A stretch of DNA of 64,000 nucleotides from a virus. Positions within the stretch are counted from its first letter, which is position 1. Each line of letters begins with the position of its first letter. Made by a program: the position numbers and the translations under genes. The notes beneath the pieces are model-generated. The model searched no databases. It saw only the letters and a list, made by a program, of their open reading frames with translations, and was not told the origin of the DNA. The stretch lies in the UHGV virus genome UHGV-1358930, one strand, 5' to 3'. Shown here one piece after another: positions 1 to 64,000 of this stretch.

Positions 1-709
1 AAATTCACCTGATGATATAATTGATTTCAAATATCCTCAGATATATCAATCGAAATTTGGAAAATACACTTATTGGTTCGGTTACAAGTTCAATGACACA
101 GTTTCCTCTAAAGACAGATCTAAGTTCTTGCACGCTATCAAAGGATTATCCGAAGATCAGATATCTGATAATGATATTGTTGACTTTATAGACAGGCCAA
201 TATTTGAGTTAGACAACTATATAAATACGTACAGCATATCTGCAGTTATTTACCCAGTATCTGGAAGAAGCAAGTTAGTTTCTAAAATAATAAGTGAAGT
301 AGGGAGATTCACTTCACATGATACAAAGAGGCTGTCGTTTGAGTTTGTTAAAAATATTCCAAATAAAATTGAATTTGATTGGGAGCAATTTGAATCCGAT
401 ACGTCGAATGATCTCAACAAATACAATCAAATGAAGAAATATGTAACAGAGGAATTGTTACCAGCTATTCATTCCTTAGATTACTTTTCTCTTGCAGAAA
501 ATGTGAAACCTAAATATCGAAAGTATATAAAAAACTATTTGGCATTGTCTGAATCAGATGTAGCTAAACTAGCTTCGTTAAAAGGTGAAACTGTTCTTAT
601 TATAGACGATATAAATACATCAGGTGCTACACTAGATGAGCTTGTCCGAAACATCAGACTACTAAATAACACGTGCAAGATTTTTATTTATACGCTTATC
701 GGTAAATAG
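1..709 (+). CDS. Phosphoribosyltransferase (type I PRTase) domain protein, 5' end truncated by window edge
   Basis: Reading frame is open from nt 2 to the stop at 709. The C-terminal motif VLIIDDINTSGATL is the classic PRPP-binding loop of type I PRTases. Confidence 0.55.
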   Translation, partial: NSPDDIIDFKYPQIYQSKFGKYTYWFGYKFNDTVSSKDRSKFLHAIKGLSEDQISDNDIVDFIDRPIFELDNYINTYSISAVIYPVSGRSKLVSKIISEVGRFTSHDTKRLSFEFVKNIPNKIEFDWEQFESDTSNDLNKYNQMKKYVTEELLPAIHSLDYFSLAENVKPKYRKYIKNYLALSESDVAKLASLKGETVLIIDDINTSGATLDELVRNIRLLNNTCKIFIYTLIGK

Positions 710-904
710 CGAACCAATCGTTAATTTATATAGTAACTTGACGAAGAGTATACTCAATATCGTGCACATGGAGTAAAAAAAATAACATTGACACATGCCG
801 ATGATCACATAGATAGAATACCGCTTGTGTTTTGTAAGAAACCTTGACACCCACAAGCCCAGCAGAAATGCTGAAATAAACAAAAATAAAAGGAGTTAAT
901 AATT

Positions 905-1654
905 ATGAGTAAATTACGAAAGATCATTGTTTCAGAAATTGAGGACTACAGAGTTCTCTTGCGCAATGCGCCAGCTGTTACAATGATCTTTTTCTGTGTG
1001 TCTGTTATCTTAATGAACCTATTTGCGTCTAAAGAGCTACTAAATATTGAATATTTAGGGCTAGATTGCGGATTTTTGCTATCATGGCTCAGTTTTCTTT
1101 GCATGGATATGCTGACAAAGCGATTTGGTGCAAAACCCGCGATCAAACTTTCATTGTTTGCTGTTTTCCTCAACTTGCTTACATGTATATTCTTCTTTAT
1201 AGTTGCACACATCGGAAACAACTGGGCAGCTTTCTATACATACGAAAATGACATTGCTAACTCCGCTATAAATGAAACAATCGGAGGTACCTGGTATGTG
1301 TTAGTGGGATCAATGACTGCTTTCGTTGTTTCGTCAATTGTAAACGCACTGCTAAATGAAGGAATTGGTAAATTAGTTAAGAGGAAAAATTTTGTCGAAT
1401 ACGCTCTTAGGTCATATGCTTCTACAATGATTGGTCAGTTTGTAGACAATCTTGTTTTTGCAAGCTTAGTATCTAAGATTTTCTTTGGGTGGACATGGAA
1501 GCAGGTAGTATTTTGCTCACTCGCTGGAGCTATCGCAGAACTTCTATCCGAAGTAATTTTCAGCCCGATCGGATTTAAAGTTTGCAAGAAATGGGAGAAG
1601 CACAATGTAGGCGCGGATTATATCAAGTACACGCTTAGCAAAGAAAGGAGATAA
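905..1654 (+). CDS. Integral membrane protein, candidate YhhQ/DUF165-type queuosine-precursor (preQ0/preQ1) transporter
   Basis: Start follows the RBS AAAGGAG. The protein is 249 aa with multiple hydrophobic helices. It sits directly upstream of queF in the que cluster. Family assignment is from memory of YhhQ-like proteins and was not computed. Confidence 0.45.
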   Translation: MSKLRKIIVSEIEDYRVLLRNAPAVTMIFFCVSVILMNLFASKELLNIEYLGLDCGFLLSWLSFLCMDMLTKRFGAKPAIKLSLFAVFLNLLTCIFFFIVAHIGNNWAAFYTYENDIANSAINETIGGTWYVLVGSMTAFVVSSIVNALLNEGIGKLVKRKNFVEYALRSYASTMIGQFVDNLVFASLVSKIFFGWTWKQVVFCSLAGAIAELLSEVIFSPIGFKVCKKWEKHNVGADYIKYTLSKERR

Positions 1655-1660
1655 TTAAAC

Positions 1661-2341
1661 ATGTCAAATAACAAAGGAGTAGTAGTTGTAACTGGATCTT
1701 CTGGAGGTATTGGAGAGGCCATATGTAAAAAATTTCTATCCGAGGGGTTTGAAGTTCACGGAATTGATGTAGTAACTCCTTCGACAGAACTTCTACATGA
1801 TTTAAACTTCTATTCACACATAAACGATATTAGAAATTCTAATGATCTGCCAGACATTGACAAAGTGGAGTACTTGATCAATTGTGCAGGTACTCAAAAT
1901 TCATACGATGATATCGGAAATAATCTTATCGGTCTAATGAATACTACAGAGAAATATGGACTTCAATATTGGATTAAATCAATTGTAAACATGGCATCTG
2001 TATCCGCGCACAACGGATGTGAATTTCCTAAATACGTCGCGTCTAAAGGTGGTGTGCTCGCTTATACTATATGGACAGCCAAAGAAATTGCTACATACGA
2101 GAATCACCCAACATGTAACAGCCTATCATTTGGCGGAGTACTGACAGCACTTAATTCGGAAGTTATCTGTGACAAAGAAAAGTTCAACAAGATTATGGAC
2201 ATGACTCCGTTAAGGAAGTGGGCTACAGCTGAAGAGTGTGCAGAATGGACATACTTCATCTCAGTTGTAAATAAATCAATGTCAGGACAAGATATCATTA
2301 TCGATAACATGGAAACTAGAAACAATCAGTTTGTTTGGTAA
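1661..2341 (+). CDS. Short-chain dehydrogenase/reductase (SDR) family oxidoreductase
   Basis: N-terminal Rossmann motif TGSSGGIGEAI. Catalytic Ser (MASVSA) and YxxxK (YVASK) are present. Confidence 0.7.
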   Translation: MSNNKGVVVVTGSSGGIGEAICKKFLSEGFEVHGIDVVTPSTELLHDLNFYSHINDIRNSNDLPDIDKVEYLINCAGTQNSYDDIGNNLIGLMNTTEKYGLQYWIKSIVNMASVSAHNGCEFPKYVASKGGVLAYTIWTAKEIATYENHPTCNSLSFGGVLTALNSEVICDKEKFNKIMDMTPLRKWATAEECAEWTYFISVVNKSMSGQDIIIDNMETRNNQFVW

Positions 2342-2413
2342 AGTATTCAAAGAGAGTTTTGTATTCCTTTGAAACCCTCTCTGAAAATAAAAATAATAAG
2401 GAGAAGTAAAAAA

Positions 2414-3925
2414 ATGCTAAAATCAAACAATGGAAGAACATCCGAAGACTTATCAGGAGTAACTCTACTTGGTAATAACAACACTGAGTACAACTACGAC
2501 TATACTCCAGAAGTTCTAGAAACATTTGTAAACAAGCATCCTGACAACGATTATGTTGTCACATTTGATGCTTATGAATTTACAAGCAAGTGTGTCACCG
2601 GAGACACTATGATAGATGTTGCATGTAATGAAACTGACAATCCGGATGGAATTCCAATCAAAGATTTGGTAGGTACAGAAGGATATGTGTTTTGTGTAGA
2701 TCCCACTACATTACAACCATTATGTAGGAAGTATCGAGATGTACGAAAGACTGGAGAAAGTGTACCTGTAGTTAAAGTACTCATGCAAAGTTTGAGAACA
2801 GATGGAAAGGGTAACACATACTATGAATCTTCTGAAATCAAGTGTACACCTGATCATATGATATTGGTGAAAAAAGGATTCCATGATAGCGAATGGGTGT
2901 GTGCAAAAGATCTCAAACCTGGCATGAGGTTGATTGCAAATCAAAGAAGTGGAGATGTAATACGATCTAAACTTCGACACAGACTTATTGGGGAAGCAAT
3001 TTTTGATGAAGATATTATGAATATTCATCATATAGACGGTAATCATTACAATAATGACCCATCTAATCTATCTAATTTATCTTCTCATGATCATCACCAT
3101 CTTCATAGATCTCAAGAATATGGATACGATAATTTAGATGTATCATACTTAGTTGATCTGTATAACTCCGGAGAAAACTTCAACTCCATAGCAAAGATGT
3201 TCAACTGTGATGTATCTACCATTGAATCTAGAATAGGTAATATAGTTGGAAGACGGACACAATCAGAGTCATTATCACTACGAAATAACTTGTTGAATAA
3301 AGAGCGGGATAGCGAAATCTGTGAATTGTACAACAAAGGATACTTGCTATCTGAAATTGCAGATTACTTAAATATCCACAGTACAACAGTGTTAGGAGCA
3401 CTAGAAAGACACGGCATCCCTCGCAGAGAATCGAACTTCTCTAGGTACAATCGAAAGAAATTGAACCTCCCACCATTGAATCATAAAGTACTAGCTGTAC
3501 TAGATGGTGGATATGAAGATGTGTACAACATGGAAGTAGAAGGAGTTGAAAACTATTTTGCCAATGAAGTGATAGTCCATAACTGCCCAAAAACGGGGCA
3601 GCCAGATTTTGCAAAAGTTGTAATTAGTTACATTCCTAATGAGAGAATGGTTGAAAGCAAGTCCCTAAAGCTTTACCTCTTTTCTTTCCGCAATCATGGA
3701 GATTTCCACGAAGACTGCATGAACATCATCATGAAGGATCTAATTCATCTTATGGATCCGAAGTACATTGAAGTAAAAGGTATTTTTTCTCCAAGAGGAG
3801 GTATCTCCATCTTTCCCTTTGTTAACTACGCGAATCCGAAATTTAATTATCAGGATTTTGCAAAGTCTCGAATGCTGGAGGCGCTTAGAGATTCGAGCAA
3901 TAGAACAGTAAGATACGATATGTGA
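2414..3925 (+). CDS. queF: NADPH-dependent 7-cyano-7-deazaguanine (preQ0) reductase QueF, interrupted by an intein (precursor ORF)
   Basis: Exteins match B. subtilis QueF: GVTLLGN...PEVLETF...EFTS|[70 protein letters not shown] precedes the ATG at 2414. The ORF finder started 45 nt further upstream. Confidence 0.85.
2591..3583 (+). mobile_element. Intein (331 aa) with HNH homing-endonuclease and HTH modules inserted in QueF
   Basis: Begins [10 protein letters not shown] and ends VIVHN, followed by the +1 residue C of CPKTGQ. An internal HNH motif [11 protein letters not shown]...HDHHHLH is present, plus two sigma-region-4-like HTH repeats. Confidence 0.8.
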
Positions 3926-4023
3926 AACAACGGGAAGATATAAATATAGTAAAGTCTGTAGATACGTACAGCAAAAAAAAGCAGCAAACTCTAGAATAGA
4001 TTACAATTACTTAGAAAGGTTAG

Positions 4024-4767
4024 ATGAAAATGGAAAACAAAAGAAATTCAAACAAAAAAGCGTTGGTGCTCTCGTCAGGTGGAGTAGACTCCACTACTTG
4101 CGTAGGTATTGCTGTAAATGAATTAGGTTCTGAAAATGTTAGCACTGTATCGGTGTTTTATGGACAGAAACACAATAAAGAACTTGAATGCGCTGAAAAA
4201 GTAGCTGAATTTTATAATGTAAAGCACTATGTTCTTGACTTGTCTAATGTCCTTCAGTACAGCAACTGTTCTCTAATGAAGAACAGCACAGAAGAAATCC
4301 CTATGATGAGCTACGCAGAGCAGATTGAAAAGAATGGTAAACCATCAACAGAAGTTCCATTGAGAAATGGACTCATGCTCATGGCAGTTGGCTCATTAGC
4401 TATGCAACTTTATCCAGAAGCTGATGTCGATATTTACATTGGAGCACATGCCGATGATGCTGCAGGTAATGCTTATCCAGATTGCTCTGCAGAATTCATT
4501 CAAAACGTAAAAGAAGCAATATTGATTGGATCTAGATATAAAGTTAACTTAGTTTCTCCATTTGTGAATCATAACAAATCAGAAGTTGTTAAATTAGGGT
4601 TATCTATAGGTGCTCCGTATGAATTAACAACTTCCTGTTACAATGGCAGAGAGAAAGCTTGTGGATTGTGTGGAACCTGCAGAGATCGTATAGCTGCATT
4701 CAAAGCAAACAATGCAATTGACCCAATTGAATATGAAATTGACGACCCATTCAAAGAAATGCGATGA
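4024..4767 (+). CDS. queC: 7-cyano-7-deazaguanine synthase QueC
   Basis: PP-loop motif [14 protein letters not shown]-terminal zinc motif CGLCGTC. Confidence 0.85.
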
Positions 4768-4774
4768 TGTTCAA

Positions 4775-5371
4775 ATGGAAATATGGCGACCTGCTAAAGG
4801 ATATGAAGATAAATATGAGGTGAGCAATTTAGGACGAGTAAGAAATTCAAAGCATTATATCATGAAACCACATCTACAAGATGATGGATATCTTTGGATA
4901 TACCTTGCGTCTAAAACTAGTCCTAACAACACATCAATTCATAGGCTAGTTGCTAAAACGTTTATTCCGAATCCAGAAGGCAAACCGCAAGTAAATCACA
5001 TAGACGGGAACAAAACAAATAATCGAGTTGAGAATCTAGAATGGGTTACAGGATCTGAAAATGTTAAACATGCTTATGCCAATAATCTAATTGCAGACAA
5101 ATCTCCTGAAGGCATCAGAAATATTGTAGCAGCAGCTAGAAAATCATTGAAGAAATATTGCAACATCCCGATAATATGTGAAACTACAGGGCAAGAGTTT
5201 GAATCTATTCATCATGCTGCACTACATTATGATGTAGACGATACCACTATTCAAAACATCGTAAGAAATGTAACAAAAAGATCCAGAAAACTACCTGGAT
5301 TGAAATTTAGATTCAAATATCCAGAGATTACTTGTAGATCACCTCATAGAAAGAAACATTTAATTAAATAG
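4775..5371 (+). CDS. Free-standing HNH homing endonuclease (NUMOD4/HNH_3 type)
   Basis: NLGRVRN...[35 protein letters not shown]. Wedged between queC and queD. The ATG at 4775 is the likely start; the ORF finder began at 4712 inside queC. Confidence 0.75.
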
Positions 5372-5381
5372 CTTTGGAGGA

Positions 5382-5825
5382 ATGAGAATGTATACAGTAA
5401 AAACAAAAGTATCTTTTGAAGCTGCGCATCGTCTATACAATGTAGACACATACTCAAAAGAATGCAGAGATAATCTCCATGGGCACTCATACAAAGTAGA
5501 AATTGTCGTAGGCGCAGATAACTTGAACTCTGCTGGAATGGTTATTGATTTCAAGCTGCTAAAAACAGTTATTCGAGAAGAGATTGAATCTAAATATGAT
5601 CATTCTTGTATATTGAGAAAATGCGATCCAATTGCAAATACTATCAAGGAAAACTGTAAGAAAGTTATCCTTGTTGACGAAAGTCCTACTGCAGAATGGA
5701 TGGCAAAAGAATTCTATGACATGATTGAATCTAAAGTTCATACGTATTCTTCTGATTTACATGTTGTTTCAATTGGAGTACAAGAAACAGAAAATAACAT
5801 TGCGTATTATCTTCCGGAGGAATAA
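5382..5825 (+). CDS. queD: 6-carboxy-5,6,7,8-tetrahydropterin synthase QueD
   Basis: PTPS-family motif ECRDNLHGHSYKVEIVV. Good RBS GGAGGAATGAGA. Confidence 0.85.
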   Translation: MRMYTVKTKVSFEAAHRLYNVDTYSKECRDNLHGHSYKVEIVVGADNLNSAGMVIDFKLLKTVIREEIESKYDHSCILRKCDPIANTIKENCKKVILVDESPTAEWMAKEFYDMIESKVHTYSSDLHVVSIGVQETENNIAYYLPEE

Positions 5826-5827
5826 AC

Positions 5828-6469
5828 ATGAAAGTTATCGAATTATTTAATAGTATTGATGGAGAGGGCAAACGAGCTGGTATGCTCGCTACGTTTATAC
5901 GTCTGTCTACGTGCAATCTTAGATGCAGTTACTGCGATTCCGCTTACGCTTTCGATGATAAGCTTGCTGAAGAGATGTCAATTCAAAGTATTGTAGCAAA
6001 CTGCGACAAATATGATTGTCCGCAAATTACGCTAACTGGTGGAGAGCCTTTGATTTCCAGAGACGTAGAGCTACTTTTATCCGAACTTGATTCTCATGGA
6101 TATGACGTCAATGTGGAAACAAATGGGTCTATTGATCCATCCGCATATCATAAATACAAAAATGTTTGGTTCACAATTGACTGGAAATGCCCTTCTAGCG
6201 GTATGGAGTCAAAAATGAATCCGAAAGCATTTGAAACACTTCGTGAGCAGGATGTACTAAAATTCGTAGTAGGGTCAAATGAGGACTTACAAGATGCGTT
6301 ACACGTCATCAAGAAGTACAACCCAAAATGCTCAATCTATTTCAGTCCGGTATTTGGATATGATGCAAAAAATATCGTAGAATTCATGAAAGATCACAAA
6401 CTGAATGATTGCAAAGTTCAGCTTCAAATTCATAAGTATATCTATGACCCGAATGCTAGAGGAGTATGA
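5828..6469 (+). CDS. queE: 7-carboxy-7-deazaguanine synthase QueE (radical SAM)
   Basis: Radical-SAM cluster motif [10 protein letters not shown]. The N-terminus resembles QueE. Confidence 0.85.
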
Positions 6470-7062
6470 TCAAAGAAGGTGTTGATATGAAAAATATTGA
6501 TAAAAACAAAATTGAAAAGCTGACAAGAGAGCTCTTAGTAGCTTTAGGCGATGATCCTGACAGAGAAGGGTTGAAGAAGACTCCAAGTCGAGTTGCAAGA
6601 ATGTGTGATGAATTATTTGAAGGTATGACACATTCGAATCACGAGATAGCTGAAATGTTCAATACATGTTTTGAAGATGTAAAAACTGGAGATCTTGTAG
6701 TGGAGAGCAATATTCCGATTCACTCCTGCTGCGAACATCATCTCATGCTGATGTATGATATGTCAGTAGCTATTGGATACATTCCAAATGGTAAAGTTAT
6801 CGGATTATCTAAGCTTGCTAGAATTTCTGACATGGTTGGAAAGCGACTTCAGTTGCAAGAACGAATCGGTTCAGATATCGCAGATATTCTCCACGAAATT
6901 CTCAATACCAATGACATCATTGTTGTCATTCAAGGAAAGCACGGATGCATGACAGCACGCGGCATTAAATCAAGAGAAGCAATAACTCGAACAGCTACAC
7001 TTAGAGGAAGATTTGAGTCAGATTCAGATCTACGATCCGAATTCTATTCTCTCATCAAATAA
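6466..7062 (+). CDS. folE: GTP cyclohydrolase I FolE
   Basis: Motifs HSCCEHHLM and downstream [10 protein letters not shown]. The start may be the second ATG at 6487. Confidence 0.85.
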
Positions 7063-7101
7063 CTTACTTCTGGATACAGATAAGTAGATTGAATCGTTAA
7101 T

Positions 7102-7140
7102 GTAGACGTACTAAACTATAGTGCGTCTACAATTTTATAT
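7102..7140 (+). terminator. Rho-independent terminator after folE
   Basis: GTAGACG...CGTCTAC 7-bp stem followed by AATTTTATAT. Confidence 0.55.
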
Positions 7141-7188
7141 ACTTAGTTAAATTTTACGAAAATAATCTAAAGAAATGAGGTCAAATAA

Positions 7189-7800
7189 TTGAAAAAGCTG
7201 ATTAGATCTTCAACAACTGCTGTATATTCAACGCAGATCGCACCAAAAATATTAGAAATTTGGATTGTAGATGATGTTCGGCACTGCAGCGCATCCATAG
7301 CAGCTGCAGACGAAACTGCCGAAACTCGTGAAGGGCTAGAAACAGAGAAAACATCACAAAATAAAAATTCTAGAATAAGACGAATTGAGCCAAGTGCTGA
7401 TATCGAAGAATTTCTAAATAGTATGAAGAAAGCTCCTATTCTATTTATAGAAAGATCTGCAAAAAATTCGGCATTTTTGAAGTTATATAAAACATTATCT
7501 GGAAAATTGTTTGATGTGGCTGTAGCAAAAGAACTTCTGAATCAGCTTACAGTTTCTGATTATGTATATACTACGGAAAGTGATTCAGCTAATTACAAAG
7601 GAGATGAGTTAATTGTATTTGAACCTGTGCATGATCTAGTATCTAGAAAAAATGGAGTTGTATTGAAAAATGTCGTAATCTATATGAAAATAGATAAAAC
7701 AGAGTCAAACGAAGATGAGACAGTTTTAGTATCATTTCATTCCGCTGAATTTGAAGATGACAAACCGTATAGTTCTGCGAACAACAAGGAGGATAGATGA
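7189..7800 (+). CDS. Hypothetical protein (TTG start)
   Basis: 203-aa ORF following RBS AAATGAGG. No recognisable motifs. Confidence 0.5.
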   Translation: MKKLIRSSTTAVYSTQIAPKILEIWIVDDVRHCSASIAAADETAETREGLETEKTSQNKNSRIRRIEPSADIEEFLNSMKKAPILFIERSAKNSAFLKLYKTLSGKLFDVAVAKELLNQLTVSDYVYTTESDSANYKGDELIVFEPVHDLVSRKNGVVLKNVVIYMKIDKTESNEDETVLVSFHSAEFEDDKPYSSANNKEDR

Positions 7801-8276
7801 GGTACATGAAAATTTTTGCATTTGCGGATAAGAAAGATAGCATCAAAGACAAATTGAAAGAGAAATCAGATGATTTAGTATATCACCTCGTGAAAGTATT
7901 TTTGTTCCCTAACTGCGAAGTGAAACCTCACTGGTGTCAAGAAATCTACGGATTTATTCACAGCGTACCTAAAACTAAAAACAAGAATAAGTTCCCAGAC
8001 AAGACTTTCATCTTCAATAACACTTACGAAATCTGGGGAGATACAATTGAATCCTGTATCATAACTGCTATAAAGGATTATCCTAGTATAGTGCCATTAT
8101 TTGATCAGCACACCGGGTTAGCTATCTGCGAAACTGCAGTTAGAGAGTATTTTGAATGGTTATCTGAGGAGCTATCTAGTATCGGAAGAGTCGCATCTTC
8201 AGATGTATACAAGAAGATTGATGAGCTAATCGAAGAAGTAGTTCAAAAATTGAATAACACAACATATGCACTATAA
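7797..8276 (+). CDS. Hypothetical protein
   Basis: 159-aa ORF overlapping the upstream stop by 4 nt (translational coupling). Confidence 0.5.
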   Translation: MRYMKIFAFADKKDSIKDKLKEKSDDLVYHLVKVFLFPNCEVKPHWCQEIYGFIHSVPKTKNKNKFPDKTFIFNNTYEIWGDTIESCIITAIKDYPSIVPLFDQHTGLAICETAVREYFEWLSEELSSIGRVASSDVYKKIDELIEEVVQKLNNTTYAL

Positions 8277-8326
8277 GGAAAAGAAATCTGAACTGAATCA
8301 TCAAAACGATAGGAATAAAGGAGAAT

Positions 8327-8803
8327 TTGCTTATGTATGTTAGGAAAATTATGACAGACACAACAAAGCATGCAATGGAGACATTGATGCGAAACATTGG
8401 AGGACCGTTTGGAGCTGCAATTGTTAAAAACGGAGAAGTAATCTGTGTAGAATCAAATTCGGTGTTAAGGGATAAAGACCCAACAGCACATGCGGAAATG
8501 AATGCTATTCGATCTGCATGCAGAAAGTTGAAGACTTACGATCTAAGTGACTGCGAATTGTATGCAACTGGCAGCCCTTGTCCTATGTGCTTAAGTGCAA
8601 TAATCTGGGCAAATATCAAGACAGTATACTATTCTGGTACGTACGAAGATTGCAAGAAGATTGGATTTAGAGATGACTTCATTTTCAATTTCATCAAGAA
8701 TGATTGCAAGAACGATGATATTGTTAAACTAGAATTGCATGACAATGATCTGGCAAATACATTGTACAACGCATATGAAACATTCTCAGGAGAATTATAC
8801 TAA
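8327..8803 (+). CDS. CDA-fold zinc deaminase (TadA/GuaD/dCMP-deaminase-like)
   Basis: HAEMNAI ... GSPCPMCLSAI = H(A)E ... PCxxC zinc-deaminase signature. Size is 158 aa. Confidence 0.65.
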   Translation: MLMYVRKIMTDTTKHAMETLMRNIGGPFGAAIVKNGEVICVESNSVLRDKDPTAHAEMNAIRSACRKLKTYDLSDCELYATGSPCPMCLSAIIWANIKTVYYSGTYEDCKKIGFRDDFIFNFIKNDCKNDDIVKLELHDNDLANTLYNAYETFSGELY

Positions 8804-8805
8804 CA

Positions 8806-9203
8806 TGTACAGCATGCAAACTTCAGAATTTAATCTAACTGAACACTTGAAACGATACGTCAATTACACAGAGGTTATAATCTTTCCAGACGGACACATT
8901 GAATATGCGATTCCTTCGCACCAAGAGAAACTTATTTCTATATTGTGTAGTATGGAGCACAAATCGCGACAACAAGTTATAGACGAAACACCCCCAGAAT
9001 ATTATTTTGATTGGCTGAACTATTTACTCAATAAAACAGGATGTATTTCGGTTTGGTTTGATTTCATCATCACTACAAATCGCATGACAGATGCGCAAAA
9101 CGACACAATTATCAACTTGATACAATCTGGAGCAGTGCGATTAGACAAGAATAAGAATGAACCTAATATTTATTTGAAATATAGCAAATATGCAAGAAAG
9201 TGA
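8806..9203 (+). CDS. Hypothetical protein
   Basis: ORF with RBS AGGAGAATTATACTAAC before the ATG at 8806. The longer ORF-finder version overlaps the preceding gene. Confidence 0.5.
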
Positions 9204-9586
9204 TTCTTATGAAAAAACGAGTAATAGAAATTCCTGAAATATCAAATTTCGCATTTGTGCTCAATTCCTCCGAGATATTGTCTTCTATATCCACTCGAGA
9301 TCTTCTCAAAAATATTGTAAGGTGTAGATCATCTAACATATGGGGATATGGTATAAATGTCAAGGATAAAAAAGACAGAGTCGGAAACATGATCATTCAA
9401 TTCAAAAACAAATACGGCGGACCTGACGATGTATACATGTATTACGATGTACCTATTGAGGTGTATAGAAGGATGATAACCGCACCAAGTAAGGGTCACT
9501 ATATGTGGTACAATATCCGTAACAGATACAAGTATTCAAAGTTAACTGGAAATAAGCGTGGAGTTTTACCTAATGCAGTGAATTGA
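9200..9586 (+). CDS. KTSC-domain protein
   Basis: C-terminal YYDVPIEVYRRMITAPSKGHYMWYNIRNRYKY matches the KTSC (lysyl-tRNA synthetase C-terminal-like) domain pattern. Confidence 0.45.
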   Translation: MILMKKRVIEIPEISNFAFVLNSSEILSSISTRDLLKNIVRCRSSNIWGYGINVKDKKDRVGNMIIQFKNKYGGPDDVYMYYDVPIEVYRRMITAPSKGHYMWYNIRNRYKYSKLTGNKRGVLPNAVN

Positions 9587-9657
9587 AGAAAATGGTATCA
9601 CAAGAAAAATCAAAATATCTGTAAGCAAAATAAAATTTCTTAGATGGATGTGTATGT

Positions 9658-9945
9658 ATGAGATATTTGATTGCGTATGTTCCTTATACTAGACGAGAGG
9701 AGAACATTGAGCTTATATTTTGCGATACGGTAAGAGAACTGCTACAAGTGATTGTAGAAAATATCGGATGTGCTCCTGTGGAATATTATGAAGACGGAGT
9801 TTTCTACGATTACGACGGATATGAAGTTGATTTCTCGTTGCAGTCCTGCTTGTCTTACTTGAAGGAGCATTTCGTCGGTGATGGGTCTTACGGTGCTGTT
9901 TTGCTAACTATCGCAAAGGGCAGAACTGTTCTGTTCCAAGGCTGA
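9658..9945 (+). CDS. Hypothetical protein
   Basis: 95-aa ORF followed by a strong terminator. Confidence 0.45.
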   Translation: MRYLIAYVPYTRREENIELIFCDTVRELLQVIVENIGCAPVEYYEDGVFYDYDGYEVDFSLQSCLSYLKEHFVGDGSYGAVLLTIAKGRTVLFQG

Positions 9946-9989
9946 TAGATTCTACAATAAGGCTAAGTCAAAATAAAATAAGGATCGTT

Positions 9990-10044
9990 AAATACATTGC
10001 AAGTAGATCTATTCAAAATAACTTGCAATGTATTTATTATTTTG
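9990..10044 (+). terminator. Rho-independent terminator
   Basis: AAATACATTGCAAGT ... ACTTGCAATGTATTT stem (14-15 bp) followed by ATTATTTTG. Confidence 0.65.
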
Positions 10045-10169
10045 AGGAGATGATATAGGAAATTTGAAACGATAACATAATCAATATAAGAATACACATC
10101 AAAACCGTAACTAACGATCTGCGCCAAGCTCGCAAAGATCGCAGCCTATCAAGAAAGGAACATTTATCA

Positions 10170-10823
10170 ATGGATGTAGTAAAGAATATGCGTGGAAGTA
10201 TTTGGTGGTTGAAAGACGAATTTGATAAATACAAAGGTGAAAGAGGCATCCTTAGAGGTTCTAGGCCGGTTATCATTATGAATAATCCAGCAAACGAATA
10301 TAATGATTGCACTATTACATATTTGCCGATTTCTAAGTGCGAATCTCATGCTGGTGATGATAGTCGAATTCAAATGTTTTATCAGGTACCTATTCAGATT
10401 CCTGGTAATAAATCTAGTTATGTATGTTGTAATAGCATCATGACTACAACTACTTCTCATCTTGGAGAATATGTTGGGCAGATTTCAGAAGATAAGCTAA
10501 AAGAAGTCGAAGCCGAATTGATGCGTTATCTTTCTCTTTCTGAAAAAGTCGTTACACGAGAAGTAATAAAAGAGGTTAGGGATACAGACAAGGCAACGAA
10601 AACAACTTCTTTTTCTATTACAGACGCTGTCGCTTGTCCAGAACTCAAAAAAGTATATTCTAGTTGTACTGAAATGGCTAAAGATCTTAACTGCTCTCCT
10701 GCGTCTATCAGCAAGTCGAGTAGATGGGGAAGTAAGCTGATGCACAAATACACAGTGTTTAAAGTAGCAACGGCTGCTGGAAACTATGTTTGCAAAACTA
10801 AGGAGGAAATCAAAAATGAGTGA
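10170..10823 (+). CDS. MazF/PemK-fold endoribonuclease-like toxin domain fused to a ~100-aa C-terminal extension
   Basis: The N-terminal 120 aa align to MazF/Kid: IWWLKDEFD.YKGERGILRGSRPVIIMNNP...CTITYLPIS ... TTTSHLGEYVGQISEDKLKEVEAEL. The C-terminal part is HTH-like (ACPELKKVYSSCTEMAKDLNCSPASISK). Confidence 0.55.
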   Translation: MDVVKNMRGSIWWLKDEFDKYKGERGILRGSRPVIIMNNPANEYNDCTITYLPISKCESHAGDDSRIQMFYQVPIQIPGNKSSYVCCNSIMTTTTSHLGEYVGQISEDKLKEVEAELMRYLSLSEKVVTREVIKEVRDTDKATKTTSFSITDAVACPELKKVYSSCTEMAKDLNCSPASISKSSRWGSKLMHKYTVFKVATAAGNYVCKTKEEIKNE

Positions 10824-11775
10824 GCTACTTAATATTCCTGGAATTCTTTGGCAAGACCTAGGAACACGAACTGATTCAGAAAACACAACACTTGACAGCT
10901 TGATGACGAAAGCAGGTGCAAACTACACTGTATCTGCATACAAGATGTATACAGAAGTAGCAAACAGCGTACAAGGATATCATGCTATTTACAGAAATGA
11001 CGACAAACGTCTGATGTGTGTAGTAAATAATTTCTACCCTGAACTTGTTCAGAATAACATGACGTTTGCTCTCATGGAACCTCTGATGGCTGCGGGACTT
11101 GTATCATTTGAATTTTCGTCTGTAGCATCAGGTGGACTGTATCACTACGGTGTATTCAAATCTAATAAGACATGTAAGATCCTTAATGAAGATATTGAAC
11201 ATTATTTTCTTGTAGTGAATGATCATAGCAAGACTGATAGAAAAGTTTCTGTATTCAATCTGCCTGTACGAAAAAAGAATGAAACTATTCTTTTCTGCTC
11301 CATGACAAACAGTGCTTATAAGCTTCGTATGCCAGTTTCTGAAGATAACCTGTCCAATGAAGCTGCTGGCACTATGATCATGTCTTCGATTGATGACGCA
11401 TTCCTTTGGTGCGAAATCAAACTAAAAAAGCTATATAATAAGAAGATTGAGCTTGAGGACGTTGCTAAGGTTATGGACGAGTTGTTTCCTTACGTTTCTG
11501 CTTCAAATGGAGATCCGTTGGATACAAAAGCAAACGAAAAAGTTGACGAGCTCAGAAGCACCTTCCAAGAGTGCATTGATTCAGATGATAATGATGAATA
11601 TCGTCAAACTGCACTATATCTTTACCTTGGTATGCTAGATTATACGCAGCACTACTGGGCAAGTGCAGAAAAAGGATACGACATCAACAAGAAGATGACC
11701 GTAGTACCTGGATTCTTTACTTCGATTGATACAGAAGGTGCTAAAGTAGCTAAGCTGCTAAAAATGCTGAAGTAG
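10816..11775 (+). CDS. Hypothetical protein
   Basis: RBS AAGGAGGAAATCAAAA before the ATG at 10816. About 320 aa with no motif recognised. Confidence 0.55.
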   Translation: MSELLNIPGILWQDLGTRTDSENTTLDSLMTKAGANYTVSAYKMYTEVANSVQGYHAIYRNDDKRLMCVVNNFYPELVQNNMTFALMEPLMAAGLVSFEFSSVASGGLYHYGVFKSNKTCKILNEDIEHYFLVVNDHSKTDRKVSVFNLPVRKKNETILFCSMTNSAYKLRMPVSEDNLSNEAAGTMIMSSIDDAFLWCEIKLKKLYNKKIELEDVAKVMDELFPYVSASNGDPLDTKANEKVDELRSTFQECIDSDDNDEYRQTALYLYLGMLDYTQHYWASAEKGYDINKKMTVVPGFFTSIDTEGAKVAKLLKMLK

Positions 11776-11796
11776 TAAAATACAAAGTAAAAAATT

Positions 11797-11834
11797 GAGC
11801 CGAAGCGTGACAACTTCGGCTCTTTTATTATTTT
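11797..11834. terminator. Bidirectional rho-independent terminator between convergent genes
   Basis: GAGCCGAAG-cgtgacaa-CTTCGGCTC stem followed by TTTTATTATTTT. Confidence 0.65.
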
Positions 11835-12601
11835 AAGGAGAAAGTTTCTCTAACATTCATTGACGTATGTAATCTATTGTAAAGCATTGTTTCTGCAGTT
11901 TTTAGTTTACTTTTTACTGTTTTGCTATCTAATCCATACATATCACATATTTTAAATATATCAGAATCTGTAAGTTTGTGCTCTCTATCTATCATCTCTC
12001 TCATCAGAAGTTCTTCAATAGTATCATAATTATCAGAAGATAGGGAGGTTAATTCAATCGACGGGATGTCCTCAGAAGTCAAGAAGGGTTCATGCTTATC
12101 AAGATCAGCTATGTATAAGGTTCCAAATATGGCTTTTAATGAATCCATCTTATCTACAGGTAAATGTAACCTTGGATCGGATAGATCTTCGTATTTAACT
12201 TGACCCCAATGTTTACCTAACTGTTCTCCGACTTCCATACATAAAGATCTACGAATGGAGTATTTAACTTCGTTCAACTCTCTTTCAATCATCTCTCCTA
12301 TACGAAGTAAATAAAATACTGAAAACGATAGATCTTGTCTATATCCTTTATGTGTTTCATCACCCTGCCATTTGTACCACCAAAAACATTCACAAAAATG
12401 AGTCAGAGCTGATTGAAGTTTATCTTCATATGTAACAGTAGAATTGTTGATAAATGTTCTACTTGCTACATATCCAAAAAACGCATAGTTAAGCTCTATT
12501 ATCTCATCGCGTTGTTTGAAACATTTCATTCGCTCTGCTTTATTTTGTGGCATAGTCGAATATATGTCTAAGGTTCGTTGTTTTATTTCCTCATTAGTCA
12601 T
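11828..12601 (-). CDS. Sigma-70-family sigma-factor-like protein (phage transcription factor candidate)
   Basis: RDEIIELNYAFFGYVASRTF resembles sigma region 2.1-2.2. GYRQDLSFSVFYLLRIGEMIEREL resembles region 2.3-2.4 (GYKFSTYATWWIRQAI). A C-terminal HTH-like segment is present. It is the only long minus-strand gene in this part of the window. Confidence 0.45.
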   Translation of the reverse strand: MTNEEIKQRTLDIYSTMPQNKAERMKCFKQRDEIIELNYAFFGYVASRTFINNSTVTYEDKLQSALTHFCECFWWYKWQGDETHKGYRQDLSFSVFYLLRIGEMIERELNEVKYSIRRSLCMEVGEQLGKHWGQVKYEDLSDPRLHLPVDKMDSLKAIFGTLYIADLDKHEPFLTSEDIPSIELTSLSSDNYDTIEELLMREMIDREHKLTDSDIFKICDMYGLDSKTVKSKLKTAETMLYNRLHTSMNVRETFSLK

Positions 12602-13782
12602 TTTCTAGCACTCCCGTATCAATTGATGAAATTCTGAAATATTGAAATATTTAATAAACTGAGTAATGTGTAGAATATTGTGAAAACTGAAAATATGAAC
12701 CTTTGTTAATCTTACATGTAGAGGTATGTTTAAATCTACAAATATATTATATGAACTTAGTTAGCAGAAGTCAATGTAAATTAGCCAATTCATATCAAAA
12801 TTTTTATTGAAATCAGCAGATTTTCAGAATTTTGAAGTTTTACACAATTTGATCTAACTATAAAGCTAGATAGGAAATAACTATAACAAGCTGTTTGGCA
12901 TATAGATATGTTATAGCGAGACTTGAATAGCACTATAAGATAAATAACACGAACTTATCGCAATATCCGAAATTTAGAAATATTGAAGATTTGTGTATGG
13001 ATCATCTTAAACATTGAAATCTACAAAATCTACAATATCTGAAATTTTGAGATATTGTAAATTTGAATACTTTAACATACGTATATTGAATGTGCTTAAA
13101 AGATTAAATTTTCGTAAATTATTTTATTTATAGTTAAAATTTATGATTTGTTAATAGTTATAAACAGTATAAAAGTGATCTATTATTATAAGTGTCACCG
13201 TCTAGGTATATATGTATTCAATATATCATATAGTAGATATGTAAGTATTATATATCAAGCACATATCAAAATACTATAGCAAACTAAGTTATATAGGTAA
13301 TCCCTATATCAAGGTGTAATCTATATACAGTAATCCCTCACAGCGTAAGTTGAGCATAAACAATGAAATTGAGACATGTAGATATATTATCGCTATATAT
13401 CTAAACAAATTGATATAGTATTGACATATAGAGAATCACGTGATATTATAGCAAAACTTCATGGTTATGAAACTTCTATGTAACAAAATCAGTCAGAAAC
13501 CACCAAAATTTGAATATTTCAGAATATTGAAATTTCAATAATATGTAAATTTTACAATCTTTCAGAATCGTGAATATTTCAAAATATGAAAATTTCAACT
13601 TTCCGCTAAAATCACCAGAATTTAGTAAAATTGAAAGAATATGAAAATTTGATGCCTTCAATCTTTCAGAATCTGGTCATTTGGCCGCTTTAATATTATT
13701 AAAGAAATTAAAGTAATTAAAGTTATAATGTTATTAAAGTTATTTTAAAGGAATTAGCCAATTAAAGTAAAAAAGAATTAAA
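12602..13782. repeat. AT-rich ORF-free region with arrays of degenerate repeats (TTCAGAAT / TTGAAAT family and a TTAAAG iteron block)
   Basis: At least 7 copies of [T/C]TTCAGAAT-N2-4-TTGAAAT-like units lie near 12631, 12822, 12965, 13040, 13508-13600 and 13615-13670. Seven TTAAAG(T) units sit within 13695-13790. Confidence 0.5.
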
Positions 13783-13819
13783 GTAAAAACTCGCAAGCTC
13801 GTTTTTACTTTTTGGTTTG
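13783..13819 (+). terminator. Rho-independent terminator inside the noncoding region
   Basis: GTAAAAAC-tcgcaagctc-GTTTTTAC perfect 8-bp stem followed by TTTTTGGTTTG. No upstream + strand ORF, so it would terminate a noncoding transcript. Confidence 0.55.
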
Positions 13820-14119
13820 TAATCTGAGAACATAAATTCTGTCAGTAGATACCTCTATGCTGAAACGCATTGACGTACTTTTATGCGATCATGCGAAACA
13901 CATAGACGTGGGCGTGACCTAAACACTACAGTTGATACTGCACATGGTCGGTTCAAACTACGTAGTAGTTGAATTTTTGAGTAATTTGGTGGCGCTTGCG
14001 TTGAATATCTGTCTTCGTCTCGTGTATGCAACGCACGTATGAGTCTCATATGCAAAAAAAATATTCGCCAGCGCATTGGCAAATATCTGTTAGATTTCAA
14101 AAATTTATAAAATTCGGGG

Positions 14120-14148
14120 TTGACTTTTTGAAGCAGATACCTTATACT
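14120..14148 (+). promoter_or_regulatory. Sigma-A-type promoter (TTGACT-17-TATACT)
   Basis: TTGACT at 14120-14125, a 17-nt spacer, then TATACT at 14143-14148. Confidence 0.6.
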
Positions 14149-14154
14149 ATGGGT

Positions 14155-14615
14155 GTAGGTTCACCTAACAAGTTAAAACTCAGTTGAGCGTAGCACCTCG
14201 ACTACTTACTACTTCTGCTAGGCAGCTTCATGATAGAGTCAGCGCAAGATCGTCGAAGCAGGTAACTTGTTAGAAACCGAATCGTTAATGTACTTAGCAA
14301 ACCGCCACCAGGTAACTCCTATCGAGCTTGAAATTGAATAATCTCAAGATTGGTCAACAAAATCTTCTTTCAGAAGAGGCGCCAGTTTTGTACTCATCTT
14401 CTACTCACTTTTCGATAGGGGTGCTGGTAGTTGCTAAGCTATCAGTTTAGGTTTGCTAAAGTAGAAATAATCATCTACGTGAATTAGCCGGTATCTAGAG
14501 GTCGCTACTCGACGGTACGACGTTGTAGCATGCGTAGAAGCTGCAGCTGATGTGATGAGTGCAAAACTGACGCCTTTCTTTTGTTTATTTAGTAGTTCGG
14601 AGGGCTAAAGCATAC
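14155..14615 (+). other. Untranslated ~460-nt leader, candidate structured RNA
   Basis: No ORF between the promoter and the ATG at 14616. Local GC is higher than the flanks. There is a long-range complementarity: CCTAACAAGTTA at 14170 pairs with TAACTTGTTAG at 14262. Confidence 0.3.
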
Positions 14616-15983
14616 ATGGATATCTACACCGCAATGAATTCTATAAATAAGCTTGAAAATTTCATTATCAACGAATTTGATTTTGCAAAAGGAATGTATA
14701 GATCTACAATGACTAAGCTCAAAGAGATTGATAAGAAATGTAACGCAATTTCGACTAAATTGAATTCTTCTTTATCTGATGCAGGTGTAGAAGACAAAGT
14801 TAGTAAAGCTATCGAATTGACAAATCAGCTGAATATTTTGCTATCTGAGTTATCTGCGTCAGAAATTGAAAGTTCTAGAGAATTGAAAGAATCTTTCAAG
14901 TCTTGCGCAGCTATTTTTGTTATAGACGAAGATAAACCTCCAGCGACTGATAAGAGACTAGAAAATAAGCTAGATGCAATTTTAGATATATTGAAGAATT
15001 CTTCAATTTCTGATAAATTTACTAGTATTGAATCTAATCAATTTAATAAGCCTCTTGAAATTACAGAAAATGAGGATTCTAATGCGGTTGTGAGCAGATC
15101 CAGCGTTGCTGCAGATCAAATGAACGCATCTGAGACAGATTGCACTACTGTTGTTGATGTTAATCCTGTTTCATCATCTAACAATGAAGAACACACAAGT
15201 GCTTCTAATTCACTATCTTCAGATGTCAACCGGCGTCAGATATTCAAACGATTTGTCTCTACAATGGAGTATGCAAAGACTCATTCTACAAATTATCCAT
15301 TGGCTGACGTTGCAAAAGACTTGATTGTGGAGTGGTTTCAAGCTAGATTTTGTGATCCGACAACGCATTTCAAGTATAGACATCGAACTATTATAACTGG
15401 TATGTTGTCAATTACACTAGAAGTCGCTAGGAAGTATGCGTCATATTGTAAAGAGTCTTGGAGGCAGATATTAGATGTTTGGCCAAAGGTTAAGACGTCT
15501 GATATCTTAAGTGTCTCTTCTTTGATATCTGATATTCGTTCAAATAACATGCAATTTGCTTTGAGTTACGAGCTACAGTCTGCTATGTCAGATCCTGATG
15601 TTTTTGTTGAACGGTATGGTGAATATAAATTTACAGCAGTATGCGCTGAATATGTTTGGTACATACTTACTACTACAGTTTTTAAGAAAATCTGTGCAGA
15701 CGATGCATCTAACCATTTCGGAGTATCTGCAAGCTACTACATTACAAAACACAGTTTATGGGACTTGCTACTTAGCCATGAGGATAGCATCTATTTAGGT
15801 AATAAGGATATGTGTGATGTAGATGGTTACATATTTTCACCTGAAGGCATAGAATTCTGCGAAGACATGGAACTTAATCCGCATAAAATGGTTACTCATA
15901 TTGAAACGTATGACGCAGTCGATAAACATGATAAACATGTTGCAGCTAAGCAGGCGGAGAAGTTAGAGGAGGGCTTGATTTGA
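14616..15983 (+). CDS. Hypothetical protein (455 aa)
   Basis: RBS GGAGGG upstream. First gene after the promoter and leader. The N-terminus is coiled-coil-like. Confidence 0.55.
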   Translation: MDIYTAMNSINKLENFIINEFDFAKGMYRSTMTKLKEIDKKCNAISTKLNSSLSDAGVEDKVSKAIELTNQLNILLSELSASEIESSRELKESFKSCAAIFVIDEDKPPATDKRLENKLDAILDILKNSSISDKFTSIESNQFNKPLEITENEDSNAVVSRSSVAADQMNASETDCTTVVDVNPVSSSNNEEHTSASNSLSSDVNRRQIFKRFVSTMEYAKTHSTNYPLADVAKDLIVEWFQARFCDPTTHFKYRHRTIITGMLSITLEVARKYASYCKESWRQILDVWPKVKTSDILSVSSLISDIRSNNMQFALSYELQSAMSDPDVFVERYGEYKFTAVCAEYVWYILTTTVFKKICADDASNHFGVSASYYITKHSLWDLLLSHEDSIYLGNKDMCDVDGYIFSPEGIEFCEDMELNPHKMVTHIETYDAVDKHDKHVAAKQAEKLEEGLI

Positions 15984-17302
15984 AACGTATATTTAGCGAA
16001 GCGGGGTTAGAGAACTACTCGCCTATTCAGTTAAAACGGTCTCCGATGCAAATGGTAATACGAGACGAAATAGCCCGTATTATTCAAAATTTTAGAAATA
16101 CTCAGAAATACAAAAAATCTGCGTTGCGTGCACTGAACATATTGATGTATGCCACATTCTCAAACTCGTATCCGCCTGGCTGGAGCTCTGATGATGGATC
16201 TGCTCCTGTAGTATCATATTTTTCTAAGTTATCTGAAGAAGATATTCGAGCAGAGATTGGAGATTACTATTTAGATTATGTGGATGTTAAGTGGATTGAT
16301 ATTCCAGAATCTAATAGTTCTGATAACGCAAGTATAGCGCCTACGAAGTCAAAAAAGCTTGCGCAGAATTCTATTGATAATAATTCTAAATCTGATAGTA
16401 GTACTCCAGATGACAAAATATTTGACAGCCTAGAAACTGTTGACCTAGATGAAGCACTTAGCGCATTAAATGATAAAAGCACTTCAGCGTCTAGCAGTCA
16501 ATCCAAAGAAGCTGGCAGCACTTTAGGTAGTAATCATCTTGATACGATCTATGATGAAGTTAGACCAAATTCTAAGCCGGAGGATCTTTGGTTGAATGGG
16601 CCCGCAGTACCACAAATTGATACGTCTAAAATCTGGAGACGAGGTATTGTAGACGATACTGAATTAGTGATATATCATAGTTTACCTGAAATTCCTACAC
16701 GTCAGTGTGAAATCTCCATCACTACAGATTCTAGTAAATTAGCTAAGACAGATCTAATGAAATTATATCCAGACTGTATGTTTTATACTAGGCCGATGAT
16801 ACTATATTCCGAATCTTGCGGATTGAAGATGCATAAAACCTTTGGTGGCATAATACCAATCAAAGGCTTCACACAAAAGCAGATCATTGATAATATCGTA
16901 AAATATCCAGTAGTTACTGGTATGACTAGAGAAGGCAAAAAGCACGGACGGTCTATATTTGTTGAATTTGAAAAATTCATAGAAATTGACGGTGAGTTAT
17001 ATAAGACAACAGACATGATTGATAAATTACCTGACCTGAAAACGCTGAAGCCTTCATGGTCAATTATCGCTGAATACGTCGTTCGTCGTTATTTACTTGA
17101 GAGAGACATCTTACATATAGACCATAAGTACAAGATGTATGGAACGCTAGATCCATACTTAACATTGTTCATGCCGTCTCAAGATTATGTATCTGCTGGG
17201 CACAAAGATGTTGTAGCTATTGCAAAACATTGCGTAGAGTCTAGAGTAAGCTATCTCCAGAGTAGAAGTCCCATCATTCGGAGGTTAGAAGAAAATGCAT
17301 GA
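15980..17302 (+). CDS. Hypothetical protein (440 aa)
   Basis: Coupled by a 4-nt overlap to the upstream gene. A Ser/Asp-rich low-complexity segment lies in the middle. Confidence 0.55.
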   Translation: MKRIFSEAGLENYSPIQLKRSPMQMVIRDEIARIIQNFRNTQKYKKSALRALNILMYATFSNSYPPGWSSDDGSAPVVSYFSKLSEEDIRAEIGDYYLDYVDVKWIDIPESNSSDNASIAPTKSKKLAQNSIDNNSKSDSSTPDDKIFDSLETVDLDEALSALNDKSTSASSSQSKEAGSTLGSNHLDTIYDEVRPNSKPEDLWLNGPAVPQIDTSKIWRRGIVDDTELVIYHSLPEIPTRQCEISITTDSSKLAKTDLMKLYPDCMFYTRPMILYSESCGLKMHKTFGGIIPIKGFTQKQIIDNIVKYPVVTGMTREGKKHGRSIFVEFEKFIEIDGELYKTTDMIDKLPDLKTLKPSWSIIAEYVVRRYLLERDILHIDHKYKMYGTLDPYLTLFMPSQDYVSAGHKDVVAIAKHCVESRVSYLQSRSPIIRRLEENA

Positions 17303-17879
17303 TTGTATATATACACCATATTGTACATACAAACAATGCGACTTAGCTTGTCCTAATAGAGCTGAAGTGAATTGTTGGTTCAAACGATGCCGACTTGATA
17401 TGTCAAATAATTGCTTGCATACTAATATCCGAAATATTGAGAAAGCCGAGGATCTACTAAGTAACAAGTATGGAGAAACTGTGTGGTTTCCCACAGATAA
17501 TCCTTCAGATGCAAGCGACACTATTTGCTACGTAGCTATTTGCAAATATGGTAAAGGTACTGCTCTTGGAAACGGAATATACAATCTGGATTTTGCAAAA
17601 TTTATAGATATGATCAAGGAGTCCTGGAATACGCATTTTGAAACAGATAACTTAATTCAGATGCGTGTGTGGTCTTTGTCTGCAAATTACCTAGTTATCT
17701 CAAATCTAGATTATGTTAGATTTCAAGATTTTGAAAGTCAAACGTTGCTAAGGCTTCTGAATGATCGAAGAGATTATACAAAGACAACTGTAGTAGTTAC
17801 TAGTAAAGAACCTTTGGTCGGCAGCGGAAATTTCTTTCCTAGATTGACTTCTTTGCTAAAGGGGGTCAAGAGCAATTGA
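17295..17879 (+). CDS. Hypothetical Cys-rich protein (possible replication accessory or helicase-loader candidate)
   Basis: N-terminal Cys cluster CIYTPYCTYKQCDLACPNRAEVNCWFKRC. Translationally coupled to the helicase gene. Confidence 0.45.
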   Translation: MHDCIYTPYCTYKQCDLACPNRAEVNCWFKRCRLDMSNNCLHTNIRNIEKAEDLLSNKYGETVWFPTDNPSDASDTICYVAICKYGKGTALGNGIYNLDFAKFIDMIKESWNTHFETDNLIQMRVWSLSANYLVISNLDYVRFQDFESQTLLRLLNDRRDYTKTTVVVTSKEPLVGSGNFFPRLTSLLKGVKSN

Positions 17880-20299
17880 CGAATTCAGTAGAACTTCAAG
17901 TTATTTGTAAAATTTTAACAAGTCAAGATGATTCTGAAATTGATAGGCTGTGTGCGTTTGATGAATCCTATTACGCAGTATTCAAAGATCAGATCAAATT
18001 TATTCTAGATCATAGAGAAAAATATCATACTGTCCCAGACTTGTTTACGTTCCAAGCTCAATTCGAAGACATTGTTTTGATTGATGTAAACGAATCTGCA
18101 GATTTTTTAGTAGACGGACTTCGGAAAAACAAGCAGCAGATCATACTCTTACAAACATTCAATAAGCTATCTGAGTTAGGTTCTGCAGACGTTTCTGAAG
18201 CTTGGCAGTTCTTACAATCCCAATGCGACAAAGCTGCTCAACTTGATAATTCTAACCCGATGGATATCATCAAAGAAGCTCACAAGCGAAGTGATCAAGT
18301 TTTATCGCTAAGTAATCAAACAAGAATTCCTACAGGATTCAAAGAAGTAGATGAAACAATGTATGGAGGATTGTCAACTGTTGAAGAACTTTGTCTTGTA
18401 GTTGCTAGAACTAACACAGGTAAAGCTCAGCCTCTTTGGAGTAATATCTTAACACCTACTGGGTGGAAGCGTATGCGAGATATTCAAGTAGGAGACATTG
18501 TATGCGGTAGAGATAATGACAATGGTAAAGTAGTTCAAATATTTCCGCAAGGTACAATTGACTACTATCGTGTAAAGTTTGATGATGGTACTTATACGGA
18601 GTGTTCTGCAGATCATCTTTGGGAAGTTCTGGATAGTGAACGAAGGAAGCATGATAGAAAAACTTATGGTCAGTATCTTACATTGACTACTCGAGATATT
18701 CGGAATCATATGTATCGCAGATACTCTGTTGATATGTGTGAACAAATTGAATTCGAGAGTGCTTTTGATACAGATAGTGAACTTGACGGATATTTTTTAG
18801 GAGCATTTATCGGGCATGGTAGAAATGTAGGTAACAAGCTATATATTCATTCTCTGTCCGATGTTTCAAAGCGACGTATAATTGATGCATTGTCTAAATA
18901 TCGTTGTCAATTCACAGAAAATGATCCAAATACACTCGTGATTGAGGATAAGAATGATGGTAAGCTTATCCAAAAGATGTTCGAGTACAACTTGATGAAC
19001 TGCAAAGTCATTGATAGACATATTCCGGATATATATTTTCATAGCCCTGTAAATGTTAGAAAAGCTCTGTTATCAGGTCTCTGCGATACAGATAGCACAA
19101 TGTTATCAAAAAATCATAGAGGTTGGGTTTTCGTTACATCTTCAGATCAGCTTAAATCTGATTTTGTTTACATTGCTAGATCTTTAGGTGTAAAAGCAAA
19201 GGTGTCGACTGCAAGATCTGGTAGATGGGTTGACTTAGGTGTATCGCACGTTGCGAATACGTACCACAGGGTTATGTGTATCTCAAAATTCAATCCGTTT
19301 TATGGTTCACCAAATTACACAGAATTTGAACGCAGACAGGATAAAACTAAATTTAAAAATCGCAAGCGTGTTTGCAAATTCATTGATTCTATTGAATACG
19401 TAGGTAAGACGGAATGCCAGTGTATCATGGTAGACAATAAGACGCATACATATATTACAGATGATTTTATTGTCACACATAACACCTGGGTTACTACTAA
19501 GATGATGGAGTCTGCACAAGCGAATGGATTTCCTGTACTATATTATAGCCCAGAGATGCAATCTGCTTTCATTGGCACACGATTTGATACCTGGAGAGGT
19601 CACTTCCGAAATAGCGATATTCAACGAGGTAAATACAGCGAAGACTACATTCAGTACATCAAAGACATTGTTAAAGAGGAAACTGGTGCATTTGTTGCAG
19701 AAGACAAAGATATGCCAGGAGGAAAAACAACTGTCAGGTCGATTGAAACTCTAGTCAAGCGACATCATATAAAGCTTGTTATCATTGATGGTCTGTCTTA
19801 TATGGCAGATACAGAAAAGTCTGATAGCGATGTTATTAAGTATAAAAATATATGTACTGGACTATTCCGAATGTCTAAAACATATGGATGTGCTGTAGTA
19901 GTATCTGTACAAGCTAATAGAGACACTAAATCTAATGTCGATGACAAAGGAGTCCCGTGGCCTGATATGTATTCGATTGAAGGCTCAGACCATCCAGGAC
20001 GTATTGCAACTCAAGTATTTGCGCTTCGACAATTGTACGAAGAGCATACATTAGAGATAAAGCTGTTGAAGACTAGAAATGCAAAGAATGCAAATCCTAC
20101 GTTCGCATATGTATGGGATCCAAATACAGGAAACACAGAGTTTGTTTCGGATGATGCATCGGCTGCTCCTCCTTCTGCTCCTGCACAGCCTAGCAAGTTC
20201 TCAACGCCGACAGTGTCAGCAAAGATTGTACACACCGATATAGATGATAATCTAATCGATGCCAGTACAGATGACGATCTAGATGACGTTGAGTTTTGA
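17876..20299 (+). CDS. dnaB: DnaB-like replicative DNA helicase, interrupted by an intein (precursor ORF)
   Basis: Exteins read IPTGFKEVDETMYGGL..ELCLVVARTNTGK | TWVTTKMMESAQANGFPVLYYSPEMQ, i.e. Walker A GK|T split exactly by the insertion. Downstream DnaB motifs are KLVIIDGLSYM and SVQANR. The acidic C-terminal tail is DDDLDDVEF. Confidence 0.8.
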   Translation: MTNSVELQVICKILTSQDDSEIDRLCAFDESYYAVFKDQIKFILDHREKYHTVPDLFTFQAQFEDIVLIDVNESADFLVDGLRKNKQQIILLQTFNKLSELGSADVSEAWQFLQSQCDKAAQLDNSNPMDIIKEAHKRSDQVLSLSNQTRIPTGFKEVDETMYGGLSTVEELCLVVARTNTGKAQPLWSNILTPTGWKRMRDIQVGDIVCGRDNDNGKVVQIFPQGTIDYYRVKFDDGTYTECSADHLWEVLDSERRKHDRKTYGQYLTLTTRDIRNHMYRRYSVDMCEQIEFESAFDTDSELDGYFLGAFIGHGRNVGNKLYIHSLSDVSKRRIIDALSKYRCQFTENDPNTLVIEDKNDGKLIQKMFEYNLMNCKVIDRHIPDIYFHSPVNVRKALLSGLCDTDSTMLSKNHRGWVFVTSSDQLKSDFVYIARSLGVKAKVSTARSGRWVDLGVSHVANTYHRVMCISKFNPFYGSPNYTEFERRQDKTKFKNRKRVCKFIDSIEYVGKTECQCIMVDNKTHTYITDDFIVTHNTWVTTKMMESAQANGFPVLYYSPEMQSAFIGTRFDTWRGHFRNSDIQRGKYSEDYIQYIKDIVKEETGAFVAEDKDMPGGKTTVRSIETLVKRHHIKLVIIDGLSYMADTEKSDSDVIKYKNICTGLFRMSKTYGCAVVVSVQANRDTKSNVDDKGVPWPDMYSIEGSDHPGRIATQVFALRQLYEEHTLEIKLLKTRNAKNANPTFAYVWDPNTGNTEFVSDDASAAPPSAPAQPSKFSTPTVSAKIVHTDIDDNLIDASTDDDLDDVEF
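18425..19483 (+). mobile_element. Class-3-type intein (353 aa) with LAGLIDADG endonuclease domain in DnaB
   Basis: Starts with Ala (AQPLWSNILTPTGW) directly after GK of the P-loop. Ends FIVTHN followed by +1 Thr. The block B segment SADHLW, the Cys in block F (ECQCIMVD) and the Thr before HN form the WCT triad. LGAFIGHG and LSGLCDTDS are LAGLIDADG motifs. Confidence 0.75.
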
Positions 20300-20305
20300 T
20301 ATACT

Positions 20306-20340
20306 CCCGCCGAATCAATATTCGGCGGGTTTGCTTTGGT
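20306..20340 (+). terminator. Rho-independent terminator after dnaB
   Basis: CCCGCCGAAT-caat-ATTCGGCGGG 10-bp stem followed by TTTGCTTTGGT. Confidence 0.7.
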
Positions 20341-20514
20341 GCGATCGTTAGATAAACTAAGAAGGGAGTTAACATCACACCAGATTTGAAAATAAACATT
20401 AAATACCTTTATTTTCTTAATCTGTTCCTCTTTCAACGACCTTGCTTGACAAGTCAAGTCTTACTAGATCTCCAGAGGCGTTAATTTCCGCTTGTGCAGC
20501 GGTATTTGTTATTT

Positions 20515-21651
20515 TTAGGAGAAAGCTATTCTCAAGCCCTCGTTCAATATATTCTTTGATGCATTGATATCTCTATCATGTGTTGTTTGACAATTAGGAC
20601 AAGTCCAATTTCTAACTTCAAGATTTTTGACTTCTGGATTTTTGAATCCGCAACAGCTACAAGTTTGAGAAGACGGAAAGAAGGCGTCTATTTTGACAAG
20701 TTGTTTTCCATACCAGCTGCACTTGTAAGTCAATAGTTCAACGAATTTTGACCAGCTTGCGTCTGAAATTGCTCTTGCTAGTTTATGATTCTTGACCATA
20801 TTTTTGACTTTCAAGTCTTCAACACAGATTATGTCGTGGTTTTTGACAAATTCTGTTGACAGCTTGTGCAAGAAATCATTTCGTTGATTTGAAACTTTCT
20901 CAAATTGTTTAGCAAGTCTGATTCTTGATTTGTTTCTGTTATTAGATCCTTTTTGCTTCTTCGAGAGCTGTCTTTGAAGTCTTCTTAACTTCTTAGTAGA
21001 CTTTGAAAGGTATTTCGGATTTTTGATCTTTTCACCGTCTGAAGTTATTGCGAAATCTTTGATGCCGAGGTCAATTCCTACAACAGATCCAGTTTTGTCA
21101 AACTCTTCAATTTCAACATCTTTGCAACAGATACTTGCAAAATATTTTCCTGAAGCTGTTTTTGAGATGGTTGCCGAAAGCGGAGTTCCTTTGACATTTA
21201 AATTTCCTTTGAATTTAACCCATTTCAATTTAGGCAAGAAGATCTTGTTATCTAAACAATGAAATTGTGCAGGTGTGGAGTATGTAGCCTTATATGACTG
21301 TCTACTTGAAAGTTTCTTCTTAAATTTAGGATAACCTGGTTGCTTTCCATTCTTTACGTTTCTAAAGAAGTTTTGATACGCAGTATCAAGATCTCTAAGA
21401 GACGATTGCAAAGCCATTGCTTCAGGTTCTTTCAACCATGAATATTCGTCAAGCTTCTTGAGCTTTGTTAAATCTGCAGAATTTTGATTATATGTATTTG
21501 ACTTTCTTGCCTCTTCATAATCTTTGATGGATTTAGCAAGATAGTAGTTGTAGACAAATCTGCAGCAGCCAAAGGTTTTTGCAATTTGCTCAATCTGCTG
21601 CTTGTTCGGATATATCCGTATTTTATAAGCTTTCAGAATCATTTTGGTCAT
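20515..21651 (-). CDS. tnpB: TnpB (OrfB) RNA-guided-nuclease-family transposon protein
   Basis: N-terminus [32 protein letters not shown] is the OrfB_IS605 signature. RuvC-like and Zn-finger C-terminus [11 protein letters not shown]...[17 protein letters not shown]. Confidence 0.85.
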
Positions 21652-22243
21652 CTGAAAGTGCCTCCTTGATTTTAGCTACGCTTCTCTTAGAATACATTTT
21701 CATTGAGTAACAGTGCAGTAAACTTACGATTTCTTCAAAAATTTCTTCAGAATCAAGTTTTTCGGATCCTAGTTGGGACGCAACAACTATCTCTGTTCCA
21801 AATTTTCTAAAAAGATGATAAAATAGATCAAATCCTACTCTAGACAGTCTGTCTTTATAATTGATAACTACTTTCTCAACTTTATATTCCAATACATCGT
21901 CTAATAGTTCAAAAAACTGTTTTCTGTTTTCAAAAGAAATTCCGGAAGCAACCTCTTGAAAAACACCATCGACTTGAATTCCGGAATTCATGCAAAAACT
22001 GTTCAAAGATTCAAGTTGGTTCGCTAGATCCGATTTTTGAGATATTGTAGAAACTCTAGCGTAGATATAATTTTTTCTTGTTTGACCGTTATTTAATATA
22101 GAGTAGACGTCTTTATCATGATAGATGCGCTTACCTGTAGGTGTTAAGTCATAATGAATGAGTCCTCTTTTGCAATAATGACCAAGTGTTGGCTGTGAAA
22201 TATTCAATAGTTGTAACACTTGTTTAGCTTTCATATTGATCAC
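21623..22243 (-). CDS. tnpA: IS607-type TnpA serine recombinase
   Basis: N-terminal MerR-like [25 protein letters not shown]. Resolvase catalytic motif [11 protein letters not shown]. Overlaps the tnpB start. Confidence 0.8.
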
Positions 22244-22304
22244 CTCAAAATAATTTAAGGTTAAAAAATAATATCATCTTAATATAAAAAAGGAAATGCT
22301 ATAT

Positions 22305-23303
22305 ATGAATATTGATACCATAATTGATAAACTTTCATCTCAAGGGTTTATACGCCTAAATAGGCATATAGGCGACTACTATAGCTGCTATTGCCCATTT
22401 CACAGTGATGGAAAAGAGAAAAAGCCGTCCTCTGGTATATTGCTAAGAGACCAGTATCGCAATGGACAGCACTATCCTGCTGGATTCTTTAACTGTTTCA
22501 CTTGTCACCATGCATATCAACTGGAAGAGTTCATCACAGAGCTATTGAAAGTTAATTCTATCCACATGTCTGGTAGAGATTGGCTCATCAAGAATGATCC
22601 AGATTATGATCCAGATACAGAATTTGAATATCTCTTACCTAGAGATATGATGCAGTCTGTCGTGAATTCTTTTGCATTAAAGCAGATATCTAGTAAGTCG
22701 GGAGTTCAAAAACCTTCATTCATATCTGAGTCAGAACTTTCTAAGTATAGATACACAGTACAGTATATGTATGACCGAAAACTTACAGACACTGTGATCG
22801 ACTTATTTGACGTAGGGTTTGATGCTAATTTCGTTCCAGCAGGAAGAAAGAAATCAGTTCCATGCGTCACATTCCCGGTAAGAGATGTCCACGGAAATAC
22901 GCTGTTCATCTGCAGACGATCGATTGAAGGAAAATCATTCTATCTACCGTCAAACATAGAAAAATCTGTATATGGGCTGTATGAATTACCTCAAGGATGT
23001 AAATCTGTTATCATCGCGGAAAGCTGCTTCAATGTTCTAACTTCTTACGTTTACGGTGTACCTGCTGTAGGTCTACTAGGTACTGGTACTCCTCATCAGA
23101 TTTCTCAGCTTAGAAGTTTAGGTGTAAATGAGTTTGTATTAGGATTAGATCCAGATGAAGCAGGAGATAGAGCTTGCAAGCGATTGAAACGAGCACTCGG
23201 CGATATTGCTATTATCCGACGCATGAATGGAATACCTGAAGGAAAAGATATAAATGACCTCACCAAGTCTGAATTTTTAGACATATACAGAAGTAGAATG
23301 TGA
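22305..23303 (+). CDS. DNA primase (DnaG-like zinc-binding plus TOPRIM)
   Basis: Zinc motif CPFHSDGKEKKPS...CFTCH. TOPRIM segments VIIAESCFNVLTSYVYGVPAVGLLGTG and GLDPDEAGDRA. Confidence 0.8.
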   Translation: MNIDTIIDKLSSQGFIRLNRHIGDYYSCYCPFHSDGKEKKPSSGILLRDQYRNGQHYPAGFFNCFTCHHAYQLEEFITELLKVNSIHMSGRDWLIKNDPDYDPDTEFEYLLPRDMMQSVVNSFALKQISSKSGVQKPSFISESELSKYRYTVQYMYDRKLTDTVIDLFDVGFDANFVPAGRKKSVPCVTFPVRDVHGNTLFICRRSIEGKSFYLPSNIEKSVYGLYELPQGCKSVIIAESCFNVLTSYVYGVPAVGLLGTGTPHQISQLRSLGVNEFVLGLDPDEAGDRACKRLKRALGDIAIIRRMNGIPEGKDINDLTKSEFLDIYRSRM

Positions 23304-23344
23304 TAGATCGTTAAAATTAAATGTACTAAATACTTAGGAGTGAT

Positions 23345-23632
23345 ATGTTGATTACACTGAATATTAGAAATTGTAAGATTTTAGACACTGCGACTTTATC
23401 TAAATTGACAGCATATATTGATAAGTTGCAAAATAAACTTGAAGCTGCTGAGATGGTTGAATCGCAGCAGAATATGTTGATCGACGCGTTGATCGAAGAA
23501 AATCAAAGACTTCATACTTTAGTAGATACTGGGCGGGATACCAATGAAACTAAACAAACAGCAAGAAAAGCTAATAGATCTATCGTTTCTGTCCGATATA
23601 AAACAAGCTCAAGTTATGCAGACATGCGATAA
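23345..23632 (+). CDS. Hypothetical coiled-coil protein
   Basis: Good RBS AGGAGTG. 95 aa. Overlaps the next ORF, which is in another frame. Confidence 0.35.
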   Translation: MLITLNIRNCKILDTATLSKLTAYIDKLQNKLEAAEMVESQQNMLIDALIEENQRLHTLVDTGRDTNETKQTARKANRSIVSVRYKTSSSYADMR

Positions 23633-23840
23633 GATTATCGAAGATTTGACAAGCAACCACTCTAGCATTAGACAATGTTCTGATAACATAGGAGTGCCTA
23701 AGTCTACAATTCATCTTTATATTCACACTTATATTAGAGAATATTATAACAGCGATTATAAGGAGATCCAGCATCTTTTGCAATTCAACAAGAGATACAG
23801 ATGCAAATGTAGAAGATGCTGGACAGAAAGGTACTGGTGA
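23544..23840 (+). CDS. Hypothetical HTH-containing protein (possibly the downstream frame of a frameshifted or recoded gene)
   Basis: HTH-like IRQCSDNIGVPKSTIHLYI. No RBS of its own. Overlaps 23345-23632 by 89 nt. Confidence 0.35.
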   Translation: MKLNKQQEKLIDLSFLSDIKQAQVMQTCDKIIEDLTSNHSSIRQCSDNIGVPKSTIHLYIHTYIREYYNSDYKEIQHLLQFNKRYRCKCRRCWTERYW

Positions 23841-23844
23841 TATT

Positions 23845-25035
23845 TTGAATTATGCTTGGATGTTGAGGCAAGACGGTACGGCATTCAGCTGCACACATCA
23901 TTTATATTGCATGGATGACGACGATTTATCTTCTGAAGCAGAGTGTGCTGCATTTATTTTAAATAGCAACTCTAAAGATTCTAAATTAGCCGAATTGATT
24001 CTAGACGCTTGGATGGCATTAGGGATTGAAAACTCTGTCAACTACGATGCGGATGAAGAAGACATTGAAAATGCAATCATCAAATTTGCAAACTCCGTTC
24101 CATATCATTTTCAATTTGAGTTAAAGTTAAGCAAGCTGTTACAGATTCACAAATCTGCACATAATTATAGCGATGTGGACAGCTTGTATGAGTTCTGTGA
24201 CTATGTTAGATCTGAGTTATCTACGCTTCAAAGACAGATAAAACATTCTATCAATCAGCAGTTTTGTAGAGTTAGATTTGGAGGGCAGTATGACTCAATC
24301 AATCCTACTAGCACACTTTGGTTTAGAATCTCTAGTGTAGGATTCAATTGGGCTGATACTATATACATTTTCGCTTCAGAATGCAAGAAGTCTTATCATG
24401 TAGCATACATTACCATATGTAGAGATCATGAATCTGACAATGGTATAGATTCAGACGCAGATGAATATTTCTACAAGGCTCGAGATGGAGCTATCTATTA
24501 CAACATGCCGATTGAAGAGTTCCTTGCTGAAGAACATGAACATTCTTTAGTATTTTCTAACAAGCAGATAAATGTCATGAAGGGCTACGTGAAGACCATT
24601 AGAGATTGCTTCAAGTTTGGTAAAACCGAGCAAGAAACTGCAGATATTTTATTGTCGCACGATATTAACTATGATCCGATGATGTGGGATAGATTGAAGA
24701 ATAGAGACAGAGCGCGTTTCTGTATTGCAGCGTCACAATACTTTGATGAGGCAAACAACAGGACAAAGAACCGATTGAACAAGATTATGAATATGATCAT
24801 CAATCGCTACCCTGAAATCAAATCTGTGGATATTGACTACAAATACAGAGACAAGGTGAGAGGTAAAACACCTGGATGCGAATATCTATTCTATTTGACA
24901 TCTAACTTTGATGAAATTGATAGACTAGAAATATCAACTGTATTCAATCGTCTAGAAACAAACCCGGATATTATCTTTAGAAGATTCAAACAGGAATATG
25001 AATCGTATAAAGAATACTCAAACTTGAATATCTAA
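23845..25035 (+). CDS. Hypothetical protein (396 aa)
   Basis: Long ORF with phage-like codon usage. No motif recognised. Confidence 0.5.
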   Translation: MNYAWMLRQDGTAFSCTHHLYCMDDDDLSSEAECAAFILNSNSKDSKLAELILDAWMALGIENSVNYDADEEDIENAIIKFANSVPYHFQFELKLSKLLQIHKSAHNYSDVDSLYEFCDYVRSELSTLQRQIKHSINQQFCRVRFGGQYDSINPTSTLWFRISSVGFNWADTIYIFASECKKSYHVAYITICRDHESDNGIDSDADEYFYKARDGAIYYNMPIEEFLAEEHEHSLVFSNKQINVMKGYVKTIRDCFKFGKTEQETADILLSHDINYDPMMWDRLKNRDRARFCIAASQYFDEANNRTKNRLNKIMNMIINRYPEIKSVDIDYKYRDKVRGKTPGCEYLFYLTSNFDEIDRLEISTVFNRLETNPDIIFRRFKQEYESYKEYSNLNI

Positions 25036-25075
25036 ATCTAAATATTAACGAATTATTAACGAACGGAAATAGGTA

Positions 25076-25104
25076 TTGACTTTTTAGCCATTTTATCTTA
25101 TAAT
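25076..25104 (+). promoter_or_regulatory. Sigma-A-type promoter (TTGACT-17-TATAAT)
   Basis: TTGACT at 25076-25081, a 17-nt spacer, then TATAAT at 25099-25104. Lies upstream of gene 25166. Confidence 0.55.
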
Positions 25105-25165
25105 AATAGCATAATAAGTCAACCAAATAACACATATCAAAACACATCAATTGGAGGATTTACAA

Positions 25166-25858
25166 ATGGCTAAGAGAATCAGATTCAACGATATTTCCCG
25201 TTTCGACAAAAACAACAGAAGAAGAATTGCTCATGGCTCAGATCCTATTCCGGTTGTTAGACCCTTCCGTGCAGCGTATCTGATGTTCCGTGACTATCTC
25301 GATTATGACAGACCGCTGACTTATAATGAATGGATGAATCGTCTGGAATCAGATAAGGCAGCGGCTTTATATGTTCAGTTCTACGATCAGATTCAGCTTG
25401 CTTGGTACAAAGCAAAAAGCTTCTATGCTGTTGAAGAAGATGGCGTGTCTACAATGATGCAATATCTTATGAAGAATGTTCCTGTCATCAACAAAGACGA
25501 AAAGCGCTTCACACCTCGTTATATATATCGTGTAGCTTACAACTGCTTGTATTGCATCTGTCATGACATCAAAGTTGATAAAGACAGATGGGAGTTAGAG
25601 AGCAGCAATATTACATCTAATTCCGATGAAGAAGAAGTAGATGTGTTCAATTTCATTCCGTCTAATTTTGACATTGAGCGAATGATGAATGAAGAAAAAT
25701 TCTGGAAGGCTATCATGTCTCAAGACGAAGATACAATTACATATGTGGATTGCGTCATCAATCATACAAGATTTCCTGCGGGTATGAAAGCTAGAAGTCC
25801 TAAGATCATCGCAAAGTTAAAGGTAGTTCTTTCAGAACTGGCTGATGAGGAGTTCTAA
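25166..25858 (+). CDS. Hypothetical protein
   Basis: RBS GGAGG sits 8 nt before the ATG at 25166. The ORF-finder start at 25151 is a TTG inside the RBS. Confidence 0.5.
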   Translation: MAKRIRFNDISRFDKNNRRRIAHGSDPIPVVRPFRAAYLMFRDYLDYDRPLTYNEWMNRLESDKAAALYVQFYDQIQLAWYKAKSFYAVEEDGVSTMMQYLMKNVPVINKDEKRFTPRYIYRVAYNCLYCICHDIKVDKDRWELESSNITSNSDEEEVDVFNFIPSNFDIERMMNEEKFWKAIMSQDEDTITYVDCVINHTRFPAGMKARSPKIIAKLKVVLSELADEEF

Positions 25859-25859
25859 A

Positions 25860-26285
25860 ATGAAACGTACTATCACTCAAAGTATACGAGTAGAGCTCAG
25901 CTATCTGATGAAGCTAAACGGAAAGCCTCTATTGAATTCACATGCCTATCGAGTTGAAGCTACGATTTGCAATAATTCTAACATTGGCAGGATGATGGAT
26001 TTCGAGGATATATCAAAACTACTGTTTGAGGCTATCCCAACGAATTCATTTCTCATTTCTACATCAAGCGAAGAAGCTGAGTTAGAAGTAGCTAAAGCGC
26101 TGAAGCAGTTTGGAGTTCCTGTAATTGTATATTCTGAAGAGCTCTGTACAGAGAACTTGTTGATGCTATTCGTCAAATCCATAAATCAAAAACTAGCAGA
26201 ATATTCAGACAGTTTAAGTTCATACGAACTGGTAGAGCTTAAGCTTTGGGAAACCGATAATTATTGTGCTACTTACGTAGCATAA
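25860..26285 (+). CDS. Hypothetical protein
   Basis: RBS GAGGAG before the ATG at 25860. Confidence 0.5.
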   Translation: MKRTITQSIRVELSYLMKLNGKPLLNSHAYRVEATICNNSNIGRMMDFEDISKLLFEAIPTNSFLISTSSEEAELEVAKALKQFGVPVIVYSEELCTENLLMLFVKSINQKLAEYSDSLSSYELVELKLWETDNYCATYVA

Positions 26286-26331
26286 TGAAATTTATAGCAT
26301 ATCTAGATATATCAAATTAGGAGGCAATAAT

Positions 26332-27042
26332 ATGGCATTCAAAACAGTAGACAGCTACAACGAAGCACGATTTGGTGGATTCTTCCTTCTTAGAAACGAT
26401 GGAGATTACGCTGATGTAATCTTCATGTATAGAAGTAGAGAAGATGTACTTGTTGCAGATACACATTACATCAAGTCTGCTGACTATCAGGGATACGTTC
26501 ATTGCTGTGGTAAGGGTTGTCCTGCGTGTCAGAAGGGCATCAGAGTTCAGACAAAACTGTTCATCCCTCTCTACAACATTTCCGAAGGTAAGATTGAATT
26601 CTGGGACAGAACAATGCGATTCGAGCCGCAGCTGATGAACGATGTATTCAAGAATTTTGCTAATCCTTCCGAATATGTATTCAGAGTTACGCGACATGGC
26701 GCAGCTGGATCTATTGATACAACCTATGAGATCCAAGCTATTTCTAGAAACAACGTCATGTCCTACGCGGATATCCTTGCATCTAACAATGTAACTTCTC
26801 CTGAGTATTATTCGGAAGTTTGCAAAGAAGTCGATAGTTTCCATCTTTCTGACATGCTAAATGAACGAGCAGATAATGTATCTACTCCTTCAACTGCTGC
26901 GTATAGCGCAAATCTTCCGGATTATCAGATTAAGCCTAGAGCTGTTGCAACTACGTACACTGATCCAGCTCCCGCAATTGAAATTCCGGACGACAATGAT
27001 TCTAGCTTAGAATCTTTAGACGAAGACGATGTTAATTTTTGA
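26332..27042 (+). CDS. gp32-like ssDNA-binding protein candidate
   Basis: Zn motif H..HCCGKGCPACQ. The N-terminus FFLLRNDGDYADVIF resembles the T4 gp32 segment RFLPSKNDEQAPFAIL. Acidic C-terminal tail LESLDEDDVNF. RBS AGGAGG. Confidence 0.45.
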   Translation: MAFKTVDSYNEARFGGFFLLRNDGDYADVIFMYRSREDVLVADTHYIKSADYQGYVHCCGKGCPACQKGIRVQTKLFIPLYNISEGKIEFWDRTMRFEPQLMNDVFKNFANPSEYVFRVTRHGAAGSIDTTYEIQAISRNNVMSYADILASNNVTSPEYYSEVCKEVDSFHLSDMLNERADNVSTPSTAAYSANLPDYQIKPRAVATTYTDPAPAIEIPDDNDSSLESLDEDDVNF

Positions 27043-27131
27043 TCTAATCTAAGCTATCAGAAGCCGATTCACTTTTCATTATCAACAACAACAAAATATT
27101 TGACCTGTAATCGTTATATATCTTGAGGAGG

Positions 27132-27174
27132 GCTTCACACATTAGATAGACTTAATTGTGTGAAGCTTTTCTTT
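27132..27174 (+). terminator. Rho-independent terminator
   Basis: GCTTCACACA ... TGTGTGAAGC 10-bp stem followed by TTTTCTTT. Confidence 0.6.
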
Positions 27175-27207
27175 ATACAAAAATAAACTGATAAGGAGGA
27201 CATTAAG

Positions 27208-28476
27208 TTGAGTTTATTTACCAAGTCACAAATGGCGAAATTCAATGAAGTTGCCGAACGAAGCAAACAGCTTAACAAAGAAAAACCAAAGTCTGTAAAT
27301 GTATCTACAGTAAATGCGGAATTGAAGTCGATGTCAGATTCTGTGCTAGAATACTTCAAAGACTCCCCTGCTATCTGCATTCGAACCGCTGATCAGCTAC
27401 ATGAATACATTGATAAATGTATCGAAGCTGGATACGCTGGTATAGATACAGAAACAACGGGACTAGACAGACAAAGAGATTACATTGTAGGCGCGTCTTT
27501 ATATTATCCGGATGGTACAGAATGTTATATTCCGATGAAACATAAGATCCCTATTTTCGAAACTCCTTACAAAAATCAACTGTCTTATGAAGAAGTAACT
27601 AAAGAATTCAAACGACTAGAAAACAGCAACATACGACTCATTTTTGCAAATGCTGACTTCGACTTAGCAATGATCTACAAGGATCTAAAAGTTGATTTCA
27701 ACGATAGATTCTATTATGATGTTATTCTTGCATGGCGTTGTTTGAAGGAGAATGAGTTACACAATGACTTGAAATTCCTTTACAATAAATATGTATTGAA
27801 AGGAAAAGGAGATCCTAAACGTTTTAGCGATTTCTTTTCTGTAAAGCTGTTCCCATATTCTGATCCTGAAATCGCTAAATTGTACGCAGCAAACGACGCA
27901 AAAATCACATTTCAACTGTTCAAGTGGCAGCTTCCTTATGTTACAGAAAGTCATCCTAAGTGTCAGAAAGCTCACCTAGAAGCAATATCTAGACTCATTT
28001 GGAACATAGAGTTTCCACTGGTTAAAGTCTGCCAGAATATGTATAGAAGAGGTTCATACATTGATTCTAATGTTGCTAGTGTTTTGAAAAAGCGATACAG
28101 AGATGAATACAATGTAGAAGTCAAAAAGCTACAAGACATGGTACAAAAAATCATTGATAATACGAATATAGCATATTCAGGTAAACGTCCATTTACTAGA
28201 GGAGCAGATTTCAACCCATCTTCACCTCCTCAAGTTAAATATTTGATATACAATCTACTTCAAATTCCTAAAGGATCGTCTTCTGGAACAGGTAAAGAAG
28301 TATTGAACGAACTTAATCTGCCTGTAACAAATCAGATACTGAAGGTAAGATCTCTATCTGTACTTATCAATACATTCGTAGAGAAGCTACCAGCTGCCGC
28401 AAGTCTGGATCATAGAATTCATGGTCAGTTCAAGCAGGTGGGTGCAGCCACGGGCAGGTTGTCTTGTGCCGAGCCT
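27208..28476 (+). CDS. polA: DNA polymerase I (family A) exon 1 (3'-5' exonuclease domain and start of the polymerase domain)
   Basis: TTG start after AAGGAGG. DnaQ-like exonuclease motif GIDTETTGL. Ends ...RIHGQFKQVGAATGRLSCAEP, which is the conserved family-A stretch HT.FNQ.GTATGRLSSS(D/E)P. The next expected residues NLQNIP are absent here and resume at 29383. Confidence 0.8.
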
Positions 28477-29382
28477 AAACATGATAAATCAGATTGGGCT
28501 CGTAAAATCGAGTTAATTCAGGGAAGGGTAGCAGCTTGACGCTGTGAGATAACCCTGAGCCAAGGCTCTCATATATCTACTTAGGAGGTACACGATATGA
28601 GAAAGATTCAATTCAATGAAGAGACCATCAATGCAATTAAAAATTTTATAGAGTCTGGTCACACAATGGAAGAGACATGTAACAGATTTACGCTCAAATA
28701 CGATACATTGAAACGTGTAATGTTTGAGAACAATCTGAAGCCGTATAGAGCAGATAAATCACATCCCGTTATCTTCACTAGAGATGAGGAAAACATCGTA
28801 TGTAAGCTATATTCGACAACTTCAATGACAATGAAAGATATCTGTAAAGAAGTGAAGCTACCTGATTACGCTGTGCAGAAAATACTATCGGATAATTTTT
28901 CTGAAAAATACAGAAATGAAAGGAAAGCAAAGCTTTATAGATTGTCCAAACGGTGCGAGAATAGTCCGTGGTTTCAGAAATACGGAGCAGACTCTTCTCA
29001 GTGGGTCGGAGGCGTTGTAGACGATGGCAACGGATATGATATGATCAAAAAACCTGAGTGGTACACAGGTAGAAAGTGTTCTGATTATGTCTTTTTACAT
29101 ACAGTTGTGATGTGTGAGCACTTAGGTCTAACTGAACTTCCTAAAGGATATGTAGTACATCATATCGACGGAAACAAGAAAAATAACACAATAGATAATT
29201 TAGCGTTGATGACCGTGTCAGGACACAGTAAGTTACATTTGTTGATGAAGAATCTATGCAAGGTGCAGAGACTATCCGAACAGGAGTAAGCGAAAGCTGA
29301 AATGCTAGACAATGGTTGTGTATGACATCTATCATTCCTACTAGTTATACAAGCCATCGAAGATATAGTCCACAAATAATTG
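28477..29382 (+). mobile_element. Group I intron 1 in polA carrying an HNH homing endonuclease gene
   Basis: The exon-1 reading frame terminates prematurely after the conserved motif. S-element AAGATATAGTCC lies at 29361-29372, about 10 nt before a G at the 3' boundary. The 5' exon ends in T. Confidence 0.7.
28597..29289 (+). CDS. Intron-encoded HNH homing endonuclease
   Basis: YVVHHIDGNKKNNTIDNLALMTVSGHSKLH. RBS AGGAGG. Confidence 0.8.
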   Translation: MRKIQFNEETINAIKNFIESGHTMEETCNRFTLKYDTLKRVMFENNLKPYRADKSHPVIFTRDEENIVCKLYSTTSMTMKDICKEVKLPDYAVQKILSDNFSEKYRNERKAKLYRLSKRCENSPWFQKYGADSSQWVGGVVDDGNGYDMIKKPEWYTGRKCSDYVFLHTVVMCEHLGLTELPKGYVVHHIDGNKKNNTIDNLALMTVSGHSKLHLLMKNLCKVQRLSEQE

Positions 29383-29475
29383 AACCTGATGAATATCCCG
29401 TCGCATGCGGTTGATATTCGACATATGTTCAGAGCAACTCCCCAGAAAGATTACACAGTTGAATCAGAAGTAGAT
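29383..29475 (+). CDS. polA: polA exon 2 (about 93-nt micro-exon, boundaries approximate)
   Basis: Encodes NLMNIPSHAVDIRHMFRATPQKDYTVESEVD, which aligns to NLQNIPVRT..GRRIRRAF.APE.YV.VSAD and ends at the motif-A catalytic Asp. Confidence 0.6.
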
Positions 29476-30818
29476 GACAATAACGAAGTATCATTCGTTA
29501 TTGATAATGGACATGAATTACAAACATCTGAAGGATATAAGCCAGTAGTAGATATTGTTCCCGGAGATGTTGTAATGTTTGATGATAAGGAGGTATCAAG
29601 CTTAATTGTCAAAGAAGTTGAAACTAAAGGTACGTCAACCCGAGTACGTTTTGATGTCATCTGACTACAGTTTACGAAAGTTGGCTGTAGTAAAACCTTG
29701 TTAAGTCGATGAATACTTGATAGATAATTCTATAACCTAAATACAAGAATTGGTTCGACTATCAAGTTAATATCGAGCAAAATAGGACCTTTTATCTTGT
29801 TGAGTATAGTCTCTTAAAAATTGGAGGTATTCGACATGATAATATATAAAATATACAATGATGTTAATTCTAAGCTTTACATCGGTCAAACAACAAAATC
29901 GCTTGAAGAAAGAATAAATGGGCATCATTCTTCTATGATAGGAGGGCAAGATACTCATCTATATCGAGCAATGCGAAAATACGGATGGGAAAAGTTTCAT
30001 TTTGAAATAATATCCAGAGCTGATAGTCAAGATGAATTAAATTATCTTGAAGAGTATTATATCCGTAAGTTAGATACAATAAGAAATGGATATAACATGG
30101 CTCCAGGAGGATCAAAAAATGTTATGTACTCATCTATCGTAGCAGCTAAACATGATGCTAAAATGAGAACAGATTCTGTAAGAAAGAAAATATCAGAATC
30201 AATGAAAAAGTCTTATGCTTCACGCGGTGGTCCCTCAGAAGAACACAGGAAGCATCTTTCACAAGCCAAGAAGGAATATTATCAAACTCCTGAAAGCGAA
30301 TTGACACGAGAAAGGTTTAGAAAGTCATTCAAGCTATCTCCTGAGCATTATAAGGCACTGAATGACGCGAAAAACAAAAGTGTATATTGCATAAATGAAT
30401 CTAATGAAGTAGTTGCAAAATTTGATAGGGTCAAAGATGCAGCTATTTGGTGGATGTCTACTGGGTACAAAGTTAAACATTATGATCAACTTTGTGACAA
30501 AATAAAAGAGTCCAGCAAGCAAAATAGATTCATAAAGGGGCTAAAATGGTTCTATTGTGTGTAGAGACTATCGAAAGCTAGAAATTGACATTCAGAGAAA
30601 TCTGTAAATGATTTTAGGTAAATCAGGTCAGTTGAGATAACCAAGTGAGTAGAGTACAGCTCAAGTGAGTTAGCATCTGCATGATATTAGTGTAGAGTAA
30701 GCCTATTGAATGGAAATTCAAGGGTTCATTTGAATTGGTGATAGATTCAAATGTTCAAGAGATAGTCCGGCACTCTTGGTGACAAGAGAAATGTTTAACG
30801 AACATTCAACTAATTAAG
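29476..30818 (+). mobile_element. Group I intron 2 in polA carrying a GIY-YIG homing endonuclease gene (boundaries approximate)
   Basis: Motif A is interrupted after the catalytic Asp. An S-element-like AGAGATAGTCC lies at 30759-30769. A G precedes the proposed 3' splice site at 30818. Confidence 0.6.
29836..30564 (+). CDS. Intron-encoded GIY-YIG homing endonuclease (I-TevI-like)
   Basis: IYKIYNDVNSKLYIGQT..ERINGHH...YGWEKF..EII is the GIY-YIG module. RBS GGAGG sits 8 nt before the ATG at 29836. Confidence 0.8.
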   Translation: MIIYKIYNDVNSKLYIGQTTKSLEERINGHHSSMIGGQDTHLYRAMRKYGWEKFHFEIISRADSQDELNYLEEYYIRKLDTIRNGYNMAPGGSKNVMYSSIVAAKHDAKMRTDSVRKKISESMKKSYASRGGPSEEHRKHLSQAKKEYYQTPESELTRERFRKSFKLSPEHYKALNDAKNKSVYCINESNEVVAKFDRVKDAAIWWMSTGYKVKHYDQLCDKIKESSKQNRFIKGLKWFYCV

Positions 30819-31025
30819 CAGCAAGAACCAAAAATTTGCGCATACGTAGGTAACATCAAAGAACTTTGCGAAGGTTTTGCAAACGGGAAAGATGCTTACG
30901 CGATGATCGCAGCTGTTTCTTTCAATAAGTCATATGAAGAATGCTTAGAGTTTCACCCTGTTACGCATGAGTATCAGCCTGAAGGTAAAGCAAGAAGAAC
31001 AGAATCGAAGTCCGTACTTTTGGGT
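30819..31025 (+). CDS. polA: polA exon 3 (boundaries approximate at the 5' side)
   Basis: QQEPKICAYVGNIKELCEGFANGKDAYAMIAAVSF...KARRTESKSVLLG aligns to [31 protein letters not shown]..F...RRAAKTINFG. Confidence 0.6.
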
Positions 31026-32047
31026 GAACGTAAAAGTTATGCCCCATATTTCAAGTTCTCGCATTAAATTTGCTTGAAATATGAAAATCTTGTGAACTAC
31101 ATTGCTCATAGGTGTTGAGAACACGATTAGGATATACAGGAAATGGTATATAGGTTCTCAGCTAACTGGGGATACTCAAAAGAGTGAATCCAGTGCCAAG
31201 CATCAAGTCTTCACGGAGTTCTATACCTTACATCATATCGGAGGTGTAGAACTTGAACAATTATTCATCATACATCATAACTTGTAAGGACAATGGAATG
31301 CAATACATCGGAATAACTTCTATTGGTTTAAGAAATAGGTGGTATGCACATGTTTCATGTTCTCGAAATTTAAGTAGTAATAATCCAATGTATAAGGATA
31401 TGAAAGAATTTGGAGAATCCTCTTTTGAAATACATGAAATTGAATCTGGGTTATCAAAAGAAGAAGCCGATGCGCGTGAAAAGGAACTAATAAAGATTTA
31501 TAATACAAAGTGGCCTAACGGATACAACTTAACAGACGGTGGATTCAAGAATGATGGACAGTTATTACCAGAAGGTCGATCGGCTAGAATATCTTGTAAG
31601 CTACGCGGAGTTCCTAAATCAAGCGAGCATAGATTGCATCTAAGTCAGTCTAGGATTGGAAAATACAAAGGAGCAGACAACGCCTTCTATGGTAAACATC
31701 ATTCTGATGAAACTATATTGAATCTTCAGAAGCTATTATCCCACGGAAAGGTTTATCAGTTAGACAAAAAATCTAAATTAGTTGTAGGCACATTTGATAG
31801 CGCAGCGTTTGCAGCAAGATACATATCTGAAAACAAATTATCTTCTGCAAAAATAGATACTATAAATGCTAGATTATGCGAAGTTATGAACAATGATAAT
31901 CGTTCCGCATACGGTTTTATGTGGAGACGCGATGAAGGTCAATCGACTAAGTATTAGAAGAGAAAATAGAGCTACTCTTCGAAGCGCAAGACATTAAGCG
32001 AGATAATGATGATATAGTCAGCGCCACAAGTGATTGTGGACTAAGTG
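31026..32047 (+). mobile_element. Group I intron 3 in polA carrying a GIY-YIG homing endonuclease gene
   Basis: Splits the KxINFG|VLYG motif. S-element-like ATGATATAGTC lies at 32006-32016. The 5' exon ends in T (31025) and the intron ends in G (32047). Confidence 0.65.
31253..31957 (+). CDS. Intron-encoded GIY-YIG homing endonuclease
   Basis: SYIITCKDNGMQYIGITSIGLRNRWYAH. TTG start 6 nt after GGAGGTG. Confidence 0.75.
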   Translation: MNNYSSYIITCKDNGMQYIGITSIGLRNRWYAHVSCSRNLSSNNPMYKDMKEFGESSFEIHEIESGLSKEEADAREKELIKIYNTKWPNGYNLTDGGFKNDGQLLPEGRSARISCKLRGVPKSSEHRLHLSQSRIGKYKGADNAFYGKHHSDETILNLQKLLSHGKVYQLDKKSKLVVGTFDSAAFAARYISENKLSSAKIDTINARLCEVMNNDNRSAYGFMWRRDEGQSTKY

Positions 32048-33544
32048 GTACTTTACGGACGTTCTATTCCTTCAATTGCTGATCAGTTATATGGCAAACG
32101 AGACGATATGACAGGTGAGCAGAAACTAAAAGCAGCTCAGAAGGTGTTTGACGCAGTTATGGGAGCTTTTCCTGGACTGAAAAATCTAATGATCGGGTCT
32201 CAAGATTTTGCAAGAAAGCACGGATATACGGAAACAATTTTAGGTAGAAGACGACATATTCCAGATATGCAGCTGCCTGAATTTGAATTTAAGGCGATGA
32301 AAGGATATGTTAATCCTGATATTGACCCGACAGATATCACTACGCTGGAAAACAAAGATGAGATCCCCGAAAGAATTGTAAACGAGCTTTACAAAGAATT
32401 TAAAACGTACAAATACTACGGTCAAATCGCAAAGCGTACAAAGCAGCTATATGAAGAAGATCATATTAGGGTGATAAATAATAGACCTAAGATAAATGAT
32501 GCAACTCGTCAGTGTGTTAACTGTGTTGACTTCGATACTGAGATACTAACAACAGACGGATTCAAAAGATATGACGAGGTATCTATAGGCTACACGATTA
32601 TTTCATATAACTTAGCTAAAGACTGCTTAGAGGAAGATGCCATTGAAGGTATTCATATCGATGATAGAGATGTTAAGGGATATGAATTCAATGCGCCGGA
32701 GCTATCTTGCGTATGCACAGATAATCACAGATGGGTTATTCAAGATACTCTGTATGAACACCCTGAAATCGTGACAGCTGAAGAATACGTCTGTGATTAT
32801 GGTTGTCTATTCCCGATTTTAGCATCCGCTGGATCTGAATTACCTGGATCGTTTGGAGAATATTCTCAAGCAGAGTTCGGTGTATTAGCATATCTACTTT
32901 ACTACAATGCAATCAGGTTAATTGAAAACGGTACTACGTGGCTAACATTCAAGTGGAATAGCCCTAATCAGAAATCGTTTGATTCACTTATTCAGTTTCT
33001 TCGTAGCACAAAGTTTGATTATCAGATAAGTAGCACAGGTGATCCAGTATGCACAGAAGTAAAGATTGCATACAATACATTTTTATTCGATGTGTATACT
33101 AGCCTCAAGGGCAACAAACTAACCAATGAGTTTGTAAGCTTATTATCCGGTGAGCAAGCTTCTCAGCTTTGGTGGACATTTGCATACCTGAAAAATCCGG
33201 ATTTAAAGCTAGATGAGAATATTTCAATTGTTTTTGACAGCTTGTCTGACGCAGATGTATTTCAGCATCTCTGCTATCGAGCAGGACATTTTAGCAGATG
33301 CATTCCGCTAAAGGATATGATTGATGCGGTAGATGAGCCACACATTGAAGACAGAATTCAGGAGCCTTCTAACAATCAATATGTAGTTACTACATATCAG
33401 CATAACACTGTCAATATGTGGGACAAGCGATATGTAAAACGAACAACATTACACGGCTGCTGGTGCGTAACTACTAACAACGGAACATGGGTTGCTAGAC
33501 GAAATGGTTCTGTATTTCTCACAGGCAACTCTATTATTCAGGGT
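32048..33544 (+). CDS. polA: polA exon 4 including an in-frame intein
   Basis: VLYGRSIPSIADQL...ILGRRRHIPD aligns to VLYGMSA..L...TLFGRRRY.PD. Extein ...NDATRQCVN, then intein, then SIIQG, which aligns to AERMAFNMPVQG. Confidence 0.7.
32522..33529 (+). mobile_element. Intein (336 aa) in polA
   Basis: Starts with the canonical CVDFDTEILTTDGFKRYDEV. Ends ...VFLTGN followed by +1 Ser. The penultimate residue is Gly rather than His. Confidence 0.7.
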
Positions 33545-33899
33545 AGATACTTGCTGCCCTTATCTATCTAACCTTATTGCTCAAGGGTGTGCTCATATAT
33601 TTGAGTGCTAACGGTATCAGTGACATAAGACTGCTTCACGAAGCGAGAGAGATGTGAAGCTCTTCTACTAGTAGAAGATCCATAGACGAATCAGCTGACT
33701 AAGAAAGCCTAAGGTCTAATTATTCAATTAGATAGCTGGTAATACCGTGTCAAGTGCACCTTATACAGGGTGTAAAGATGTATCGACTAGCTCGCGTTGT
33801 TGCGAGGGTAGGTCTGAAGACGAGCTGCAGACTGAAATGGTAGACTGCAATTATTTTGCAGAAGATATAGTCAGGTTGTATGGAAACATGCATTGCTGC
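33545..33899 (+). mobile_element. Group I intron 4 in polA, ORF-less (about 355 nt, boundaries approximate)
   Basis: The frame ends 5 codons after IQG. Perfect S-element AAGATATAGTC at 33864-33874. P7-like CAGACTGAAATGGTAGACTG. Exon sequence resumes at TSAAELTKMAI, which aligns to GTAADIIKRAMI. Confidence 0.55.
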
Positions 33900-34412
33900 A
33901 CGAGCGCGGCGGAACTTACAAAGATGGCTATTTTGAAGCTTGAGAACAACAAGGAATGGCAGAGAATTGGAGGAAGATTACTGGTACCTATCCACGATGA
34001 ATTGCTGACAGAAGTCCCTGCACGTTATGCTGAGGAGGGTGCAAAAATCCTATCGGATTCAATGTGTGGAGCTGCAGATTTCATGCCGTTTCCAATTACA
34101 TGTGACGTTGAGACTACTTATCGATGGTATGGTATGGCATATCCTTGTCCTTACAAGAAACCGAATTCTATCGACACGAATGATGAAGATGAGATAAAGT
34201 GGATTCAGTATCATCTAAGAGAATCCGAATACCTGCTGCCAGTACTGAAGGACGAAAACGGTGAAAAACCTAGAGGTGATGCAGCCAAGGGTGTAAACGG
34301 TGTTAGAACCCCTGAAATGGAATCTGCTATTGAAGATTATATTAAATCTCGACATATTTTAAAAGAAGATTTCATTGATACTATTGATCGAGAGGTTGAC
34401 ATCGGCGGATAG
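33900..34412 (+). CDS. polA: polA exon 5 (motif C and C-terminus)
   Basis: TSAAELTKMAILKL...RLLVPIHDELLTEVP aligns to TAADIIK.AMI...MIMQVHDELVFEV. Confidence 0.7.
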   Translation, partial: TSAAELTKMAILKLENNKEWQRIGGRLLVPIHDELLTEVPARYAEEGAKILSDSMCGAADFMPFPITCDVETTYRWYGMAYPCPYKKPNSIDTNDEDEIKWIQYHLRESEYLLPVLKDENGEKPRGDAAKGVNGVRTPEMESAIEDYIKSRHILKEDFIDTIDREVDIGG

Positions 34413-34501
34413 TGAATGTACATTTACAACTATCAAGTAATATAGTGTAGATCAAATCGTTAAATATCTTACACAATCTCAAAAACAAGGAGAATACTAA
34501 C

Positions 34502-35629
34502 ATGAAATTTACTGTAAGCACAAAACCGTTTTCAGAAGGTTTGAACCTCGCAATTGTCAACTCCAATGTATCTAAGTTCAGCCAGAAAAGTAACATTGCT
34601 CAGGTGACTGTAAAGAATGGTATGCTTGTCGTGAATCTTGAATGCGACAATGTCAAGACAGAAATTAGATTTAAAGGTGGAGTAACAGAAGAAAACAGCA
34701 GCATTGCAACTGTAAGCTGCCTGGTCTTGAAGCAGCTTGTGTCTACATTCGACTCTGCTGTAACTGTTGTAGAATTTGATGAGAACGGACTTATTTTAGT
34801 TTCTGGTAGGTCAAGATTTGTATTGCCTGATATCATCAAAAATACGGACATGGAACTAGACAAACCAGATATGGATTTGACACATCTTGTATCTAATCCG
34901 GTTCCGATTAACAAAACAAACTGGAAGTTTGTTGATGATCATCAGATGTTTGCCCTTAGCATGTCATTTGTAAATCCGATCTATACGAGATGCTGGGTAG
35001 GAGCTGATTCAGATGTACTCGTAGGCGACATGGATAACAGTATCTTCACACACTCTAACAAGGGAACTTTGGGTGAAACTTGCTTGCTTAGGCCTGATAT
35101 CATCAACATGTTTGTAGCATTGCCAGAGGGTGCTACTATTGGAAAACTTTCCAACAGCTACATTGTGCATACCAATACAGACGCATATGACATCTATTCT
35201 GAAGTAGTACCAGAATATGAAGATGATCCAGCTTTCGGCAGTTATAATTCTGAAATCATTATGGATATGATGCAGAAAGATATGGACAATGCTATCAAAG
35301 TGAATACATCCTCTATTCTTAAGGCAATCAATCAGTCAGATTTGTTGTCTACTGAAGATAAGTCTAGTAAAGCACTTTTCATCGATGTAGATGGTTCTGT
35401 GCTTACTGTAGCTGATGACAATGTTGACTGTAAAGTAGACGTAGAAGGTAATCCGGCTATCAAATACAATATCAAGATGAAAGCACCTAACTTCAAGTCT
35501 GCGATTTCTAACATTGATAGTGACTCTGTATATATTTCCCCTGTCACTAATGATGAGAGTGAAGAGCTTGTAGGATTGATGATGTGGACAGATAACATGT
35601 CTATTCTAATTGCAGGAGCTGATCAGTAA
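34502..35629 (+). CDS. Sliding-clamp (DnaN beta / gp45-like) candidate
   Basis: N-terminus MKFTVSTKPFSEGLNLAIV resembles DnaN MKFT(I/V).....L. Size 375 aa. Adjacent to clamp-loader genes. RBS AAGGAGAA. Confidence 0.5.
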   Translation: MKFTVSTKPFSEGLNLAIVNSNVSKFSQKSNIAQVTVKNGMLVVNLECDNVKTEIRFKGGVTEENSSIATVSCLVLKQLVSTFDSAVTVVEFDENGLILVSGRSRFVLPDIIKNTDMELDKPDMDLTHLVSNPVPINKTNWKFVDDHQMFALSMSFVNPIYTRCWVGADSDVLVGDMDNSIFTHSNKGTLGETCLLRPDIINMFVALPEGATIGKLSNSYIVHTNTDAYDIYSEVVPEYEDDPAFGSYNSEIIMDMMQKDMDNAIKVNTSSILKAINQSDLLSTEDKSSKALFIDVDGSVLTVADDNVDCKVDVEGNPAIKYNIKMKAPNFKSAISNIDSDSVYISPVTNDESEELVGLMMWTDNMSILIAGADQ

Positions 35630-36405
35630 TGGCGTTTAGGTCAGCAGTTGCTATTCGTGCGTCTAGATTTAATTCTGCTACAAGCTGTAATTTTCTTGAG
35701 GATTATGAGGAATATATAGAGAAGAAATCCGAATGTAGAAATATCGAGACTCCTAGTAAAACTTTTGCACCTTCATCTTTTAGATGTATGCGAAAAAGCT
35801 GGTTCAGACTTAGAGGAGTCGATCCAGACAAAGATAGAAAAGCTGATGTAATGTTAGATTTCGCTGCTGATATGGGAACTGCGTGCCATAGAATGATTCA
35901 GTCAAATCTTTCTGACATGCTCAAAGAGAATTGGGTGCCTGTTGAGAAATTCTTGGCAGACACTCATAATCCTCATCAGTATCAATTAACTACATCTGAA
36001 GACAGCTTAGAGACAAAAGTCGAATTTTTTGATATTCCTATCAGATTTGCAGTTGACGGTATACTCAGATTAAACAACGAATATTATCTCTTAGAAATAA
36101 AAACAAGCGAATTTTTGTCATTTAGTAATTTGACGCAGTGGAAATCTGAGCACGAAGACCAAGTTAAATGCTACATGACTTTGTTAAGGCTGAAACATTG
36201 TTTGTTCCTATATCAGGATAGGCAGTATGGTCAGCTAAAGTGCTATGAGCTTACTCTATCTGACAGAGATAAAAAAGACGTAGAAGACAAATTTAAAACT
36301 GTGATGAGGTGTGTTGAAACATGTATTGCTCCAGAACGTCTCCCAAAGGGAGATAAATGGTGCTCTATGTGTGAATACAAGAAATCATGTGACAGCTGGG
36401 GGTGA
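35629..36405 (+). CDS. PD-(D/E)XK nuclease of the Cas4/RecB-like family with a C-terminal Cys cluster
   Basis: Core VDGILRLNNEYYLLEIKTS is the D...E.K motif. N-terminal Cys plus C-terminal CIAPERLPKGDKWCSMCEYKKSCDSW suggests an Fe-S cluster. Confidence 0.6.
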   Translation: MAFRSAVAIRASRFNSATSCNFLEDYEEYIEKKSECRNIETPSKTFAPSSFRCMRKSWFRLRGVDPDKDRKADVMLDFAADMGTACHRMIQSNLSDMLKENWVPVEKFLADTHNPHQYQLTTSEDSLETKVEFFDIPIRFAVDGILRLNNEYYLLEIKTSEFLSFSNLTQWKSEHEDQVKCYMTLLRLKHCLFLYQDRQYGQLKCYELTLSDRDKKDVEDKFKTVMRCVETCIAPERLPKGDKWCSMCEYKKSCDSWG

Positions 36406-37424
36406 AGATATTGCCATCATTAGCAGTAAAGTATAGACCAGCAACATTTTCAGATTTAACTGAACAATCTACTATATGCGAGATACTTGAAAACATAACG
36501 AATTTTGATCCAATTCCGGTACGCAATTTCTTATTTGTAGGTCCCAGCGGGACGGGAAAGACGACGCTCGGGCGAGCATTAGCTCATAAACTAAATCATA
36601 ATGATTCAAATATCATTGAAGTAGACGCAGCGTCTAACAATGGTGTAGATAGTGTTCGTCAGCTCATTTCTCAGATGCAAACATATCCAGTAGGAAGTAA
36701 GTATAAAATTTTTATACTTGACGAGTGCCACGCATTTAGTCAAGCAGCCTGGCAGATATTTTTGAAAGTCCTAGAAGATGTACCAGCAAACACTATCAAC
36801 GTATTTTGTACGACCAATCCGGAAAAAATTCCCGCAACTATACTATCACGTGTACAAACATTTCAGCTATCTAAGATAAGCTTATCTGGTATCACTAACC
36901 GTCTTAAGTATGTACTAGATAGCGAAATATCTGAAGGTAAGGATATCCGATATGATATGGACGCAGTAGGATATATCGCAAAGCTTGCAAACGGCGGTAT
37001 GAGAGATGCATTAACGTTGTTAGACAAGGCTCTGACATACAGCAATGATATATCGCTAGAAAATATTTCAAAGTCTTTGAATATTCCAAATTACGATGAT
37101 TATTTTGAGTTATTGAATGCGTGTGCAAAGAAGGACAACGTCAACATTACACGGATTGTAAACAACGTATATAATTCTGGTGTAAATTTTGTCAGCTGGT
37201 TCACTGGATTTCATTCGTTCATTATCAACATAATGAAATACATCTTTCTACAGGACATCAAAGAAACAATGATACCTTCGTACTACGAAGATAAGATCTC
37301 GAAGTATAGTATCAAACATTCTGCTGTATGTCTTAAGCTTGCAAGCAAAGTGTTGAAAATGAACAACGAATTGAAGACAGCTGTATATCTACAAGAAGTT
37401 GCTCTAACATATCTTTGCTCTTGA
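36402..37424 (+). CDS. Clamp-loader ATPase (DnaX gamma/tau or gp44-like, AAA+)
   Basis: KYRPATFSDL..Q. Walker A FVGPSGTGKTTL. Walker B/DExx IFILDECHAFS. Sensor ILSRVQTFQL. Confidence 0.8.
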   Translation: MKILPSLAVKYRPATFSDLTEQSTICEILENITNFDPIPVRNFLFVGPSGTGKTTLGRALAHKLNHNDSNIIEVDAASNNGVDSVRQLISQMQTYPVGSKYKIFILDECHAFSQAAWQIFLKVLEDVPANTINVFCTTNPEKIPATILSRVQTFQLSKISLSGITNRLKYVLDSEISEGKDIRYDMDAVGYIAKLANGGMRDALTLLDKALTYSNDISLENISKSLNIPNYDDYFELLNACAKKDNVNITRIVNNVYNSGVNFVSWFTGFHSFIINIMKYIFLQDIKETMIPSYYEDKISKYSIKHSAVCLKLASKVLKMNNELKTAVYLQEVALTYLCS

Positions 37425-37440
37425 GGTGATGAGGTGAACT

Positions 37441-37995
37441 ATGAATTTATCTGATGTACAGAATCAATTTTCGTCTGAATTAAATAGCATGGAAACATGG
37501 TGCAAAGAACTATACGATACAATGTTTTCTATGTACTTCAAAGATCATAGGATGCTTGCAAGCAAACTTAGATCTCAGACTACTCCAATTTCTGATGAGC
37601 AGTTAGAGTGGATACTTACGCAAGTTCCATTAAATCTGTTTGACGCTTCAGAGAAGCTGTCTACATTGAGAACTAGATATGAAGTTATTCGACTTTCATC
37701 TAAAGAAAAGGAGTACGAAGCATACAAGCAGTCTGAAGAGTCTACAGAATCTAAACGAAGAGAAGCAGCTGCAGTAGCTACTACGGAAGATAAGATATTG
37801 CTAGTTGCGTTAGAAAATATCCTTAATCGTGTAGACAAGGAGATGTCATACTCGAGAGAGTTAATAATGTCAGCAAAGAAAATCTATGACGGACGCAAAC
37901 AGACTGAACGGTCTAACCCTGTGTCAGAAGTACCTACAAAGACAGATGATTTACCGGAATACTATTCAGAAACAATGTCCGGCAGATATGCGTGA
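37441..37995 (+). CDS. Hypothetical protein (possible clamp-loader accessory subunit)
   Basis: 184-aa ORF between the clamp loader and the recombinase. RBS GAGGTGA. Confidence 0.45.
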   Translation: MNLSDVQNQFSSELNSMETWCKELYDTMFSMYFKDHRMLASKLRSQTTPISDEQLEWILTQVPLNLFDASEKLSTLRTRYEVIRLSSKEKEYEAYKQSEESTESKRREAAAVATTEDKILLVALENILNRVDKEMSYSRELIMSAKKIYDGRKQTERSNPVSEVPTKTDDLPEYYSETMSGRYA

Positions 37996-38003
37996 GGTGA
38001 AAC

Positions 38004-39170
38004 ATGTCAGCATACGACGACATCATAAACAGAAAAAAGAAGGAATGGGCAGCCGAAGATTTGATGGAAGGAGCCAAGCATTCTAGAGGAAAGAAAATTC
38101 CGTTTTCTTCACCTTTGATGAACTGGGCTACATACGGAGGCATTCCAAGAGATAAAATTACGGAATTCTTTGGTGAGCCGTCAGGGGGTAAGTCGACTTC
38201 GGCTGTAGACATTTGCAAGAATGCTTATCCTATCTTCAAAGAAGAGTATGAAGCTAGAATGAATGAGCTACGTGACATTGCAAAGACTGGAAACAAATCC
38301 GCAGCAAGCGAGCTAGAAGATTTAGAGGAAACCGGACCGAAGAAAATCCTATACATTGACCTAGAACATTCATTTGATAGCGCATGGGCAGACACAATCG
38401 GTATAAAACCAGATGAAATTGAAATCATGCAGCCGCCAGATGTTGTCGCAGAGGACATTCTCCAGACTGTTCAAGATTTGATAAGTACTGGAGAAGTCGG
38501 ACTAGTTGTACTTGATTCTATTCCATCGCTTGTACCTAGAGCTGAACTAGAGAAGAAATATGGAGAACGAACTGTAGCATCACTGGCTGGATTGCTAACT
38601 ATTTTCTTTAGAAAGATTGTTCCTATGTTAACTCGATATGGGTGCACACTCATTTTTATCAATCAGATTCGTCAGAACATGGATAATCCATATGTAGTAA
38701 AGACTCCAGGAGGCGAAGCTCCTAAGTTCTATGCGTCTCTTCGTATCTTGTTCCAAATTGGACAGCCTGTTGACTTCTTAGGGAACGAACTTCCAAAGAG
38801 TTCGGAAAACCCAGCTGGATACATTGTAAATGCAAAGATATCTAAGCAGAAAAGCGCACCGAACGATCGTCGAAATGCTTCATATTTCTTGATGTGTCAA
38901 TCTGGTATCCGAGAAGATATGGACTTTGCGAATCTTGCTATGAAGAAGTACGGCATCATTCGCAAAGGAGGTGCTTGGTTTGGTTTTGTCGATCCATATA
39001 CTGGTGAAGCTCTTGAAGAAGACGGCAAGATTGTAAAAGTAAACGGTATGACAAAAGTTTATGAGTACTTAAAGAGTAATCAAGCTTACTATCAGAAATT
39101 AAAGAAATATATCATTGATGATATAAACGGGACAGACGAAGCAGTGTCTCGAGAATCTGATTTAATTTAA
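38004..39170 (+). CDS. RecA-family recombinase (RecA/UvsX-like)
   Basis: GGIPRDKITEFFGEPSGGKSTSA (Walker A), LYIDLEHSFD and VVLDSIPSLVPRAELE. Size 388 aa. Confidence 0.8.
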   Translation: MSAYDDIINRKKKEWAAEDLMEGAKHSRGKKIPFSSPLMNWATYGGIPRDKITEFFGEPSGGKSTSAVDICKNAYPIFKEEYEARMNELRDIAKTGNKSAASELEDLEETGPKKILYIDLEHSFDSAWADTIGIKPDEIEIMQPPDVVAEDILQTVQDLISTGEVGLVVLDSIPSLVPRAELEKKYGERTVASLAGLLTIFFRKIVPMLTRYGCTLIFINQIRQNMDNPYVVKTPGGEAPKFYASLRILFQIGQPVDFLGNELPKSSENPAGYIVNAKISKQKSAPNDRRNASYFLMCQSGIREDMDFANLAMKKYGIIRKGGAWFGFVDPYTGEALEEDGKIVKVNGMTKVYEYLKSNQAYYQKLKKYIIDDINGTDEAVSRESDLI

Positions 39171-39175
39171 TCAAC

Positions 39176-39210
39176 ATAGCGCTCATCCGTGGGCGCTATA
39201 ATTATATTAT
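39176..39210 (+). terminator. Possible terminator after the recombinase gene
   Basis: ATAGCGC-tcatccgtgg-GCGCTAT stem. The downstream T-run is weak (AATTATATT). Confidence 0.35.
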
Positions 39211-39228
39211 AAGATGAGGTGATGCTTA

Positions 39229-39741
39229 ATGAGCACTAAAGACTTCTCTAATATACAAGAAACCACTATTGCAAAATACTTGAATTGGTCGACTGTATCT
39301 GGTAGTGGAGCTACACCTTTTCATAAAGGAGACGTGTATTCCAGTACATGGTTAGGTGAGTGTAAGACTCGTATGAAATCCTCTAAAACAATCGTAGTTT
39401 ATATGTCGCACCTAATTAAGATATCAAATGAGGCGATGTTTGATAGGAAGAAATCTGTACTGTTTGTAGATGATGGAAGCCAATTATTGCCGTTTACCTG
39501 GGCAGTGTTCTATCCTCAGTCAATATTTCCAATATCTAACTCTATCTGTTGCATTAAAGTGAACGATAAATTGAATATAAATGAAAAGACTGTTACTTTT
39601 GAGCACATCAAGCTGAAATCGTTATATGAAACATTGATCAAAAAATTTAAGCATGTTGTATTTGTACTAGATTGGAAAGCTAAACAAATCTGTCTGGCTC
39701 CTATATCAGAGTTCAAATACATATCTGAGGTAATGCAATGA
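39229..39741 (+). CDS. Hjc/PD-(D/E)XK-like Holliday-junction-resolvase candidate
   Basis: AKYLNWSTVSGSGATPFHKGDVYS...LGECKTR fits the Hjc-type pattern E...SG....GD(V/L)...ECK. RBS GAGGTGA. Confidence 0.4.
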   Translation: MSTKDFSNIQETTIAKYLNWSTVSGSGATPFHKGDVYSSTWLGECKTRMKSSKTIVVYMSHLIKISNEAMFDRKKSVLFVDDGSQLLPFTWAVFYPQSIFPISNSICCIKVNDKLNINEKTVTFEHIKLKSLYETLIKKFKHVVFVLDWKAKQICLAPISEFKYISEVMQ

Positions 39742-40655
39742 AATCTATTCAAGATGCGGGAAAAGAAATACTGTCAAAACATCCATGCAAATTCTATGTA
39801 TTTATAGGAGAAGAGTATGGAATAAAACAAAGATACTTAGACATATTGTCTACAGTATACGCTAGAACCATAACATATGAACATGTATCTGATATCATTG
39901 CGATGTGTCAAACAAAACGAATTATACCTTTACCTCCTACCTTGTATGTTGTTCGATACGATGAAGAGTATGTAAAATCGCTGAATGACAAATCAGAGCT
40001 TCAGATGAAAAAATTGAATTTACCTGGAACACTTGTTTTGATCTACGAAGATAAAAAACAAAGCGATAAGCTCGAAAAATATTTACCTTCATATACAACA
40101 TCTATTGATAAAGTAGATATTAAGTTCATGATAAAGTATCTAAGGCAAGATTATCCAAATCTCTCGGAAAACGTCTGTAAGTATATATGTGATGTATGCA
40201 ACACTTATGGTCAAGCTAACATGTTTGCAAAATGTTTATCAGCATTACCTAGTAGTCGGCTATCTGCACTATCTAAATCTAATGTGCAAAGCATAGTTGG
40301 ATATTCCGCACAGTCTACAGATAGTTTAGTGAAAGCGGGGGTAGCTGCTAGAGATGTTTCGTATCTTCTTAAGATTATAGATATCTATGAAGGAGATTAC
40401 AATAATATATTCTACGATATATTATCTACTATGATTGATCTAGATAAGCTTAAGACTAACCCGTATTACGACTGTGAAGCAAAGCCATATAGCAAAGGTT
40501 GGCCAGGACCGGATATTTACAACATGTTTGTGCTAACTTATGATACACTAAAGATCTCTAGGAGTTACGGCCAAGTTGATACAAAAGAACTGATCACATC
40601 ATTGATATCAAACTTGGCGTTCAGCACTATTCCTAGTTCCGGGAGGTACGCATGA
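39738..40655 (+). CDS. Hypothetical protein (possible clamp-loader delta-like subunit)
   Basis: 305 aa, translationally coupled to the downstream delta-prime-like AAA+ gene. No motif recognised. Confidence 0.45.
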   Translation: MKSIQDAGKEILSKHPCKFYVFIGEEYGIKQRYLDILSTVYARTITYEHVSDIIAMCQTKRIIPLPPTLYVVRYDEEYVKSLNDKSELQMKKLNLPGTLVLIYEDKKQSDKLEKYLPSYTTSIDKVDIKFMIKYLRQDYPNLSENVCKYICDVCNTYGQANMFAKCLSALPSSRLSALSKSNVQSIVGYSAQSTDSLVKAGVAARDVSYLLKIIDIYEGDYNNIFYDILSTMIDLDKLKTNPYYDCEAKPYSKGWPGPDIYNMFVLTYDTLKISRSYGQVDTKELITSLISNLAFSTIPSSGRYA

Positions 40656-41434
40656 TTTTTCAGAGTCAGAAGTCTCAGCTTACTCAGTTATCAGAATTCT
40701 CTAAGTCCAAATGTCATAGCATTTTGATTCATGGGCCTAAAGGTTCAGGAAAGACATATTTGGCCAAACAATACGCAGATATGCTCCGTGTACCAAACTT
40801 TCAAATAATCAAATGCGATGTGGCGACTATACGAGAAACAATAGATAGTTGCATCTCTCTGAAGTCTGATGTTGTCTTATGCTTAGAAAATCTGGATACT
40901 GCTGTTCTTGTTGCGTCTTACACAATATTGAAATTTTTGGAAGAACCTCTGCCAAATGTATATATTGTAGTAACTTGCCGAAATATCGAACAAGTTCCAG
41001 ATACTATACTGAGCAGATCTGTGGTAGTAACATGTAGCTGTCCTACCGATTCAGATATTGAACAGTACGCAGAATCCGAAAACTTAGCTAAGTTCTCTAC
41101 AATAAAACATACAGACATTTGGAGAGCTGTCAAGTCTTTTTCCGATGCTAAGTTAGTACTTGGTATGTCTTCAGATCAGATTAACTATTTCTGCCAGATA
41201 GATTCGTTGATGAAGTTCCAAGACTCTGTGTCTAATATCGTCTGGGCGCTAGGACATTACTCAGATAATACTGAAACGCCTATCCAATTTGTGCTACAAT
41301 ACATCATGACGAAAACATCTTCTAAAACAATAAAGCAAGCGGCGATGGCTTGTATCCGAGATCTAGCTCTAAGTAAAGTGTCAGCACACGCTGCTTTATC
41401 TCGGTTTGCATTTGAGGCCAAATATGTCGAATAA
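40652..41434 (+). CDS. Clamp-loader delta-prime-like AAA+ subunit
   Basis: Walker A ILIHGPKGSGKTYLA. LEEPLPNVYIVVTCRNIEQVPDTILSRSVVV matches the delta-prime pattern LEEPP...fil.t.....l..TI.SRC. Confidence 0.65.
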   Translation: MIFQSQKSQLTQLSEFSKSKCHSILIHGPKGSGKTYLAKQYADMLRVPNFQIIKCDVATIRETIDSCISLKSDVVLCLENLDTAVLVASYTILKFLEEPLPNVYIVVTCRNIEQVPDTILSRSVVVTCSCPTDSDIEQYAESENLAKFSTIKHTDIWRAVKSFSDAKLVLGMSSDQINYFCQIDSLMKFQDSVSNIVWALGHYSDNTETPIQFVLQYIMTKTSSKTIKQAAMACIRDLALSKVSAHAALSRFAFEAKYVE

Positions 41435-41927
41435 TATTCAATACAAGTCAATAAATGGTTCAGACTACTACGCATGCACCGATGGACATATTTATTTCAA
41501 ATATGGACTAACTGGTGGATATAGCAAGCTATATGAACGACTCCATCCTGATGGTTATCTCGAAGTAGCTAAACCATTTTACGCTAAAGGTAGAAACTAT
41601 GTTCACAGAGTGATTGCAATTACATTTTTAGGGTATCCTAAAGATTATTATGATAAACACTACGTAGTAGATCACATTGACGGAAATCGTCTAAACAACA
41701 AACTAGATAATTTGGAGTGGATAACGCAAGCTGAAAATGTTAGACGCGCTAAATCACGAAGACATAAGAACATGAGTGTGATGTGTATCGAAGATGACAA
41801 ACAGTTCGATACAATCTCAAAAGCTGCTAACTACTATAATATCCGATACTACAGTATCTACGGATCGTGTATCACTGGAAGACCAATTCACGGAAAGACT
41901 TTCAGGTTTGTTTCAAAAATAATTTGA
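41424..41927 (+). CDS. Free-standing HNH homing endonuclease (NUMOD4/HNH_3)
   Basis: INGSDYYACTDGHIY...HRVIAITFLGYPKD..YVVDHIDGNRLNNKLDNLEWITQAEN. Confidence 0.75.
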   Translation: MSNNIQYKSINGSDYYACTDGHIYFKYGLTGGYSKLYERLHPDGYLEVAKPFYAKGRNYVHRVIAITFLGYPKDYYDKHYVVDHIDGNRLNNKLDNLEWITQAENVRRAKSRRHKNMSVMCIEDDKQFDTISKAANYYNIRYYSIYGSCITGRPIHGKTFRFVSKII

Positions 41928-42094
41928 TGTAGGTGTTCAACCTTTTTAGCATAGTGCACTACCGGTGAAAACATACAAAATTCTATTTACAGAATACCTT
42001 AGAATCGTTAAATATATCAGCGGTAGAATATCACAGACAAGCAATGTAAAAAATATTTTCGTTGGACTAGAGCAAAAATTATGGAGGTTCCAAG

Positions 42095-43060
42095 ATGGAC
42101 AGATATTACTTTAGCGGATCGTTGACGCAGCAGATGCATGACTATTTGGTTGCAATGCCTGACTTCAAACCGCTTGACATTTTGATTTCTCAGCTCGACA
42201 AGAGTGCAATCACAAAAACTATTCAGTGGAAGAGAGAAGGCTTCTGCCGATCCTTATTTATCGACAGCGGTGCGTACTCAATACATACTGGAAAGGCAAA
42301 AGTTACGGTAGACGAATACATCGATTATTTGAATTCTATAGATGATGATATTGATGTATGCGCACAACTTGATACTATTCCTGGTCATTTTGGTAAGACA
42401 AAGAACAAAGAAGACTACGAGGAATCAGCTAAAAAGAGTTGGGAAAATTTCTTGTATATGCGAACAAAACTTAAATCTCCAAACAAGCTGATGCCTGTTT
42501 ATCATCAGGGCGAAGATTTTTCTGCTTTAGCTAATATGTTATCGTGGCGAGATGAAAACGGGAAGCAATTAGACTACGTTGGAATCTCTCCGTCCAACGA
42601 TAGAAGCGTTAAGATGAAGGACATCTACCTTAAAGAAGTAGAAGAATTCATTGCACGTTCAGATAATCCTGATGTAAAAACACATCTGTACGGATACACT
42701 TCCATGCAGGGTCTCAGCAAATATAAATGCTATTCCTGCGATAGCATTTCGCATAGACATATTTCTGGATACTGTAAAATCTTAGTTCCGGAATTTGGAG
42801 TCATTTCCGTATCTCAGAAGTCTAGAACTTCTAAAACAAAGTCAAATATGAGCTTCCTTGACACTGCAGATGAGTATAACAAGAAAAAAGTAGAAGAATA
42901 TATCAAAAATTTAGGATTTACTTTAGATGAAGTAGTAGCATCTTCTTCTGTTCGTGTAGCTATCACTATACATGCAATTCGAGATATGCTAGATGATAAA
43001 TATGTATACAAGAAAGAAAACGTGCTTAGACCTAAGAAGTTATTTAGTTTTCAAGCGTAA
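42095..43060 (+). CDS. dpdA: tRNA-guanine-transglycosylase-fold protein, candidate DpdA (7-deazaguanine DNA transglycosylase)
   Basis: LFIDSGAYSIHTG resembles the TGT catalytic DSGGFQ motif. MPVYHQGEDF resembles the TGT/DpdA core. A Cys/His cluster CYSCDSISHRH...C is a possible Zn site. The genomic context is que genes. RBS GGAGG. Confidence 0.5.
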   Translation: MDRYYFSGSLTQQMHDYLVAMPDFKPLDILISQLDKSAITKTIQWKREGFCRSLFIDSGAYSIHTGKAKVTVDEYIDYLNSIDDDIDVCAQLDTIPGHFGKTKNKEDYEESAKKSWENFLYMRTKLKSPNKLMPVYHQGEDFSALANMLSWRDENGKQLDYVGISPSNDRSVKMKDIYLKEVEEFIARSDNPDVKTHLYGYTSMQGLSKYKCYSCDSISHRHISGYCKILVPEFGVISVSQKSRTSKTKSNMSFLDTADEYNKKKVEEYIKNLGFTLDEVVASSSVRVAITIHAIRDMLDDKYVYKKENVLRPKKLFSFQA

Positions 43061-43073
43061 GGAGAGTTAAAAA

Positions 43074-43637
43074 ATGAGTTTAAATGATACTAGAGACCGT
43101 ACTAATTTTGAATCTGGTGCTGTTCGAGAGGTGCTAGATACTAATGGCAGATGTGACTTGATGCCTCTCGGTATAATTGCAAAATTATTTGAAAGAGACC
43201 ACCCTACCACCTTCCATATACTAAAAGCACTTGACGAATATATTTACACAGGAAACCAAACCTATATTTATGATGCTATAAATGAGTTTATCTTCAACGA
43301 CAAACCATCTTGTATTTTAGACTTGTCAAAACACTACAAAGAGGCATTAGCTAAGTATCCAGAAAGAAATTGGGAGAAGGGGTTGCCTTCTCATTCATTT
43401 ATTGATTCAGGTGTTCGTCATTTGATGAAAGTTCTTCGAGGGGACGACGATGAACCTCATGATCGAGCGTTTCTTTGGAATATGCTAGGTCTACTGTGGA
43501 ATGATGAGCATCATCCAGAACTTGTGGATCTACCATTTGTAGACAAATTGACAGTTCCAAACAGATATGTCAAGGGAGATGAAAATTGCATTGGTTGCGA
43601 TGAACAGGCATTCTCTTCTGTTCTAGCTTATCGATAA
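43074..43637 (+). CDS. Hypothetical protein
   Basis: RBS AAGGAGAG. 187 aa. Conserved-looking motifs NFESGAVRE..D...L..GI.AKLFE and SGVRHLMKVLRGDDDEPHD...WN.LGLLW are of a type seen in phage DUF proteins. No function assigned. Confidence 0.45.
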   Translation: MSLNDTRDRTNFESGAVREVLDTNGRCDLMPLGIIAKLFERDHPTTFHILKALDEYIYTGNQTYIYDAINEFIFNDKPSCILDLSKHYKEALAKYPERNWEKGLPSHSFIDSGVRHLMKVLRGDDDEPHDRAFLWNMLGLLWNDEHHPELVDLPFVDKLTVPNRYVKGDENCIGCDEQAFSSVLAYR

Positions 43638-43671
43638 CCTTAGATAACTTTGATACTAGCATACACAATCT

Positions 43672-44010
43672 ATGTTTTGCATCTTGTATCACATCATCTA
43701 TAGAGTGTTGATACATATGGATTTAGCATTTGGAGGATATTGTAATATGGCACTGATTGAGAAGTCTGACATGGCTACACTGAAATCAAGCGCAGAAGTT
43801 GCAGAAGTAGCAAAGTCAGCGAAACTAATACTCGAAGAGATGTCCGTTGCATCTTTAATAAATGAAGCTGCCAATACGGGTAACACTGAAGTATACTGCA
43901 CTAGAAATTTATCATCCGTTATCAAAGATAAGCTGGTTTCTTTAGGATATACAGTTGAAGCCGTGCCAGAAGCATTGCCTATGCAATATTGTTATCTGAT
44001 TAGATGGTGA
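43672..44010 (+). CDS. Hypothetical protein
   Basis: 112-aa ORF; the start could be the internal ATG at 43717. Confidence 0.4.
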   Translation: MFCILYHIIYRVLIHMDLAFGGYCNMALIEKSDMATLKSSAEVAEVAKSAKLILEEMSVASLINEAANTGNTEVYCTRNLSSVIKDKLVSLGYTVEAVPEALPMQYCYLIRW

Positions 44011-44014
44011 TTTC

Positions 44015-44389
44015 ATGGATAATACATTTTCAGTAGTATTATGCAAAGAATCTGAATTGGTGGAATGCAGAAAAGTATTCAGTGAGTCTGAGATAGCTCC
44101 TGTACTTTCTATTCATGTTCCGCATGAATACTTCACTTATTCTAGGTACGCCATACATCAGATATCTGATTCTAAGCATGCAATTGATATTTCTAGGTAT
44201 GTCAGACCTAGATGCTCACCAGCTTGGTTAGATATTTGCACATGCGGATTAGATGTATCACCTGGTCAACATGATTATGTTGTTCGATACTATGATCATA
44301 GTACTCAGTCGTATGCCTGTGCATACTTTGGCTACATTATTCAAACTGATAATATTAACAAGCCATACCTGTACATGAATAGAGAATAA
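44015..44389 (+). CDS. Hypothetical protein
   Basis: 124-aa ORF with compact spacing to its neighbours. Confidence 0.45.
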   Translation: MDNTFSVVLCKESELVECRKVFSESEIAPVLSIHVPHEYFTYSRYAIHQISDSKHAIDISRYVRPRCSPAWLDICTCGLDVSPGQHDYVVRYYDHSTQSYACAYFGYIIQTDNINKPYLYMNRE

Positions 44390-44419
44390 TTCCGGCATAT
44401 TCGAGCACCATCATTAAAT

Positions 44420-44995
44420 ATGGAAGTGATTGAAGTGAATTATATATATGGAGCTAAATTATTTAGATCTAGCTGCCGTAAAGAACATATCAAAGCTAAC
44501 ATAGCTAATCCAATCAATACTGAGCTAGTAACTCAGCTCAGCAGCATGATAGATACTGTAGATGACGATACAGATGAGACTATTGTTGATTCTATTCCTG
44601 AGGATGCCGATTCAACTGTAGAAGAGCCTGATATGGTTGATGATGAAGATGCTGATCAAGCTGGTTCTAGTGATGAAGACGAAGACAATGGTTCAATATC
44701 GGAAGAAGATTTTCCAGAACCTGATGAATCGCAGCCTGACAATATAGACTCAGAAGATTCAACTGTTGACGATACAGATAGACTCGAATCTGCATTGAAC
44801 AGTAACTCGAACACTCAAGGAGTAATTCGCTGCGCCGAAAAAGATGATGAAATCTGGGTGTATTACAACGATGGCATAAATATCAGCAAAATATTGCCGG
44901 ATATCATGGATGAACTTGATGCTAGCAACATCACAGATATGTCATTTAGTAGAATTGCACGATCTAATAACGCTATCGTGTTTGACAGAAAATGA
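44420..44995 (+). CDS. Highly acidic hypothetical protein
   Basis: The central 90 aa are about 45% Asp/Glu (DDDTDETIVDSIPEDADSTVEEPDMVDDEDADQAGSSDEDEDNGSISEEDFPEPDESQPD). Confidence 0.5.
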   Translation: MEVIEVNYIYGAKLFRSSCRKEHIKANIANPINTELVTQLSSMIDTVDDDTDETIVDSIPEDADSTVEEPDMVDDEDADQAGSSDEDEDNGSISEEDFPEPDESQPDNIDSEDSTVDDTDRLESALNSNSNTQGVIRCAEKDDEIWVYYNDGINISKILPDIMDELDASNITDMSFSRIARSNNAIVFDRK

Positions 44996-45321
44996 GAAAT
45001 TACCATCCACTACCGATAACAGAAGAGCTTGACTTCCATTATCTATTGACTCTGATGCCTGTGTTAAAAAATCTACCAGAGTACTCAAACTTACCTGAGT
45101 TGTTTTCTATCATTGGATACTCCAAGTTAGTAGACCTGTGTAGATACGCCGGAGGGGAAACTATTGTTGTACCTACGTTAGAAGAACTAAGTAAATCTGT
45201 GAACTCAATTCAATGGTTTTACGATGTATATATTAAAAAATGTAAGCAGGAGTCAGATATACCTTCTATATATGTAGACGAAGTATCAAAGATAAAAATT
45301 GAATTTAATAAGAATATTTGA
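44992..45321 (+). CDS. Hypothetical protein
   Basis: 109 aa, translationally coupled (ATGA overlap). Confidence 0.45.
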   Translation: MRNYHPLPITEELDFHYLLTLMPVLKNLPEYSNLPELFSIIGYSKLVDLCRYAGGETIVVPTLEELSKSVNSIQWFYDVYIKKCKQESDIPSIYVDEVSKIKIEFNKNI

Positions 45322-45527
45322 TGTTAGAACATATAAAAGCCAGAATAGAAGCTCGAAACAAGAAGAATGCGTTTAAATCGTTTTCAGCATTCTACACAGA
45401 TTTTGTCTGGAGAATGCAAGACGTTCAAATAGCTTCAGAACTTGAATACTTGATATCTTACAACAGATTAACGGCATTATCTTTAGATAAGCTGATTGCA
45501 GCTGAAATGAATAGGAAGGTGATATAG
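45318..45527 (+). CDS. Hypothetical small protein
   Basis: 69 aa, coupled (ATGA overlap). Confidence 0.4.
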   Translation: MMLEHIKARIEARNKKNAFKSFSAFYTDFVWRMQDVQIASELEYLISYNRLTALSLDKLIAAEMNRKVI

Positions 45528-45528
45528 C

Positions 45529-45858
45529 TTGATAACTGCGACAGACTTACAGCAAAGTTATATCAATTTATATAAACAACTTAGAGAATACTTGTGGCCG
45601 TTCCACACAGTAGAGCTCATTGCAGAGCTTGAAATTGAATGCTATTCATCATTCCCGCAAGTGAATAACTTGAGAAATATATATAGTAGACTGAAAAGTG
45701 AAATCTTTTCTGAATACATTTCTGACGACGATGAATATCGCACTCTTAAAGAGGCTTTCAATAAATTTGATTCTACTTTAGCAAAAGCAAAAAATTTTCA
45801 TGATATATATGCAAAAATACCGTCAATGCGTGAGGTGACTCGGTTTGAAAATAAGTAA
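45529..45858 (+). CDS. Hypothetical protein (TTG start)
   Basis: 109 aa. Confidence 0.4.
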   Translation: MITATDLQQSYINLYKQLREYLWPFHTVELIAELEIECYSSFPQVNNLRNIYSRLKSEIFSEYISDDDEYRTLKEAFNKFDSTLAKAKNFHDIYAKIPSMREVTRFENK

Positions 45859-46027
45859 GAAGCTTGAATCTTGTGATAGCTGTAACGTAGTTACAGGTGC
45901 TAAAGATGCAGCTATCTGTAAAATCAAAGAAGCGATTGAGCAGCTTGCTACATGCTGTGCAGACGATGAAATCGCAAGAGATTCTATTGCTAATCTCAGT
46001 GTTGTTTTATTTGACCTACAAAAATAA
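45845..46027 (+). CDS. Hypothetical small protein
   Basis: 60 aa with a CxxC..CC pattern. Confidence 0.3.
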   Translation: MKISKKLESCDSCNVVTGAKDAAICKIKEAIEQLATCCADDEIARDSIANLSVVLFDLQK

Positions 46028-46052
46028 TATTTTATCTAGGAGGTAGAATATT

Positions 46053-46595
46053 TTGAAAGACCTCAAAACTGTTGAGGAGAATCAGAATCTTCAGATACAC
46101 GATCCTAACTTGAACTTTCAGAAGGAGGCCGTCGAACGAATGCGGACCTCCTTATTGTCATGTACGATTGATTCAAATAGTAAAACTGCTACAGCTGCGC
46201 TTCAGCAAATTGCAATAATGCGAATATATCATCAAGTAAGTAGAGTGATAAAATATCTTGACTTGATGGATAAGCTTGAAAATAAGCTTTACGAGTCTAT
46301 AGAAACTTCTATGGATAATATGTCAGCTGCAAACCCTTCTACTTGGGCTATGTTACTGCGAATACAGTCACAGCTTCAGTATAACATGGTACAATCTCAA
46401 AAGCTACTAGAGCCTTACATGAACATGGATACATTTCATGTTCCGGATTTCTCCTCAGATAAAGACTACATTGACGCAGATGCTAAGCTTATTCCGCAAG
46501 AATCTAGAGAGAAACTACGAAATACTGCACAAGCAATATTGACAGAGCTGAATAGTAGTACTTCTGGAGGTGATACGGATGAATCTTCCAGCTGA
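46053..46595 (+). CDS. Hypothetical protein (position compatible with a terminase small subunit)
   Basis: RBS AGGAGGTAG. 180 aa, directly upstream of and overlapping terL. Confidence 0.45.
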   Translation: MKDLKTVEENQNLQIHDPNLNFQKEAVERMRTSLLSCTIDSNSKTATAALQQIAIMRIYHQVSRVIKYLDLMDKLENKLYESIETSMDNMSAANPSTWAMLLRIQSQLQYNMVQSQKLLEPYMNMDTFHVPDFSSDKDYIDADAKLIPQESREKLRNTAQAILTELNSSTSGGDTDESSS

Positions 46596-48483
46596 TTTGC
46601 CTGAAAAGATAAAATCTATATATGACTCTGTTTCAGAAGCAGAAAAAGCATATTTGAGAAAAATACTAGAAGAGTTAGCAGAAACCGGATATTCTAGTAC
46701 ATACGAAAACATCTGGTTGACCGATTTTAAATCCGTACCCGTAGACATAGATACATTTGTTTGCGATCCTTATTATTTAGGTTCCGTGAATAGAAATGGT
46801 GACGCTGTATATCCGTTTTGGCGTAAAACATTACGAGAAATCTTCAGTGCAGGTAACAAGTACAACGAAATCATATTGAGCGGCGCAACTCGTATCGGTA
46901 AGTCATCAACAGCCATTATCATAATGGCCTACATGTTGTATCGATTGATGATGTACAGAAACCCACATACATACTTTCAGAAAAAGGAGATATCAAAATT
47001 TTCTATTGTATTTGCAAACTTGACTAAAGACCTAGCATTAGGTGTTGCTTACAGAGAATTTCAAGATACATTAAGAGCATCACCGTTTTTCAATGAGCAT
47101 GGATCATTCACCAGAAGTGACCGAAATTTCTACTATGTACCAGAGGGTAATAATATAGAAATAATTGCCGTATCTGATGGCGCACAGGCATTGGGAAAGC
47201 AGGTATGGGCAGTTTTCATCGACGAAATCTCGTTTGCACGGTCTGGTGTAAAAGATATCAACAAAGCAAAAGAACACATGAAGAGGCTGTATGATACAGT
47301 CAATGCTCGTGTTTCTGGTACGTTTAGATTGGGTGGAGAGGTGTATGGAAAGCTAATTGCCGGTTCCTCGAAGAATCAAGACAATGACTTTTTGTCTACA
47401 CATATAGAAACTCAGCTGAATTCTGGTAATACTCATTTGTATATTGTAGATCAGCCTCAATGGAAAATACTACCGCCCTCGATGTTTAGTGAAAAGAAAT
47501 TTCATTTCACGGTTGGTGACAGATACAAACGAGGGTTTGTGATTCCAGAAGAGAACGATGACGATGCTCACATTCAAGAATACATCTCGCAAGGGTACAA
47601 GATAGTTGAAGCACCTGCAGAATTAAGACGAAATTTCCTCGCTGACTATGATATATCTTTGAGAGATATTGCAGGTATAAGTGTTGTAGGTGCGATGGGA
47701 TTTATAACACAAGATGCAATCACACCAATTGTTTCTCAAGATAGGCATAATCCCTTCTATACCGATACAATACAGATTGGTACACGAGATAATTCTTCTA
47801 TTGAACAGTACTTTCATGTAGAATCAGTGCCAAGCAATCTAAAAAACTGCTATATGGCTATACATCTCGATTTAGCTGAAATCAGTGACCGTCAGGGTAT
47901 ATGCGGAGTATGCGTAGATGGAAACAAAGTAGTTGAAGACATAAACGGGAAGAAAGTATCTTTACCATTTTATAGAGAAATTTTCTGTGTTGGTATAGAA
48001 GCCCCTAAAGGCGATAGAATGTCTTATCAGAAAGTAGTAAATTTTCTGCTATGGCTCAGACGACAGGGATTCAACATAGGTGTTGTATCTACTGACCAAT
48101 TTCAGTCTAGCTACATGCGAGAGATGCTATCTCAGCAAGGATTCAACACTAAGAAAATTTCTGTTGATAGGTCAATGGAGCCTTACATAGGATTGAAAAA
48201 TGTCATATATGATCAACGCATAGAACTTATCAAACATCAGCTACAAGAAGACGAACTAGTTAACTTAAAGCGAATGAATAACAAATTTGACCACGATTCT
48301 GAACATTCAAAGGATTGCTCCGATGCATTGTGCGGCGCAATCTGGGACTTAGTCGAAGAGAAGGTAACACCTACACCAGCACCCAAATCTATAGCTAAGA
48401 CGATAGCAAGTATAAATGGTAGACACGCCACTAATCGAAGCAATATAGCTGGATTTAATTTTCCAGTTATTAAACACTATTAA
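46579..48483 (+). CDS. terL: Terminase large subunit
   Basis: Walker A SGATRIGKSST. Walker B VFIDEISFA. C-terminal nuclease region with conserved acidic residues (DHDSEHSKDCSDALCGAIWD). RBS GGAGGTG before the ATG at 46579. Confidence 0.8.
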   Translation: MNLPADLPEKIKSIYDSVSEAEKAYLRKILEELAETGYSSTYENIWLTDFKSVPVDIDTFVCDPYYLGSVNRNGDAVYPFWRKTLREIFSAGNKYNEIILSGATRIGKSSTAIIIMAYMLYRLMMYRNPHTYFQKKEISKFSIVFANLTKDLALGVAYREFQDTLRASPFFNEHGSFTRSDRNFYYVPEGNNIEIIAVSDGAQALGKQVWAVFIDEISFARSGVKDINKAKEHMKRLYDTVNARVSGTFRLGGEVYGKLIAGSSKNQDNDFLSTHIETQLNSGNTHLYIVDQPQWKILPPSMFSEKKFHFTVGDRYKRGFVIPEENDDDAHIQEYISQGYKIVEAPAELRRNFLADYDISLRDIAGISVVGAMGFITQDAITPIVSQDRHNPFYTDTIQIGTRDNSSIEQYFHVESVPSNLKNCYMAIHLDLAEISDRQGICGVCVDGNKVVEDINGKKVSLPFYREIFCVGIEAPKGDRMSYQKVVNFLLWLRRQGFNIGVVSTDQFQSSYMREMLSQQGFNTKKISVDRSMEPYIGLKNVIYDQRIELIKHQLQEDELVNLKRMNNKFDHDSEHSKDCSDALCGAIWDLVEEKVTPTPAPKSIAKTIASINGRHATNRSNIAGFNFPVIKHY

Positions 48484-48501
48484 ATATAAGGAGTCGATAA
48501 A

Positions 48502-50031
48502 ATGTTCGTAAGAAACTGTCTACGCGCAGGAGACTATCTAGTACCAATCCCTTATGGAGTTCCTGTAACTTTGGAGTACGACGACGGGAAACTAAGTAAA
48601 ATCTACAGATACTATGATGATGAAAAACAAGCTGTATCAACAGAGGACTATACAACATACTCCCAGCTTGAGGGTGTAGTAAAGAAAGTTCCTATAAAAG
48701 TAGGAAGAACTTGGGTCAGAGGAGTACTATATTCTGGCTACCATGCAAAATGCGGAGGATACGTGCCTGCCGATGTAATGGCTGATCTATCAGAAGACGT
48801 GAAGGCATCAAAAAACTACAAATTCTACGCAGCTGATGTACTCAGTAACTCTACCGCATTTCATGGTGCGGGTCCAGTTCGTCAGTGGCTTAAGATGGCA
48901 GGGTTTACAATTATTGCAGGGCAGCTAGTTCCAGCTAATGTTGATCAGAAAATATTTGACCAGATGTGGGATAGTAGATATCCATTTGAATATCCTTTGA
49001 TGACGTACTATTTCATCTGGAGAGGTTCCGATACATTGATCGTAAATACATTTTTACTTCAGGAAGTTTGTAAAAGTGTGTCAAAGTATCTCACTGAAGA
49101 TGGTCTATTGCGCGGTAAAGTATCATGCGAAACTGGAAATACCATAGATCTAGATTATTATCAGATATATAAATACAATATTCACAAGGGCGTAACATTC
49201 ATAATGAATGCTAACCATATTGTATATAGTTCTTGTAATGATAAACAAGCTGGTATAACATGCTCAGTTTGCGGAAAACGATATGTTCCAACTCAATTCT
49301 GTCATTGCGATGATACACATTGCCTATCATTAAAATTTAAAACTGCTAACAACTTGTTGTCTGCTTTTAACGCGCATCCAATCACGTTCGACAGATATAA
49401 ACAGCTGATAAAGAACAAAGAGATTCTTTGCGTAGGAGATGTATTGAATACAGATGAATATTTAGAGTACAGTTTAGAAACTTCTCTATATGCCATTCTT
49501 CGTGCGCTAATTGACATCGACATTGTTAGAAATGATGATCTGATAACGTCATTTGTCAACTATTGTAACAACAACATAGACAGCTTAAAGTATTATATGG
49601 ATAATCCAGATAGAGCAGTAGTTGATTTTGATCTAGATGAATCCAAGTATTTTGATCTATTGAATTGGTTCAAAGATGCACAAAATGTGCAAGATGTGGT
49701 CAATGTTATCGACAACCCAAGATATAATGCGTCTTACGTAAATAAGCTGTTTGATGGCCCGCCTATCTTTAGAGATAAGAAGATCTATATCACGGGTAAA
49801 TTCAAGCACGGCAGCACAAATGATATAATCAGCATCTTCAACAGTTACGGCGCAGCGACTACAAATACATTCGATACAGATGTAAATTGTGTAGTAATTG
49901 GAGATATGCTAGAAAATATCGATGGTCGTAGCGTAAAATATGCTAGAAATATGAACATCCCTATTTTCTCTGAAGAGAAAATGTTCGATCTGTATGATAT
50001 TGATGCGGATATACAGCAGAACCTTCAATAG
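48502..50031 (+). CDS. Hypothetical protein (509 aa)
   Basis: RBS AAGGAG. Lies between terL and the portal candidate. Cys/His-rich segment CSVCGKRYVPTQFCHCDDTHC. Confidence 0.5.
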   Translation: MFVRNCLRAGDYLVPIPYGVPVTLEYDDGKLSKIYRYYDDEKQAVSTEDYTTYSQLEGVVKKVPIKVGRTWVRGVLYSGYHAKCGGYVPADVMADLSEDVKASKNYKFYAADVLSNSTAFHGAGPVRQWLKMAGFTIIAGQLVPANVDQKIFDQMWDSRYPFEYPLMTYYFIWRGSDTLIVNTFLLQEVCKSVSKYLTEDGLLRGKVSCETGNTIDLDYYQIYKYNIHKGVTFIMNANHIVYSSCNDKQAGITCSVCGKRYVPTQFCHCDDTHCLSLKFKTANNLLSAFNAHPITFDRYKQLIKNKEILCVGDVLNTDEYLEYSLETSLYAILRALIDIDIVRNDDLITSFVNYCNNNIDSLKYYMDNPDRAVVDFDLDESKYFDLLNWFKDAQNVQDVVNVIDNPRYNASYVNKLFDGPPIFRDKKIYITGKFKHGSTNDIISIFNSYGAATTNTFDTDVNCVVIGDMLENIDGRSVKYARNMNIPIFSEEKMFDLYDIDADIQQNLQ

Positions 50032-50050
50032 AAGAAAGTAGGTGACATAG

Positions 50051-51544
50051 TTGGCAAATAAGTGGATTGAACGATTTAGACCTAAGCCGAATAAGCCGGT
50101 TGTATCTTACTTGAGAAGTGTGCTGTCTGGTTCTTTTTTCAAGATGTCAGATATCCGAAGGAACTCGGCAATTGACGACATAAAGAGTAGAATAGTTGCT
50201 ATGCGAGCTCTTGCAAATGATTCTCAAGTAGCTACAGCATTATCTTACTACGCTACAGATGCAACAATTCCTAATAGTGATGGTCAGATAATTTGGGCTG
50301 TACCTATTGACAAAAAATCTAAAGATGCTGCAGACATCGTGAATGACCTATTCAACCGATGGAATATAAACAGCTATGCTAGAGATCATATTTTAGAGTT
50401 GGCAACTGTTGGTAACTTGTATCTACCTACTACCGATATCTATAAAGAACCTTTATCGTTTTATCGAAGAGAAAACATAGCACTAGACAATAATACTATC
50501 CCAGACGCTGGGTACGATATAGTACCCTCATATAAACTACGTCCTGAAGACATTATACATCTATTTTATCGAGGTGTAGATGAAGGTTATCTGTATCAAC
50601 CGGATTCATCTGATGCATCTTCAGTAATACGATACCCGAGCTCTTCTGTTATCCATTTTTCATTAGGAGGACTACTAGGAGATTATACTATTAGATTAAA
50701 AACTTCTGACGGTGATACAAAGGACTATGACATTAAATTTGCTAGCCCGCTCATGGAACAAGCTGCACAGCCCACCCAGACTTTAGGCTTGTTAGAAGAC
50801 GCGCTGCTACTATCATCCTTGACTCGCGTAGTTAGATTCATCAATGTAGAATGTGGATCTTCAGAAGAAACTGAACAACGAGATGCACTCCAGATAATTA
50901 AAGATGCAATTGAACAGCAGCTTTCTCTTAATACATTGAATGGAGATGCGCAAAGCTATGTCAATCCTCAATCTCCTAATAATTTAATATTTCTGCCTAA
51001 AATCAACGGCCAGGATGCTATCTCGATTACGGATTTAAACATGTCAGATACATCTGAATCGGATTCTAAGCTTCTAGAGCATTATCAAGATAAGAAATTG
51101 TCTGTGTTAGGTGTACCTAAGGAAGCAATGAACTTTTCCTCTAATGAAGGTCTAGGCGGAGCTGGATCTGTATTGTCACAAAGATCTGCACTGTATGCCA
51201 ATTCTTTACAGCGTCTAGAAACTGCGTATATTTCTGGCTGGACTGATGCAATAAATAAATATTTTATGGCTAGAAACATGTCTGGATTTGTAAACAAATT
51301 TAAGCTTCATATGCAGCCTATAATCACTACGATGTCTACTGTAGTATCTGAAAAGCGTGATGCTTCCGTCAGTCAGGCTCAAAATCTCATCAGCTTACTT
51401 CAGTCTATTAAAGTTGACGGTAACGAACCATATCTGAAAGCGATTCAAGAAGCGCTTAAAGAATCATTCCCACAGCTCGGATCGCAGATAATGTCCTGGT
51501 CTATAGAGCCGGAAGAGAACGGAGGCAACGAAGGTGGCTTCTAA
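50051..51544 (+). CDS. Portal protein candidate
   Basis: 497 aa at the position immediately downstream of the terminase. Assigned by order and size only; no motif verified. Confidence 0.4.
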   Translation: MANKWIERFRPKPNKPVVSYLRSVLSGSFFKMSDIRRNSAIDDIKSRIVAMRALANDSQVATALSYYATDATIPNSDGQIIWAVPIDKKSKDAADIVNDLFNRWNINSYARDHILELATVGNLYLPTTDIYKEPLSFYRRENIALDNNTIPDAGYDIVPSYKLRPEDIIHLFYRGVDEGYLYQPDSSDASSVIRYPSSSVIHFSLGGLLGDYTIRLKTSDGDTKDYDIKFASPLMEQAAQPTQTLGLLEDALLLSSLTRVVRFINVECGSSEETEQRDALQIIKDAIEQQLSLNTLNGDAQSYVNPQSPNNLIFLPKINGQDAISITDLNMSDTSESDSKLLEHYQDKKLSVLGVPKEAMNFSSNEGLGGAGSVLSQRSALYANSLQRLETAYISGWTDAINKYFMARNMSGFVNKFKLHMQPIITTMSTVVSEKRDASVSQAQNLISLLQSIKVDGNEPYLKAIQEALKESFPQLGSQIMSWSIEPEENGGNEGGF

Positions 51545-51878
51545 TTCAGAACTAATTAAATTGTTTTTTTACGACTTAAAGACATATAATTCTAGTAACT
51601 TCAGAACGCTAGAGCATGCGGATCTAACATCTCAATCACCTACAGTATTTAAGTCTTGTAGTAGTGTAGTAACACGATATTTCATATTTAAGGAACGTCA
51701 TCCTGAGTTTTCTGATGAAGATATGCGATTGCTATACTACAGATTAGGAATTGATCAAATTGCTAGATATTTTTCTGAGTACCCTTCCGCTTGTATAGAA
51801 GATCTAAAACCATTCCAGCAACAGCTTATCTGCCATGTAGAGCGTGAAAAGCGAGCTGAATCTAATGAGGTGAATTGA
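51534..51878 (+). CDS. Hypothetical protein
   Basis: 114 aa, overlapping and coupled. Confidence 0.45.
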   Translation: MASNSELIKLFFYDLKTYNSSNFRTLEHADLTSQSPTVFKSCSSVVTRYFIFKERHPEFSDEDMRLLYYRLGIDQIARYFSEYPSACIEDLKPFQQQLICHVEREKRAESNEVN

Positions 51879-51882
51879 CATC

Positions 51883-52509
51883 ATGCCTGCTCCATTACGG
51901 TATAGAATATCCAAACTAGATGATTTACCTAAATGTGTATCAAACAACAGCAGAGATCTGAAAATAAATGTAACAAATTTTCTGCAGAATGATATATTAG
52001 TAGGAAAACGAATCTCCATCCTTCATAGTAGATTCGGAGTGTTGTTTGCATGTACACTGAATTGTCATGGTAATCTTGTATCTGTAATGGACAATGGAAT
52101 TGATCCAGATATTTCGTTATCGGATATTTTGAAGCAGTTTGCTAAGTTTGGATTCTTGATTGAGTACAGACCAGATAGCCAGTTGTCTGGAGATCAGTTA
52201 ACATATCTTATTAGCATCTCTAACTTAAACTACGACAAAATCCGGATAATGAATGTGTACGAATACAATAAAGTGGGTGAACGTATTAACACTCAATATG
52301 TTGTAGCATTCATGTCAATGTGCAATCCTTACTGGTTAAACGCTAACTATTCTTGTTCTATGAGTGAGTTCAAAGAGAGGCTTGCACATGGATCTGTAGC
52401 AAATTTAACTAGAGTTAGTCAAGATAACAATTATGATTGGTCTTGGTTACAAAACAGTGTAGCAAACATTCAGGATATTCTAGATAATAATTCGAGGTGT
52501 CTAGAATGA
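51883..52509 (+). CDS. Hypothetical protein
   Basis: 208 aa. Confidence 0.5.
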   Translation: MPAPLRYRISKLDDLPKCVSNNSRDLKINVTNFLQNDILVGKRISILHSRFGVLFACTLNCHGNLVSVMDNGIDPDISLSDILKQFAKFGFLIEYRPDSQLSGDQLTYLISISNLNYDKIRIMNVYEYNKVGERINTQYVVAFMSMCNPYWLNANYSCSMSEFKERLAHGSVANLTRVSQDNNYDWSWLQNSVANIQDILDNNSRCLE

Positions 52510-53042
52510 GCAAAAATCTAATCGGAAAAGATATTATAATGATGCGGAAGCGTTATGCCGAAGCGTTACATATGCAAGGAGTACCTTGTAGATATCAATT
52601 TCCTATACTACCTGACACAAATCAGAATGGCGAGCCTGTAGTTGATAGCTACTCTGACATGATTGATACTTATATATTCTTTGAAGGTTCTCCTAAAATA
52701 AAGACATTCAAGCGAATGGGGTGGGTAGTTGAAAATGATTCAGATCTACCATTCCTCATTCATTGTAGCTTTGATTTACCAAACCTGCAGAAAGATTCTA
52801 TATTCAGAATAGCTGGACAGTATAGTGATGTAGATGAGAGGGTGTTTCGTGTAACACAGCTTTCTTACGATATACAAGCACCTGATCATATTGTATGCCA
52901 AGTAATTCCTGTATACGATAACAACATCGTAGGACGAACTGATAAGGAAGTAGAAAACACGTTCAATACTTCAAATCATTTCATAACGCAGCCGATCGAC
53001 TACAGAGGTAAATATATCAGTGAGCAACCTGGAGAGCGGTGA
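52497..53042 (+). CDS. Hypothetical protein
   Basis: 181 aa, coupled. Confidence 0.5.
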   Translation: MSRMSKNLIGKDIIMMRKRYAEALHMQGVPCRYQFPILPDTNQNGEPVVDSYSDMIDTYIFFEGSPKIKTFKRMGWVVENDSDLPFLIHCSFDLPNLQKDSIFRIAGQYSDVDERVFRVTQLSYDIQAPDHIVCQVIPVYDNNIVGRTDKEVENTFNTSNHFITQPIDYRGKYISEQPGER

Positions 53043-53047
53043 GATAA

Positions 53048-53641
53048 GTGATATATCTATACGACAAATCTATATGCGATGATCTAAGGCGATCATTCAA
53101 TCCTAATAATATGCCGAATCCCGTTGTTAAGGTTGTTGACACCTCAGACTTCTTGTCTATAGGAGCTCAAGTAAAAGACGATAAGCTTTCTTTTCCTATA
53201 GTAGGGTTGAATCGACCGGATAACTATGAAATAGATACAGATCGTACAAATTTTACTTTGATGCATTCAGGGTGTGTAGTCGCTTTTGATGATAAAGAAA
53301 ACAATCTATACAATGAACAGGTTATTCCAATAAAACAAAATTATGATCTACATGTACTTGCAACCAATCAAGCCGATATGGACGAAATACTTCGAGAGCT
53401 GATATTCAAGTACACTAACATGTATTTCTTGACTATAAAACTTCCATATGAAGTGAATAGGAAGATTCGTTTTGGTCTAGTGATTGATGGGCAGGTAGAA
53501 CGAACGTCTGGATATTCACAATATGCCGAATCGGGTACATTATATGAATCGGTGATTCCACTGCGAACAGAAGGACTTGTGCTAGTTAACTACAAGCCAA
53601 TACGTCTAACTAGAAATGAGTATCAAATAGAGTTCAATTAA
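53048..53641 (+). CDS. Hypothetical protein
   Basis: 197 aa, followed by a strong terminator. Confidence 0.5.
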   Translation: MIYLYDKSICDDLRRSFNPNNMPNPVVKVVDTSDFLSIGAQVKDDKLSFPIVGLNRPDNYEIDTDRTNFTLMHSGCVVAFDDKENNLYNEQVIPIKQNYDLHVLATNQADMDEILRELIFKYTNMYFLTIKLPYEVNRKIRFGLVIDGQVERTSGYSQYAESGTLYESVIPLRTEGLVLVNYKPIRLTRNEYQIEFN

Positions 53642-53653
53642 GTGTAGCAAGTA

Positions 53654-53693
53654 AACGAAGACGCACATTGTGATGCGTCTTCGTTGTTTTATT
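53654..53693 (+). terminator. Rho-independent terminator
   Basis: AACGAAGACGCA-cattgtga-TGCGTCTTCGTT 12-bp stem followed by GTTTTATT. Confidence 0.7.
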
Positions 53694-53748
53694 GAACTGC
53701 TATAACAGAACCTGAACCTTGTATACTTCTAGAAAGAGGTGAATACTG

Positions 53749-54015
53749 TTGATATATTATAAGAATACATCATCTAGATCACTTACATTTTACAATGTAA
53801 CTTTTGGTCCAGGGGACATCAAACCTGTTCCGGATTACATAAATAGATCATGCATGATTAGATGCGATGAACCCAAGCAAACTTCTCCTAAGCCTAAGGC
53901 CGCAGCTGAAAAGCATGCATCTACAAAATCATCTGCCGTAGTAGATGTAAAGTTCAAATCTGATAAACAAATTGAGCAAGGAGGAAATGCTAATGGCTCA
54001 GATAAATATTTCTGA
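53749..54015 (+). CDS. Hypothetical small protein (TTG start)
   Basis: 88 aa, RBS GAGGTGAATAC. Overlaps the next gene start. Confidence 0.4.
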   Translation: MIYYKNTSSRSLTFYNVTFGPGDIKPVPDYINRSCMIRCDEPKQTSPKPKAAAEKHASTKSSAVVDVKFKSDKQIEQGGNANGSDKYF

Positions 54016-55861
54016 AATTAGTCAAAATTATAGCTATAACATTGGTACAAACACATACTGCTGTGTAGCAATGCCTATTACAGCGTGTTGGGGACCTGGG
54101 TACGTTGATCCAACGTCAGCAGGAATTACTGAAGACGAACTCATGGATGAGCTACGCTGGGAGAGATTCAACGCAACTCAGCAAGGTCTAGAAAGCTTTG
54201 TATCTACTTACAGAGGCCCTGCGTCACTGTATAGATCTGCGAAAGATTATTCATATCAAATGGCAATGACGCTTCTTACTGCTGGATATGACGTACTTAT
54301 CTGTCGTGTGTGCCCGGGTACATCTGCTCAAGGCGAGCTTAAAATTCAGGACGAGAACAAGCTCACTATCAAGGCCAAGTACGCTGGCACGTTTGGTAAC
54401 AATCTTCGTTGCACATTCAAAAAGCTCAACTCTATATTCCTAGTAGATGGAAAAGCGCAGAGAGTGAACTATTGGAACTGCATTGTATATGTGCTAGATT
54501 CTTCTGGTACAAAGACAGCAGTTGAGAATCTAAGCTTTGTATTTGAGTCTAGGAATTCTAACGACTCACTATATCATATTTCTGAAATTGACTCTAATTT
54601 CATTACATTTGCCGGATACGATGAACTCAAAGATTCATTGACACTTGACGGATCTGTATCTATCGACCTTGCAAACGGTTCAGACGTTGCTAACCCTAAA
54701 ACCGCACAAGAAATGATTACAGCTGCAACAGAGTTAGCAAAAACTCGTTATAGCAAAGTATATACCGATATAAGTAATGTTTCTTATCTGACAAAGCTGT
54801 CTAGCTTGAACATTTCTGATATAAATAAAGCTGCTGCTATTCAATATAGAGAATGGTGCTGTACTGCAGCATATTCCGTATTTGAAAAGCTCAAGGATAA
54901 GTTGTCATACAACTACAATAGAGTAATTGTTCCAGGTTGGGATGATCAGGATTTCTCCGCTGTAGTACCTGATTACGTATACAATGATGTAGATACAAAC
55001 TTCGTGCTATCTCCTCTCCATATCCGATTGATGGATGTCGCATACAACAGCCGTTGTGGCACCGCATACATTGATATCCCGAAGAGTCTTCCTAGATCTC
55101 GTGTATGGAACGAAGACGATAGTAAGGAAGGATATGCACAGAAGCTCGCTAGATATGTACCTACAAACAACGCATACGACCTAAACGCAAGCTTGTATAC
55201 TTCACATTCTGCTTTATTTGCTCCTTGGGGACATTATACATATGTCGGAACTTCCAAGCAGAACGTCGCATCTCCTTCGTTCATGGCTTTGATGATTGAA
55301 AGAGCAATGATTCTAAATCAGGCAAGCCAGTATGAATGGGCACTACCTACAACAAGAAAACATACACTTAAGATCGGCAAGCTCGATTATAGCGTAACAA
55401 AGCATCTGCTTGATGACTGGCAGGGTGAAGAAGGCGTAGGTGTAAACGTAATCACAGATATTCCAGATATGGGTATGAGTCTGTGGGGAAATAGCACATT
55501 GTTCGAAGTTCCTGTTGGAACCTATCAAGCTCTTGCAAATCTATCAACTCGTAAGCTAATGAACGCTGTTGAAGATCAGGCATACAGATGCGGAATTAAC
55601 ATCACATTCCAGTACAACAACGAGCAAGCATATAGTAGTTTCTACGCTGGTATGACCCCACTGCTGGACACAATGAAAAATATCGGTGCTATCAACGACT
55701 ACTACATGGTCATGTCAGCTGATATCAACGGCACCGATAGGGTGCGCTTGAATAGTATTCTAGGTACTCTGTATTTAACAGTTTCAGGCGTGGTAAACAC
55801 GATCAACTTGGATCTTATCGCACTTCCTAGTACGGTGAATCTAGACGACTACAGGGCATAA
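53993..55861 (+). CDS. Major structural protein candidate (capsid or sheath)
   Basis: RBS AAGGAGG 8 nt before the ATG at 53993. 622 aa. Flanked by strong terminators on both sides, as expected of a highly expressed structural gene. No family motif verified. Confidence 0.45.
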   Translation: MAQINISEISQNYSYNIGTNTYCCVAMPITACWGPGYVDPTSAGITEDELMDELRWERFNATQQGLESFVSTYRGPASLYRSAKDYSYQMAMTLLTAGYDVLICRVCPGTSAQGELKIQDENKLTIKAKYAGTFGNNLRCTFKKLNSIFLVDGKAQRVNYWNCIVYVLDSSGTKTAVENLSFVFESRNSNDSLYHISEIDSNFITFAGYDELKDSLTLDGSVSIDLANGSDVANPKTAQEMITAATELAKTRYSKVYTDISNVSYLTKLSSLNISDINKAAAIQYREWCCTAAYSVFEKLKDKLSYNYNRVIVPGWDDQDFSAVVPDYVYNDVDTNFVLSPLHIRLMDVAYNSRCGTAYIDIPKSLPRSRVWNEDDSKEGYAQKLARYVPTNNAYDLNASLYTSHSALFAPWGHYTYVGTSKQNVASPSFMALMIERAMILNQASQYEWALPTTRKHTLKIGKLDYSVTKHLLDDWQGEEGVGVNVITDIPDMGMSLWGNSTLFEVPVGTYQALANLSTRKLMNAVEDQAYRCGINITFQYNNEQAYSSFYAGMTPLLDTMKNIGAINDYYMVMSADINGTDRVRLNSILGTLYLTVSGVVNTINLDLIALPSTVNLDDYRA

Positions 55862-55883
55862 CTCATATAACAAATCGTTAAAA

Positions 55884-55917
55884 TAGACGAGGAGTCATTT
55901 CCTCGTCTATATTTATG
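55884..55917 (+). terminator. Rho-independent terminator
   Basis: TAGACGAGGA-gtcatt-TCCTCGTCTA 10-bp stem followed by TATTTATG. Confidence 0.65.
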
Positions 55918-55933
55918 TTGAGGTAATATATTG

Positions 55934-58069
55934 ATGTCAACTAAGATATGTAAGATATGCGGTAAATCATTTGAGTCTAAGTCATCTAGACGTTCTGTTT
56001 GCTATGAGGATCATTATCATCCTTGTCCTGTTTGTGGTAAACTAACTATAGGAAATGATATGCAACATTTGAATTCTTGCTGCTCAATCGAGTGTTCTAG
56101 GAAGAAAGCGTCTGATACTACGCATGAAACATACGATGAATGGCCTTCCAATTCTAGTAGTGCGAAGCAAAAGAGAGCAGAAACTAATGTGCAGAAATAT
56201 GGAGTCGATAATCCTTCTAAGCTACCTGATGTGAAATCGCAGATATCTAGTAGTTTGAAAGCTACGTGGCAAACTCAAAAAGATAACATACTATCCAAAA
56301 CTGAACAAACTTGCTTAGACAAGTACGGTCAAACACACTACATGAAATCTGATGAAGGCAAACAACACGTATCTGATGTATTTACTGAAAAGTATGGAGT
56401 TAAAACCAGCTTGCTGTCCGATATTGTGAGAGATAAGATAGAGAAAACCAACCTGGAAAAATATGGATCTGCGAATCCACTTTCATCTGCAGATATACGA
56501 GACAAAGTAAAGCAGACCAATATGCTTCGATACGGATATCAATACTCTGCTAGTTCACCAGAAATTAGAGAAAAGATGAAATCTACTATGGTGAAACGAT
56601 ACGGTGTGAAATATCCGCTTCAGTCTGATGTGATATTGAAACGTGCCAAGGAAACATTCTCAAGTCATATGGAGTCAGAATCGTTTAGGCAGCAGAGGCA
56701 AGAGAATACAGAAGCTACTAACATGGCTCGATATGGGACTAAATCTGCAATGTCGAACATCGAAATTCAAGCACGCATTCAGTTCACTAATTTATCTCGA
56801 TATGGTGTAGCAAGCTATACAGCTTCTGACGATTTCAAACAAAAACGCCTGAAAACTTTCAAGATAAAATATGGATCAGATAATCCGATGAAGTCTGAAG
56901 CAGTCAAACAACGATTATCGGAAACGATGAAATCTAGATACGGTGTTCAACATGCAAGTCAACTGAACATGCCTGATATATCTAAAATTGACGAGTTGAT
57001 TAAGTTTAGGTCAGATCCTGCTCAATACATATCTTCATTACCCGAAAGCGAAAGAACAGAATCAATCATAGCTGATAAACTTGGTGTCACTTCAAGCGCT
57101 GTTTCTAACTATGTTGTACAAGATAATCTCCATCATCTAGTAAGTTATAGCAAAAGCACCGTGGAAGATGAAGTTGCTAATTTTTTGAGTCAGAACAATG
57201 TCAGTTTCCTTCGTAACTGTAGATCTGTCATATCTCCGTATGAACTCGATTTTTATTTACCTGATAGACAGTTAGCTATTGAATGCAATCCGACGGTAAC
57301 GCATAACTCTTCATTTCATGATCCGTGGAATGGCAATGCGAAATCCCCTTCATACCACAAAATGAAAACAGATATGTGCGAGAATGACGGCATATTTCTA
57401 TTTCATATTTTTGGCTATGAATGGACGTATAGAAAAAATATAATATTATCTATGTTGTCTTCCTTACTACATAGATCCAGTCGAAAAATCTACGCCAGAA
57501 ACACATATGTGGCTGAAATTGATCCAGCAGAATGCGCTGAATTTTTAGAATCTAATCATAGACAAGGCGGAAGATTGTCAGCAAGTATTCGATTAGGACT
57601 GAGATCTAAGGACACCAATGAGTTAGTATCTGTAATGACATTCAACAAAATTAGAAATACTATCGGATATACAGGTCAAGCAGGTGTAGAACTATCTAGA
57701 TTCTGTTCTTCACTCAACACGTCAGTTGTAGGAGGAGCCAGTAAGCTTTTTACACATTATCTGAACAACATACATTCCGATGAATTAGGTAAAATTATTT
57801 CGTTTTCTGATAGAGCACATACACGAGGTAACTTATATTCAAAGTTAGGATTTGTACCTGTTAATGTATCAAATCCAGGATACGTCTGGGTAAGTATGGT
57901 AGATGATTCATATTACAATAGAGTATCTTGTCAGAAACGTAATTTACAGAAGCTGTTTAACGATACTCGTATAGACGTTGATAATCAAACAGAACGTCAG
58001 ATAATGGAATCTCATGGCTATGCTCAGGTGTTTGATTCTGGAACAATCAGATGGGAATACCTTAACTGA
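55934..58069 (+). CDS. Paralog A of a zinc-ribbon / KYG-repeat / conserved C-terminal-domain protein family
   Basis: N-terminus CKICGKSF..C..H..CPVCGK...CCSIEC. About ten tandem ~37-aa units [KR]YG.....S.E[IV]R.K.K.T. C-terminus shares LAIECNPTVTHNS..PWNG..YH, RQGGRL, VVGGASKLF and FSDR..GN.YSK.GF motifs with the 60756-62414 product. Confidence 0.7.
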   Translation: MSTKICKICGKSFESKSSRRSVCYEDHYHPCPVCGKLTIGNDMQHLNSCCSIECSRKKASDTTHETYDEWPSNSSSAKQKRAETNVQKYGVDNPSKLPDVKSQISSSLKATWQTQKDNILSKTEQTCLDKYGQTHYMKSDEGKQHVSDVFTEKYGVKTSLLSDIVRDKIEKTNLEKYGSANPLSSADIRDKVKQTNMLRYGYQYSASSPEIREKMKSTMVKRYGVKYPLQSDVILKRAKETFSSHMESESFRQQRQENTEATNMARYGTKSAMSNIEIQARIQFTNLSRYGVASYTASDDFKQKRLKTFKIKYGSDNPMKSEAVKQRLSETMKSRYGVQHASQLNMPDISKIDELIKFRSDPAQYISSLPESERTESIIADKLGVTSSAVSNYVVQDNLHHLVSYSKSTVEDEVANFLSQNNVSFLRNCRSVISPYELDFYLPDRQLAIECNPTVTHNSSFHDPWNGNAKSPSYHKMKTDMCENDGIFLFHIFGYEWTYRKNIILSMLSSLLHRSSRKIYARNTYVAEIDPAECAEFLESNHRQGGRLSASIRLGLRSKDTNELVSVMTFNKIRNTIGYTGQAGVELSRFCSSLNTSVVGGASKLFTHYLNNIHSDELGKIISFSDRAHTRGNLYSKLGFVPVNVSNPGYVWVSMVDDSYYNRVSCQKRNLQKLFNDTRIDVDNQTERQIMESHGYAQVFDSGTIRWEYLN

Positions 58070-58122
58070 GTAAATCAGAATCGTTAAATAATTTGATAAG
58101 TCACATACAAGGAGAATACAAA

Positions 58123-58503
58123 ATGCTAGACGTTGCAACGCTTCAAGGATTTCTGTCACCTTCTGGAGAATTTTATGAATGTGATACATACGGTCATTGT
58201 GAATTAGCAAAGCAGATTATCAAGTCAATGAATCGTTACTCTGTAGATGCAATCAAAACAATGTGTCATGAGAATGTGCTGTTAAAGCATGGATGGGTAT
58301 GTGTACGAGCAAGAGATGTCTATAAATCTGCGTTTGATGAAAATAAAAATTACTTGCCTATATCAAATGAGCAGCAATCATGGTTCGAAGCCAACTACAA
58401 CAACTTAACAAAATATCAGAATTCAGACATATACGAAATAGTAAAAGATTTCGGAGATGCTCGCCATTATAGAAAAGCTATAAAATCTGCGGAGGTGACG
58501 TAA
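58123..58503 (+). CDS. Hypothetical protein
   Basis: RBS AAGGAGAATAC before the ATG at 58123. Confidence 0.5.
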   Translation: MLDVATLQGFLSPSGEFYECDTYGHCELAKQIIKSMNRYSVDAIKTMCHENVLLKHGWVCVRARDVYKSAFDENKNYLPISNEQQSWFEANYNNLTKYQNSDIYEIVKDFGDARHYRKAIKSAEVT

Positions 58504-58504
58504 A

Positions 58505-58705
58505 TTGAGTATCTACGATTTTGAGTTGAGGAAATCGGATGTAGCGTCTGTGATGAAGGAGATAATGGACGAAGAATACAGACAGCATGCTAGAACCTGT
58601 GCGCAAATGACGAATGTGGAAAGGTTAAATAACATCCAATATTTATCGGGTATGAAATACATGGTGACTGAAACTTTAGTACGATTGGAGCATAAACATG
58701 CTTGA
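58505..58705 (+). CDS. Hypothetical small protein (TTG start)
   Basis: 66 aa. Confidence 0.35.
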   Translation: MSIYDFELRKSDVASVMKEIMDEEYRQHARTCAQMTNVERLNNIQYLSGMKYMVTETLVRLEHKHA

Positions 58706-58746
58706 GTGCGCTATTCTATCAATAATTGGAGTTATCTCAATAGTGT

Positions 58747-59046
58747 GTGTCTCGTACATCGTTGAATATATCTTACATTGGTTACGAAACAATAACAATG
58801 CTTACAGACCAATTCAGATTCGAAAATCTGATGAGATATTGGAGAAAAGATGGCATGACTGTATTTGATTTGCTTGTCTACAGCAAGAATGTTTATGATG
58901 TAGACTTTATAGACACTGAAGGAGCCATTTTAGATAAAATGAGCATTGCAAAAGCGATTGCAAGTAAATATTCAAATATGTCAGTAATTGAATACACGCC
59001 TTCTCTACTCTGTAATGGATCAATTGAGCTAATCATATGCGTGTAA
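58747..59046 (+). CDS. Hypothetical protein
   Basis: 99 aa. Confidence 0.4.
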   Translation: MSRTSLNISYIGYETITMLTDQFRFENLMRYWRKDGMTVFDLLVYSKNVYDVDFIDTEGAILDKMSIAKAIASKYSNMSVIEYTPSLLCNGSIELIICV

Positions 59047-59055
59047 GGAGAATGT

Positions 59056-59265
59056 ATGAAAATTCCTAACTATGTACTAGATCTGATCGTAAAAAGACAG
59101 AGATACGTTGAAAAAGCCTTGGATGCAGCTTACTCTCTTCAAGAATGGCTTGACAAGAATGAAATATACGTTGAAGGATGTGATGAGATTGGAGGAACAG
59201 AAATGTTTTTAAGTCCAAATGAATCTGCACGCAGAGTTATGAATGCAATCTTAGAGAAGGAGTAA
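59056..59265 (+). CDS. Hypothetical small protein
   Basis: RBS AAGGAGAATGT. 69 aa. Confidence 0.45.
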   Translation: MKIPNYVLDLIVKRQRYVEKALDAAYSLQEWLDKNEIYVEGCDEIGGTEMFLSPNESARRVMNAILEKE

Positions 59266-59349
59266 TTAGATTGAATTTCATGCACAGTTTTAGCTATCCT
59301 CCATGTAACAGATATTTCTACGAGGATACATTGAGCAAGGAGGAAGTAA

Positions 59350-59646
59350 TTGATGATTGAAATTGAGTCGCTCATAGTAAACACATTCAAATGTTTTGGA
59401 ATAGAATTCAAGCAAATAAATTATAATTCATTTGAAGACGTAATTGAAATCAAAGTTACTGTTCCCAAAGATAGCGAAATTAAACATTCAAACGGAAACA
59501 GCATGGCTGGAAAATTTCTAGCTAAATTATTACGAGATAAAATTAGAGCACGTGGAGCTAATTGCAGAGTAGCATACAAAGAAAGAGACGAAACTTGGAA
59601 TGAATTCAAATACGAGAAGATGCGTAAGGAGGTTTACGGTGTTTGA
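59350..59646 (+). CDS. Hypothetical protein
   Basis: RBS AAGGAGGAAG. 98 aa. Confidence 0.45.
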   Translation: MMIEIESLIVNTFKCFGIEFKQINYNSFEDVIEIKVTVPKDSEIKHSNGNSMAGKFLAKLLRDKIRARGANCRVAYKERDETWNEFKYEKMRKEVYGV

Positions 59647-59824
59647 ATATAGATATTGTTTCTTTGAAGCAGAAAGTTTTAAGGTTGAGGAATTAGTTGA
59701 TTCCGAAACAAATGAATCAGAATTTGCATTTTACGCTAATAACAAAATACTTTTTATCACAGACAAATACGGGATAAGAGAGATTTGGAATCAGCTAGAT
59801 TACTTGCTAAGAGAGGTTGAATAA
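59600..59824 (+). CDS. Hypothetical small protein
   Basis: 74 aa. Overlaps neighbours on both sides. Confidence 0.3.
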   Translation: MNSNTRRCVRRFTVFEYRYCFFEAESFKVEELVDSETNESEFAFYANNKILFITDKYGIREIWNQLDYLLREVE

Positions 59825-60192
59825 TGGGATTATTTGATAAGAAAGGAACAGTCGTATTTGATTTCGATGGAGTAATCCATTCTTATGCATCAGGTTGGCA
59901 AGGTGAAGGTGTAGCAAATGATCCTATTGTTCCAGGAATGGCGGAGGAGCTAAAAAGAATATATAATGATGGATACAAAGTAGTTGTCGTATCAGCCAGG
60001 TGCACTTCAAGAGAAGGAATGGACTGCGTAAATGATTATCTATTAAATCACGGTGTTCTTAAGTACGTAGACCTGATTACTGCAAAGAAACCACCTGCAA
60101 TATGCTACATTGATGACAGAGCTATTTGTTTTGATGGTCATCCTGAAGGGCTTCTTGAGAAGATTCAAAATTTCAAACCATGGAACAAATAA
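59824..60192 (+). CDS. HAD-superfamily phosphatase-like protein (nucleotidase/phosphatase candidate)
   Basis: Motif I VVFDFDGVIH (DxDG). Motif II VVVVSARCT. A late Asp motif CYIDDRAICFDG. Confidence 0.55.
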   Translation: MGLFDKKGTVVFDFDGVIHSYASGWQGEGVANDPIVPGMAEELKRIYNDGYKVVVVSARCTSREGMDCVNDYLLNHGVLKYVDLITAKKPPAICYIDDRAICFDGHPEGLLEKIQNFKPWNK

Positions 60193-60267
60193 AGGCGTCA
60201 GAAATATTCTGACGCTTTCTATGCGCAACCTATATTATCATCAGGTATACGAATAGTAGGATGATAT

Positions 60268-60702
60268 TTGAAACGATATGTAAAATGCGACAGCTCAAAC
60301 TTATCTAACACTAAATTTATTCTCAGCTCTGGTTCTGTAGATTCATATGAAGATGAGTATGCAGACGATCTGGAATCTGAAATGACATTTGCTGACTGGT
60401 ATGATTCCGATATCTGCATGGATGACCAAAACAAATTTATAGATATATTAGAATCTAAAGTTCGTTCTGAATATGATGTATCTGAATGGTTTGATGAACC
60501 TTCAGTTCAAGGGCTACGTGGAGACGACTATATTCTAATAACTTTAAGTTCCGGAGATATATATTCATATAGTTTCGATTTCACAGAAGAGCTGGAAACA
60601 ATCTATACAGAGGGTCCTGAAGCTGCCGCAAACTACTACTTCAAACAAATAAAAGAGGGAATCGATTCAGGATCAGCATTGGTACCAGATACTACTCTCT
60701 AA
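60268..60702 (+). CDS. Hypothetical acidic protein
   Basis: 144 aa. Confidence 0.45.
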   Translation: MKRYVKCDSSNLSNTKFILSSGSVDSYEDEYADDLESEMTFADWYDSDICMDDQNKFIDILESKVRSEYDVSEWFDEPSVQGLRGDDYILITLSSGDIYSYSFDFTEELETIYTEGPEAAANYYFKQIKEGIDSGSALVPDTTL

Positions 60703-60718
60703 TCAAATCATATAAACA

Positions 60719-60757
60719 AAAGAGCAGGCAACGATTGTCTGCTCTGTTTTGCTGTTT
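60719..60757. terminator. Bidirectional terminator between convergent genes
   Basis: AGAGCAG-gcaacgattgt-CTGCTCT stem followed by GTTTTGCTGTTT. Confidence 0.55.
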
Positions 60758-62414
60758 ACCTGAACTCGTATACAAGCTGACCACAATCATATACAGGAAG
60801 CCATCCATGTTCAATCATGAGCTCATCGTTTGATACACCTTTACCAAAATTAGTTCCAAACAGCTGGTCATAACCTCTTTGTCGAAGAAGATTGGCAGTT
60901 ATTTTATTCTTTCCTTTTGACCAAACCTCTTGAGGAGGAGTTGTTCTAACTAACGTCATTCCAATCTTTTCATAAACATTTCCTAAAAACTTAGACCTAT
61001 CACAGTAAGATATTATACTAGATACTCCAAAGTTTTCAGTAGCAAATTTGAAAAGCTTAGACGCACCTCCTACAACATTGTATCCAGGAAGAGAACATAG
61101 CCTAAGTAACTCTACATCATGCGTCTTGTCGTATCTGGATTTACCAAATGTCATAACCTGATACAGTACATTATCTTTAACTAGACCTAAGCAAAGCAGC
61201 TGCCCTCTACAAGTTCCTTGAAAATGATACTTTGACAAAAATTCGTCTGCAACTTTCGTATTAAGCTTGTATATCGATAAATTCCTGGCAAACACAGATT
61301 TTCTTTTACAGAGAGACTGAATTATTTTATCTGAATCATCCCAGTCAAATATATGAATACATCTGTATCCAGATTCTTCAGCAATCCGAGATTTATCTCT
61401 ATGATAGCTAATTTTAACACCAGGTCCTCCCCATGGATTTTTCAAAGCATTATGAGTGTAAGATGGATCAATCTCAATCAATGTCTTTTCATCATTTAAC
61501 GCAATGTCGAAGAATTTTCCATCTAGATAAAATTCAAAGCTACTATCTATTCCAGATGCTAAAAGCTTGTCATGAAATGTTACAGCTATCTTTGAAATCT
61601 TACTTATACTCTCTTGAGCTGAAGGTACAAGACATCCATACGGAACTCCATACTTCTGTATACAACTTTCTTTTGCTTTCTTCATCAATTCTGATGGATG
61701 AGACGGATCATCTACACCATATCTAGATAAAAAAGTTGATTTTGCTTTATCATCAATCTCTTTGGGCCAAAATTCACCGTAGTTCTCTATTCTTGTTTTT
61801 ATCGCAGACATACACACATCTTTATCTTTCATAGCGTTAGAGAACCCATATTTATCTAAACATGCTTCCTCCATTTTCTTCTTAAACAATTCAATCTTCA
61901 TTGGATTGCTATTTCCATATTTCGACGACATCGTCAACTCAATCTTTTTTCTTAATTCTTCAGATTGCATAGATGTAGGAGCGCCATATCGTTCTGTCAT
62001 CGTTTGCTTTATTTTATCACGAACCTCAGAAGATCCTAAAGCCCAATCTGAACCAAATTTATCCCTATTCGTTTTCATTGCTTTTTGTTTTATCTCATCG
62101 GATTTAAGCGGAGAATCTACACCATATTTATCTAGCATTGCTTGCTTGTGATGCATCTGAACGTCTTTGTTTTGCATCGGATGTTCACATCCATATTTGA
62201 TAATGTTGTTACGTCGGGTTTGTTCCTTCTTACATTCTCTGCTACACGGTTCTATTTTTCTAGTTGTGTTCCATATCATCGGCTTACCGCATATAGGACA
62301 GGTAGATACATGAGATTTAGAACAAATACGTGACGAAGGCGCATCTGGTAAAAATAACTCTCCACATATTGCACATGGTTTCAACTTTTTAGGCTTGCTG
62401 TATCTTGGATTCAT
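60756..62414 (-). CDS. Paralog B of the zinc-ribbon / KYG-repeat / conserved C-terminal-domain family
   Basis: N-terminus CAICGELF..C..H..CPICGK...CSREC. Nine KYG/RYG repeats. C-terminus IEIDPSYTHNALKNPWGGPG..YH, CRGQLL, VVGGASKLF and CDRSKFLGNVYEKIG. RBS AAGGAGAAG. Confidence 0.7.
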   Translation of the reverse strand: MNPRYSKPKKLKPCAICGELFLPDAPSSRICSKSHVSTCPICGKPMIWNTTRKIEPCSRECKKEQTRRNNIIKYGCEHPMQNKDVQMHHKQAMLDKYGVDSPLKSDEIKQKAMKTNRDKFGSDWALGSSEVRDKIKQTMTERYGAPTSMQSEELRKKIELTMSSKYGNSNPMKIELFKKKMEEACLDKYGFSNAMKDKDVCMSAIKTRIENYGEFWPKEIDDKAKSTFLSRYGVDDPSHPSELMKKAKESCIQKYGVPYGCLVPSAQESISKISKIAVTFHDKLLASGIDSSFEFYLDGKFFDIALNDEKTLIEIDPSYTHNALKNPWGGPGVKISYHRDKSRIAEESGYRCIHIFDWDDSDKIIQSLCKRKSVFARNLSIYKLNTKVADEFLSKYHFQGTCRGQLLCLGLVKDNVLYQVMTFGKSRYDKTHDVELLRLCSLPGYNVVGGASKLFKFATENFGVSSIISYCDRSKFLGNVYEKIGMTLVRTTPPQEVWSKGKNKITANLLRQRGYDQLFGTNFGKGVSNDELMIEHGWLPVYDCGQLVYEFR

Positions 62415-62540
62415 ACCATAAACTTCTCCTTCAATGTTGTTGTTTAATTATAAAGTAGATTCTGTGATTTGTCAATAGTTTAGCACCTTTTATTTTTCTA
62501 GACAGTCAAAAAAAATATAGTTAACATTGAGGTGTATTAT

Positions 62541-63095
62541 ATGTTTAAGCCTTTGAAGCTAGGTACAAACCACATGCTTGGGCAAGATTCATACGTGCCA
62601 TTGACAACTAATAACTTTGAAATTAGAATATATGGAATGGACGGAAGTGCTCCAAGCGAATTTGCAGACCTCTTAACATTATCAACAGATGAAGTAGGAG
62701 AAATTCAAGAAGACCAGGATTCAATCACAGTACATTATGGAAACGGCCTAATCAAATTCCCGAGTAAGGTTGATTACGCAGATGTAGATTGGACATTAAA
62801 TTGCTACTGCAGTCCTAATGTACTTGAGGCTCTTAGAGAATGGAGACGTCAAGTCTACGATCCCGATTCAGAAAGGATGGGACTGCCGTCTGAATACATG
62901 AGACAGGTATATTTCATAAAATATGATGGTCAGGGAAACGTAAGAGACGTCATTAGATGCCCGGGAACATGGATCAAAGGCCTCCGCAACGGTACCCACA
63001 CCCAGTCCGGAGGAGATGTCGTGAAGGTCCAAACGACGCTAGTTATTTCTAAAGCAATTTATCTTAGACCTTCTGAATTCAATCAAGGAAAGTAA
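62541..63095 (+). CDS. Hypothetical protein
   Basis: RBS GAGGTG 7 nt before the ATG at 62541. 184 aa. Confidence 0.5.
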   Translation: MFKPLKLGTNHMLGQDSYVPLTTNNFEIRIYGMDGSAPSEFADLLTLSTDEVGEIQEDQDSITVHYGNGLIKFPSKVDYADVDWTLNCYCSPNVLEALREWRRQVYDPDSERMGLPSEYMRQVYFIKYDGQGNVRDVIRCPGTWIKGLRNGTHTQSGGDVVKVQTTLVISKAIYLRPSEFNQGK

Positions 63096-63176
63096 TCGGC
63101 AATTTACCAAATAAGAGCAACCCTTCTAAAGTTATATTACATCAATCGTTAATATAATTGTAGGAGGGTTAATTTT

Positions 63177-64000
63177 ATGGCCATAAAAACATGTAAAGCG
63201 TGTGGGAAGTTGTTTGAAGGTACTGGAACTGCTTCCTATTGTTCTGGTCCTCATTATGCTATATGTGAAGTTTGCGGGAAACAATTTGAGTGTGACCCTA
63301 GAATACATAACAGATGCTGTTCTGCAAAATGTAAAGCGGAGTTGAGAAAGCAAACTATACGAAAAACCAAGAGAGTTTGCAAGCTATGCGGAAAGGTTTT
63401 TACCTCAAATTCGAATACTCAGCAATACTGTAATAATACTCATTATACTAAATGTGTTATATGCGGAAAGGAGTTTGCAATTCCTAAAGGACTGGAATAT
63501 GATCCGCCGAGAGCTTGTTCTATAGAATGTTCTAGTAAACTCAGAAAACAAACATGTTTAGATAAATATGGAGTAGACGTAGCTTCTAAATCACCTGAAG
63601 TAAGACAAAAACTTAGAGAAGCTTCTAAGCAGTCTGAAGATGTTCGACAGAATACCTGTTTGATTCGATATGGAGTTAAGAATGCATCAATGGCTCCAAG
63701 TGTACGGCAGAAAATATCCGATAGAATTAGATCAGACGAATGCGTTGCACAGACCAAGCAAACTATGAATGCTCGATACGGCGTAGATTATGCTATGCAA
63801 AATCATGAGCTATACACTAAGCAGATAAATGGAATGACTGCTGTATATGCGTCAGATGGAACTAAGTTAGATAGTCACTATGAACTTTATGTATACGAGT
63901 ATCTAAAACGAAACAACATAGACTTTGAGTATCAAGTTCCAATTCAATACACATACAATGAAGCTACGCATGTTACCTATGTTGATTTTAAGATCAACGG
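63177..64000 (+). CDS. Paralog C of the zinc-ribbon / KYG-repeat family, 3' end truncated by window edge
   Basis: RBS AGGAGG. Two zinc-ribbon modules: CKACGKLF..C..HYAICEVCGK...CCSAKC and CKLCGKVF...CVICGK..CSIEC. KYG/RYG repeats follow. Open to nt 64000. Not in the supplied ORF track because it lacks a stop. Confidence 0.65.
   Translation, partial: MAIKTCKACGKLFEGTGTASYCSGPHYAICEVCGKQFECDPRIHNRCCSAKCKAELRKQTIRKTKRVCKLCGKVFTSNSNTQQYCNNTHYTKCVICGKEFAIPKGLEYDPPRACSIECSSKLRKQTCLDKYGVDVASKSPEVRQKLREASKQSEDVRQNTCLIRYGVKNASMAPSVRQKISDRIRSDECVAQTKQTMNARYGVDYAMQNHELYTKQINGMTAVYASDGTKLDSHYELYVYEYLKRNNIDFEYQVPIQYTYNEATHVTYVDFKIN

Follow-up and report, generated by a model that had tools for sequence, protein, structure and literature searches.

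A phage preQ1 gene cluster with a mobile intein at the catalytic cysteine of QueF and a distant DpdA gene

The 64-kb stretch of viral DNA analyzed here (64,000 nucleotides; the window) comes from an uncultured human-gut phage and carries a queF gene in which a mobile intein sits precisely at the codon for the catalytic cysteine. This interruption sets the phage apart, and the literature searched contained no account of a QueF intein. The rest is a known system, probably a 7-deazaguanine DNA-modification system of the Streptococcus phage Dp-1 type that places dPreQ1 in phage DNA. The genome is at least 44 kb longer than the window, judged from the 108-kb contig behind L008. The genes of the cluster run in the order transporter, SDR, queF, queC, HNH, queD, queE, folE, and dpdA lies about 35 kb away at the end of the replication module. 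The features are as follows.

1–709, + strand: 3′ part of a phosphoribosyltransferase-like gene, 5′ end cut by the window start; accessory.
905–1654, + strand: Vut_1/YhhQ-family queuosine-precursor (preQ0/preQ1) transporter (PF02592).
1661–2341, + strand: short-chain dehydrogenase/reductase (SDR; adh_short).
2414–2590, + strand: queF N-extein, 59 codons, ending in YEFTSK; ATG at 2414 after AGGAG.
2591–3583, + strand: class-1 intein, 331 residues, with HNH homing endonuclease and HTH domains (PF14890, HNH_3, HTH_38).
3584–3925, + strand: queF C-extein, stop codon included; its first residue is the catalytic Cys (CPKTGQPDF; TIGR03139).
4024–4767, + strand: queC, preQ0 synthase (PF06508, TIGR00364).
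4775–5371, + strand: free-standing NUMOD4/HNH_3 homing endonuclease between queC and queD (NUMOD4, HNH_3, phrog_59).
5382–5825, + strand: queD, 6-carboxytetrahydropterin synthase, T-fold (PF01242).
5828–6469, + strand: queE, radical-SAM 7-carboxy-7-deazaguanine synthase, Clostridial type (TIGR03963, phrog_2076).
6466–7062, + strand: folE, GTP cyclohydrolase I (PF01227, TIGR00063).
7101–7131, + strand: terminator-like hairpin at the cluster end, 13-bp stem then a T-rich tail.
41406–41927, + strand: HNH-type endonuclease, free-standing, after the clamp-loader gene and before dpdA, recognized by its sequence resemblance to the 4775–5371 ORF.
42095–43060, + strand: dpdA, DNA-guanine transglycosylase of the phage DpdA1 lineage, Dp-1-like (TGT fold, catalytic residues).

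The conversion of GTP to preQ0 and on to preQ1 is the well-established queuosine pathway. The original prediction read positions 1–7062 as a complete operon for it, with FolE, QueD, QueE, and QueC leading to preQ0 and QueF to preQ1. All five genes are where it placed them, on the + strand, and every enzyme carries its family signatures; the segment at 1–709 is not a pathway gene, and the transporter, the SDR, the NUMOD4/HNH gene, the HNH gene upstream of dpdA, and the intein were missing from its list. Family profile matches identify the genes. FolE matches PF01227 (2e-62) and TIGR00063 (187 bits, cut-off 181.6), QueE matches the Clostridial-type model TIGR03963 (260.8, cut-off 260.1) and phrog_2076 (3e-45), and QueC matches PF06508 (1e-52) and TIGR00364 (157.4, cut-off 150.3). 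An alternative queC start at 4030 is used in the L008 call. QueD matches PF01242 (3e-27), with a TIGR03367 score of 84.3 bits that is slightly below the 89.25 cut-off, and its alignment shows a shifted cysteine in a C-x4-HGH motif, unlike the C-x3-HGH of Dp-1; the score and the cysteine were both counted against the preferred interpretation. Terminator-like sites in the scanned region do not exceed the shuffled expectation in total, so the reading of the 7101–7131 hairpin as a terminator draws on its position and stem length alone. The yhhQ-queF-queC-queD-queE-folE cluster is kept in relatives (contigs of 54–167 kb), several of which come from human-gut metagenome studies.

The queF ORF (2414–3925) spans 503 codons because the 331-codon intein lies inside it, and the likely start is the ATG at 2414 behind AGGAG. 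The ORF matches PF14489 (1.8e-32) in the Pfam profile search, and the spliced sequence scores 165.7 against the TIGR03139 preQ1 synthase model (cut-off 86.9). Joining the N- and C-exteins gives a gapless alignment to Bacillus subtilis QueF (4F8B, E = 7.6e-67) in which Cys55, Asp62, Glu78 (motif ESKSLKLY), Glu97, and Cys99 (B. subtilis numbering; catalytic residues from PMC5372742) are identical. Phage QueF proteins are true preQ0 reductases that complement an Escherichia coli queF deletion (PMC10516641). The prediction of a preQ1 synthase is supported, and the 331-residue HNH intein within it had been overlooked.

The intein sits directly 5′ of the codon equivalent to Cys55. It matches PF14890 (1.8e-11), contains HNH_3 and HTH_38 domains, resembles the mini-inteins of DnaX and DnaB, and retains all splicing residues: Cys1, the block B motif TPDH (TxxH), the terminal VHN, and Cys+1. 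Its boundaries are exact and it is mobile. The near-identical phages L009–L011 carry exact intein-free queF alleles whose 172-residue product is identical at 172 of 172 positions to the predicted spliced QueF. The otherwise divergent L003 carries an intein with 99.7% amino-acid and 99.4% nucleotide identity to that of the window, and an insert occupies the same QueF site in 97 of the 120 best QueF clusters listed. Class-1 inteins with nested homing endonucleases in phage replication genes (DnaB, DnaX, terminase, and similar) share with it the Cys1, TxxH, HN, and Cys+1 architecture, a position at a catalytic residue within a conserved motif, the presence/absence polymorphism, and evidence of homing; it differs from them in residing in a nitrile reductase, QueF, and in having a nested endonuclease of HNH type. 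The free-standing HNH genes are also mobile. The gene at 4775–5371 (NUMOD4, 1e-12; HNH_3, 2e-11; phrog_59, 9e-53) lies between queC and queD in L008 and L009, is absent from that site in L010, L011, and L003, and is placed before queC in L006. L016 lacks the HNH gene upstream of dpdA, and its dpdA comes right after the clamp-loader gene.

The transporter at 905–1654 matches PF02592 (1.2e-22; 81.3 bits, cut-off 27.2), scores 43.3 bits against TIGR00697 (below the 50.95 cut-off), and directly precedes queF or the SDR in every relative inspected. Phage YhhQ has been catalogued before (Hutinet et al. 2019, PMC6884629). The SDR between the transporter and queF matches adh_short (4e-13) and only generic SDR entries in NCBIfam and the PDB; it is apparently active, and TGxxxGIG, Ser, and YxxxK motifs are visible in its sequence. 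The phosphoribosyltransferase-like ORF scores 25.7 bits against PF00156, slightly below the cut-off, has the PRPP-loop motif IIDDINTSGATL, and gave no PDB match. Its product is 259 residues long in the 100%-identical contig L008, and an unannotated 163-residue ORF takes its place in L009 and L003.

These accessory genes bear on whether dPreQ1 is the final base. It could be processed further to mdPreQ1, fdPreQ1, or an undescribed derivative, by an enzyme encoded outside the window or by the SDR and/or the phosphoribosyltransferase-like protein. Flavobacterium phage immuto, with a complete FolE-to-QueF set, has fdPreQ1 and no dPreQ1 owing to DpdN, and phiSM makes mdPreQ1 via DpdM (PMC10516641). 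The window is part of a genome whose close relatives have contigs of 161–167 kb, and over 100 protein clusters from contigs of phage size contain the SDR found inside the cluster. We nonetheless consider a further-processed base unlikely. Among the window's ORFs of 90 residues or more, none showed a DpdM/DUF3109, DpdN/PF00551, ArcS, or Gat-QueC/GATase domain. The SDR is present in L006–L011, but it is not a core pathway step because it is missing from L003–L005, which have the whole que cluster, and adjoins Vut_1 in L013 with no que genes nearby. In Dp-1, the nearest phage with measured DNA, the modification ends at dPreQ1 (PMC6884629).

The 42095–43060 gene had been proposed to encode a DpdA-like protein with a TGT fold, and a structural search agrees, the best match being the DNA enzyme DpdA and not a tRNA TGT. 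The Asp triad (D57, D93, and D216) and the conserved DpdA1 histidine are kept. The closest characterized relative is Dp-1 gp7 (35–39% identity), which is grouped under DpdA and not DpdA2 (Hutinet et al. 2019, PMC6884629), and the best tblastn match is in Bacillus phage Flasso (MZ357961; 38% identity, 1e-49). As in the Dp-1 enzyme, the Zn-binding Cys cluster that bacterial DpdA and TGT possess is missing, which was counted against the preferred interpretation. The bacterial enzyme (Salmonella Montevideo DpdA, PDB 7UI4) also has a large Ins8 insertion, requires DpdB and ATP, and belongs to a restriction system; the present phage shows none of these features. The que genes are the bacterial route to the tRNA queuosine precursor, database homologues are labelled “queuine tRNA-ribosyltransferase,” and de novo synthesis of preQ0 is often missing in gut Firmicutes (PMC6884629), all of which would suit a supply of queuosine for host or phage translation with the TGT-fold protein acting on RNA. 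This is very improbable given the structural match, the missing Pfam TGT match and Zn subdomain, the homology to the DpdA proteins of 9g and Dp-1, phages with modified DNA, and the location of dpdA in the DNA-replication module, where it follows the clamp loader in relatives too. QueA, QueG, and QueH are absent, and the window encodes no tRNAs.

Dp-1 is the closest experimentally studied phage. Its cluster (gp1 QueF, gp2 QueC, gp3 QueD, gp4 QueE, gp5 FolE, gp6 QueT, gp7 DpdA; Hutinet et al. 2019, PMC6884629) matches the present set in all seven functions, down to a precursor transporter and a QueF of the unimodular Bacillus type, and both phages have a DpdA1-lineage enzyme and a related replication module (Cas4-like nuclease, RecA/UvsX, DnaX-type clamp loaders). 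The present phage differs in that its dpdA is 35 kb from the que cluster, its transporter is YhhQ/Vut_1 and not QueT, its queF carries an intein, and the SDR, phosphoribosyltransferase-like, and HNH genes are extra; Dp-1 is a 56-kb siphovirus, whereas the present phage is a large contractile-tailed one from gut metagenomes with related contigs of up to 167 kb. Flasso has a complete preQ1 gene set (annotated queC-queD-queE-folE-queF and a “queuosine tRNA-ribosyltransferase”) and a similar replication module, but its genes form a contiguous group that dpdA follows at a distance of about 2 kb, and its annotation includes no intein, transporter, or SDR. The sources searched gave no DNA modification data for this phage.

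Dp-1 DNA contains 3389 dPreQ1 per 10^6 nucleotides (about 1.7% of G), less than 6 dPreQ0 per 10^6, and no dG+ (PMC6884629), which argues against DNA containing mainly dPreQ0, or a dPreQ0/dPreQ1 mixture, with preQ1 passing mainly to host tRNA queuosine. Such an outcome would follow if DpdA1 favors preQ0 or if the intein limits active QueF. The unspliced precursor cannot be active, and the DpdA1 enzymes tested biochemically to date all insert preQ0; phiSM DpdA1, the only one tested from a QueF-encoding phage, is inactive in E. coli (PMC10516641). Two routes therefore stand: preQ1 itself may be the base that DpdA1 inserts, or QueF may reduce the base once it is in the DNA. The DpdA1 systems of phages 9g and CAjan (dG+ and dPreQ0) and bacterial DpdA insert preQ0, and unlike the present system they lack QueF. 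At least one phage DpdA inserts preQ1 directly, and VH7D DpdA2 prefers preQ1 over preQ0 for insertion (PMC10516641); the VH7D enzyme is promiscuous, accepting preQ1, then preQ0, then CDG. Set against a dPreQ0-rich genome, which we hold to be quite unlikely, are a queF intact with every catalytic residue clade-wide, the full set of intein splicing residues, and the intein-free alleles of the sister phages, which show that the QueF enzyme itself is under selection.

The preferred interpretation remains dPreQ1 in the DNA, the modification that the original prediction held most likely, and its reading is supported. FolE, QueD, QueE, and QueC would make preQ0, as the free base, from host GTP. The QueF precursor would self-splice to release the intein and a 172-residue unimodular NADPH-dependent nitrile reductase, which would reduce preQ0 to preQ1, and the YhhQ-type transporter may add preQ0 or preQ1 salvaged from outside the cell. 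After replication, DpdA would exchange a fraction of the phage-DNA guanines for preQ1, which it is predicted to accept, and probably for some preQ0, by the TGT double displacement, in which D216 would be the nucleophile, D57 would serve as general acid/base, and D93 would read the base. DpdA1 enzymes modify only part of G (0.1–30%), and the modification of this phage DNA, its extent, and its motif are inferred. The dPreQ1 in phage DNA would then hinder host restriction enzymes.

The first 7131 nt of the window hold, on the + strand, a run of closely spaced genes preceded by the 3' end of one truncated gene. [quoted passage not shown] The features are as follows.

Features of the que cluster (window coordinates, strand, description)
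1–709, +, phosphoribosyltransferase-like gene truncated at the start of the window, 3' part (259 aa in L008, a related metagenomic contig that matches the window at 100% identity over 12.3 kb)
905–1654, +, Vut_1/YhhQ-family transporter (PF02592, 1e-22)
1661–2341, +, short-chain dehydrogenase/reductase (SDR)
2414–3925, +, queF, from its most likely start
4024–4767, +, queC (PF06508, 1e-52; TIGR00364 over cut-off)
4775–5371, +, NUMOD4/HNH_3 endonuclease
5382–5825, +, queD (PF01242, 3e-27; TIGR03367 slightly under cut-off)
5828–6469, +, queE (TIGR03963, Clostridial type, over cut-off)
6466–7062, +, folE (PF01227, 2e-62; over cut-off)
7101–7131, +, hairpin (13-bp stem, T-rich tail)

FolE, QueE and QueC reach their NCBIfam equivalog cut-offs. 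QueD falls short of the TIGR03367 cut-off (84.3 against 89.25), and its Pfam PTPS match lies far over the cut-off. The window QueD has a C-x4-HGH motif that shifts the catalytic cysteine by one residue and recurs in the related contigs L003 and L006, whereas the QueD proteins of phages Dp-1 and Flasso have C-x3-HGH. PTPS-I enzymes reportedly tolerate a shifted cysteine. The position of the gene between queC and queE supports the predicted QueD role. A promoter scan gave nothing over background. Across the whole window neither a preQ1 riboswitch nor any other Rfam family reached its gathering threshold, and no relevant Rfam match appeared at E values up to 1 in positions 600–2500.

The queF open reading frame (2369–3925) most likely starts at ATG 2414, which has an AGGAG just 5' of it. 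QueF matches are confined to its two ends, and the middle matches Intein_splicing, HNH_3 and HTH families. The intein spans nucleotides 2591–3583 (331 codons), begins with CVTGDTM after the N-extein sequence YEFTSK and ends in VIVHN ahead of the C-extein CPKTGQPDF. It is a class-1 intein with Cys1, a TxxH block B (TPDH), a C-terminal His-Asn and Cys+1 (PF14890, 1.8e-11), and it is similar to DnaX and DnaB mini-inteins. Excision in silico leaves a 172-residue QueF that aligns without gaps to Bacillus subtilis QueF (4F8B, E = 7.6e-67) and scores 165.7 against the 86.9 cut-off of the TIGR03139 preQ1 synthase model. The hallmarks of unimodular QueF are Cys55, Asp62, Glu97 and the motif E(S/L)K(S/A)hK(L/Y)(Y/F/W) containing Glu78 (PMC5372742, PMC10516641). 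In the spliced protein Cys55, Asp62, Glu78 in its motif ESKSLKLY, Glu97 and the protective Cys99 are all identical to B. subtilis. The +1 residue of the intein is Cys55, the nucleophile that forms the thioimide, which rules out activity in the unspliced precursor.

Two related contigs, L009 and L011, whose flanks are 97–99% identical to the window, carry an intein-free queF of 172 codons. The product is identical to the predicted spliced QueF at 172/172 positions, and these natural alleles confirm the intein boundaries. The insertion site in the intein-less gene lies between …TACGAATTTACGTCAAAG and TGCCCAAAAACG…. The conserved intein residues together with the exact intein-free allele lead us to infer that the intein is competent to splice. 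No description of an intein in QueF was found in the literature searched, and the QueF intein is the new element of the system.

The intein also occurs in L003, a contig that is otherwise divergent from the window (Que proteins 19–69% and exteins 68–85% identical). The two inteins differ at 6 of 993 nt, corresponding to 99.4% nucleotide and 99.7% amino acid identity. Spliced window queF differs from the L011 allele by 6 nt, five of which fall within the 16 nt 5' of the junction and are all synonymous. The 18-nt 5' flank is the same in the window and L003 and differs from the intein-less alleles at these five synonymous positions. A nearly identical intein with a common 18-nt flank in a divergent phage is the sequence signature of recent horizontal transfer by homing in which a short tract was co-converted. 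An insert is present at the identical site in 97 of the 120 best QueF-family clusters, and all 97 inserts end in HN before a C-P-x-T motif. The N-terminal junction could be parsed in 52 of the 97, all of which start with Cys. Ten of these are mini-inteins of 139–183 residues, 41 are 328–341 residues long and include an endonuclease, and one has 246 residues. QueF inteins make up a family with one insertion site, at the catalytic cysteine, and the evidence that they are still homing is clear.

The endonuclease gene at 4775–5371 between queC and queD is absent from L003, L010 and L011 and is located before queC in L006. This gene is a free-standing homing endonuclease.

The candidate DpdA is encoded 35 kb from the que cluster at 42095–43060 (+). 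The 321-residue product matches PHROG 887 (1e-41) and has no Pfam match, PF01702 included. In tblastn searches it is 38% identical to a Flasso protein (1e-49) and 39% identical to Dp-1 gp7 (2e-42), and a further 163 phage records match. Metagenomic homologues number more than 600, many of them on 110–170 kb contigs, those listed being on contigs of up to 159 kb, and an exhaustive profile search returned 2470 cluster representatives. PDB sequence searches with the family profile A1 gave chance matches only. An hhalign comparison of alignment A2 with Escherichia coli TGT aligned the DSG(A/G)F motif, although its probability of 0.2% is statistically empty. The assignment needed a fold comparison and the broader profile A3, which aligns with the phage 9g DpdA at a probability of 100% (E = 8.6e-40). 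The protein adopts a TGT-type (β/α)8 barrel that is nearer to DpdA and TGT than to other TIM barrels. Three invariant active-site aspartates are present (D57, D93 and D216), covering acid/base catalysis, base recognition and the nucleophile; the active-site aspartates of S. Montevideo DpdA are Asp95, Asp130 and Asp256. The TGT fold and catalytic aspartates proposed originally for this product are therefore in place, together with homology to 9g DpdA. His197 (KTHLYG) aligns with the histidine in KVHGFG of 9g DpdA, the conserved residue at about position 196 that is missing in DpdA2 (PMC6884629).

TGT and bacterial DpdA have a structural Zn2+ site with a Zn-binding cysteine cluster, and a C-terminal insertion or subdomain, whereas Dp-1 gp7 has a single cysteine and likewise lacks the cluster. 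The window family has no Zn-binding cysteine cluster, no invariant cysteine and no CxCxxC motif, which places the protein with phage DpdA1 rather than with bacterial DpdA or TGT. With this classification, and with no tRNA genes found in the window, a role in tRNA only is highly improbable. In L016, a related contig, dpdA lies directly 3' of the clamp-loader gene, and the HNH open reading frame at 41406–41927 in the window is thus an insertion. A gene 13 nt 3' of dpdA (43074–43637, +) encodes a dATP/dGTP diphosphohydrolase-like protein (N-terminal PF18909 match, 2e-10; phrog_801). It was considered as a DpdA partner and rejected, as none is recorded beside dpdA in L016; its product probably serves the nucleotide pool in general.

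In the queuosine pathway FolE, QueD, QueE and QueC convert GTP to preQ0, and the phage enzymes are predicted to do the same. Spliced QueF would convert preQ0 to preQ1 with NADPH, the transporter would import preQ0 or preQ1, and DpdA would then replace guanine in the replicated DNA by the 7-deazaguanine. Dp-1 has the same deazaguanine gene set and the closest characterized DpdA, and encodes QueT where the window has YhhQ. Dp-1 DNA contains 3389 dPreQ1 per 10^6 nucleotides (~1.7% of G) and neither dG+ nor dPreQ0 (PMC6884629). Phage QueFs genuinely reduce preQ0, and the VH7D DpdA2 inserts preQ1 over preQ0 and CDG (PMC10516641). The phiSM DpdA1 was inactive when tested (PMC10516641). DNA carrying mainly dPreQ0, or a mixture, is quite improbable. 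Replacement by DpdA1 enzymes is partial (0.1–30%), and the phage DNA is accordingly expected to be modified in part and not throughout. We consider it fairly probable that the phage DNA carries dPreQ1 as described. The dPreQ1 interpretation offered originally is supported as a prediction by the gene set, the DpdA membership and the Dp-1 precedent.

Processing of dPreQ1 to a further derivative would require additional enzymes, and a search for them covered Pfam and PHROG families in all + strand open reading frames of at least 90 aa and three long - strand open reading frames of the window. These frames contain no DUF3109/YkgJ protein (DpdM), PF00551 formyltransferase (DpdN), QueD paralogue with LxxxHRHxF (DpdL), ArcS core or GATase-QueC fusion (Gat-QueC). 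The SDR, with intact cofactor and catalytic motifs, is the kind of gene that could serve such a step; a further derivative is nevertheless unlikely. A second, degenerate T-fold protein in the replication module (25845–26285, +; PF01242 25.4 bits against a 22.4 cut-off) lacks the QueD cysteine and second histidine and has no tblastn match in cultured phages. It was rejected as DpdL, its L-x3-HAY not matching LxxxHRHxF. About 1.2 kb 3' of folE, a gene kept in sister contigs (8327–8803, +) encodes a CDA-fold zinc deaminase (dCMP_cyt_deam_1, 3e-24; TadA-like, 5e-17), which could act on a nucleotide or a base.

The dPreQ1 pathway does not include the SDR as a core step. The SDR is present in L006–L011, is absent from L003–L005 and gives generic matches only; the phosphoribosyltransferase-like protein has no PDB match, and neither could be named more precisely. 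SDR homologues recur on phage-sized contigs, in over 100 clusters, and are widespread on contigs of 118–192 kb, repeatedly beside Vut_1. In L013 the SDR (7001–7669) adjoins Vut_1 with no que genes nearby, and L014 carries an array of Vut_1, an amidase (PF01425) and a second Vut_1, followed by the SDR (7001–7669) and QueF. Phage-encoded YhhQ homologues have already been catalogued. The SDR–Vut_1 pairing suggests an uncharacterized module for salvage or conversion of a queuosine-related compound. One speculative and rather improbable extension is that the intein on the redox-sensitive Cys55 acts as a conditional splicing switch, responding for example to redox state or stage, and so fixes the preQ0:preQ1 ratio, on which the choice of 7-deazaguanine in the DNA would depend. 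In addition or instead, the conserved transporter–SDR pair, with the phosphoribosyltransferase-like gene, could turn a queuosine-related compound salvaged in the gut into a 7-deazaguanine derivative so far not observed in DNA.

Megablast of window positions 1–9000 against GenBank phages gave no match, and the phage therefore has no cultured close relative. The contig index has no record of the exact QueC sequence of the window. Near-identical and related contigs of 54–167 kb occur in public metagenome assemblies, several of which we take from their sample labels to be human-gut metagenomes. The replication module encodes a DnaB-type helicase with a LAGLIDADG insert, a primase, a fragmented family-A polymerase, a Cas4-like nuclease, DnaX-type clamp loaders and RecA. 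These replication genes are similar to the ones in Streptococcus phage Dp-1 and Bacillus phage Flasso. The morphogenesis module includes portal, tail sheath and tail tube. By function and by membership, the window encodes a Dp-1-like DpdA1/preQ1 system, and the large gut phage that carries it is uncultured.

The genome is unusually rich in selfish elements, among them a probable DnaB intein, a polymerase broken by HNH and GIY-YIG genes, an IS607-like pair and several free-standing HNH genes. In the DnaB-type helicase (17876–20299, +), DnaB_C covers residues 540–738 and a LAGLIDADG Hom_end domain covers residues 383–448; this is probably a second intein in the genome. The family-A DNA polymerase is distributed over at least three + strand open reading frames, 27208–28539 (exonuclease and N-terminal polymerase), 32045–33571 and 33747–34412, with an HNH gene (28597–29289) and two GIY-YIG genes (29821–30564 and 31253–31957) between them. 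No group I intron was detected at the Rfam gathering threshold in 27208–34412, and the broken polymerase could reflect a split gene, unrecognized introns or further inteins. The IS607-like pair (20515–22243, -), located within the replication module, consists of a serine-recombinase TnpA (Resolvase and MerR HTH) and TnpB (OrfB_IS605 and Cas12f-like TNB), and related TnpB copies lie at other positions in L009 and L010. A PemK/MazF-like toxin domain fused to NUMOD1 (10170–10823, +) is kept in sister contigs. Two large homing-endonuclease-like open reading frames, 55931–58069 (+) and 60756–62414 (-), lie in the tail module between the sheath and tube genes (phrog_3339, 1.5e-118 and 2.3e-86), and the second also has a weak PHROG match to a 'Mom-like DNA modification protein' (8.6e-08). 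The ~2-kb stretch at 12602–14615 has no open reading frame of 90 aa or more on either strand, no tRNA and no Rfam family at the gathering threshold.

These findings predict that large human-gut phages of a widespread, uncultured clade also have the Dp-1-type dPreQ1 system. The dPreQ1 prediction itself will be expected rather than surprising to specialists in 7-deazaguanines, and the QueF intein and the SDR–transporter pair offer moderate, testable novelty. Restriction-resistant DNA, if these phages have it, would matter for inferring host range, for building libraries by restriction and for nanopore base-calling. The QueF intein is a clean natural case of an intein inside a metabolic enzyme. 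It has endonuclease-bearing and mini forms, intein-free sister alleles and, in a divergent phage, a copy that is nearly identical, which make it a ready system for studying phage-to-phage homing and the gating of DNA hypermodification by splicing.

Follow-up and report, generated by a model that had tools for sequence, protein, structure and literature searches.

The stretch of DNA analysed here (the window, 64,000 nucleotides of virus genome UHGV-1358930) belongs to an uncultivated contractile-tailed phage of ~160 kb. It carries a reading frame for a DnaB-like replicative helicase that is interrupted, in frame, by an insert of 1059 nt (353 codons) at the "classic" P-loop site of such helicases, GK/T (the slash marks the junction here and below). 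The frame opens with a TTG that overlaps the stop codon of the gene upstream (TTGA), and homologues of the precursor begin with MTNS or MTSS at the matching position. The features of the locus are the following:

17876..20299, plus strand: intein-bearing precursor of the DnaB-like replicative helicase, a reading frame of 807 aa opening at TTG
17876..18424, plus strand: N-extein, 183 aa, closing with the N-terminal half of Walker A (...VVARTNTGK)
18425..19483, plus strand: intein, 353 aa, Ala1 to Asn353
18425..18745, plus strand: N-terminal splicing (HINT) half, residues 1-107, from alignment to MP-Be and 17 relatives and from phmmer matches to 6rix/6riz
18605..18622, plus strand: Block B, SADHLW, residues 61-66
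18746..19366, plus strand: LAGLIDADG homing-endonuclease domain, residues ~108-314, from Pfam Hom_end and Foldseek
18797..18820, plus strand: LAGLIDADG motif 1, LGAFIGHG, with His131 at the catalytic Asp position
19067..19096, plus strand: LAGLIDADG motif 2, LLSGLCDTDS, catalytic Asp223 kept
19367..19483, plus strand: C-terminal splicing half, residues 315-353, from MAFFT alignment
19484..20299, plus strand: C-extein, 271 aa and stop, opening with Thr+1 and closing with the acidic tail ...DDDLDDVEF

The insert begins with a GCT (Ala) codon immediately 3' of ...ARTNTGK and ends with ...IVTHN; the codon that follows, ACC at 19484..19486, encodes Thr+1, the threonine of Walker A. The insertion point lies between the Lys and the Thr of that motif (TNTGK/.../TWV), and conceptual splicing yields the junction VVARTNTGK/TWVTT, a Walker A GK[ST], within a helicase of 454 aa. 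An intein-less homologue, P0016, reads ARTNSGK/SWVCTK, is 72% identical and aligns without a gap over the junction; the P0016-type intein-less sequence near the insertion site is ...ACNTCNGGNAAR/WSNTGGGTN.... Given that intein-less helicase alleles read GK/SWV, both boundaries of the intein are fixed and unambiguous, and comparison with these alleles leaves no repeated residues at the junctions. The original prediction had set the insertion exactly between GK and T, with Ala rather than Cys or Ser at its start and with a Cys or Ser there as the outcome that would count against it. Junction and intein-less alleles agree with that placement, and with the start re-examined against them Ala1 stands. 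The notion that this is a class 1 intein with a misplaced start, its true first residue being Cys, Ser or Thr, has next to no probability. A serine does lie near the N-terminus (Ser6), and one family member, P0009, starts with Ser (SNVCSSK), but the notion is refuted by the intein-less alleles, in which K and S/T are immediate neighbours at the insertion point. Likewise, AQPL comes right after GK in 12 of 19 aligned relatives, Ala is first in 13 and a nucleophile is first only in P0009, and the solved class 3 intein MchDnaB-1 is in register from position 3.

The interrupted protein is a member of the DnaB_C family. On the unspliced precursor the Pfam DnaB_C profile scores 1.4e-12 over profile positions 36-239; once the insert is removed the match rises to 9.8e-19 (68 bits against a 27-bit cut-off), covers positions 2-240 and runs unbroken over the junction with Walker A intact. 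The helicase falls short of the NCBIfam phage_DnaB and DnaB equivalog cut-offs, so that "DnaB-like" is the right term for it; the earlier identification of a DnaB helicase P-loop as the host site is best kept in that form. With the helicase gene and window positions 1-25000 as queries, neither blastn nor megablast found a match among 50,697 phage records. The phage is without a close cultured relative, and the exact precursor protein sits within a 143-member metagenomic cluster.

Class 3 inteins were defined by Tori et al. (2010; PMC2807308) and occur mainly at the P-loops of helicase-like ATPases (PMC2807308); Msm DnaBi1, at the DnaB P-loop site, is one of them (PMC6195587). The splicing blocks of the present insert follow that plan. 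Block A is AQPLWSNILTPTGW; Block B holds Ser61 (B7), His64 (B10) and Trp66 (B12); Block F is ECQCIMVDNKTHTY, with ECQCIMVD at residues 330-337, and contributes Cys333 (F4, 19421..19423), His341 (F13) and one additional cysteine, Cys331 (F2); Block G, FIVTHN, supplies Thr351 (G5), His352 and Asn353. The prototype MP-Be was taken as reference from Bethlehem gp11, where residue numbering agrees with PMC2807308 (S62, H65, W67, C320, T339, H340, N341). In a MAFFT alignment S61, H64, W66, C333, T351, H352, N353 and T+1 of the insert match the diagnostic columns of MP-Be, with Trp66, Cys333 and Thr351 in the same columns as W67, C320 and T339, and His64-Trp66 is also aligned by phmmer with HQW of MchDnaB-1. 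None of the 19 family members departs from Cys F4, Thr G5, His or Asn, and the catalytic splicing residues are invariant in all 15 natural close variants. The strings that the original prediction cited for the Trp-Cys-Thr (WCT) triad (Trp of SADHLW, Cys of ECQCIMVD, Thr before the final HN) are all present, and in the block alignment it had proposed each diagnostic residue matches the prototype. With a non-nucleophilic Ala1, Trp B12 and His B10, Cys F4, Thr G5-His-Asn and Thr+1 all in place, signature and homology argue for assignment to class 3.

An Ala1 is also common to the KlbA class 2 inteins (PMC2807308), and a class 2-like route may be imagined in which Thr+1 directly attacks the N-terminal amide and Cys333 is merely structural or assisting. 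Such a route is very improbable: class 2 inteins, known so far only from KlbA proteins, are without the WCT triplet (PMC3196547), whereas the present intein has the whole triplet. Cys F4, moreover, is invariant across the 19 divergent relatives and the 15 close variants, and is obligate in every WCT intein tested (PMC2807308, PMC3196547). The class 3 signature is necessary and insufficient; A1, W, C and T grafted onto the class 1 gp41-1 intein gave no splicing (PMC7664689).

Homology searches place the insert among known inteins, with matches too strong to be due to chance. It matches the prototype MP-Be intein by tblastn at E=3e-17, and 851 phage records matched the intein at E<=1e-3. Against solved inteins, phmmer returns MchDnaB-1 (6rix) at 6e-8 and Msm DnaB (6bs8) at 8.5e-6. 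The natural class 1 intein gp41-1 (6qaz), at 6.7e-7, scores near these class 3 structures and is about as similar to the insert, so that overall similarity is uninformative on intein class. The top PDB match, 6riz, was set aside as independent support for the triad: it is an engineered gp41-1 with W and C grafted in (PMC7664689), and consequently the relevant matches are the natural 6rix and 6bs8. In the AlphaFold (AF2) model of the intein (pLDDT 89.3, pTM 0.89; 94-98 in the N-terminal HINT half) the predicted architecture is bipartite, a HINT splicing domain split by an endonuclease domain as in PI-SceI. Foldseek aligns the model with PI-SceI (TM 0.68-0.74, E~1e-16), TliVMA and PI-PfuI also match over the whole chain, and class 3 structures stand at the top of the mini-intein matches.

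The endonuclease domain is recognised by Pfam Hom_end at 1.4e-5 with 25.6 bits, above the cut-off of 21.1, and also resembles I-DmoI and I-Tsp061I in fold. The LAGLIDADG endonuclease of the original prediction is thus borne out by a profile match above cut-off, two motifs and a PI-SceI/PI-PfuI/I-DmoI fold. An acidic residue is expected to close each motif. In motif 2 it is Asp223, which corresponds by offset to PI-SceI residue 326, within a weak match by phmmer that pairs query 198-262 with chain 301-365. In motif 1 it is replaced: relatives read LGxLLGDG, and His131 stands at that position in 15 of 15 cluster members. With one canonical catalytic Asp missing, present-day mobility by the endonuclease is doubtful, and the enzyme may act as a nickase, or may be weakened or inactive.

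The pattern of selection bears on whether the insert still splices. For the exteins dN/dS is 0.02-0.04 and for the splicing domain 0.07 (dS 0.09-0.15 in these parts), against 0.17 for the endonuclease domain; the C-terminal splicing half shows no nonsynonymous difference among five alleles. Strong purifying selection on exteins and splicing domain argues for splicing, and so tight a constraint on the helicase makes sense only if splicing yields a functional enzyme. A dead, non-splicing insert, with the helicase inactive and its function supplied by the host or another gene, has a very small chance of being correct. Pseudo class 3 inteins are known (PMC3196547), the Arthrobacter Arth_1007 pseudo-intein among them, and the His131 substitution together with the raised amino-acid diversity of the endonuclease domain might be read in that way. 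However, all splicing residues are intact and invariant, the low dN/dS in both exteins and in the splicing domain indicates that helicase and splicing functions are maintained, and the Arthrobacter case is without the Cys F4 that the present intein has. A related reading, that the endonuclease domain itself is dead and freely decaying, had come from its 20-fold higher amino-acid diversity among 15 variants; it was dropped, given that a dN/dS of 0.17 still denotes constraint. The His-for-Asp substitution is the only remnant of that reading.

Judged by its anatomy, fold, diagnostic residues and homology, by the helicase that conceptual splicing restores and by the pattern of selection, the segment is very probably a class 3 (WCT-type) intein with a LAGLIDADG domain, inserted at GK/T of a phage DnaB-like helicase. 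With Walker A split, the precursor would be unable to bind ATP. The chemistry by which it would mature is presumably that of class 3, as in the homologous inteins MP-Be, Dra Snf2 and Msm DnaBi1. The Cys333 (F4) thiol, aided by His64, Trp66 and Thr351, would attack the Lys(-1)-Ala1 peptide bond and form a block-F branched thioester; the N-extein would then move to the Thr+1 hydroxyl as the standard block-G branched ester; cyclisation of Asn353, helped by His352 and His341, would free the intein; and an O-to-N shift would leave ...TNTGK-TWV..., with the P-loop intact and the helicase active. The endonuclease domain, its own activity likewise presumed, would formerly have spread the element to empty helicase alleles by homing, and the intein looks fixed in the present lineage. 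Recent horizontal arrival was considered and ruled out by composition, GC being 36.5% in the insert against 38.5% in the exteins and 36.7% in the window, which is no difference.

Two further roles could be envisaged. The endonuclease domain, with a fixed His and still under selection, could naturally cut a single strand, as a nickase, or be kept for some other role, and Cys331-Gln-Cys333, beside the catalytic thiol, could by analogy act as a redox trap, comparable to the switch that Cys48 and Cys118 form in DnaBi1 of M. smegmatis. That the intein is in such ways more than a passive selfish insert is unlikely, with a small chance of proving right. If the redox trap were true, helicase maturation, and thus phage replication, would depend on reducing conditions.

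Comparison with known relatives defines what is shared and what is particular. The DnaB-b inteins of Msm, M. leprae and M. chimaera (DnaBi1, MchDnaB-1; 6bs8, 6rix), the best solved sequence matches, occupy the same P-loop site after GK in the same family, DnaB, and have in common with the present intein Ala1, the WCT triplet, His-Asn and a Ser/Thr at +1. They are, however, mini-inteins in cellular DnaB, whereas the window intein holds a full LAGLIDADG domain within a phage helicase; their redox partner Cys48 (Msm DnaBi1) has no obvious conservation in the window intein, which unlike them has an extra Cys two residues N-terminal of the catalytic one (CQC). MP-Be of mycobacteriophage Bethlehem is 25% identical over its full length and alike in HINT plus LAGLIDADG composition (341 against 353 aa), but its first residue is Pro rather than Ala, and it keeps both catalytic Asp residues (LGLWLGDG, LLRGLIDSDG) in a proven active endonuclease where the window intein has His in motif 1. 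Despite its name, its site is a terminase large subunit (TerL1-c), neither a P-loop nor a helicase, which corrects the original prediction that the class was first defined in a mycobacteriophage DnaB.

A further group is that of the "AQPL" class 3 inteins at P-loops of ATPases from cultured phages, among them the replicative helicase of Xanthomonas phage LucasX (annotated as intein-containing), gp42 of Clostridium phage phi8074-B1 and the primase-helicase of Vibrio phage YC. These share GK/AQPL...HLW...(C)QCI...VTHN/T, a length of ~345-350 aa, LAGLIDADG and ~30% identity with the window intein; they differ in exteins and phage lineages, and unlike it they keep the Asp of motif 1. The phi8074-B1 locus has a GC content of 34.6%, and the expectation that a low-GC phage would extend the distribution of the class does not survive that precedent. 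Finally, sister lineages carry mini-inteins at the same site of the same helicase gene (P0001, P0054, P0080/P0119, P0056, P0006, P0131), with splicing blocks 47-55% identical to those of the window and the same WCT residues; their endonuclease is deleted or a remnant, for a total of 152-217 aa, whereas the window allele is full-length.

By 2020 a total of 1,701 class 3 inteins had been catalogued, most with LAGLIDADG and many at a P-loop site (PMC7891396), and the window intein is an ordinary member of this large and well-studied family. As a discovery it is minor, P-loop class 3 inteins of phage and bacterial helicase-like ATPases having been known since 2010, in thousands and with structures solved. 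Of modest practical value may be the helicase family as a natural one-site series, in which empty alleles and a full-length intein stand beside endonuclease remnants and 152-217 aa mini-inteins, with possible use in studies of the intein homing cycle and as a possible source, for protein engineering, of compact class 3 mini-inteins with Ala1 and Thr+1. The intein scores below the cut-offs of Pfam Hint_2, Pfam Hom_end_hint and NCBIfam intein_Cterm, and public copies of the precursor are labelled just "replicative DNA helicase"; consequently, such precursors will be mis-sized in phage annotation.

The insert occupies codons 184-536 of a precursor open reading frame, with the following layout:

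17876..20299, + strand: precursor open reading frame of 807 codons with a TTG start
18425..19483, + strand: insert of 1059 nt (353 aa)

It begins with AQPLWSNILTPTGW immediately after ...VVARTNTGK and ends with ...DDFIVTHN immediately before TWVTTKMMESAQ, and taking it out leaves TNTGK/TWV (slash, junction), a Walker A GK[ST] motif. In the unspliced frame the Pfam DnaB_C match begins only at profile position 36 (1.4e-12); after conceptual splicing, the 454-aa protein covers positions 2-240 unbroken (9.8e-19; 68 bits, cut-off 27 bits) and has 1,136 relatives at E<=1e-20. The nearest of these, the intein-less metagenomic protein P0016 (457 aa, 72% identity), aligns gap-free over the junction (ARTNSGK/SWVCTK), which fixes the insertion point to the Lys-Thr/Ser peptide bond of Walker A, with Ala as residue 1 of the intein. 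The original prediction of an insertion exactly between GK and T, starting with Ala rather than Cys or Ser, is thereby borne out. The GC content of the insert (36.5%) equals that of its surroundings (exteins 38.5%, window 36.7%). Given that the helicase falls below the NCBIfam DnaB equivalog cut-offs, 'DnaB-like' is its accurate label. Its C-terminus (20240..20296) is an acidic tail whose last residue is Phe (...DDDLDDVEF), kept in all homologues seen (..DEDVEF, ..DDIEF, ..DDEVEF) and resembling the acidic, Phe-ended C-terminal tails with which T7 gp4 and gp2.5 contact DNA polymerase.

Class 3 inteins combine a non-nucleophilic N-terminus, the WCT triplet (Trp B12, Cys F4, Thr G5) and Ser or Thr at +1 (PMC2807308), and judged by its sequence the insert has all of these. 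Numbered from Ala1, SADHLW lies at residues 61-66, ECQCIMVD at 330-337 and THN at 351-353, the strings in which the triad had been proposed. MP-Be, the class prototype, was recovered from mycobacteriophage Bethlehem (AY500153) gp11 as 341 aa from Pro1, with S62, H65, W67, C320, T339, H340 and N341 numbered identically to Tori et al. 2010; tblastn of the window intein matches it over its full length (E=3e-17). In a MAFFT alignment of 19 inteins (the window, MP-Be, Clostridium phage phi8074-B1 gp42 and 16 metagenomic relatives), Ala1, Ser61 (B7), His64 (B10), Trp66 (B12), Cys333 (F4), Thr351 (G5), His352, Asn353 and Thr+1 share MP-Be columns, as the block alignment proposed as a check should show. 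Cys F4, Thr G5, His and Asn do not vary among the 19, and Trp is present in 17. Two relatives, P0002 and P0012, carry Asn for Trp at B12 (HLN) and keep Cys F4, Thr G5 and His-Asn, an 'NCT' variant. Overall similarity alone cannot decide the class: among five significant phmmer matches to all solved structures, the class 3 inteins MchDnaB-1 (6rix/6riy, 6e-8) and M. smegmatis DnaB (6bs8, 8.5e-6) score much like natural, class 1 gp41-1 (6qaz, 6.7e-7). The top match, 6riz, was discounted as class 3 evidence because its Trp and Cys were grafted onto gp41-1 by engineering (PMC7664689). The insert stays below the cut-offs of generic Hint and intein models (Pfam, NCBIfam), which explains why public copies are named merely 'replicative DNA helicase'.

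The splicing residues do not vary across the cluster members read (n=15), the C-terminal splicing segment has zero nonsynonymous changes among five alleles, and purifying selection on the helicase exteins is very strong, a pattern expected only if splicing produces a working helicase. By analogy with experiments on MP-Be, Dra Snf2 and mycobacterial DnaB inteins, Cys333 would attack the Lys-Ala1 bond, the N-extein would then pass to Thr+1, and Asn353 cyclisation would be followed by an O-to-N shift. Cys331 stands two residues ahead of the catalytic Cys333 in a Cys-Gln-Cys (19415..19423); this extra Cys occurs in 15 of the 19 aligned family members and in neither MP-Be nor MchDnaB-1. Speculatively, the pair may be a disulfide partner or redox trap, like Cys48-Cys118 of Msm DnaBi1.

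The predicted LAGLIDADG endonuclease is likewise corroborated. Pfam Hom_end scores 25.6 bits on the insert (cut-off 21.1), two motifs are present, and AlphaFold2, given an 18-row alignment, yields a confident model (pLDDT 89.3, pTM 0.89). In Foldseek against the PDB the whole chain retrieves PI-SceI (TM 0.68-0.74, E about 1e-16), TliVMA, PhoVMA and PI-PfuI, the middle domain I-DmoI and I-Tsp061I, and among mini-inteins the top ranks go to the class 3 structures MchDnaB-1 and Msm DnaB. The observation as a whole is confirmed, and the reading as a class 3 LAGLIDADG intein supported. Motif 2 (LLSGLCDTDS) retains catalytic Asp223; motif 1 is LGAFIGHG against LGxLLGDG in relatives, the first catalytic Asp being replaced by His131 in all 15 members read of the 143-member cluster (>=90% identity) that holds the window's exact protein. 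Among these 15, the endonuclease domain has an amino-acid diversity of 0.077 per site and the C-extein one of 0.0035. Free decay of the domain, which such diversity might imply, was dropped: Nei-Gojobori dN/dS over five alleles (the window and sister contigs L009-L012) is 0.17 there, 0.07 in the splicing domain and 0.024-0.036 in the exteins. The endonuclease domain is therefore under relaxed yet persisting constraint, and it may cut, nick or only bind DNA; a His-substituted endonuclease kept under selection would be a possible, speculative twist. Its dS (18746..19366) is 0.28, about twice that of the splicing domain and exteins (0.09-0.15), and recombination or co-conversion homogenising the flanks could account for this.

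Alleles of this one helicase gene differ at one site:

Empty: P0016, P0018, P0022
Full-length intein: the 143-member cluster of the window protein and fragments P0003, P0004
Endonuclease remnant: P0056 (199 aa), P0006 (201 aa), P0131 (217 aa)
Mini-intein: P0001 (152 aa); P0080, P0119, P0077 (175 aa); P0054 (176 aa)

The best 120 cluster representatives divide into 63 of intein-less length (446-457 aa) and 57 of mini- or remnant-intein length (628-670 aa), nine confirmed by sequence and the others assigned from length. The series is a textbook homing cycle. Unrelated P-loop proteins carry the same intein type after GK (an IstB/DnaC-like loader, PhoH, AAA_24, an SF2 helicase, a BrxC-like protein), and it occurs outside P-loops in P0010 and P0015, a CHAP-domain protein (after ...VEGN) and a PD-(D/E)XK nuclease-like protein (after ...DHKDE).

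When class 3 inteins were first defined in 2010, most were already noted to lie in P-loops of helicase-like ATPases (PMC2807308), and a 2020 survey counted 1,701 in nr, 82.5% with LAGLIDADG motifs (PMC7891396). The prototype had been placed in a mycobacteriophage DnaB, which proved mistaken: the MP-Be gene lies beside the portal gene and encodes an extein with a Pfam TerL_nuclease match; Kelley et al. 2016 name the intein TerL1-c and locate it in 'a poorly conserved helix'. MP-Be is thus in a terminase large subunit, unlike the window intein, whose true helicase P-loop parallel is the mycobacterial DnaB-b inteins, class 3 at an identical insertion site. By tblastn the family occurs in 851 cultured-phage records from many hosts, three of which were inspected: the Xanthomonas phage LucasX replicative helicase (KGK/AQPL...HLW...AQCI...VTHN/T), already annotated 'intein-containing'; the Vibrio phage YC primase-helicase (VGK/AQPL...); and phi8074-B1 gp42 (GNGK/AQPL...HLW...ECQCI...VTHN/T). 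Since the last lies in a locus of 34.6% GC, a low-GC phage does not extend the known distribution, contrary to what had been suggested. The window element is an ordinary member of an already known intein kind.

A primase gene downstream of the helicase, a tail sheath gene and sister contigs of ~160 kb together indicate an uncultivated contractile-tailed phage; a nucleotide search of 50,697 phage records gave no match. Neighbouring features are:

20376..22304: IS607-family element, ~1.93 kb, between helicase and primase
20515..21651 and 21623..22243, both - strand: its two genes
53972..55861: tail sheath gene
55931..58069, + strand: free-standing homing-endonuclease-like frame, 712 aa (phrog_3339, 1.5e-118)
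2369..3925, + strand: QueF (7-cyano-7-deazaguanine reductase) gene with the window's second intein (about 2591..3583)

The IS607-family element encodes a serine recombinase (Resolvase + MerR) and TnpB (OrfB_IS605 + Cas12f1-like TNB). It is missing from the four sister contigs, where 75 nt separate the helicase stop from the primase ATG; it is inserted exactly at the start codon of the primase, whose frame in the window now begins at 22296. The 712-aa frame directly follows the tail sheath gene and holds many tandem 'KYG/RYG' repeats. The QueF intein (331 aa) is class 1-type (EFTSK/CVTGDTM...TPDH...EVIVHN/CPKTGQPD), with an HNH-type endonuclease and HTH in place of LAGLIDADG, and its +1 residue supplies the Cys of QueF's conserved CPxTGQPD motif.

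Follow-up and report, generated by a model that had tools for sequence, protein, structure and literature searches.

Results

A 1.9-kb tnpA-tnpB element lies between the helicase and primase genes, at the primase start codon, of a phage of ~160 kb; 64,000 nt of this phage were analysed (the window). Both genes of the element are on the minus strand, antisense to all flanking phage genes, which read on the plus strand. The features of the locus, in window coordinates, are:

17876-20299, plus strand: DnaB-type helicase with an intein (family scan)
20306-20329: hairpin
20330-20373: phage DNA between this hairpin and the AT at the right end, including the primase ribosome-binding site (AAGGGAG, 20362-20368, plus strand)
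20374-20375: core dinucleotide AT, right-end junction (empty versus filled site)
20376-22304, minus strand: element proper, 1929 bp (filled versus empty alleles)
20376-20514, minus strand: non-coding right end, 139 nt, predicted omega-RNA scaffold (fold, covariation)
20515-21651, minus strand: tnpB, 378 aa, predicted RNA-guided endonuclease by homology
21623-22234, minus strand: tnpA, 203 aa from its ATG, IS607-type serine transposase
22235-22304, minus strand: left end, 70 nt, containing GAGGTGA (junction mapping, copy comparison)
22291-22294, plus strand: outward-facing AGGA, 10 nt before the primase ATG
22305-22306, minus strand: core AT, left-end junction, the first two bases of the primase ATG
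22305-22309, minus strand: TTCAT, predicted TAM and transposase target (conserved across 10 insertions)
22305-22307, plus strand: ATG of the Toprim primase, 332 aa (family scan)

TnpA scores 173.6 bits against the model NF033518 'IS607 family transposase' (cut-off 110). Its Resolvase domain (residues 59-195) lies above the Pfam cut-off, the serine-recombinase motif YARVSTISQ occupies residues 58-66 (YARVST, 58-63) and a MerR-type HTH spans residues 7-41 with Pfam matches below threshold, an arrangement of N-terminal HTH and C-terminal catalytic domain that is the one expected of the IS607 family. We consider the ATG at 22234, which is preceded by the ribosome-binding site GAGGTGA, a more likely tnpA start than the GTG at 22243 (ORF 21623-22243). 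The 29-nt overlap of tnpA and tnpB on the same strand is the IS607 layout, and overlapping tnpA-tnpB genes are likewise present in L098-L102 and L171-L184.

In TnpB, family scans identify the domains HTH_OrfB_IS605, OrfB_IS605 and Cas12f1-like_TNB, with 514 bits against NF038281 'IS200/IS605 TnpB' (cut-off 425) and 389 bits against NF040570. Full-length alignment with ISDra2 TnpB (structures 8BF8, 8EXA and 8H1J; E ~1e-111; 3e-111) places D194, E278 and D361 at the RuvC residues D191, E278 and D361 of ISDra2, and the cysteines of the C4 zinc finger (C331, C334, C351 and C354) are kept. Only the sub-type model NF038280 IS607_TnpB falls short, at 208 bits against a cut-off of 350; every other testable hallmark of the IS607 family and of TnpB is present. 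This shortfall fits the published polyphyly of the serine-TnpA association on the TnpB tree, where the 'typical' (ISDra2) clade has both Y1-1 and Ser-1 branches, and given that published association we rejected the idea that a serine TnpA beside an ISDra2-like TnpB is novel.

An earlier note on this DNA had proposed an IS607-family tnpA-tnpB pair between helicase and primase, antisense to all flanking genes, with a MerR-HTH and a YARVSTxxQ motif in TnpA and an OrfB N-terminus followed by a RuvC/Zn-finger C-terminus in TnpB; the scans and residue comparisons agree throughout, with the HTH matches sub-threshold, and the RuvC residues are intact rather than inactivated by substitution, the outcome it had named as counting against it. 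Its description of the phage as virulent goes further than a window of 64 kb out of ~160 kb can establish.

The boundaries of the element are exact because filled and empty alleles can be compared. The nearest viral contig, IMGVR_UViG_3300029032_000001 (L001), matches the window at 96-98% identity to either side of the element and lacks window positions 20373-22302. Many metagenomic contigs (130-167 kb) encode an identical primase protein, and some at least come from human gut samples; among the matches listed, helicase and primase are adjacent and the site is empty in 10/10 identical-primase contigs, and nine of these ten sites read exactly GTTAAC/ATGAAT (...GGGAGTTAAC/ATGAATATT). The empty site GTTAAC-AT-GAAT corresponds to GTTAAC-AT-[1929 bp]-AT-GAATATT in the filled allele, where AT is present twice, once per junction, with no other duplication. 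Terminal inverted repeats are absent, neither end being an inverted copy of the other, and this combination of a 2-bp core with neither inverted repeats nor target duplication, typical of IS607, is seen at two filled/empty loci. A single right-end mismatch to L001 might have indicated an imprecise junction or an escape mutation; both were rejected, as 9/10 other empty sites have the window's base.

The element is thus where the earlier note had placed it, at 20345-22290, but its true ends are 20376-22304: the proposed limits took in 29-31 nt of phage DNA and missed 14 nt of the left end, and what had been described as a 174-nt non-coding right end comprises 139 nt (20376-20514), the remainder being phage DNA. 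So delimited, the element sits between the primase ribosome-binding site and the primase ATG. The exact TnpA is found on five contigs, every one of them at the primase-start site, and the elements of the two that we compared are 99.6-99.95% identical to that of the window. Since identical-primase contigs mostly lack the element at the primase start, the sequences indicate that this insertion is recent and that most sister phages are empty there. The note had considered a recent insertion possible and had suggested looking for an empty site in related phages; such sites exist (ten identical-primase contigs empty among the matches listed, five filled at the same site), and a gene pair present in all relatives without discernible ends, which would have spoken against insertion, is not what we see.

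The same relative, L001, provides a second filled/empty pair:

53927-53932, plus strand: second target site, unoccupied in the window, AATCAT/CTGCCG

At the equivalent position L001 carries a tnpA-deleted 1.3-kb copy (94.6% nucleotide identity) in which the last 18 tnpA codons are left and tnpB is intact, and the window reads CAAAATC-AT-CTGCCG (53921-53938), with the same AT overlap as at the primase site. A 97% TnpB match that might have been taken for a second window copy sits in this relative's genome; no further copy of the element was found within the 64-kb window, and a search of viral contigs for the exact right-end 18-mer returned the relative's copy and chance matches only. Full tnpA-tnpB copies with TnpB identities of 77-93% occupy eight further sites in contigs of related large phages. 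All copies examined, the tnpA-deleted one included, encode a full-length TnpB with intact D-E-D residues and zinc finger.

Comparison of these insertions reveals a shared target. TCAT directly precedes the element, on its 5' side, at 10/10 independent sites and TTCAT at eight of them, the preceding six bases being ATTCAT (five sites), GTTCAT (two), CTTCAT, AATCAT and GCTCAT. In 11 copies the right end always terminates ...TCTGNNGTGAT (GTGAT), beyond which the flanks are unrelated. A conserved motif 5' of the left end combined with a variable sequence 3' of the right end is the pattern predicted for a TnpB TAM and guide, and the conserved TTCAT could also reflect transposase preference alone. 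The L101/L102 sub-family (TnpB 62%) has the same AT overlap at empty sites in two other contigs, with TCTAT as its upstream motif. We looked for an empty site for the L098 element and found none, and the ends of the L100 and L185 sub-families could not be delimited. In the L177-L181 lineage the element splits a DNA ligase gene, in sense orientation.

The right end of the window's element can be folded into the following parts, to which the predicted guide is added:

20376-20380: tail GUGUG, then AU
20381-20424: terminal AU-rich hairpin, a 44-nt palindrome
20445-20458: palindrome CTTGAC-AA-GTCAAG, a conserved scaffold hairpin, longer in L101
enclosing 20445-20458: long-range stem CCUCU/AGAGG
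20488-20502: stem A of the scaffold
20354-20373, minus strand: predicted 20-nt omega-RNA guide, GTTAACTCCCTTCTTAGTTT, phage flank adjoining the right end and common to empty sites

Its fold has a z-score of -2.7 relative to shuffled sequence, and in an alignment with 26 relatives (27 sequences), mostly viral-contig loci that are IS605-type or have a solo tnpB, 11/13 consensus pairs show compensatory changes. The predicted RNA would thereby have a structured scaffold that ends at the transposon boundary. The omega-RNA scaffold that the earlier note expected in the right end is supported by this covariation; the palindrome it had singled out is a genuine, conserved scaffold hairpin, displaced by one base (20445-20458 and not 20444-20457). 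Searches against Rfam returned no family at E <= 1 in 19800-22800 and none across the window at the gathering threshold.

The conserved scaffold stops ~50 nt before the boundary, and we considered whether this leaves room for an internal guide. This was rejected on comparison with the IS605-type relatives, in which ...GAAGCAGGAA is followed by a short GC-rich hairpin and then by the tail ...GGTTCAA that closes the element; in the window's sub-family, the GC-rich hairpin is replaced by the AU-rich palindrome and the tail GUGUG-AU. Given this different terminal hairpin, loading of the RNA into TnpB is not guaranteed. By analogy with characterised elements, we take positions 20354-20373 as the probable guide, a stretch that overlaps the displaced primase ribosome-binding site (AAGGGAG, 20362-20368, plus strand). 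A motif in the left end, TTTTTTAACCT (TTYTTAAYCT), recurs as an inverted copy in the AU-rich stretch of the right end; its recurrence suggests that it may double as a transposase binding site, and IS607 ends typically contain short repeats near their termini.

Because ATGAA reads TTCAT on the opposite strand, an insertion at a gene start falls between ribosome-binding site and ATG, antisense to the gene. At 5/10 insertions (the window, L172, L173/L174, L176 and L184) the CAT within the TAM coincides exactly with the start codon of an antisense gene, encoding, respectively, the primase, a 396-aa protein (homologue of window 23845-25035), a clamp-loader subunit, a 72-aa protein and a CHAP/lysozyme protein, compared with ~6/329 ORF starts among the TTCAT sites of the window. 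At these start-codon insertions, each predicted guide is complementary to the ribosome-binding site displaced there. The genome is mostly coding and few TTCAT sites tolerate an insertion, such that purifying selection, or survivorship, can largely explain the enrichment of start codons.

The primase ATG is preserved by the presence of AT at both junctions, and the left end brings a candidate translation signal to it. The outward strand carries AGGA(A/G) in 10/10 left-end tips, 8-10 nt before the core AT, and AGGA may thus possibly act as a replacement ribosome-binding site, the most speculative of our proposals. At even odds, we think, AGGA serves solely as a binding or crossover site of the transposase, with the primase translated poorly or through another signal and the start-codon pattern a product of survivorship. 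IS607 ends do bear short transposase-binding repeats, of which AGGA may simply be part; purifying selection by itself can enrich start-codon sites among tolerated insertions; and the L101 sub-family, with TAM TCTAT, works without the motif. On the other hand, AGGA(A/G) is kept at its distance from the core AT in all ten copies while neighbouring bases vary, the L173 tip, which belongs to a start-codon insertion, reads AGGAGG, and the sub-family that lacks the motif is the one whose TAM is not the complement of a start codon. A promoter scan gave matches no better than those in shuffled sequence and found no outward-facing promoter in the left end.

Transposons of this kind are widespread in phages. 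We confirmed TnpB relatives on 95 viral stretches, and 73 GenBank phage records (Campylobacter CP21, Lactobacillus 521B and Listeria LPJP1 among others, with large lytic phages included) have IS607-type TnpA relatives. It is accordingly no surprise that a phage should carry an IS607/TnpB element, and the earlier note's 'unusual' was an overstatement. For the phage itself, megablast of 19300-23300 found no near-identical GenBank phages, and in the closest cultured relatives (phiCTP1, Dp-1 and C. sporogenes phages) primase identity is just 26-38%.

Discussion

Using family scans, comparison of filled and empty alleles and covariation of the predicted RNA, our analysis points to an autonomous insertion sequence in a phage genome. 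We put at roughly 0.85 the probability that this is an IS607-family element of 1929 bp plus a shared AT, recently transposed into a ~160-kb human-gut phage and operating through its TnpA and TnpB as its characterised relatives do. The mechanism that we propose is modelled on the C. botulinum IS607 IStron and on ISDra2. TnpA would exchange strands at the AT core to excise and insert the element, selecting TTCAT targets; the ten distinct insertion sites and the presence/absence polymorphism are indirect evidence of such excision and integration. The tnpB transcript would be processed to an omega-RNA whose 3' end runs past 20376 into the flank (GTTAACTCCC...), which would provide the guide. The TnpB-omega-RNA complex would then cut the empty allele, in which TTCAT directly abuts the guide-matching sequence (9/10 empty sites), and would spare the filled allele, whose right end finishes GTGAT and not TTCAT. 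Recombination with an element-bearing genome, during replication or co-infection, would restore or spread the element in a homing-like manner, a step for which the phage's own UvsX-like recombinase (38004-39170) could be available. Finally, and most speculatively, the left-end AGGA, at ribosome-binding-site distance, may keep the primase translated.

In an alternative account, which we consider improbable, TnpA alone moves the element, TnpB and its RNA have no activity or no relevance here, and TTCAT reflects only the choice of the transposase. It is homology that speaks for TnpB function, sequence analysis does not separate the TAM from the TnpA target, and IS605-type relatives have a different terminal hairpin in the scaffold. 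Against this account, every examined copy, even the one with tnpA deleted, encodes a full-length TnpB in which zinc finger and D-E-D residues are intact, the scaffold shows compensatory changes, and the difference between GTGAT and TTCAT parallels the self/non-self difference of the C. botulinum IStron. It is highly unlikely that the gene pair is instead fixed in the phage, domesticated as a TldR-like regulator or as a nuclease against competitors: phage-encoded domesticated TnpB relatives are on record, and the element does lie in the replication module, but its ends are discrete, the site is empty in 10/10 identical-primase contigs among the matches listed, nine further sites carry copies, and the pair includes a tnpA and a TnpB with intact RuvC residues. 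The least probable reading is an IStron, in which a group I intron makes an IS607 element self-splicing from host transcripts, as known in Clostridium and on phage-like plasmids, for the Rfam searches (E <= 1 in 19800-22800; gathering threshold over the whole window) revealed no group I intron, the left end is just 70 nt long and the element lies outside coding sequence, antisense to the flanking genes.

The autonomous, TnpB-assisted element that we favour most closely resembles CboIStron (Zedaveinyte et al., bioRxiv 10.1101/2023.11.20.567912), whose serine TnpA exchanges strands at a 2-bp core, whose TnpA and TnpB both specify TGGG, whose guide begins right past the right end, and whose right end finishes TCGG, which spares the filled site from cleavage. 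Both elements pair a serine TnpA with TnpB, lack inverted repeats and target duplications and have the 2-bp core at both junctions; in both, by our reading of the phage sequences, the TAM appears to equal the transposase target including the core, with the guide just outside the right end. Each right end would present a near-TAM that departs from the TAM at position -3 (TCGG versus TGGG in CboIStron, GTGAT versus TTCAT in the phage element). The two differ in their core (GG versus AT) and TAM (TGGG versus the predicted (T)TCAT), in the group I intron, which CboIStron has and the phage element does not, and in the ISDra2-like TnpB (above the cut-off of NF038281, below that of NF038280) and large gut phage host of the latter.

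ISDra2, of the IS200/IS605 family (8H1J, 8EXA and 8BF8), shares with the phage element a TnpB alignable over its full length, including the RuvC and zinc-finger residues, and a 5-nt T-rich TAM (TTGAT versus the predicted TTCAT), and the scaffold architecture is common to the phage element and its IS605-type relatives. Contrasting with the serine recombinase here, however, the partner transposase of ISDra2 is a Y1 HUH enzyme, and the scaffold ends in ...GGTTCAA in the IS605-type relatives but in the 44-nt AU-rich palindrome and ...GTGAT in the phage element. Similarly, the H. pylori IS607 and IS1535 (Chen et al., eLife 2018, PMC6188088) have a TnpA with N-terminal HTH and C-terminal catalytic domain, short sub-terminal repeats, a 2-bp core and no target duplication; their core is GG with little further target preference, in contrast to an AT core with a preference over the 4-5 nt upstream in the phage element. 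We therefore regard the element as an ordinary member of a known transposon family that, judging from the compared copies, appears to depart from characterised members in its AT core, (T)TCAT target, substituted terminal hairpin and lack of an intron.

The locus makes it testable whether a DNA transposon can lodge between the ribosome-binding site and the start of an essential gene by bringing a ribosome-binding site of its own. We tentatively entertain, as a doubtful idea, that this sub-family is adapted to gene-dense phage genomes without splicing, by way of the TTCAT target, the ATG-sparing AT core, a portable ribosome-binding site and TnpB-driven homing. If this were true, essential genes (primase, clamp-loader subunit, lysin) would stay translatable despite the insertion, and TnpB, with the displaced native ribosome-binding site as its guide, would drive homing into empty-site phages at co-infection. 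Apart from this idea, the locus provides a clean natural case of an element with a transposase and a predicted RNA-guided nuclease as a presence/absence polymorphism in a phage population, in which exact boundaries and ten target sites make TnpB-driven homing between co-infecting phages directly testable. It also offers an AT-core, TTCAT-specific IS607/TnpB pair, with a compact ISDra2-like nuclease of possibly different TAM.

Phage homing endonuclease genes and inteins likewise show presence/absence polymorphism between near-identical phages, and the predicted spread by cleavage of the empty allele and recombination is common to them and the element. Unlike these, the element has its own transposase, and its targeting is predicted to be RNA-guided and to re-programme itself at each new site. 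The phage also has genes for 7-deazaguanine synthesis, and modified phage DNA could affect the action of the nuclease. Inteins occur in both DnaB and QueF of the phage genome that carries the element.

Related and unrelated TnpB elements

Several unrelated TnpB elements reside in the same phage group. In some relatives a solo tnpB with a neighbouring HTH_26 gene forms an insertion several hundred bases 3' of the primase, at the position corresponding to just past 23632 in the window. The closest relative has a further IS607-type pair, located near the point that matches the left edge of the window. The TnpA and TnpB of this pair are 65% and 59% identical, respectively, to those of the window's element, and the pair has a strong promoter-like sequence of its own. 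The sub-family to which the window's element belongs has also split a ligase gene in seven contigs, where the right-end junction reads GTG-ATG-ACC and gives a candidate restart codon for the C-terminal part of the ligase.

L163 5053-6424 and L167 5100-6471 (viral-contig loci), antisense: solo tnpB, 363 aa, distinct from the window's, with adjoining HTH_26 gene
L100 4001-5699 (IMGVR_UViG_3300029032_000001): IS607-type tnpA-tnpB pair; coordinates are those of the gene pair, the element ends being undelimited
L177-L181 (viral-contig loci), ~1845-3777, sense to the ligase: sub-family copy within the NAD-dependent DNA ligase gene

Within the sub-family, the ribosome-binding region of tnpA at the left end, TGAGGTGAT (window 22238-22246), resembles the right-end terminus TG(G/A)(T/C)GTGAT (20374-20382) on the element strand. 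This likeness holds in all copies compared and may be either a coincidence or a secondary recombination site.

Inteins and neighbouring genes

Two window genes contain inteins.

17876-20299: DnaB-type helicase, 807 aa, intein-interrupted
2369-3925: QueF-like gene with intein (insert ~2584-3580; Intein_splicing and HTH)

Residues 383-448 of the helicase match Pfam Hom_end, so the intein includes a homing-endonuclease domain. The host sequence resumes at ...VTHNT, and the 807-aa form is common to all close relatives. The ~1 kb QueF insert is missing from L100, itself 96-98% identical to the window, and is thus a second selfish element that shows presence/absence polymorphism.

905-4767 and ~25845-26285: 7-deazaguanine/queuosine-pathway gene cluster (Vut_1 transporter-like gene, QueF, QueC and PTPS/QueD-like gene)

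These pathway genes suggest that the phage DNA is possibly modified, which, if true, could bear on nuclease targeting.

55931-58069 and 60756-62414, opposite strands: two large paralogous DUF7487 proteins

Genes of the DUF7487 family also adjoin the insertions of both the tnpA-deleted copy in IMGVR_UViG_3300029032_000001 and the copy at L175, another viral-contig locus.

Follow-up and report, generated by a model that had tools for sequence, protein, structure and literature searches.

The family-A DNA polymerase (PolA) gene at 27208-34412 (+ strand; TTG start at 27208, stop codon 34410-34412) of a 64-kb viral sequence, the whole of which is referred to here as the window, is broken up by six intervening elements: four group I introns, one in-frame intein and a short insert that we term the fracture cassette. 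Splice-site rules, RNA covariation, alleles that lack the introns or the intein, and a structure prediction support the introns and the intein well, in agreement with an initial annotation that had placed these five elements in conserved polymerase motifs. Its expectation that the five exons would give one protein of about 850 aa finds no support in that form, since the cassette in exon 2 brings a stop codon and a frame change. We favour, with a probability of roughly two in three, an account in which the introns and the intein are removed by splicing and this six-element gene is expressed as two separately translated chains.

Anatomy of the gene

The conceptual PolA product matched the Pfam families DNA_pol_A (E = 1.5e-64) and 3'-5' exonuclease (E = 5.5e-14). 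Comparisons were made with 21 related loci (labelled L004-L024), in which each insertion site is filled in some and empty in others; at megablast level, the sequences described here showed no relationship to deposited phages. With introns, intein and cassette removed, the product aligned without gaps to the uninterrupted 854-aa PolA of L006, with 83% and 79% identity in two blocks. The alignment to PolA proposed in the initial annotation is gapless with 854-aa relatives once the cassette is removed as well. The catalytic motifs (DYSQQEP, K..LLGVLYG, QGSAAE and HDE) are all intact, as are the adjacent replisome genes for a DnaB-like helicase, a clamp-loader-like ATPase and a PD-(D/E)XK nuclease.

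Table 1. Positions of the exons, intervening elements and putative expression signals of the PolA gene in the window
Feature	Coordinates	Strand	Description
Exon 1	27208..28476	+	1269 nt, 423 codons; gapless, 83% identity to L006 PolA residues 1-423
Intron 1	28477..29382	+	group I, 906 nt; HNH homing-endonuclease ORF 28597-29289
Exon 2	29383..29671	+	289 nt, 3n+1; three-frame translation; begins NLMNIPS
Fracture cassette	29443..29641	+	~199 nt more than in uninterrupted alleles; either end may be off by a few nt; after MFRATP
PolA-N C-terminal extension	29443..29664	+	~73 aa, QKDYTVESEV...RVRFDVI; TGA stop 29662-29664
PolA-C start signals (putative)	29587..29608	+	Shine-Dalgarno AAGGAGGT 29587-29594; TTG start 29606
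Intron 2	29672..30818	+	group I (IA-type), 1147 nt; GIY-YIG ORF 29836-30564 in P6 loop
Exon 3	30819..31025	+	207 nt, QQEPKICAY...KSVLLG; L006 alignment gapless
Intron 3	31026..32047	+	group I, 1022 nt; GIY-YIG/NUMOD3 ORF 31253-31957
Exon 4	32048..33544	+	1497 nt, VLYGRS...RQCVN / intein / SIIQG
Intein	32522..33529	+	336 aa, in frame, between CVN and SIIQG; Hint and LAGLIDADG-fold domains
Intron 4	33545..33902	+	group I, 358 nt, ORF-less
Exon 5	33903..34412	+	510 nt, SAAELTKMAIL...HDE (motif C)...stop; gapless alignment

Besides the 3'-5' exonuclease domain, exon 1 encodes the N-terminal part of the polymerase domain, and the exon's end at ...ATGRLSCAEP, like the start of exon 2, lies where the initial annotation had put it; the limits it gave for exons 3 and 4 were borne out by the gapless L006 alignment. 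Two other ends had to be moved. Exon 2 had been described as about 93 nt ending at SEVD (29475), but it extends to SSDYS, an end set by the P1 helix of intron 2 (CUACAGU/GCUGUAG), in which L009 shows a compensatory change. Exon 5 had been started at 33900; it begins at an AGC codon (SAAEL) immediately after the terminal G (omega-G) of intron 4, and relatives have QGSAAD here (L006, SVVQGSAADL).

Group I introns and intein

All four introns are preceded by U and have G as their last base. The S-element AAGATATAGTC, allowing at most one mismatch, was found on the + strand at 29360, 30757, 32009 and 33862. The whole window, both strands included, gave 6 matches, against 2.3 expected; finding four of them on the same strand in a 7.2-kb stretch, each a short distance 5' of an inferred 3' splice site, goes far beyond chance. 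The distances to the 3' splice sites of introns 1-4 are 12, 51, 28 and 30 nt; an S-element near each intron end, as initially described, was therefore found in all four, while the 10-30 nt given for the distance fails for intron 2. None of the introns reached the gathering score of Rfam Intron_gpI (RF00028), a search that had been suggested as a check, and the lone sub-threshold match was intron 4 (23.9 bits, E = 0.008; threshold 50). Between phages, intron identity is 89-97% where that of the exons is 73-75%. The HNH, GIY-YIG and GIY-YIG homing-endonuclease genes (HEGs) that had been noticed in introns 1-3 all matched Pfam families (HNH_3, E = 8e-13; GIY-YIG, E = 3.5e-10; GIY-YIG + NUMOD3, E = 7e-11), and intron 4, said to be ORF-less, has no ORF longer than 52 aa.

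The model of intron 2 comprises 84 pairs in 14 helices, including the P3/P7 pseudoknot, with 93.8% of cells paired versus about 37% when slid. Two-sided changes occur at 32 pairs, with covariation in P1, P3, P4, P6 and P7, and the observed values were matched by 0 of 500 shuffles. L009 holds a 393-nt, ORF-less version at the identical site, with ribozyme parts 93-97% identical. For intron 4, RNAalifold gave 97 pairs with compensatory changes in 23; P1 (AGGGU/GCCCU), P8 (CUGCAA/UUGCAG), P9 (GUAUG/CAUGC), the S element at 33862 and the omega-G at 33902 were identified, two GACUA strands are candidates for P4-P6, and the homologous introns at this site in L004 and L021 carry HEGs. The models of introns 1 and 3 cover P1, omega-G and P7. 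In intron 1, the U that ends exon 1 pairs with a G in P1 (GAGCCU/GGGCUC), the omega-G is at 29382, and P7 is formed by the R-like element GCAGAGACUAUCC (29270) and the S element AAGAUAUAGUCC (29360); this site is empty in L004-L011 and L014-L016. Intron 3 has its 5' splice site after U (GGGU/GCCC), R-like AAUCGACUAAG at 31945, S AUGAUAUAGUCAG at 32009 and omega-G at 32047, and its counterpart in L005 is 89% identical, with flanking exons at 73-75%.

The intein runs from CVDFD to LTGN and is lacking from L004-L008 and others. By itself it gave no Pfam match, but it has the motifs C1, TEILT, TDNH (block B), WCVTTNNGTWVARRNG and TGN followed by Ser+1, and its AF2 model (pLDDT 87.4) matched the TliVMA intein (E = 3e-11) and PI-SceI (E = 7e-11) in Foldseek. 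Inteins usually have His as the penultimate residue, whereas Gly (TGN) is found throughout this family, which also occurs inside unrelated host proteins. The two LAGLIDADG motifs are intact in L009/L011 (LLGWIMTDGY, LMWAMIEGDGT) and degenerate in the window (LAYLLYYNAI, LWWTFAYLKNP), where the loss of acidic residues suggests that the nuclease is probably inactive. The predicted junction peptide after protein splicing is RQCVN-SIIQGSAAELTK.

The reading-frame break before motif A

The cassette, a sixth interruption that had escaped the initial annotation, is flanked by ACT CCC and CAA CCC in the window. It is present in the window, L012, L013, L017, L019, L021, L023 and L024, representing seven distinct lineages, while L004-L011, L014-L016, L018, L020 and L022 read uninterrupted RATPGYVML. 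Frame 0 of exon 2 encodes NLMNIPSHAVDIRHMFRATP followed by the extension, and frame +1 encodes ...EYVLMSSDYS, in which the D of SSDYS is the motif A Asp; since exon 2 is 3n+1 nt long and changes frame internally, the five exons give no single open reading frame. The extension (for example, the peptide GYKPVVDIVPGDVVMFDDK) has a partial Hint (intein-like) fold, and 13 of 13 database homologues end at the same place. The polymerase picks up again in the +1 frame behind the leader MSKKLKLKVRQPE. All seven cassette lineages have a Shine-Dalgarno sequence and an ATG or TTG codon 10-13 codons 5' of the first residue (Y or H) of YVLMSSDYS, and this holds irrespective of frame and of how far away the upstream stop lies; a point against internal initiation in the window is that the start is a TTG with a long spacer of 12 nt from the GGAGG core. 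The layout around it is variable: the second ORF is in the +1 frame with a 59-65-nt overlap in the window, L012, L017 and L019, and in the +2 frame with TGATG in L013; in L024 an in-frame TAA precedes the ATG, and the ORFs are separated by 215 nt in L021 and by 877 nt, with an HNH gene inside, in L023.

A two-chain polymerase (516 + 423 aa) is, judged from these sequence features, most likely, ahead of one 850-aa protein. The initial annotation had held that polymerase fragments expressed as split subunits would speak against its reading; the conserved cassette, with its own ribosome-binding site and start in each case, suggests that such fragments are probably expressed at the cassette site alone, and not at the four intron sites. 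The gene would be transcribed as a single pre-mRNA, from which the four IA-type introns would self-splice using the U.G pair at the 5' splice site (P1), the omega-G and a P7 formed by R and S, with the HEGs of three introns predicted to sit in peripheral loops. The spliced mRNA would then give two proteins. PolA-N (516 aa), from exon 1 and frame 0 of exon 2, would end in the extension at the stop at 29662, and PolA-C would initiate at the TTG at 29606 from its own Shine-Dalgarno sequence, with a 59-nt overlap. We infer that the 759-aa PolA-C precursor loses the 336-aa intein by self-excision, joining ...RQCVN to SIIQG..., to give 423 aa, and that the two chains would associate non-covalently, with the chain interrupted inside the palm beta-sheet, at the beta-hairpin tip and immediately N-terminal to motif A.

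A single chain could also arise by programmed +1 ribosomal frameshifting within 29606-29661, leaving a Hint-like insertion in the palm hairpin, and a truncated N-terminal product where ribosomes do not shift. The +1 overlap in four of the loci, the conservation of both frames throughout it and an ACC CGA G context (with the rare codon CGA) where homology to the uninterrupted enzyme resumes would suit such a mechanism. However, the frame relation varies among the remaining carriers, no canonical slippery site is held in common, and the constant feature is instead a Shine-Dalgarno sequence plus start codon whose spacing from YVLM is fixed, so we regard frameshifting as unlikely. Removal of the ~193-199-nt insert as a fifth RNA-level intervening sequence, or its bypass by ribosomal hopping, would yield a single protein of ~855 aa and appears very unlikely, even though an insert of 3n+1 restores the frame exactly (ATP|EYVLM, compared with ATPGYVML in relatives) and is bordered in the window by CCC codons that could be take-off and landing sites. 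The insert lacks a group I core, an R/S element, a U at its 5' boundary and a G at its 3' boundary, and gives no Rfam match; it is open in frame 0 throughout, its substitutions are synonymous, and it encodes a conserved domain with a confident predicted fold. The flanking Pro codons differ in 6 of 7 lineages (the 5' side is Ala in L024), no stop follows the putative take-off codon, and hopping would have to span 4 to 24 times as much as the 50 nt of T4 gene 60.

Decay of the gene to a pseudogene, or a frame break that is an assembly error, is highly improbable. The extraordinary number of selfish elements and the degenerate endonuclease motifs of the intein would be expected of a pseudogene, but an identical break occurs in the independently assembled L012 contig, with exons 98-99% identical to those of the window, and in six more divergent lineages. 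Moreover, the substitutions that separate the window from L012 are synonymous when read in frame 0 up to the stop and in frame +1 beyond it, being all synonymous in exon 2 and 12 synonymous versus 2 non-synonymous in exon 1, and the catalytic motifs and neighbouring replisome genes are intact. Least probable of all is a working, extremely reduced split intein, formed by extension and leader, that trans-splices PolA-N to PolA-C. The extension is Hint-like, with the gp41-1 split intein as its best sequence match, the leader MSKKLKLKV looks by eye, unscored, like the start of gp41-1 IntC (MMLKKILKIEEL), and L023, with its order of N-terminal ORF, HNH gene and C-terminal ORF, has the organisation of a fractured gene (Dassa et al. 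2009, PMC2677866). Against this, the candidate start has no conserved Cys/Ser (the aligned residues are S, S, I, V, T, F and Q), TxxH block B is missing, and the leader of just 10-13 aa has no block F/G or terminal Asn and is followed by Tyr/His at +1. Both parts together are under 100 aa, and we know of no mini-intein that small.

Relation to known systems

Group I introns occur in polymerase genes of SPO1, Bastille and other Bastillevirinae (up to three; PMC11878797), Twort/K-like staphylococcal phages, T7-like phages and Pf-WMP3 (an IA2 intron with a nicking HNH enzyme; PMC3428280). The window introns are likewise IA-type ribozymes in the most conserved motifs, with HNH/GIY-YIG ORFs in peripheral loops and patchy occupancy between close relatives. 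Their number, four, is one above the maximum in the Bastillevirinae survey, and, unlike those introns, they share their gene with an intein and a fracture. Group I introns together with an intein are said to have been described by Lazarevic et al. in 1998 in bnrdE/bnrdF of the Bacillus prophage SPbeta, which would similarly combine RNA- and protein-splicing elements in a single essential gene of nucleotide metabolism in a Firmicute-type phage, though in RNR rather than PolA, with fewer elements and without a coding sequence in two ORFs. The intein resembles PI-SceI, Tli/Pho VMA and PI-PfuI in its Hint splicing and LAGLIDADG-fold domains (Foldseek E = 3e-11 to 5e-9) and in Cys1, TxxH, terminal Asn and Ser+1, and differs from LAGLIDADG inteins in its penultimate Gly, its PolA insertion site (CVN|SIIQG) and its probably inactive nuclease.

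The cassette looks like a decayed fractured gene, that is, by analogy, a split intein into which a free-standing endonuclease gene has moved. In fractured genes, a split intein is accompanied by a free-standing homing endonuclease between the halves, and later loss of the endonuclease gene is predicted (Dassa et al. 2009, PMC2677866, also the source of the gp41-1 split intein). Similarly, the cassette sits in a replication-enzyme gene, a Hint-like module ends the N-terminal ORF, a separate start serves the C-terminal ORF, and an endonuclease gene lies between the halves in L023 (HNH) and is gone in the window. In contrast to fractured genes, the cassette has no Cys/Ser1, TxxH, terminal Asn or +1 nucleophile, and its 'IntC' is about 10 residues; with these catalytic residues missing, we would not expect trans-splicing, and the halves would need to remain together non-covalently. 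Such reassembly from two chains occurs, as summarised in PMC2677866, in intein-free splits of Aeromonas phage Aeh1 nrdA (by mobE) and of T4-like gp43 PolB, where, in that summary, an essential phage enzyme also comes from two neighbouring ORFs that in some cases flank an HEG, and no conserved Hint-like extension is described. Unlike these, the window split affects a family-A polymerase and falls in the palm hairpin ahead of motif A, and its two ORFs overlap out of frame.

The introns and the intein thus belong to known kinds, and the novelty lies in the split cassette, as a variant. PolA is best explained as the replicative polymerase of an uncultured phage whose genome is roughly 125-165 kb in size, and its burden of selfish elements is unusually heavy for a single essential gene.

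Introns of the polymerase gene

A family-A DNA polymerase gene (polA) lies in pieces on the plus strand of the window. The ORF listing and the three-frame translation agree on this, and both recover the conserved polymerase segments in the order described in the initial annotation. Searching IMG/VR with exon 1 yielded 21 related metagenomic phage loci (L004-L024) on contigs of 13.5-171 kb, with 57-100% identity. When the conceptual product was searched against these loci by tblastn, seven (L006, L007, L008, L014, L015, L016 and L018) were found to hold an uninterrupted polA. Three guides served to place the exon boundaries: pairing in P1, the rule of a U before and a G at the end of each intron, and alignment with homologues.

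Coordinates of polA, its insertions and a second intein-bearing gene in the window (P1 is given as exon strand/guide strand)
Feature	Position	Strand	Length	Remarks
polA locus	27208-34412	+
Exon 1	27208-28476	+	1269 nt
Intron 1	28477-29382	+	906 nt	P1 GAGCCU/GGGCUC; HNH_3 ORF
Exon 2	29383-29671	+	289 nt	holds the cassette
Cassette	29443-29641		about 199 nt	extra relative to uninterrupted relatives
Shine-Dalgarno (SD) sequence	29587-29594			AAGGAGGT
PolA-C start	29606			TTG
Intron 2	29672-30818	+	1147 nt	P1 CUACAGU/GCUGUAG; GIY-YIG ORF
Exon 3	30819-31025	+	207 nt
Intron 3	31026-32047	+	1022 nt	P1 GGGU/GCCC; GIY-YIG+NUMOD3 ORF
Exon 4	32048-33544	+	1497 nt	holds the intein insert
Intein insert	32522-33529		336 codons	in frame
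Intron 4	33545-33902	+	358 nt	P1 AGGGU/GCCCU
Exon 5	33903-34412	+	510 nt
DnaB-like helicase gene	17876-20299	+		DnaB_C, E=1.4e-12 (Pfam)
Helicase insert	about 18425-19483		353 aa	putative intein

The conceptual product matches DNA_pol_A in Pfam (E=1.5e-64) and also contains a 3'-5' exonuclease domain. With introns and intein removed, it aligns to the uninterrupted 854-aa PolA of L006 with zero gaps over every junction (83% / 79% identity). The alignment to PolA that had been proposed as a check is gapless across all four intron junctions. Exon 5 had been read as starting with TSAAEL at 33900; the gapless alignment and the QGSAAD of the relatives place its start at SAAEL, three nucleotides further on. 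None of 50,697 deposited phage records gave a megablast match, and the best tblastn identity was about 33% (Bacillus phage Flasso, Clostridium phiCTP1 and Streptococcus Dp-1).

The four intervening sequences are very probably group I introns. In all four, the 5' splice site follows a U that is wobble-paired with a G of the guide in P1, and omega-G is the last nucleotide (the end coordinate of each intron in the table), as it is in 15 of the 15 related introns examined. Each contains an R-like ...GACUA... and an S ...AUAGUC... element, which pair as P7, and removing the introns exactly restores the host frame and the conserved sequence. The P1 of intron 2 covaries with its exon: in L009 the exon codon TAC has become TTC (A>U) and the guide compensates, giving CUUCAGU/GCUGAAG. 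The homing endonuclease genes (HEGs) of three introns had been read as HNH, GIY-YIG and GIY-YIG, and Pfam returns the same types. All four introns would self-splice from the polA RNA.

The fullest structural evidence comes from intron 2, for which the four introns at the same site were aligned and an IA-type model was written out from them. L009 carries an ORF-less 393-nt twin of this intron, whose ribozyme parts are 93-97% identical, and comparison with it identifies the GIY-YIG ORF as a plain insertion in the P6 loop. The model comprises P1, P3, P4, P5, P6, P7, P7.1/7.2, P8, P9, P9.1 and the P3/P7 pseudoknot (14 helices), with the P7.1/P7.2 helices separating P7 from P3', the arrangement of subgroup IA. 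Pairing is found in 93.8% of cells and drops to about 37% once the partners are slid, and 32 of the 84 pairs have changed on both sides; P3, for instance, is CCUUG/CAAGG or CUCCC/GGGAG, and P7 is GACUAU/AUAGUC or GGGCAU/GUGCUC. These values were reached in 0 of 500 shuffles, a count that is not a probability, since the model was derived from the same sequences, which represent 3-4 lineages. For introns 1, 3 and 4 the core evidence consists of the R/S (P7) pairing and some helices, full covariation support being that of intron 2. Intron 4 can be aligned with its counterparts in L004 and L021, which occupy the same site and carry HEGs, and RNAalifold predicts 97 pairs, 23 of them with compensatory changes. 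Two candidate P7 strands, both invariant in the three available sequences, are CUGACUA (33695), nested with UAGUCAG by RNAalifold, and GACUA (33785); by analogy with intron 2 we prefer the latter, which would have P7.1/P7.2 before P3' GGUAGA.

The suggested covariance search came out negative. At gathering score Rfam yielded nothing in the window and tRNAs only in seven related loci, so that RF00028, Intron_gpI (gathering score 50 bits), matched no intron. E-value mode added just two Intron_gpI matches, both sub-threshold: 23.9 bits (E=0.008) for intron 4, the sole window intron with any match to this model, and 26.5 bits for the intron of L024 at the same site; the three introns with ORFs are beyond what the RF00028 model can span. 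A mir-1902 match at 30041-30112 (+), inside the GIY-YIG ORF of intron 2, was rejected as chance (30.5 bits against a gathering score of 80). Two further one-mismatch matches to the S element AAGATATAGTC, both on the minus strand (11612-11622 and 58764-58774), are within chance expectation (2.3 per window). Elsewhere in the window, 12601-14616 holds no ORF of at least 120 aa.

The 3' ends of the three HEG ORFs enter the R element, the 5' strand of P7 (29265-29289, 30555-30570 and 31940-31957), and in intron 2 the HEG stop codon is the UAG of GUGUAGAGACUA. A transcript would thus be expected either to have its HEG translated or to fold its catalytic core, but not both at once. The 5' part of intron 4 (33577-33754) is 70-85% identical to HEG-flanking DNA of other phages, namely the Enterocloster phages CB473P1 and relatives, Bacillus phage G, Prevotella Lak megaphages and Fusobacterium phage Fnu1; the phage G counterpart lies where the DnaE-like gp329 ends, just before the HEG gp330. 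The stretch belongs to a widespread intron lineage, mostly unannotated in those phage records.

Inteins in polA and in a helicase gene

The in-frame insert of exon 4 (1008 nt, between RQCVN and SIIQG) is almost certainly an intein. It starts with CVDFDTEILT, has TDNH as block B, and ends with WCVTTNNGTWVARRNGSVFLTGN, followed by Ser. Cys1, TDNH, the terminal Asn336 and Ser+1 are invariant in six inteins at this site and in nine database homologues, several of which occur in unrelated host proteins, a phosphoesterase and a methyltransferase among them. At the penultimate position the whole family has Gly in place of His; penultimate-His replacements are tolerated in some inteins. The window intein alone has no sequence match in Pfam or PDB, and the family profile retrieves the AceL NrdHF intein at E=0.0014. 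Its AF2 model (pLDDT 87.4, pTM 0.86) shows the Hint fold and matches endonuclease-containing inteins in Foldseek at E=3e-11 to 5e-9, among them TliVMA (3.2e-11) and PI-SceI (7e-11), and its central domain resembles the I-DmoI fold (E about 1e-4).

Both LAGLIDADG motifs lack their acidic residues in the window copy and are intact in L009 and L011; the window nuclease is probably inactive. Inserts at this site are absent from L004-L008, L010 and L014-L019, and present in diverged form in L009, L011, L020, L021 and L023. Two of these are shorter, at 250-251 aa (L020:12041-12793 and L023:12282-13031), and keep the Hint blocks with a reduced central domain that lacks LAGLIDADG motifs. Taken together, the inteins at this site make up a decay series of one family: 341 aa and active-looking, 336 aa and degenerate, and 250 aa and reduced.

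A second insert lies in the DnaB-like helicase gene, where a 353-aa intein directly follows Walker A (ARTNTGK/AQPLWSNILTPTGW...DDFIVTHN/TWVTT) and contains a Hom_end endonuclease domain (E=1.2e-5). Its Ala start in place of Cys or Ser, the Trp after the block-B His and the Cys in block F suggest an intein of class-3 type.

The fracture in exon 2

The initial annotation had read polA as five exons encoding a single protein of about 850 residues. That observation is confirmed in part and its interpretation supported in part: the four introns and the intein stand, but exon 2 is fractured, which was overlooked. The exon has a length of 3n+1 with an internal change of frame. In frame 0, NLMNIPSHAVDIRHMFRATP is followed by about 73 more residues and a TGA at 29662, while motif A (EYVLMSSDYS) lies in frame +1, where the open stretch begins at the TTG. 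Uninterrupted relatives read RATPGYVMLGSDFSQQEPK at this position, and the comparison defines the extra cassette. A sequencing error was rejected as the cause of the frame break, since L012, the closest relative, and six divergent lineages share the architecture. L012 has an arrangement identical to that of the window. Seven substitutions separate it from the window here; upstream of the stop they are synonymous in frame 0, and the one at 29668 is synonymous in frame +1.

What varies between lineages is the geometry of the two halves. They overlap by 59-65 nt in the +1 frame in L017 and L019, are in the +2 frame with a TGATG stop/start in L013, and share a frame in L024, with TAA then ATG. In L021 they are separated by 215 nt, and in L023 by 877 nt holding a 282-aa HNH-like ORF (L023:10653-11501, between a stop at 10664 and a start at 11544); in the window the two ORFs overlap, with no free-standing HEG between the halves. 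What is constant in all seven lineages is an SD sequence 6-12 nt before an ATG or TTG, and a start 10-13 codons before the Y/H of YVLMSSDYS. Homologues of the roughly 73-aa extension form only 13 clusters among 5.8 billion proteins; all end at the same point, none is fused to downstream polymerase, and tblastn finds none in deposited phages.

The best reading of this pattern is two genes, PolA-N (516 aa) and a PolA-C precursor of 759 aa, and we put the probability that polA is expressed as two chains at roughly 70%. PolA-C would arise from an internal translation start, and its precursor would be reduced to 423 aa, containing the junction peptide CVNSIIQGSAAELTK, once the intein is excised. 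PolA-N and mature PolA-C jointly span all of the L006 PolA, and the break between them would fall at the palm-hairpin tip that precedes motif A.

It is less likely that a ribosome crosses the cassette and makes one chain. A programmed +1 frameshift would suit the +1 relation seen in four loci, but it fails for L013 (+2), for L024 (frame 0 with a stop) and for the long gaps of L021 and L023, and the homologues share neither a conserved shift site nor one frame relation. Translational bypass of the T4 gene 60 type, which would join the halves by a hop between matching codons, was rejected on its flanking codons: the Pro codons flanking the cassette differ in six of seven lineages, with Ala on the 5' flank in L024. 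There is also no stop after the putative take-off codon, and the gap of 193 to about 1200 nt compares with one of about 50 nt in gene 60. Removal at the RNA level, with the cassette as a fifth group I intron, was likewise rejected, as the cassette follows no splice-site rules, has no core elements or other ribozyme features, and is clearly conserved at the protein level. Finally, a polA pseudogene is contradicted by the synonymous-only change and the intact catalytic motifs. Two chains from two starts remains the reading we prefer.

AlphaFold models the extension as a small, confident all-beta domain (pLDDT 77-92); its profile has the gp41-1 split intein as best PDB match (E=0.011) and reaches Pfam Hint_2 at E=0.06. 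No catalytic residue is conserved in the seven-lineage comparison, and the PolA-C leader is short of C-intein size. A working split intein was rejected because of the missing catalytic blocks. We infer that a decayed split intein left the two chains in non-covalent association, in which state they would assemble into an active polymerase, and we speculate that the Hint remnant aids this assembly. A bolder version, which we consider doubtful, is that the Hint-like tail and the leader of about 10 aa are a fossil split intein without splicing chemistry, kept as a non-covalent clasp, and that the cassette as a whole, from the tail through an optional HNH gene and the SD to the start and leader, spreads or once spread among phage polA alleles as a mobile, gene-fracturing element. 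If true, the clasp would document where the fractured-gene pathway can end, with an intein domesticated for subunit association.

Related loci and known systems

Every insertion site in polA is filled in some relatives and empty in others.

Occupancy of the polA insertion sites in the window and related loci
Site	Element	Junction	Occupied in
a	intron 1	AEP/NL	window, L021
b	intron 2	DYS/QQEP	window, L009, L013, L017
c	intron 3	LLG/VLYG	window, L005, L012, L021, L024
d	intein (in-frame inserts)	CVN/SIIQG	window, L009, L011, L012, L020, L021, L023
e	intron 4	IIQG/SAA	window, L004, L010, L012, L013, L021, L024

L012, with exons 98-99% identical to those of the window, lacks introns 1 and 2 and instead has a 402-aa intein at GAA/TGR (L012:11243-12448; also in L022 at about 11246-12457), so that near-identical phages differ in their polA selfish elements. 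This intein reads CIVGNSIIPT...FISNGMISHN/T and matches Intein_splicing (E=2e-13) and LAGLIDADG_3 (E=8e-4) in Pfam. The introns exceed their surrounding exons in conservation, a signature of horizontal spread: comparing the window with L005, identity is 89% in intron 3 and 73-75% in the exons on either side. In L021, the stretch from GRMS to NLQNIPS (L021:10509-11886) seemingly contains an intein start (CIEGSQLIDTTEGEKPIKDIRIGDNVY...) and the 3' half of a group I intron (R CAGAGACUAUCC, S AAGAGAUAGUCC); if so, two elements lie within a few codons. The distinct insertion sites number at least eight within about 1.3 kb of coding DNA. The 21 related phages amount to a natural homing experiment, and the occupancy set, with ORF-less and ORF-bearing twins of one intron, bears on homing, competition between neighbours, and endonuclease gain and loss.

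Phage polymerase genes are a classic home of group I introns (SPO1, Bastille, Twort-like and T7-like phages), and introns plus an intein occur in one gene in the SPbeta RNR genes. A 2025 survey found up to three introns per phage polymerase gene (PMC11878797), one fewer than the four here. Split DNA polymerases have been noted without explanation in OM43 phages (PMC10580990), as have split T4-like gp43 and archaeal PolB (summarised in PMC2677866). The fractured genes of Dassa et al. 2009 (PMC2677866) have a similar layout, given the HNH gene between the halves in L023, but blocks A, B, F and G of their N- and C-inteins are lacking here. The locus resembles HEG-associated genes in pieces such as Aeh1 nrdA/mobE and split gp43 in that a pair of neighbouring ORFs, each with translation signals of its own, spans one enzyme. 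The introns and intein add members to known kinds, and the fracture of a family-A polymerase with a Hint remnant varies the fractured-gene theme in a new way.

Four introns, one intein and one fracture in about 7.2 kb is extreme in both count and combination. Gene callers and Rfam both miss such an architecture, and loci of this kind end up in annotations as a series of short polymerase pieces. We infer all of the processing steps from sequence, comparison and structure prediction; to yield an active replicase, this one essential gene would need four RNA splicings, one protein splicing, an internal start and probably two-chain assembly. Should the two-chain reading hold, the break in this family-A polymerase lies inside the palm, which suggests that a degenerate split intein may persist as an association domain and would bear on the evolution of fractured genes and on split-polymerase engineering.
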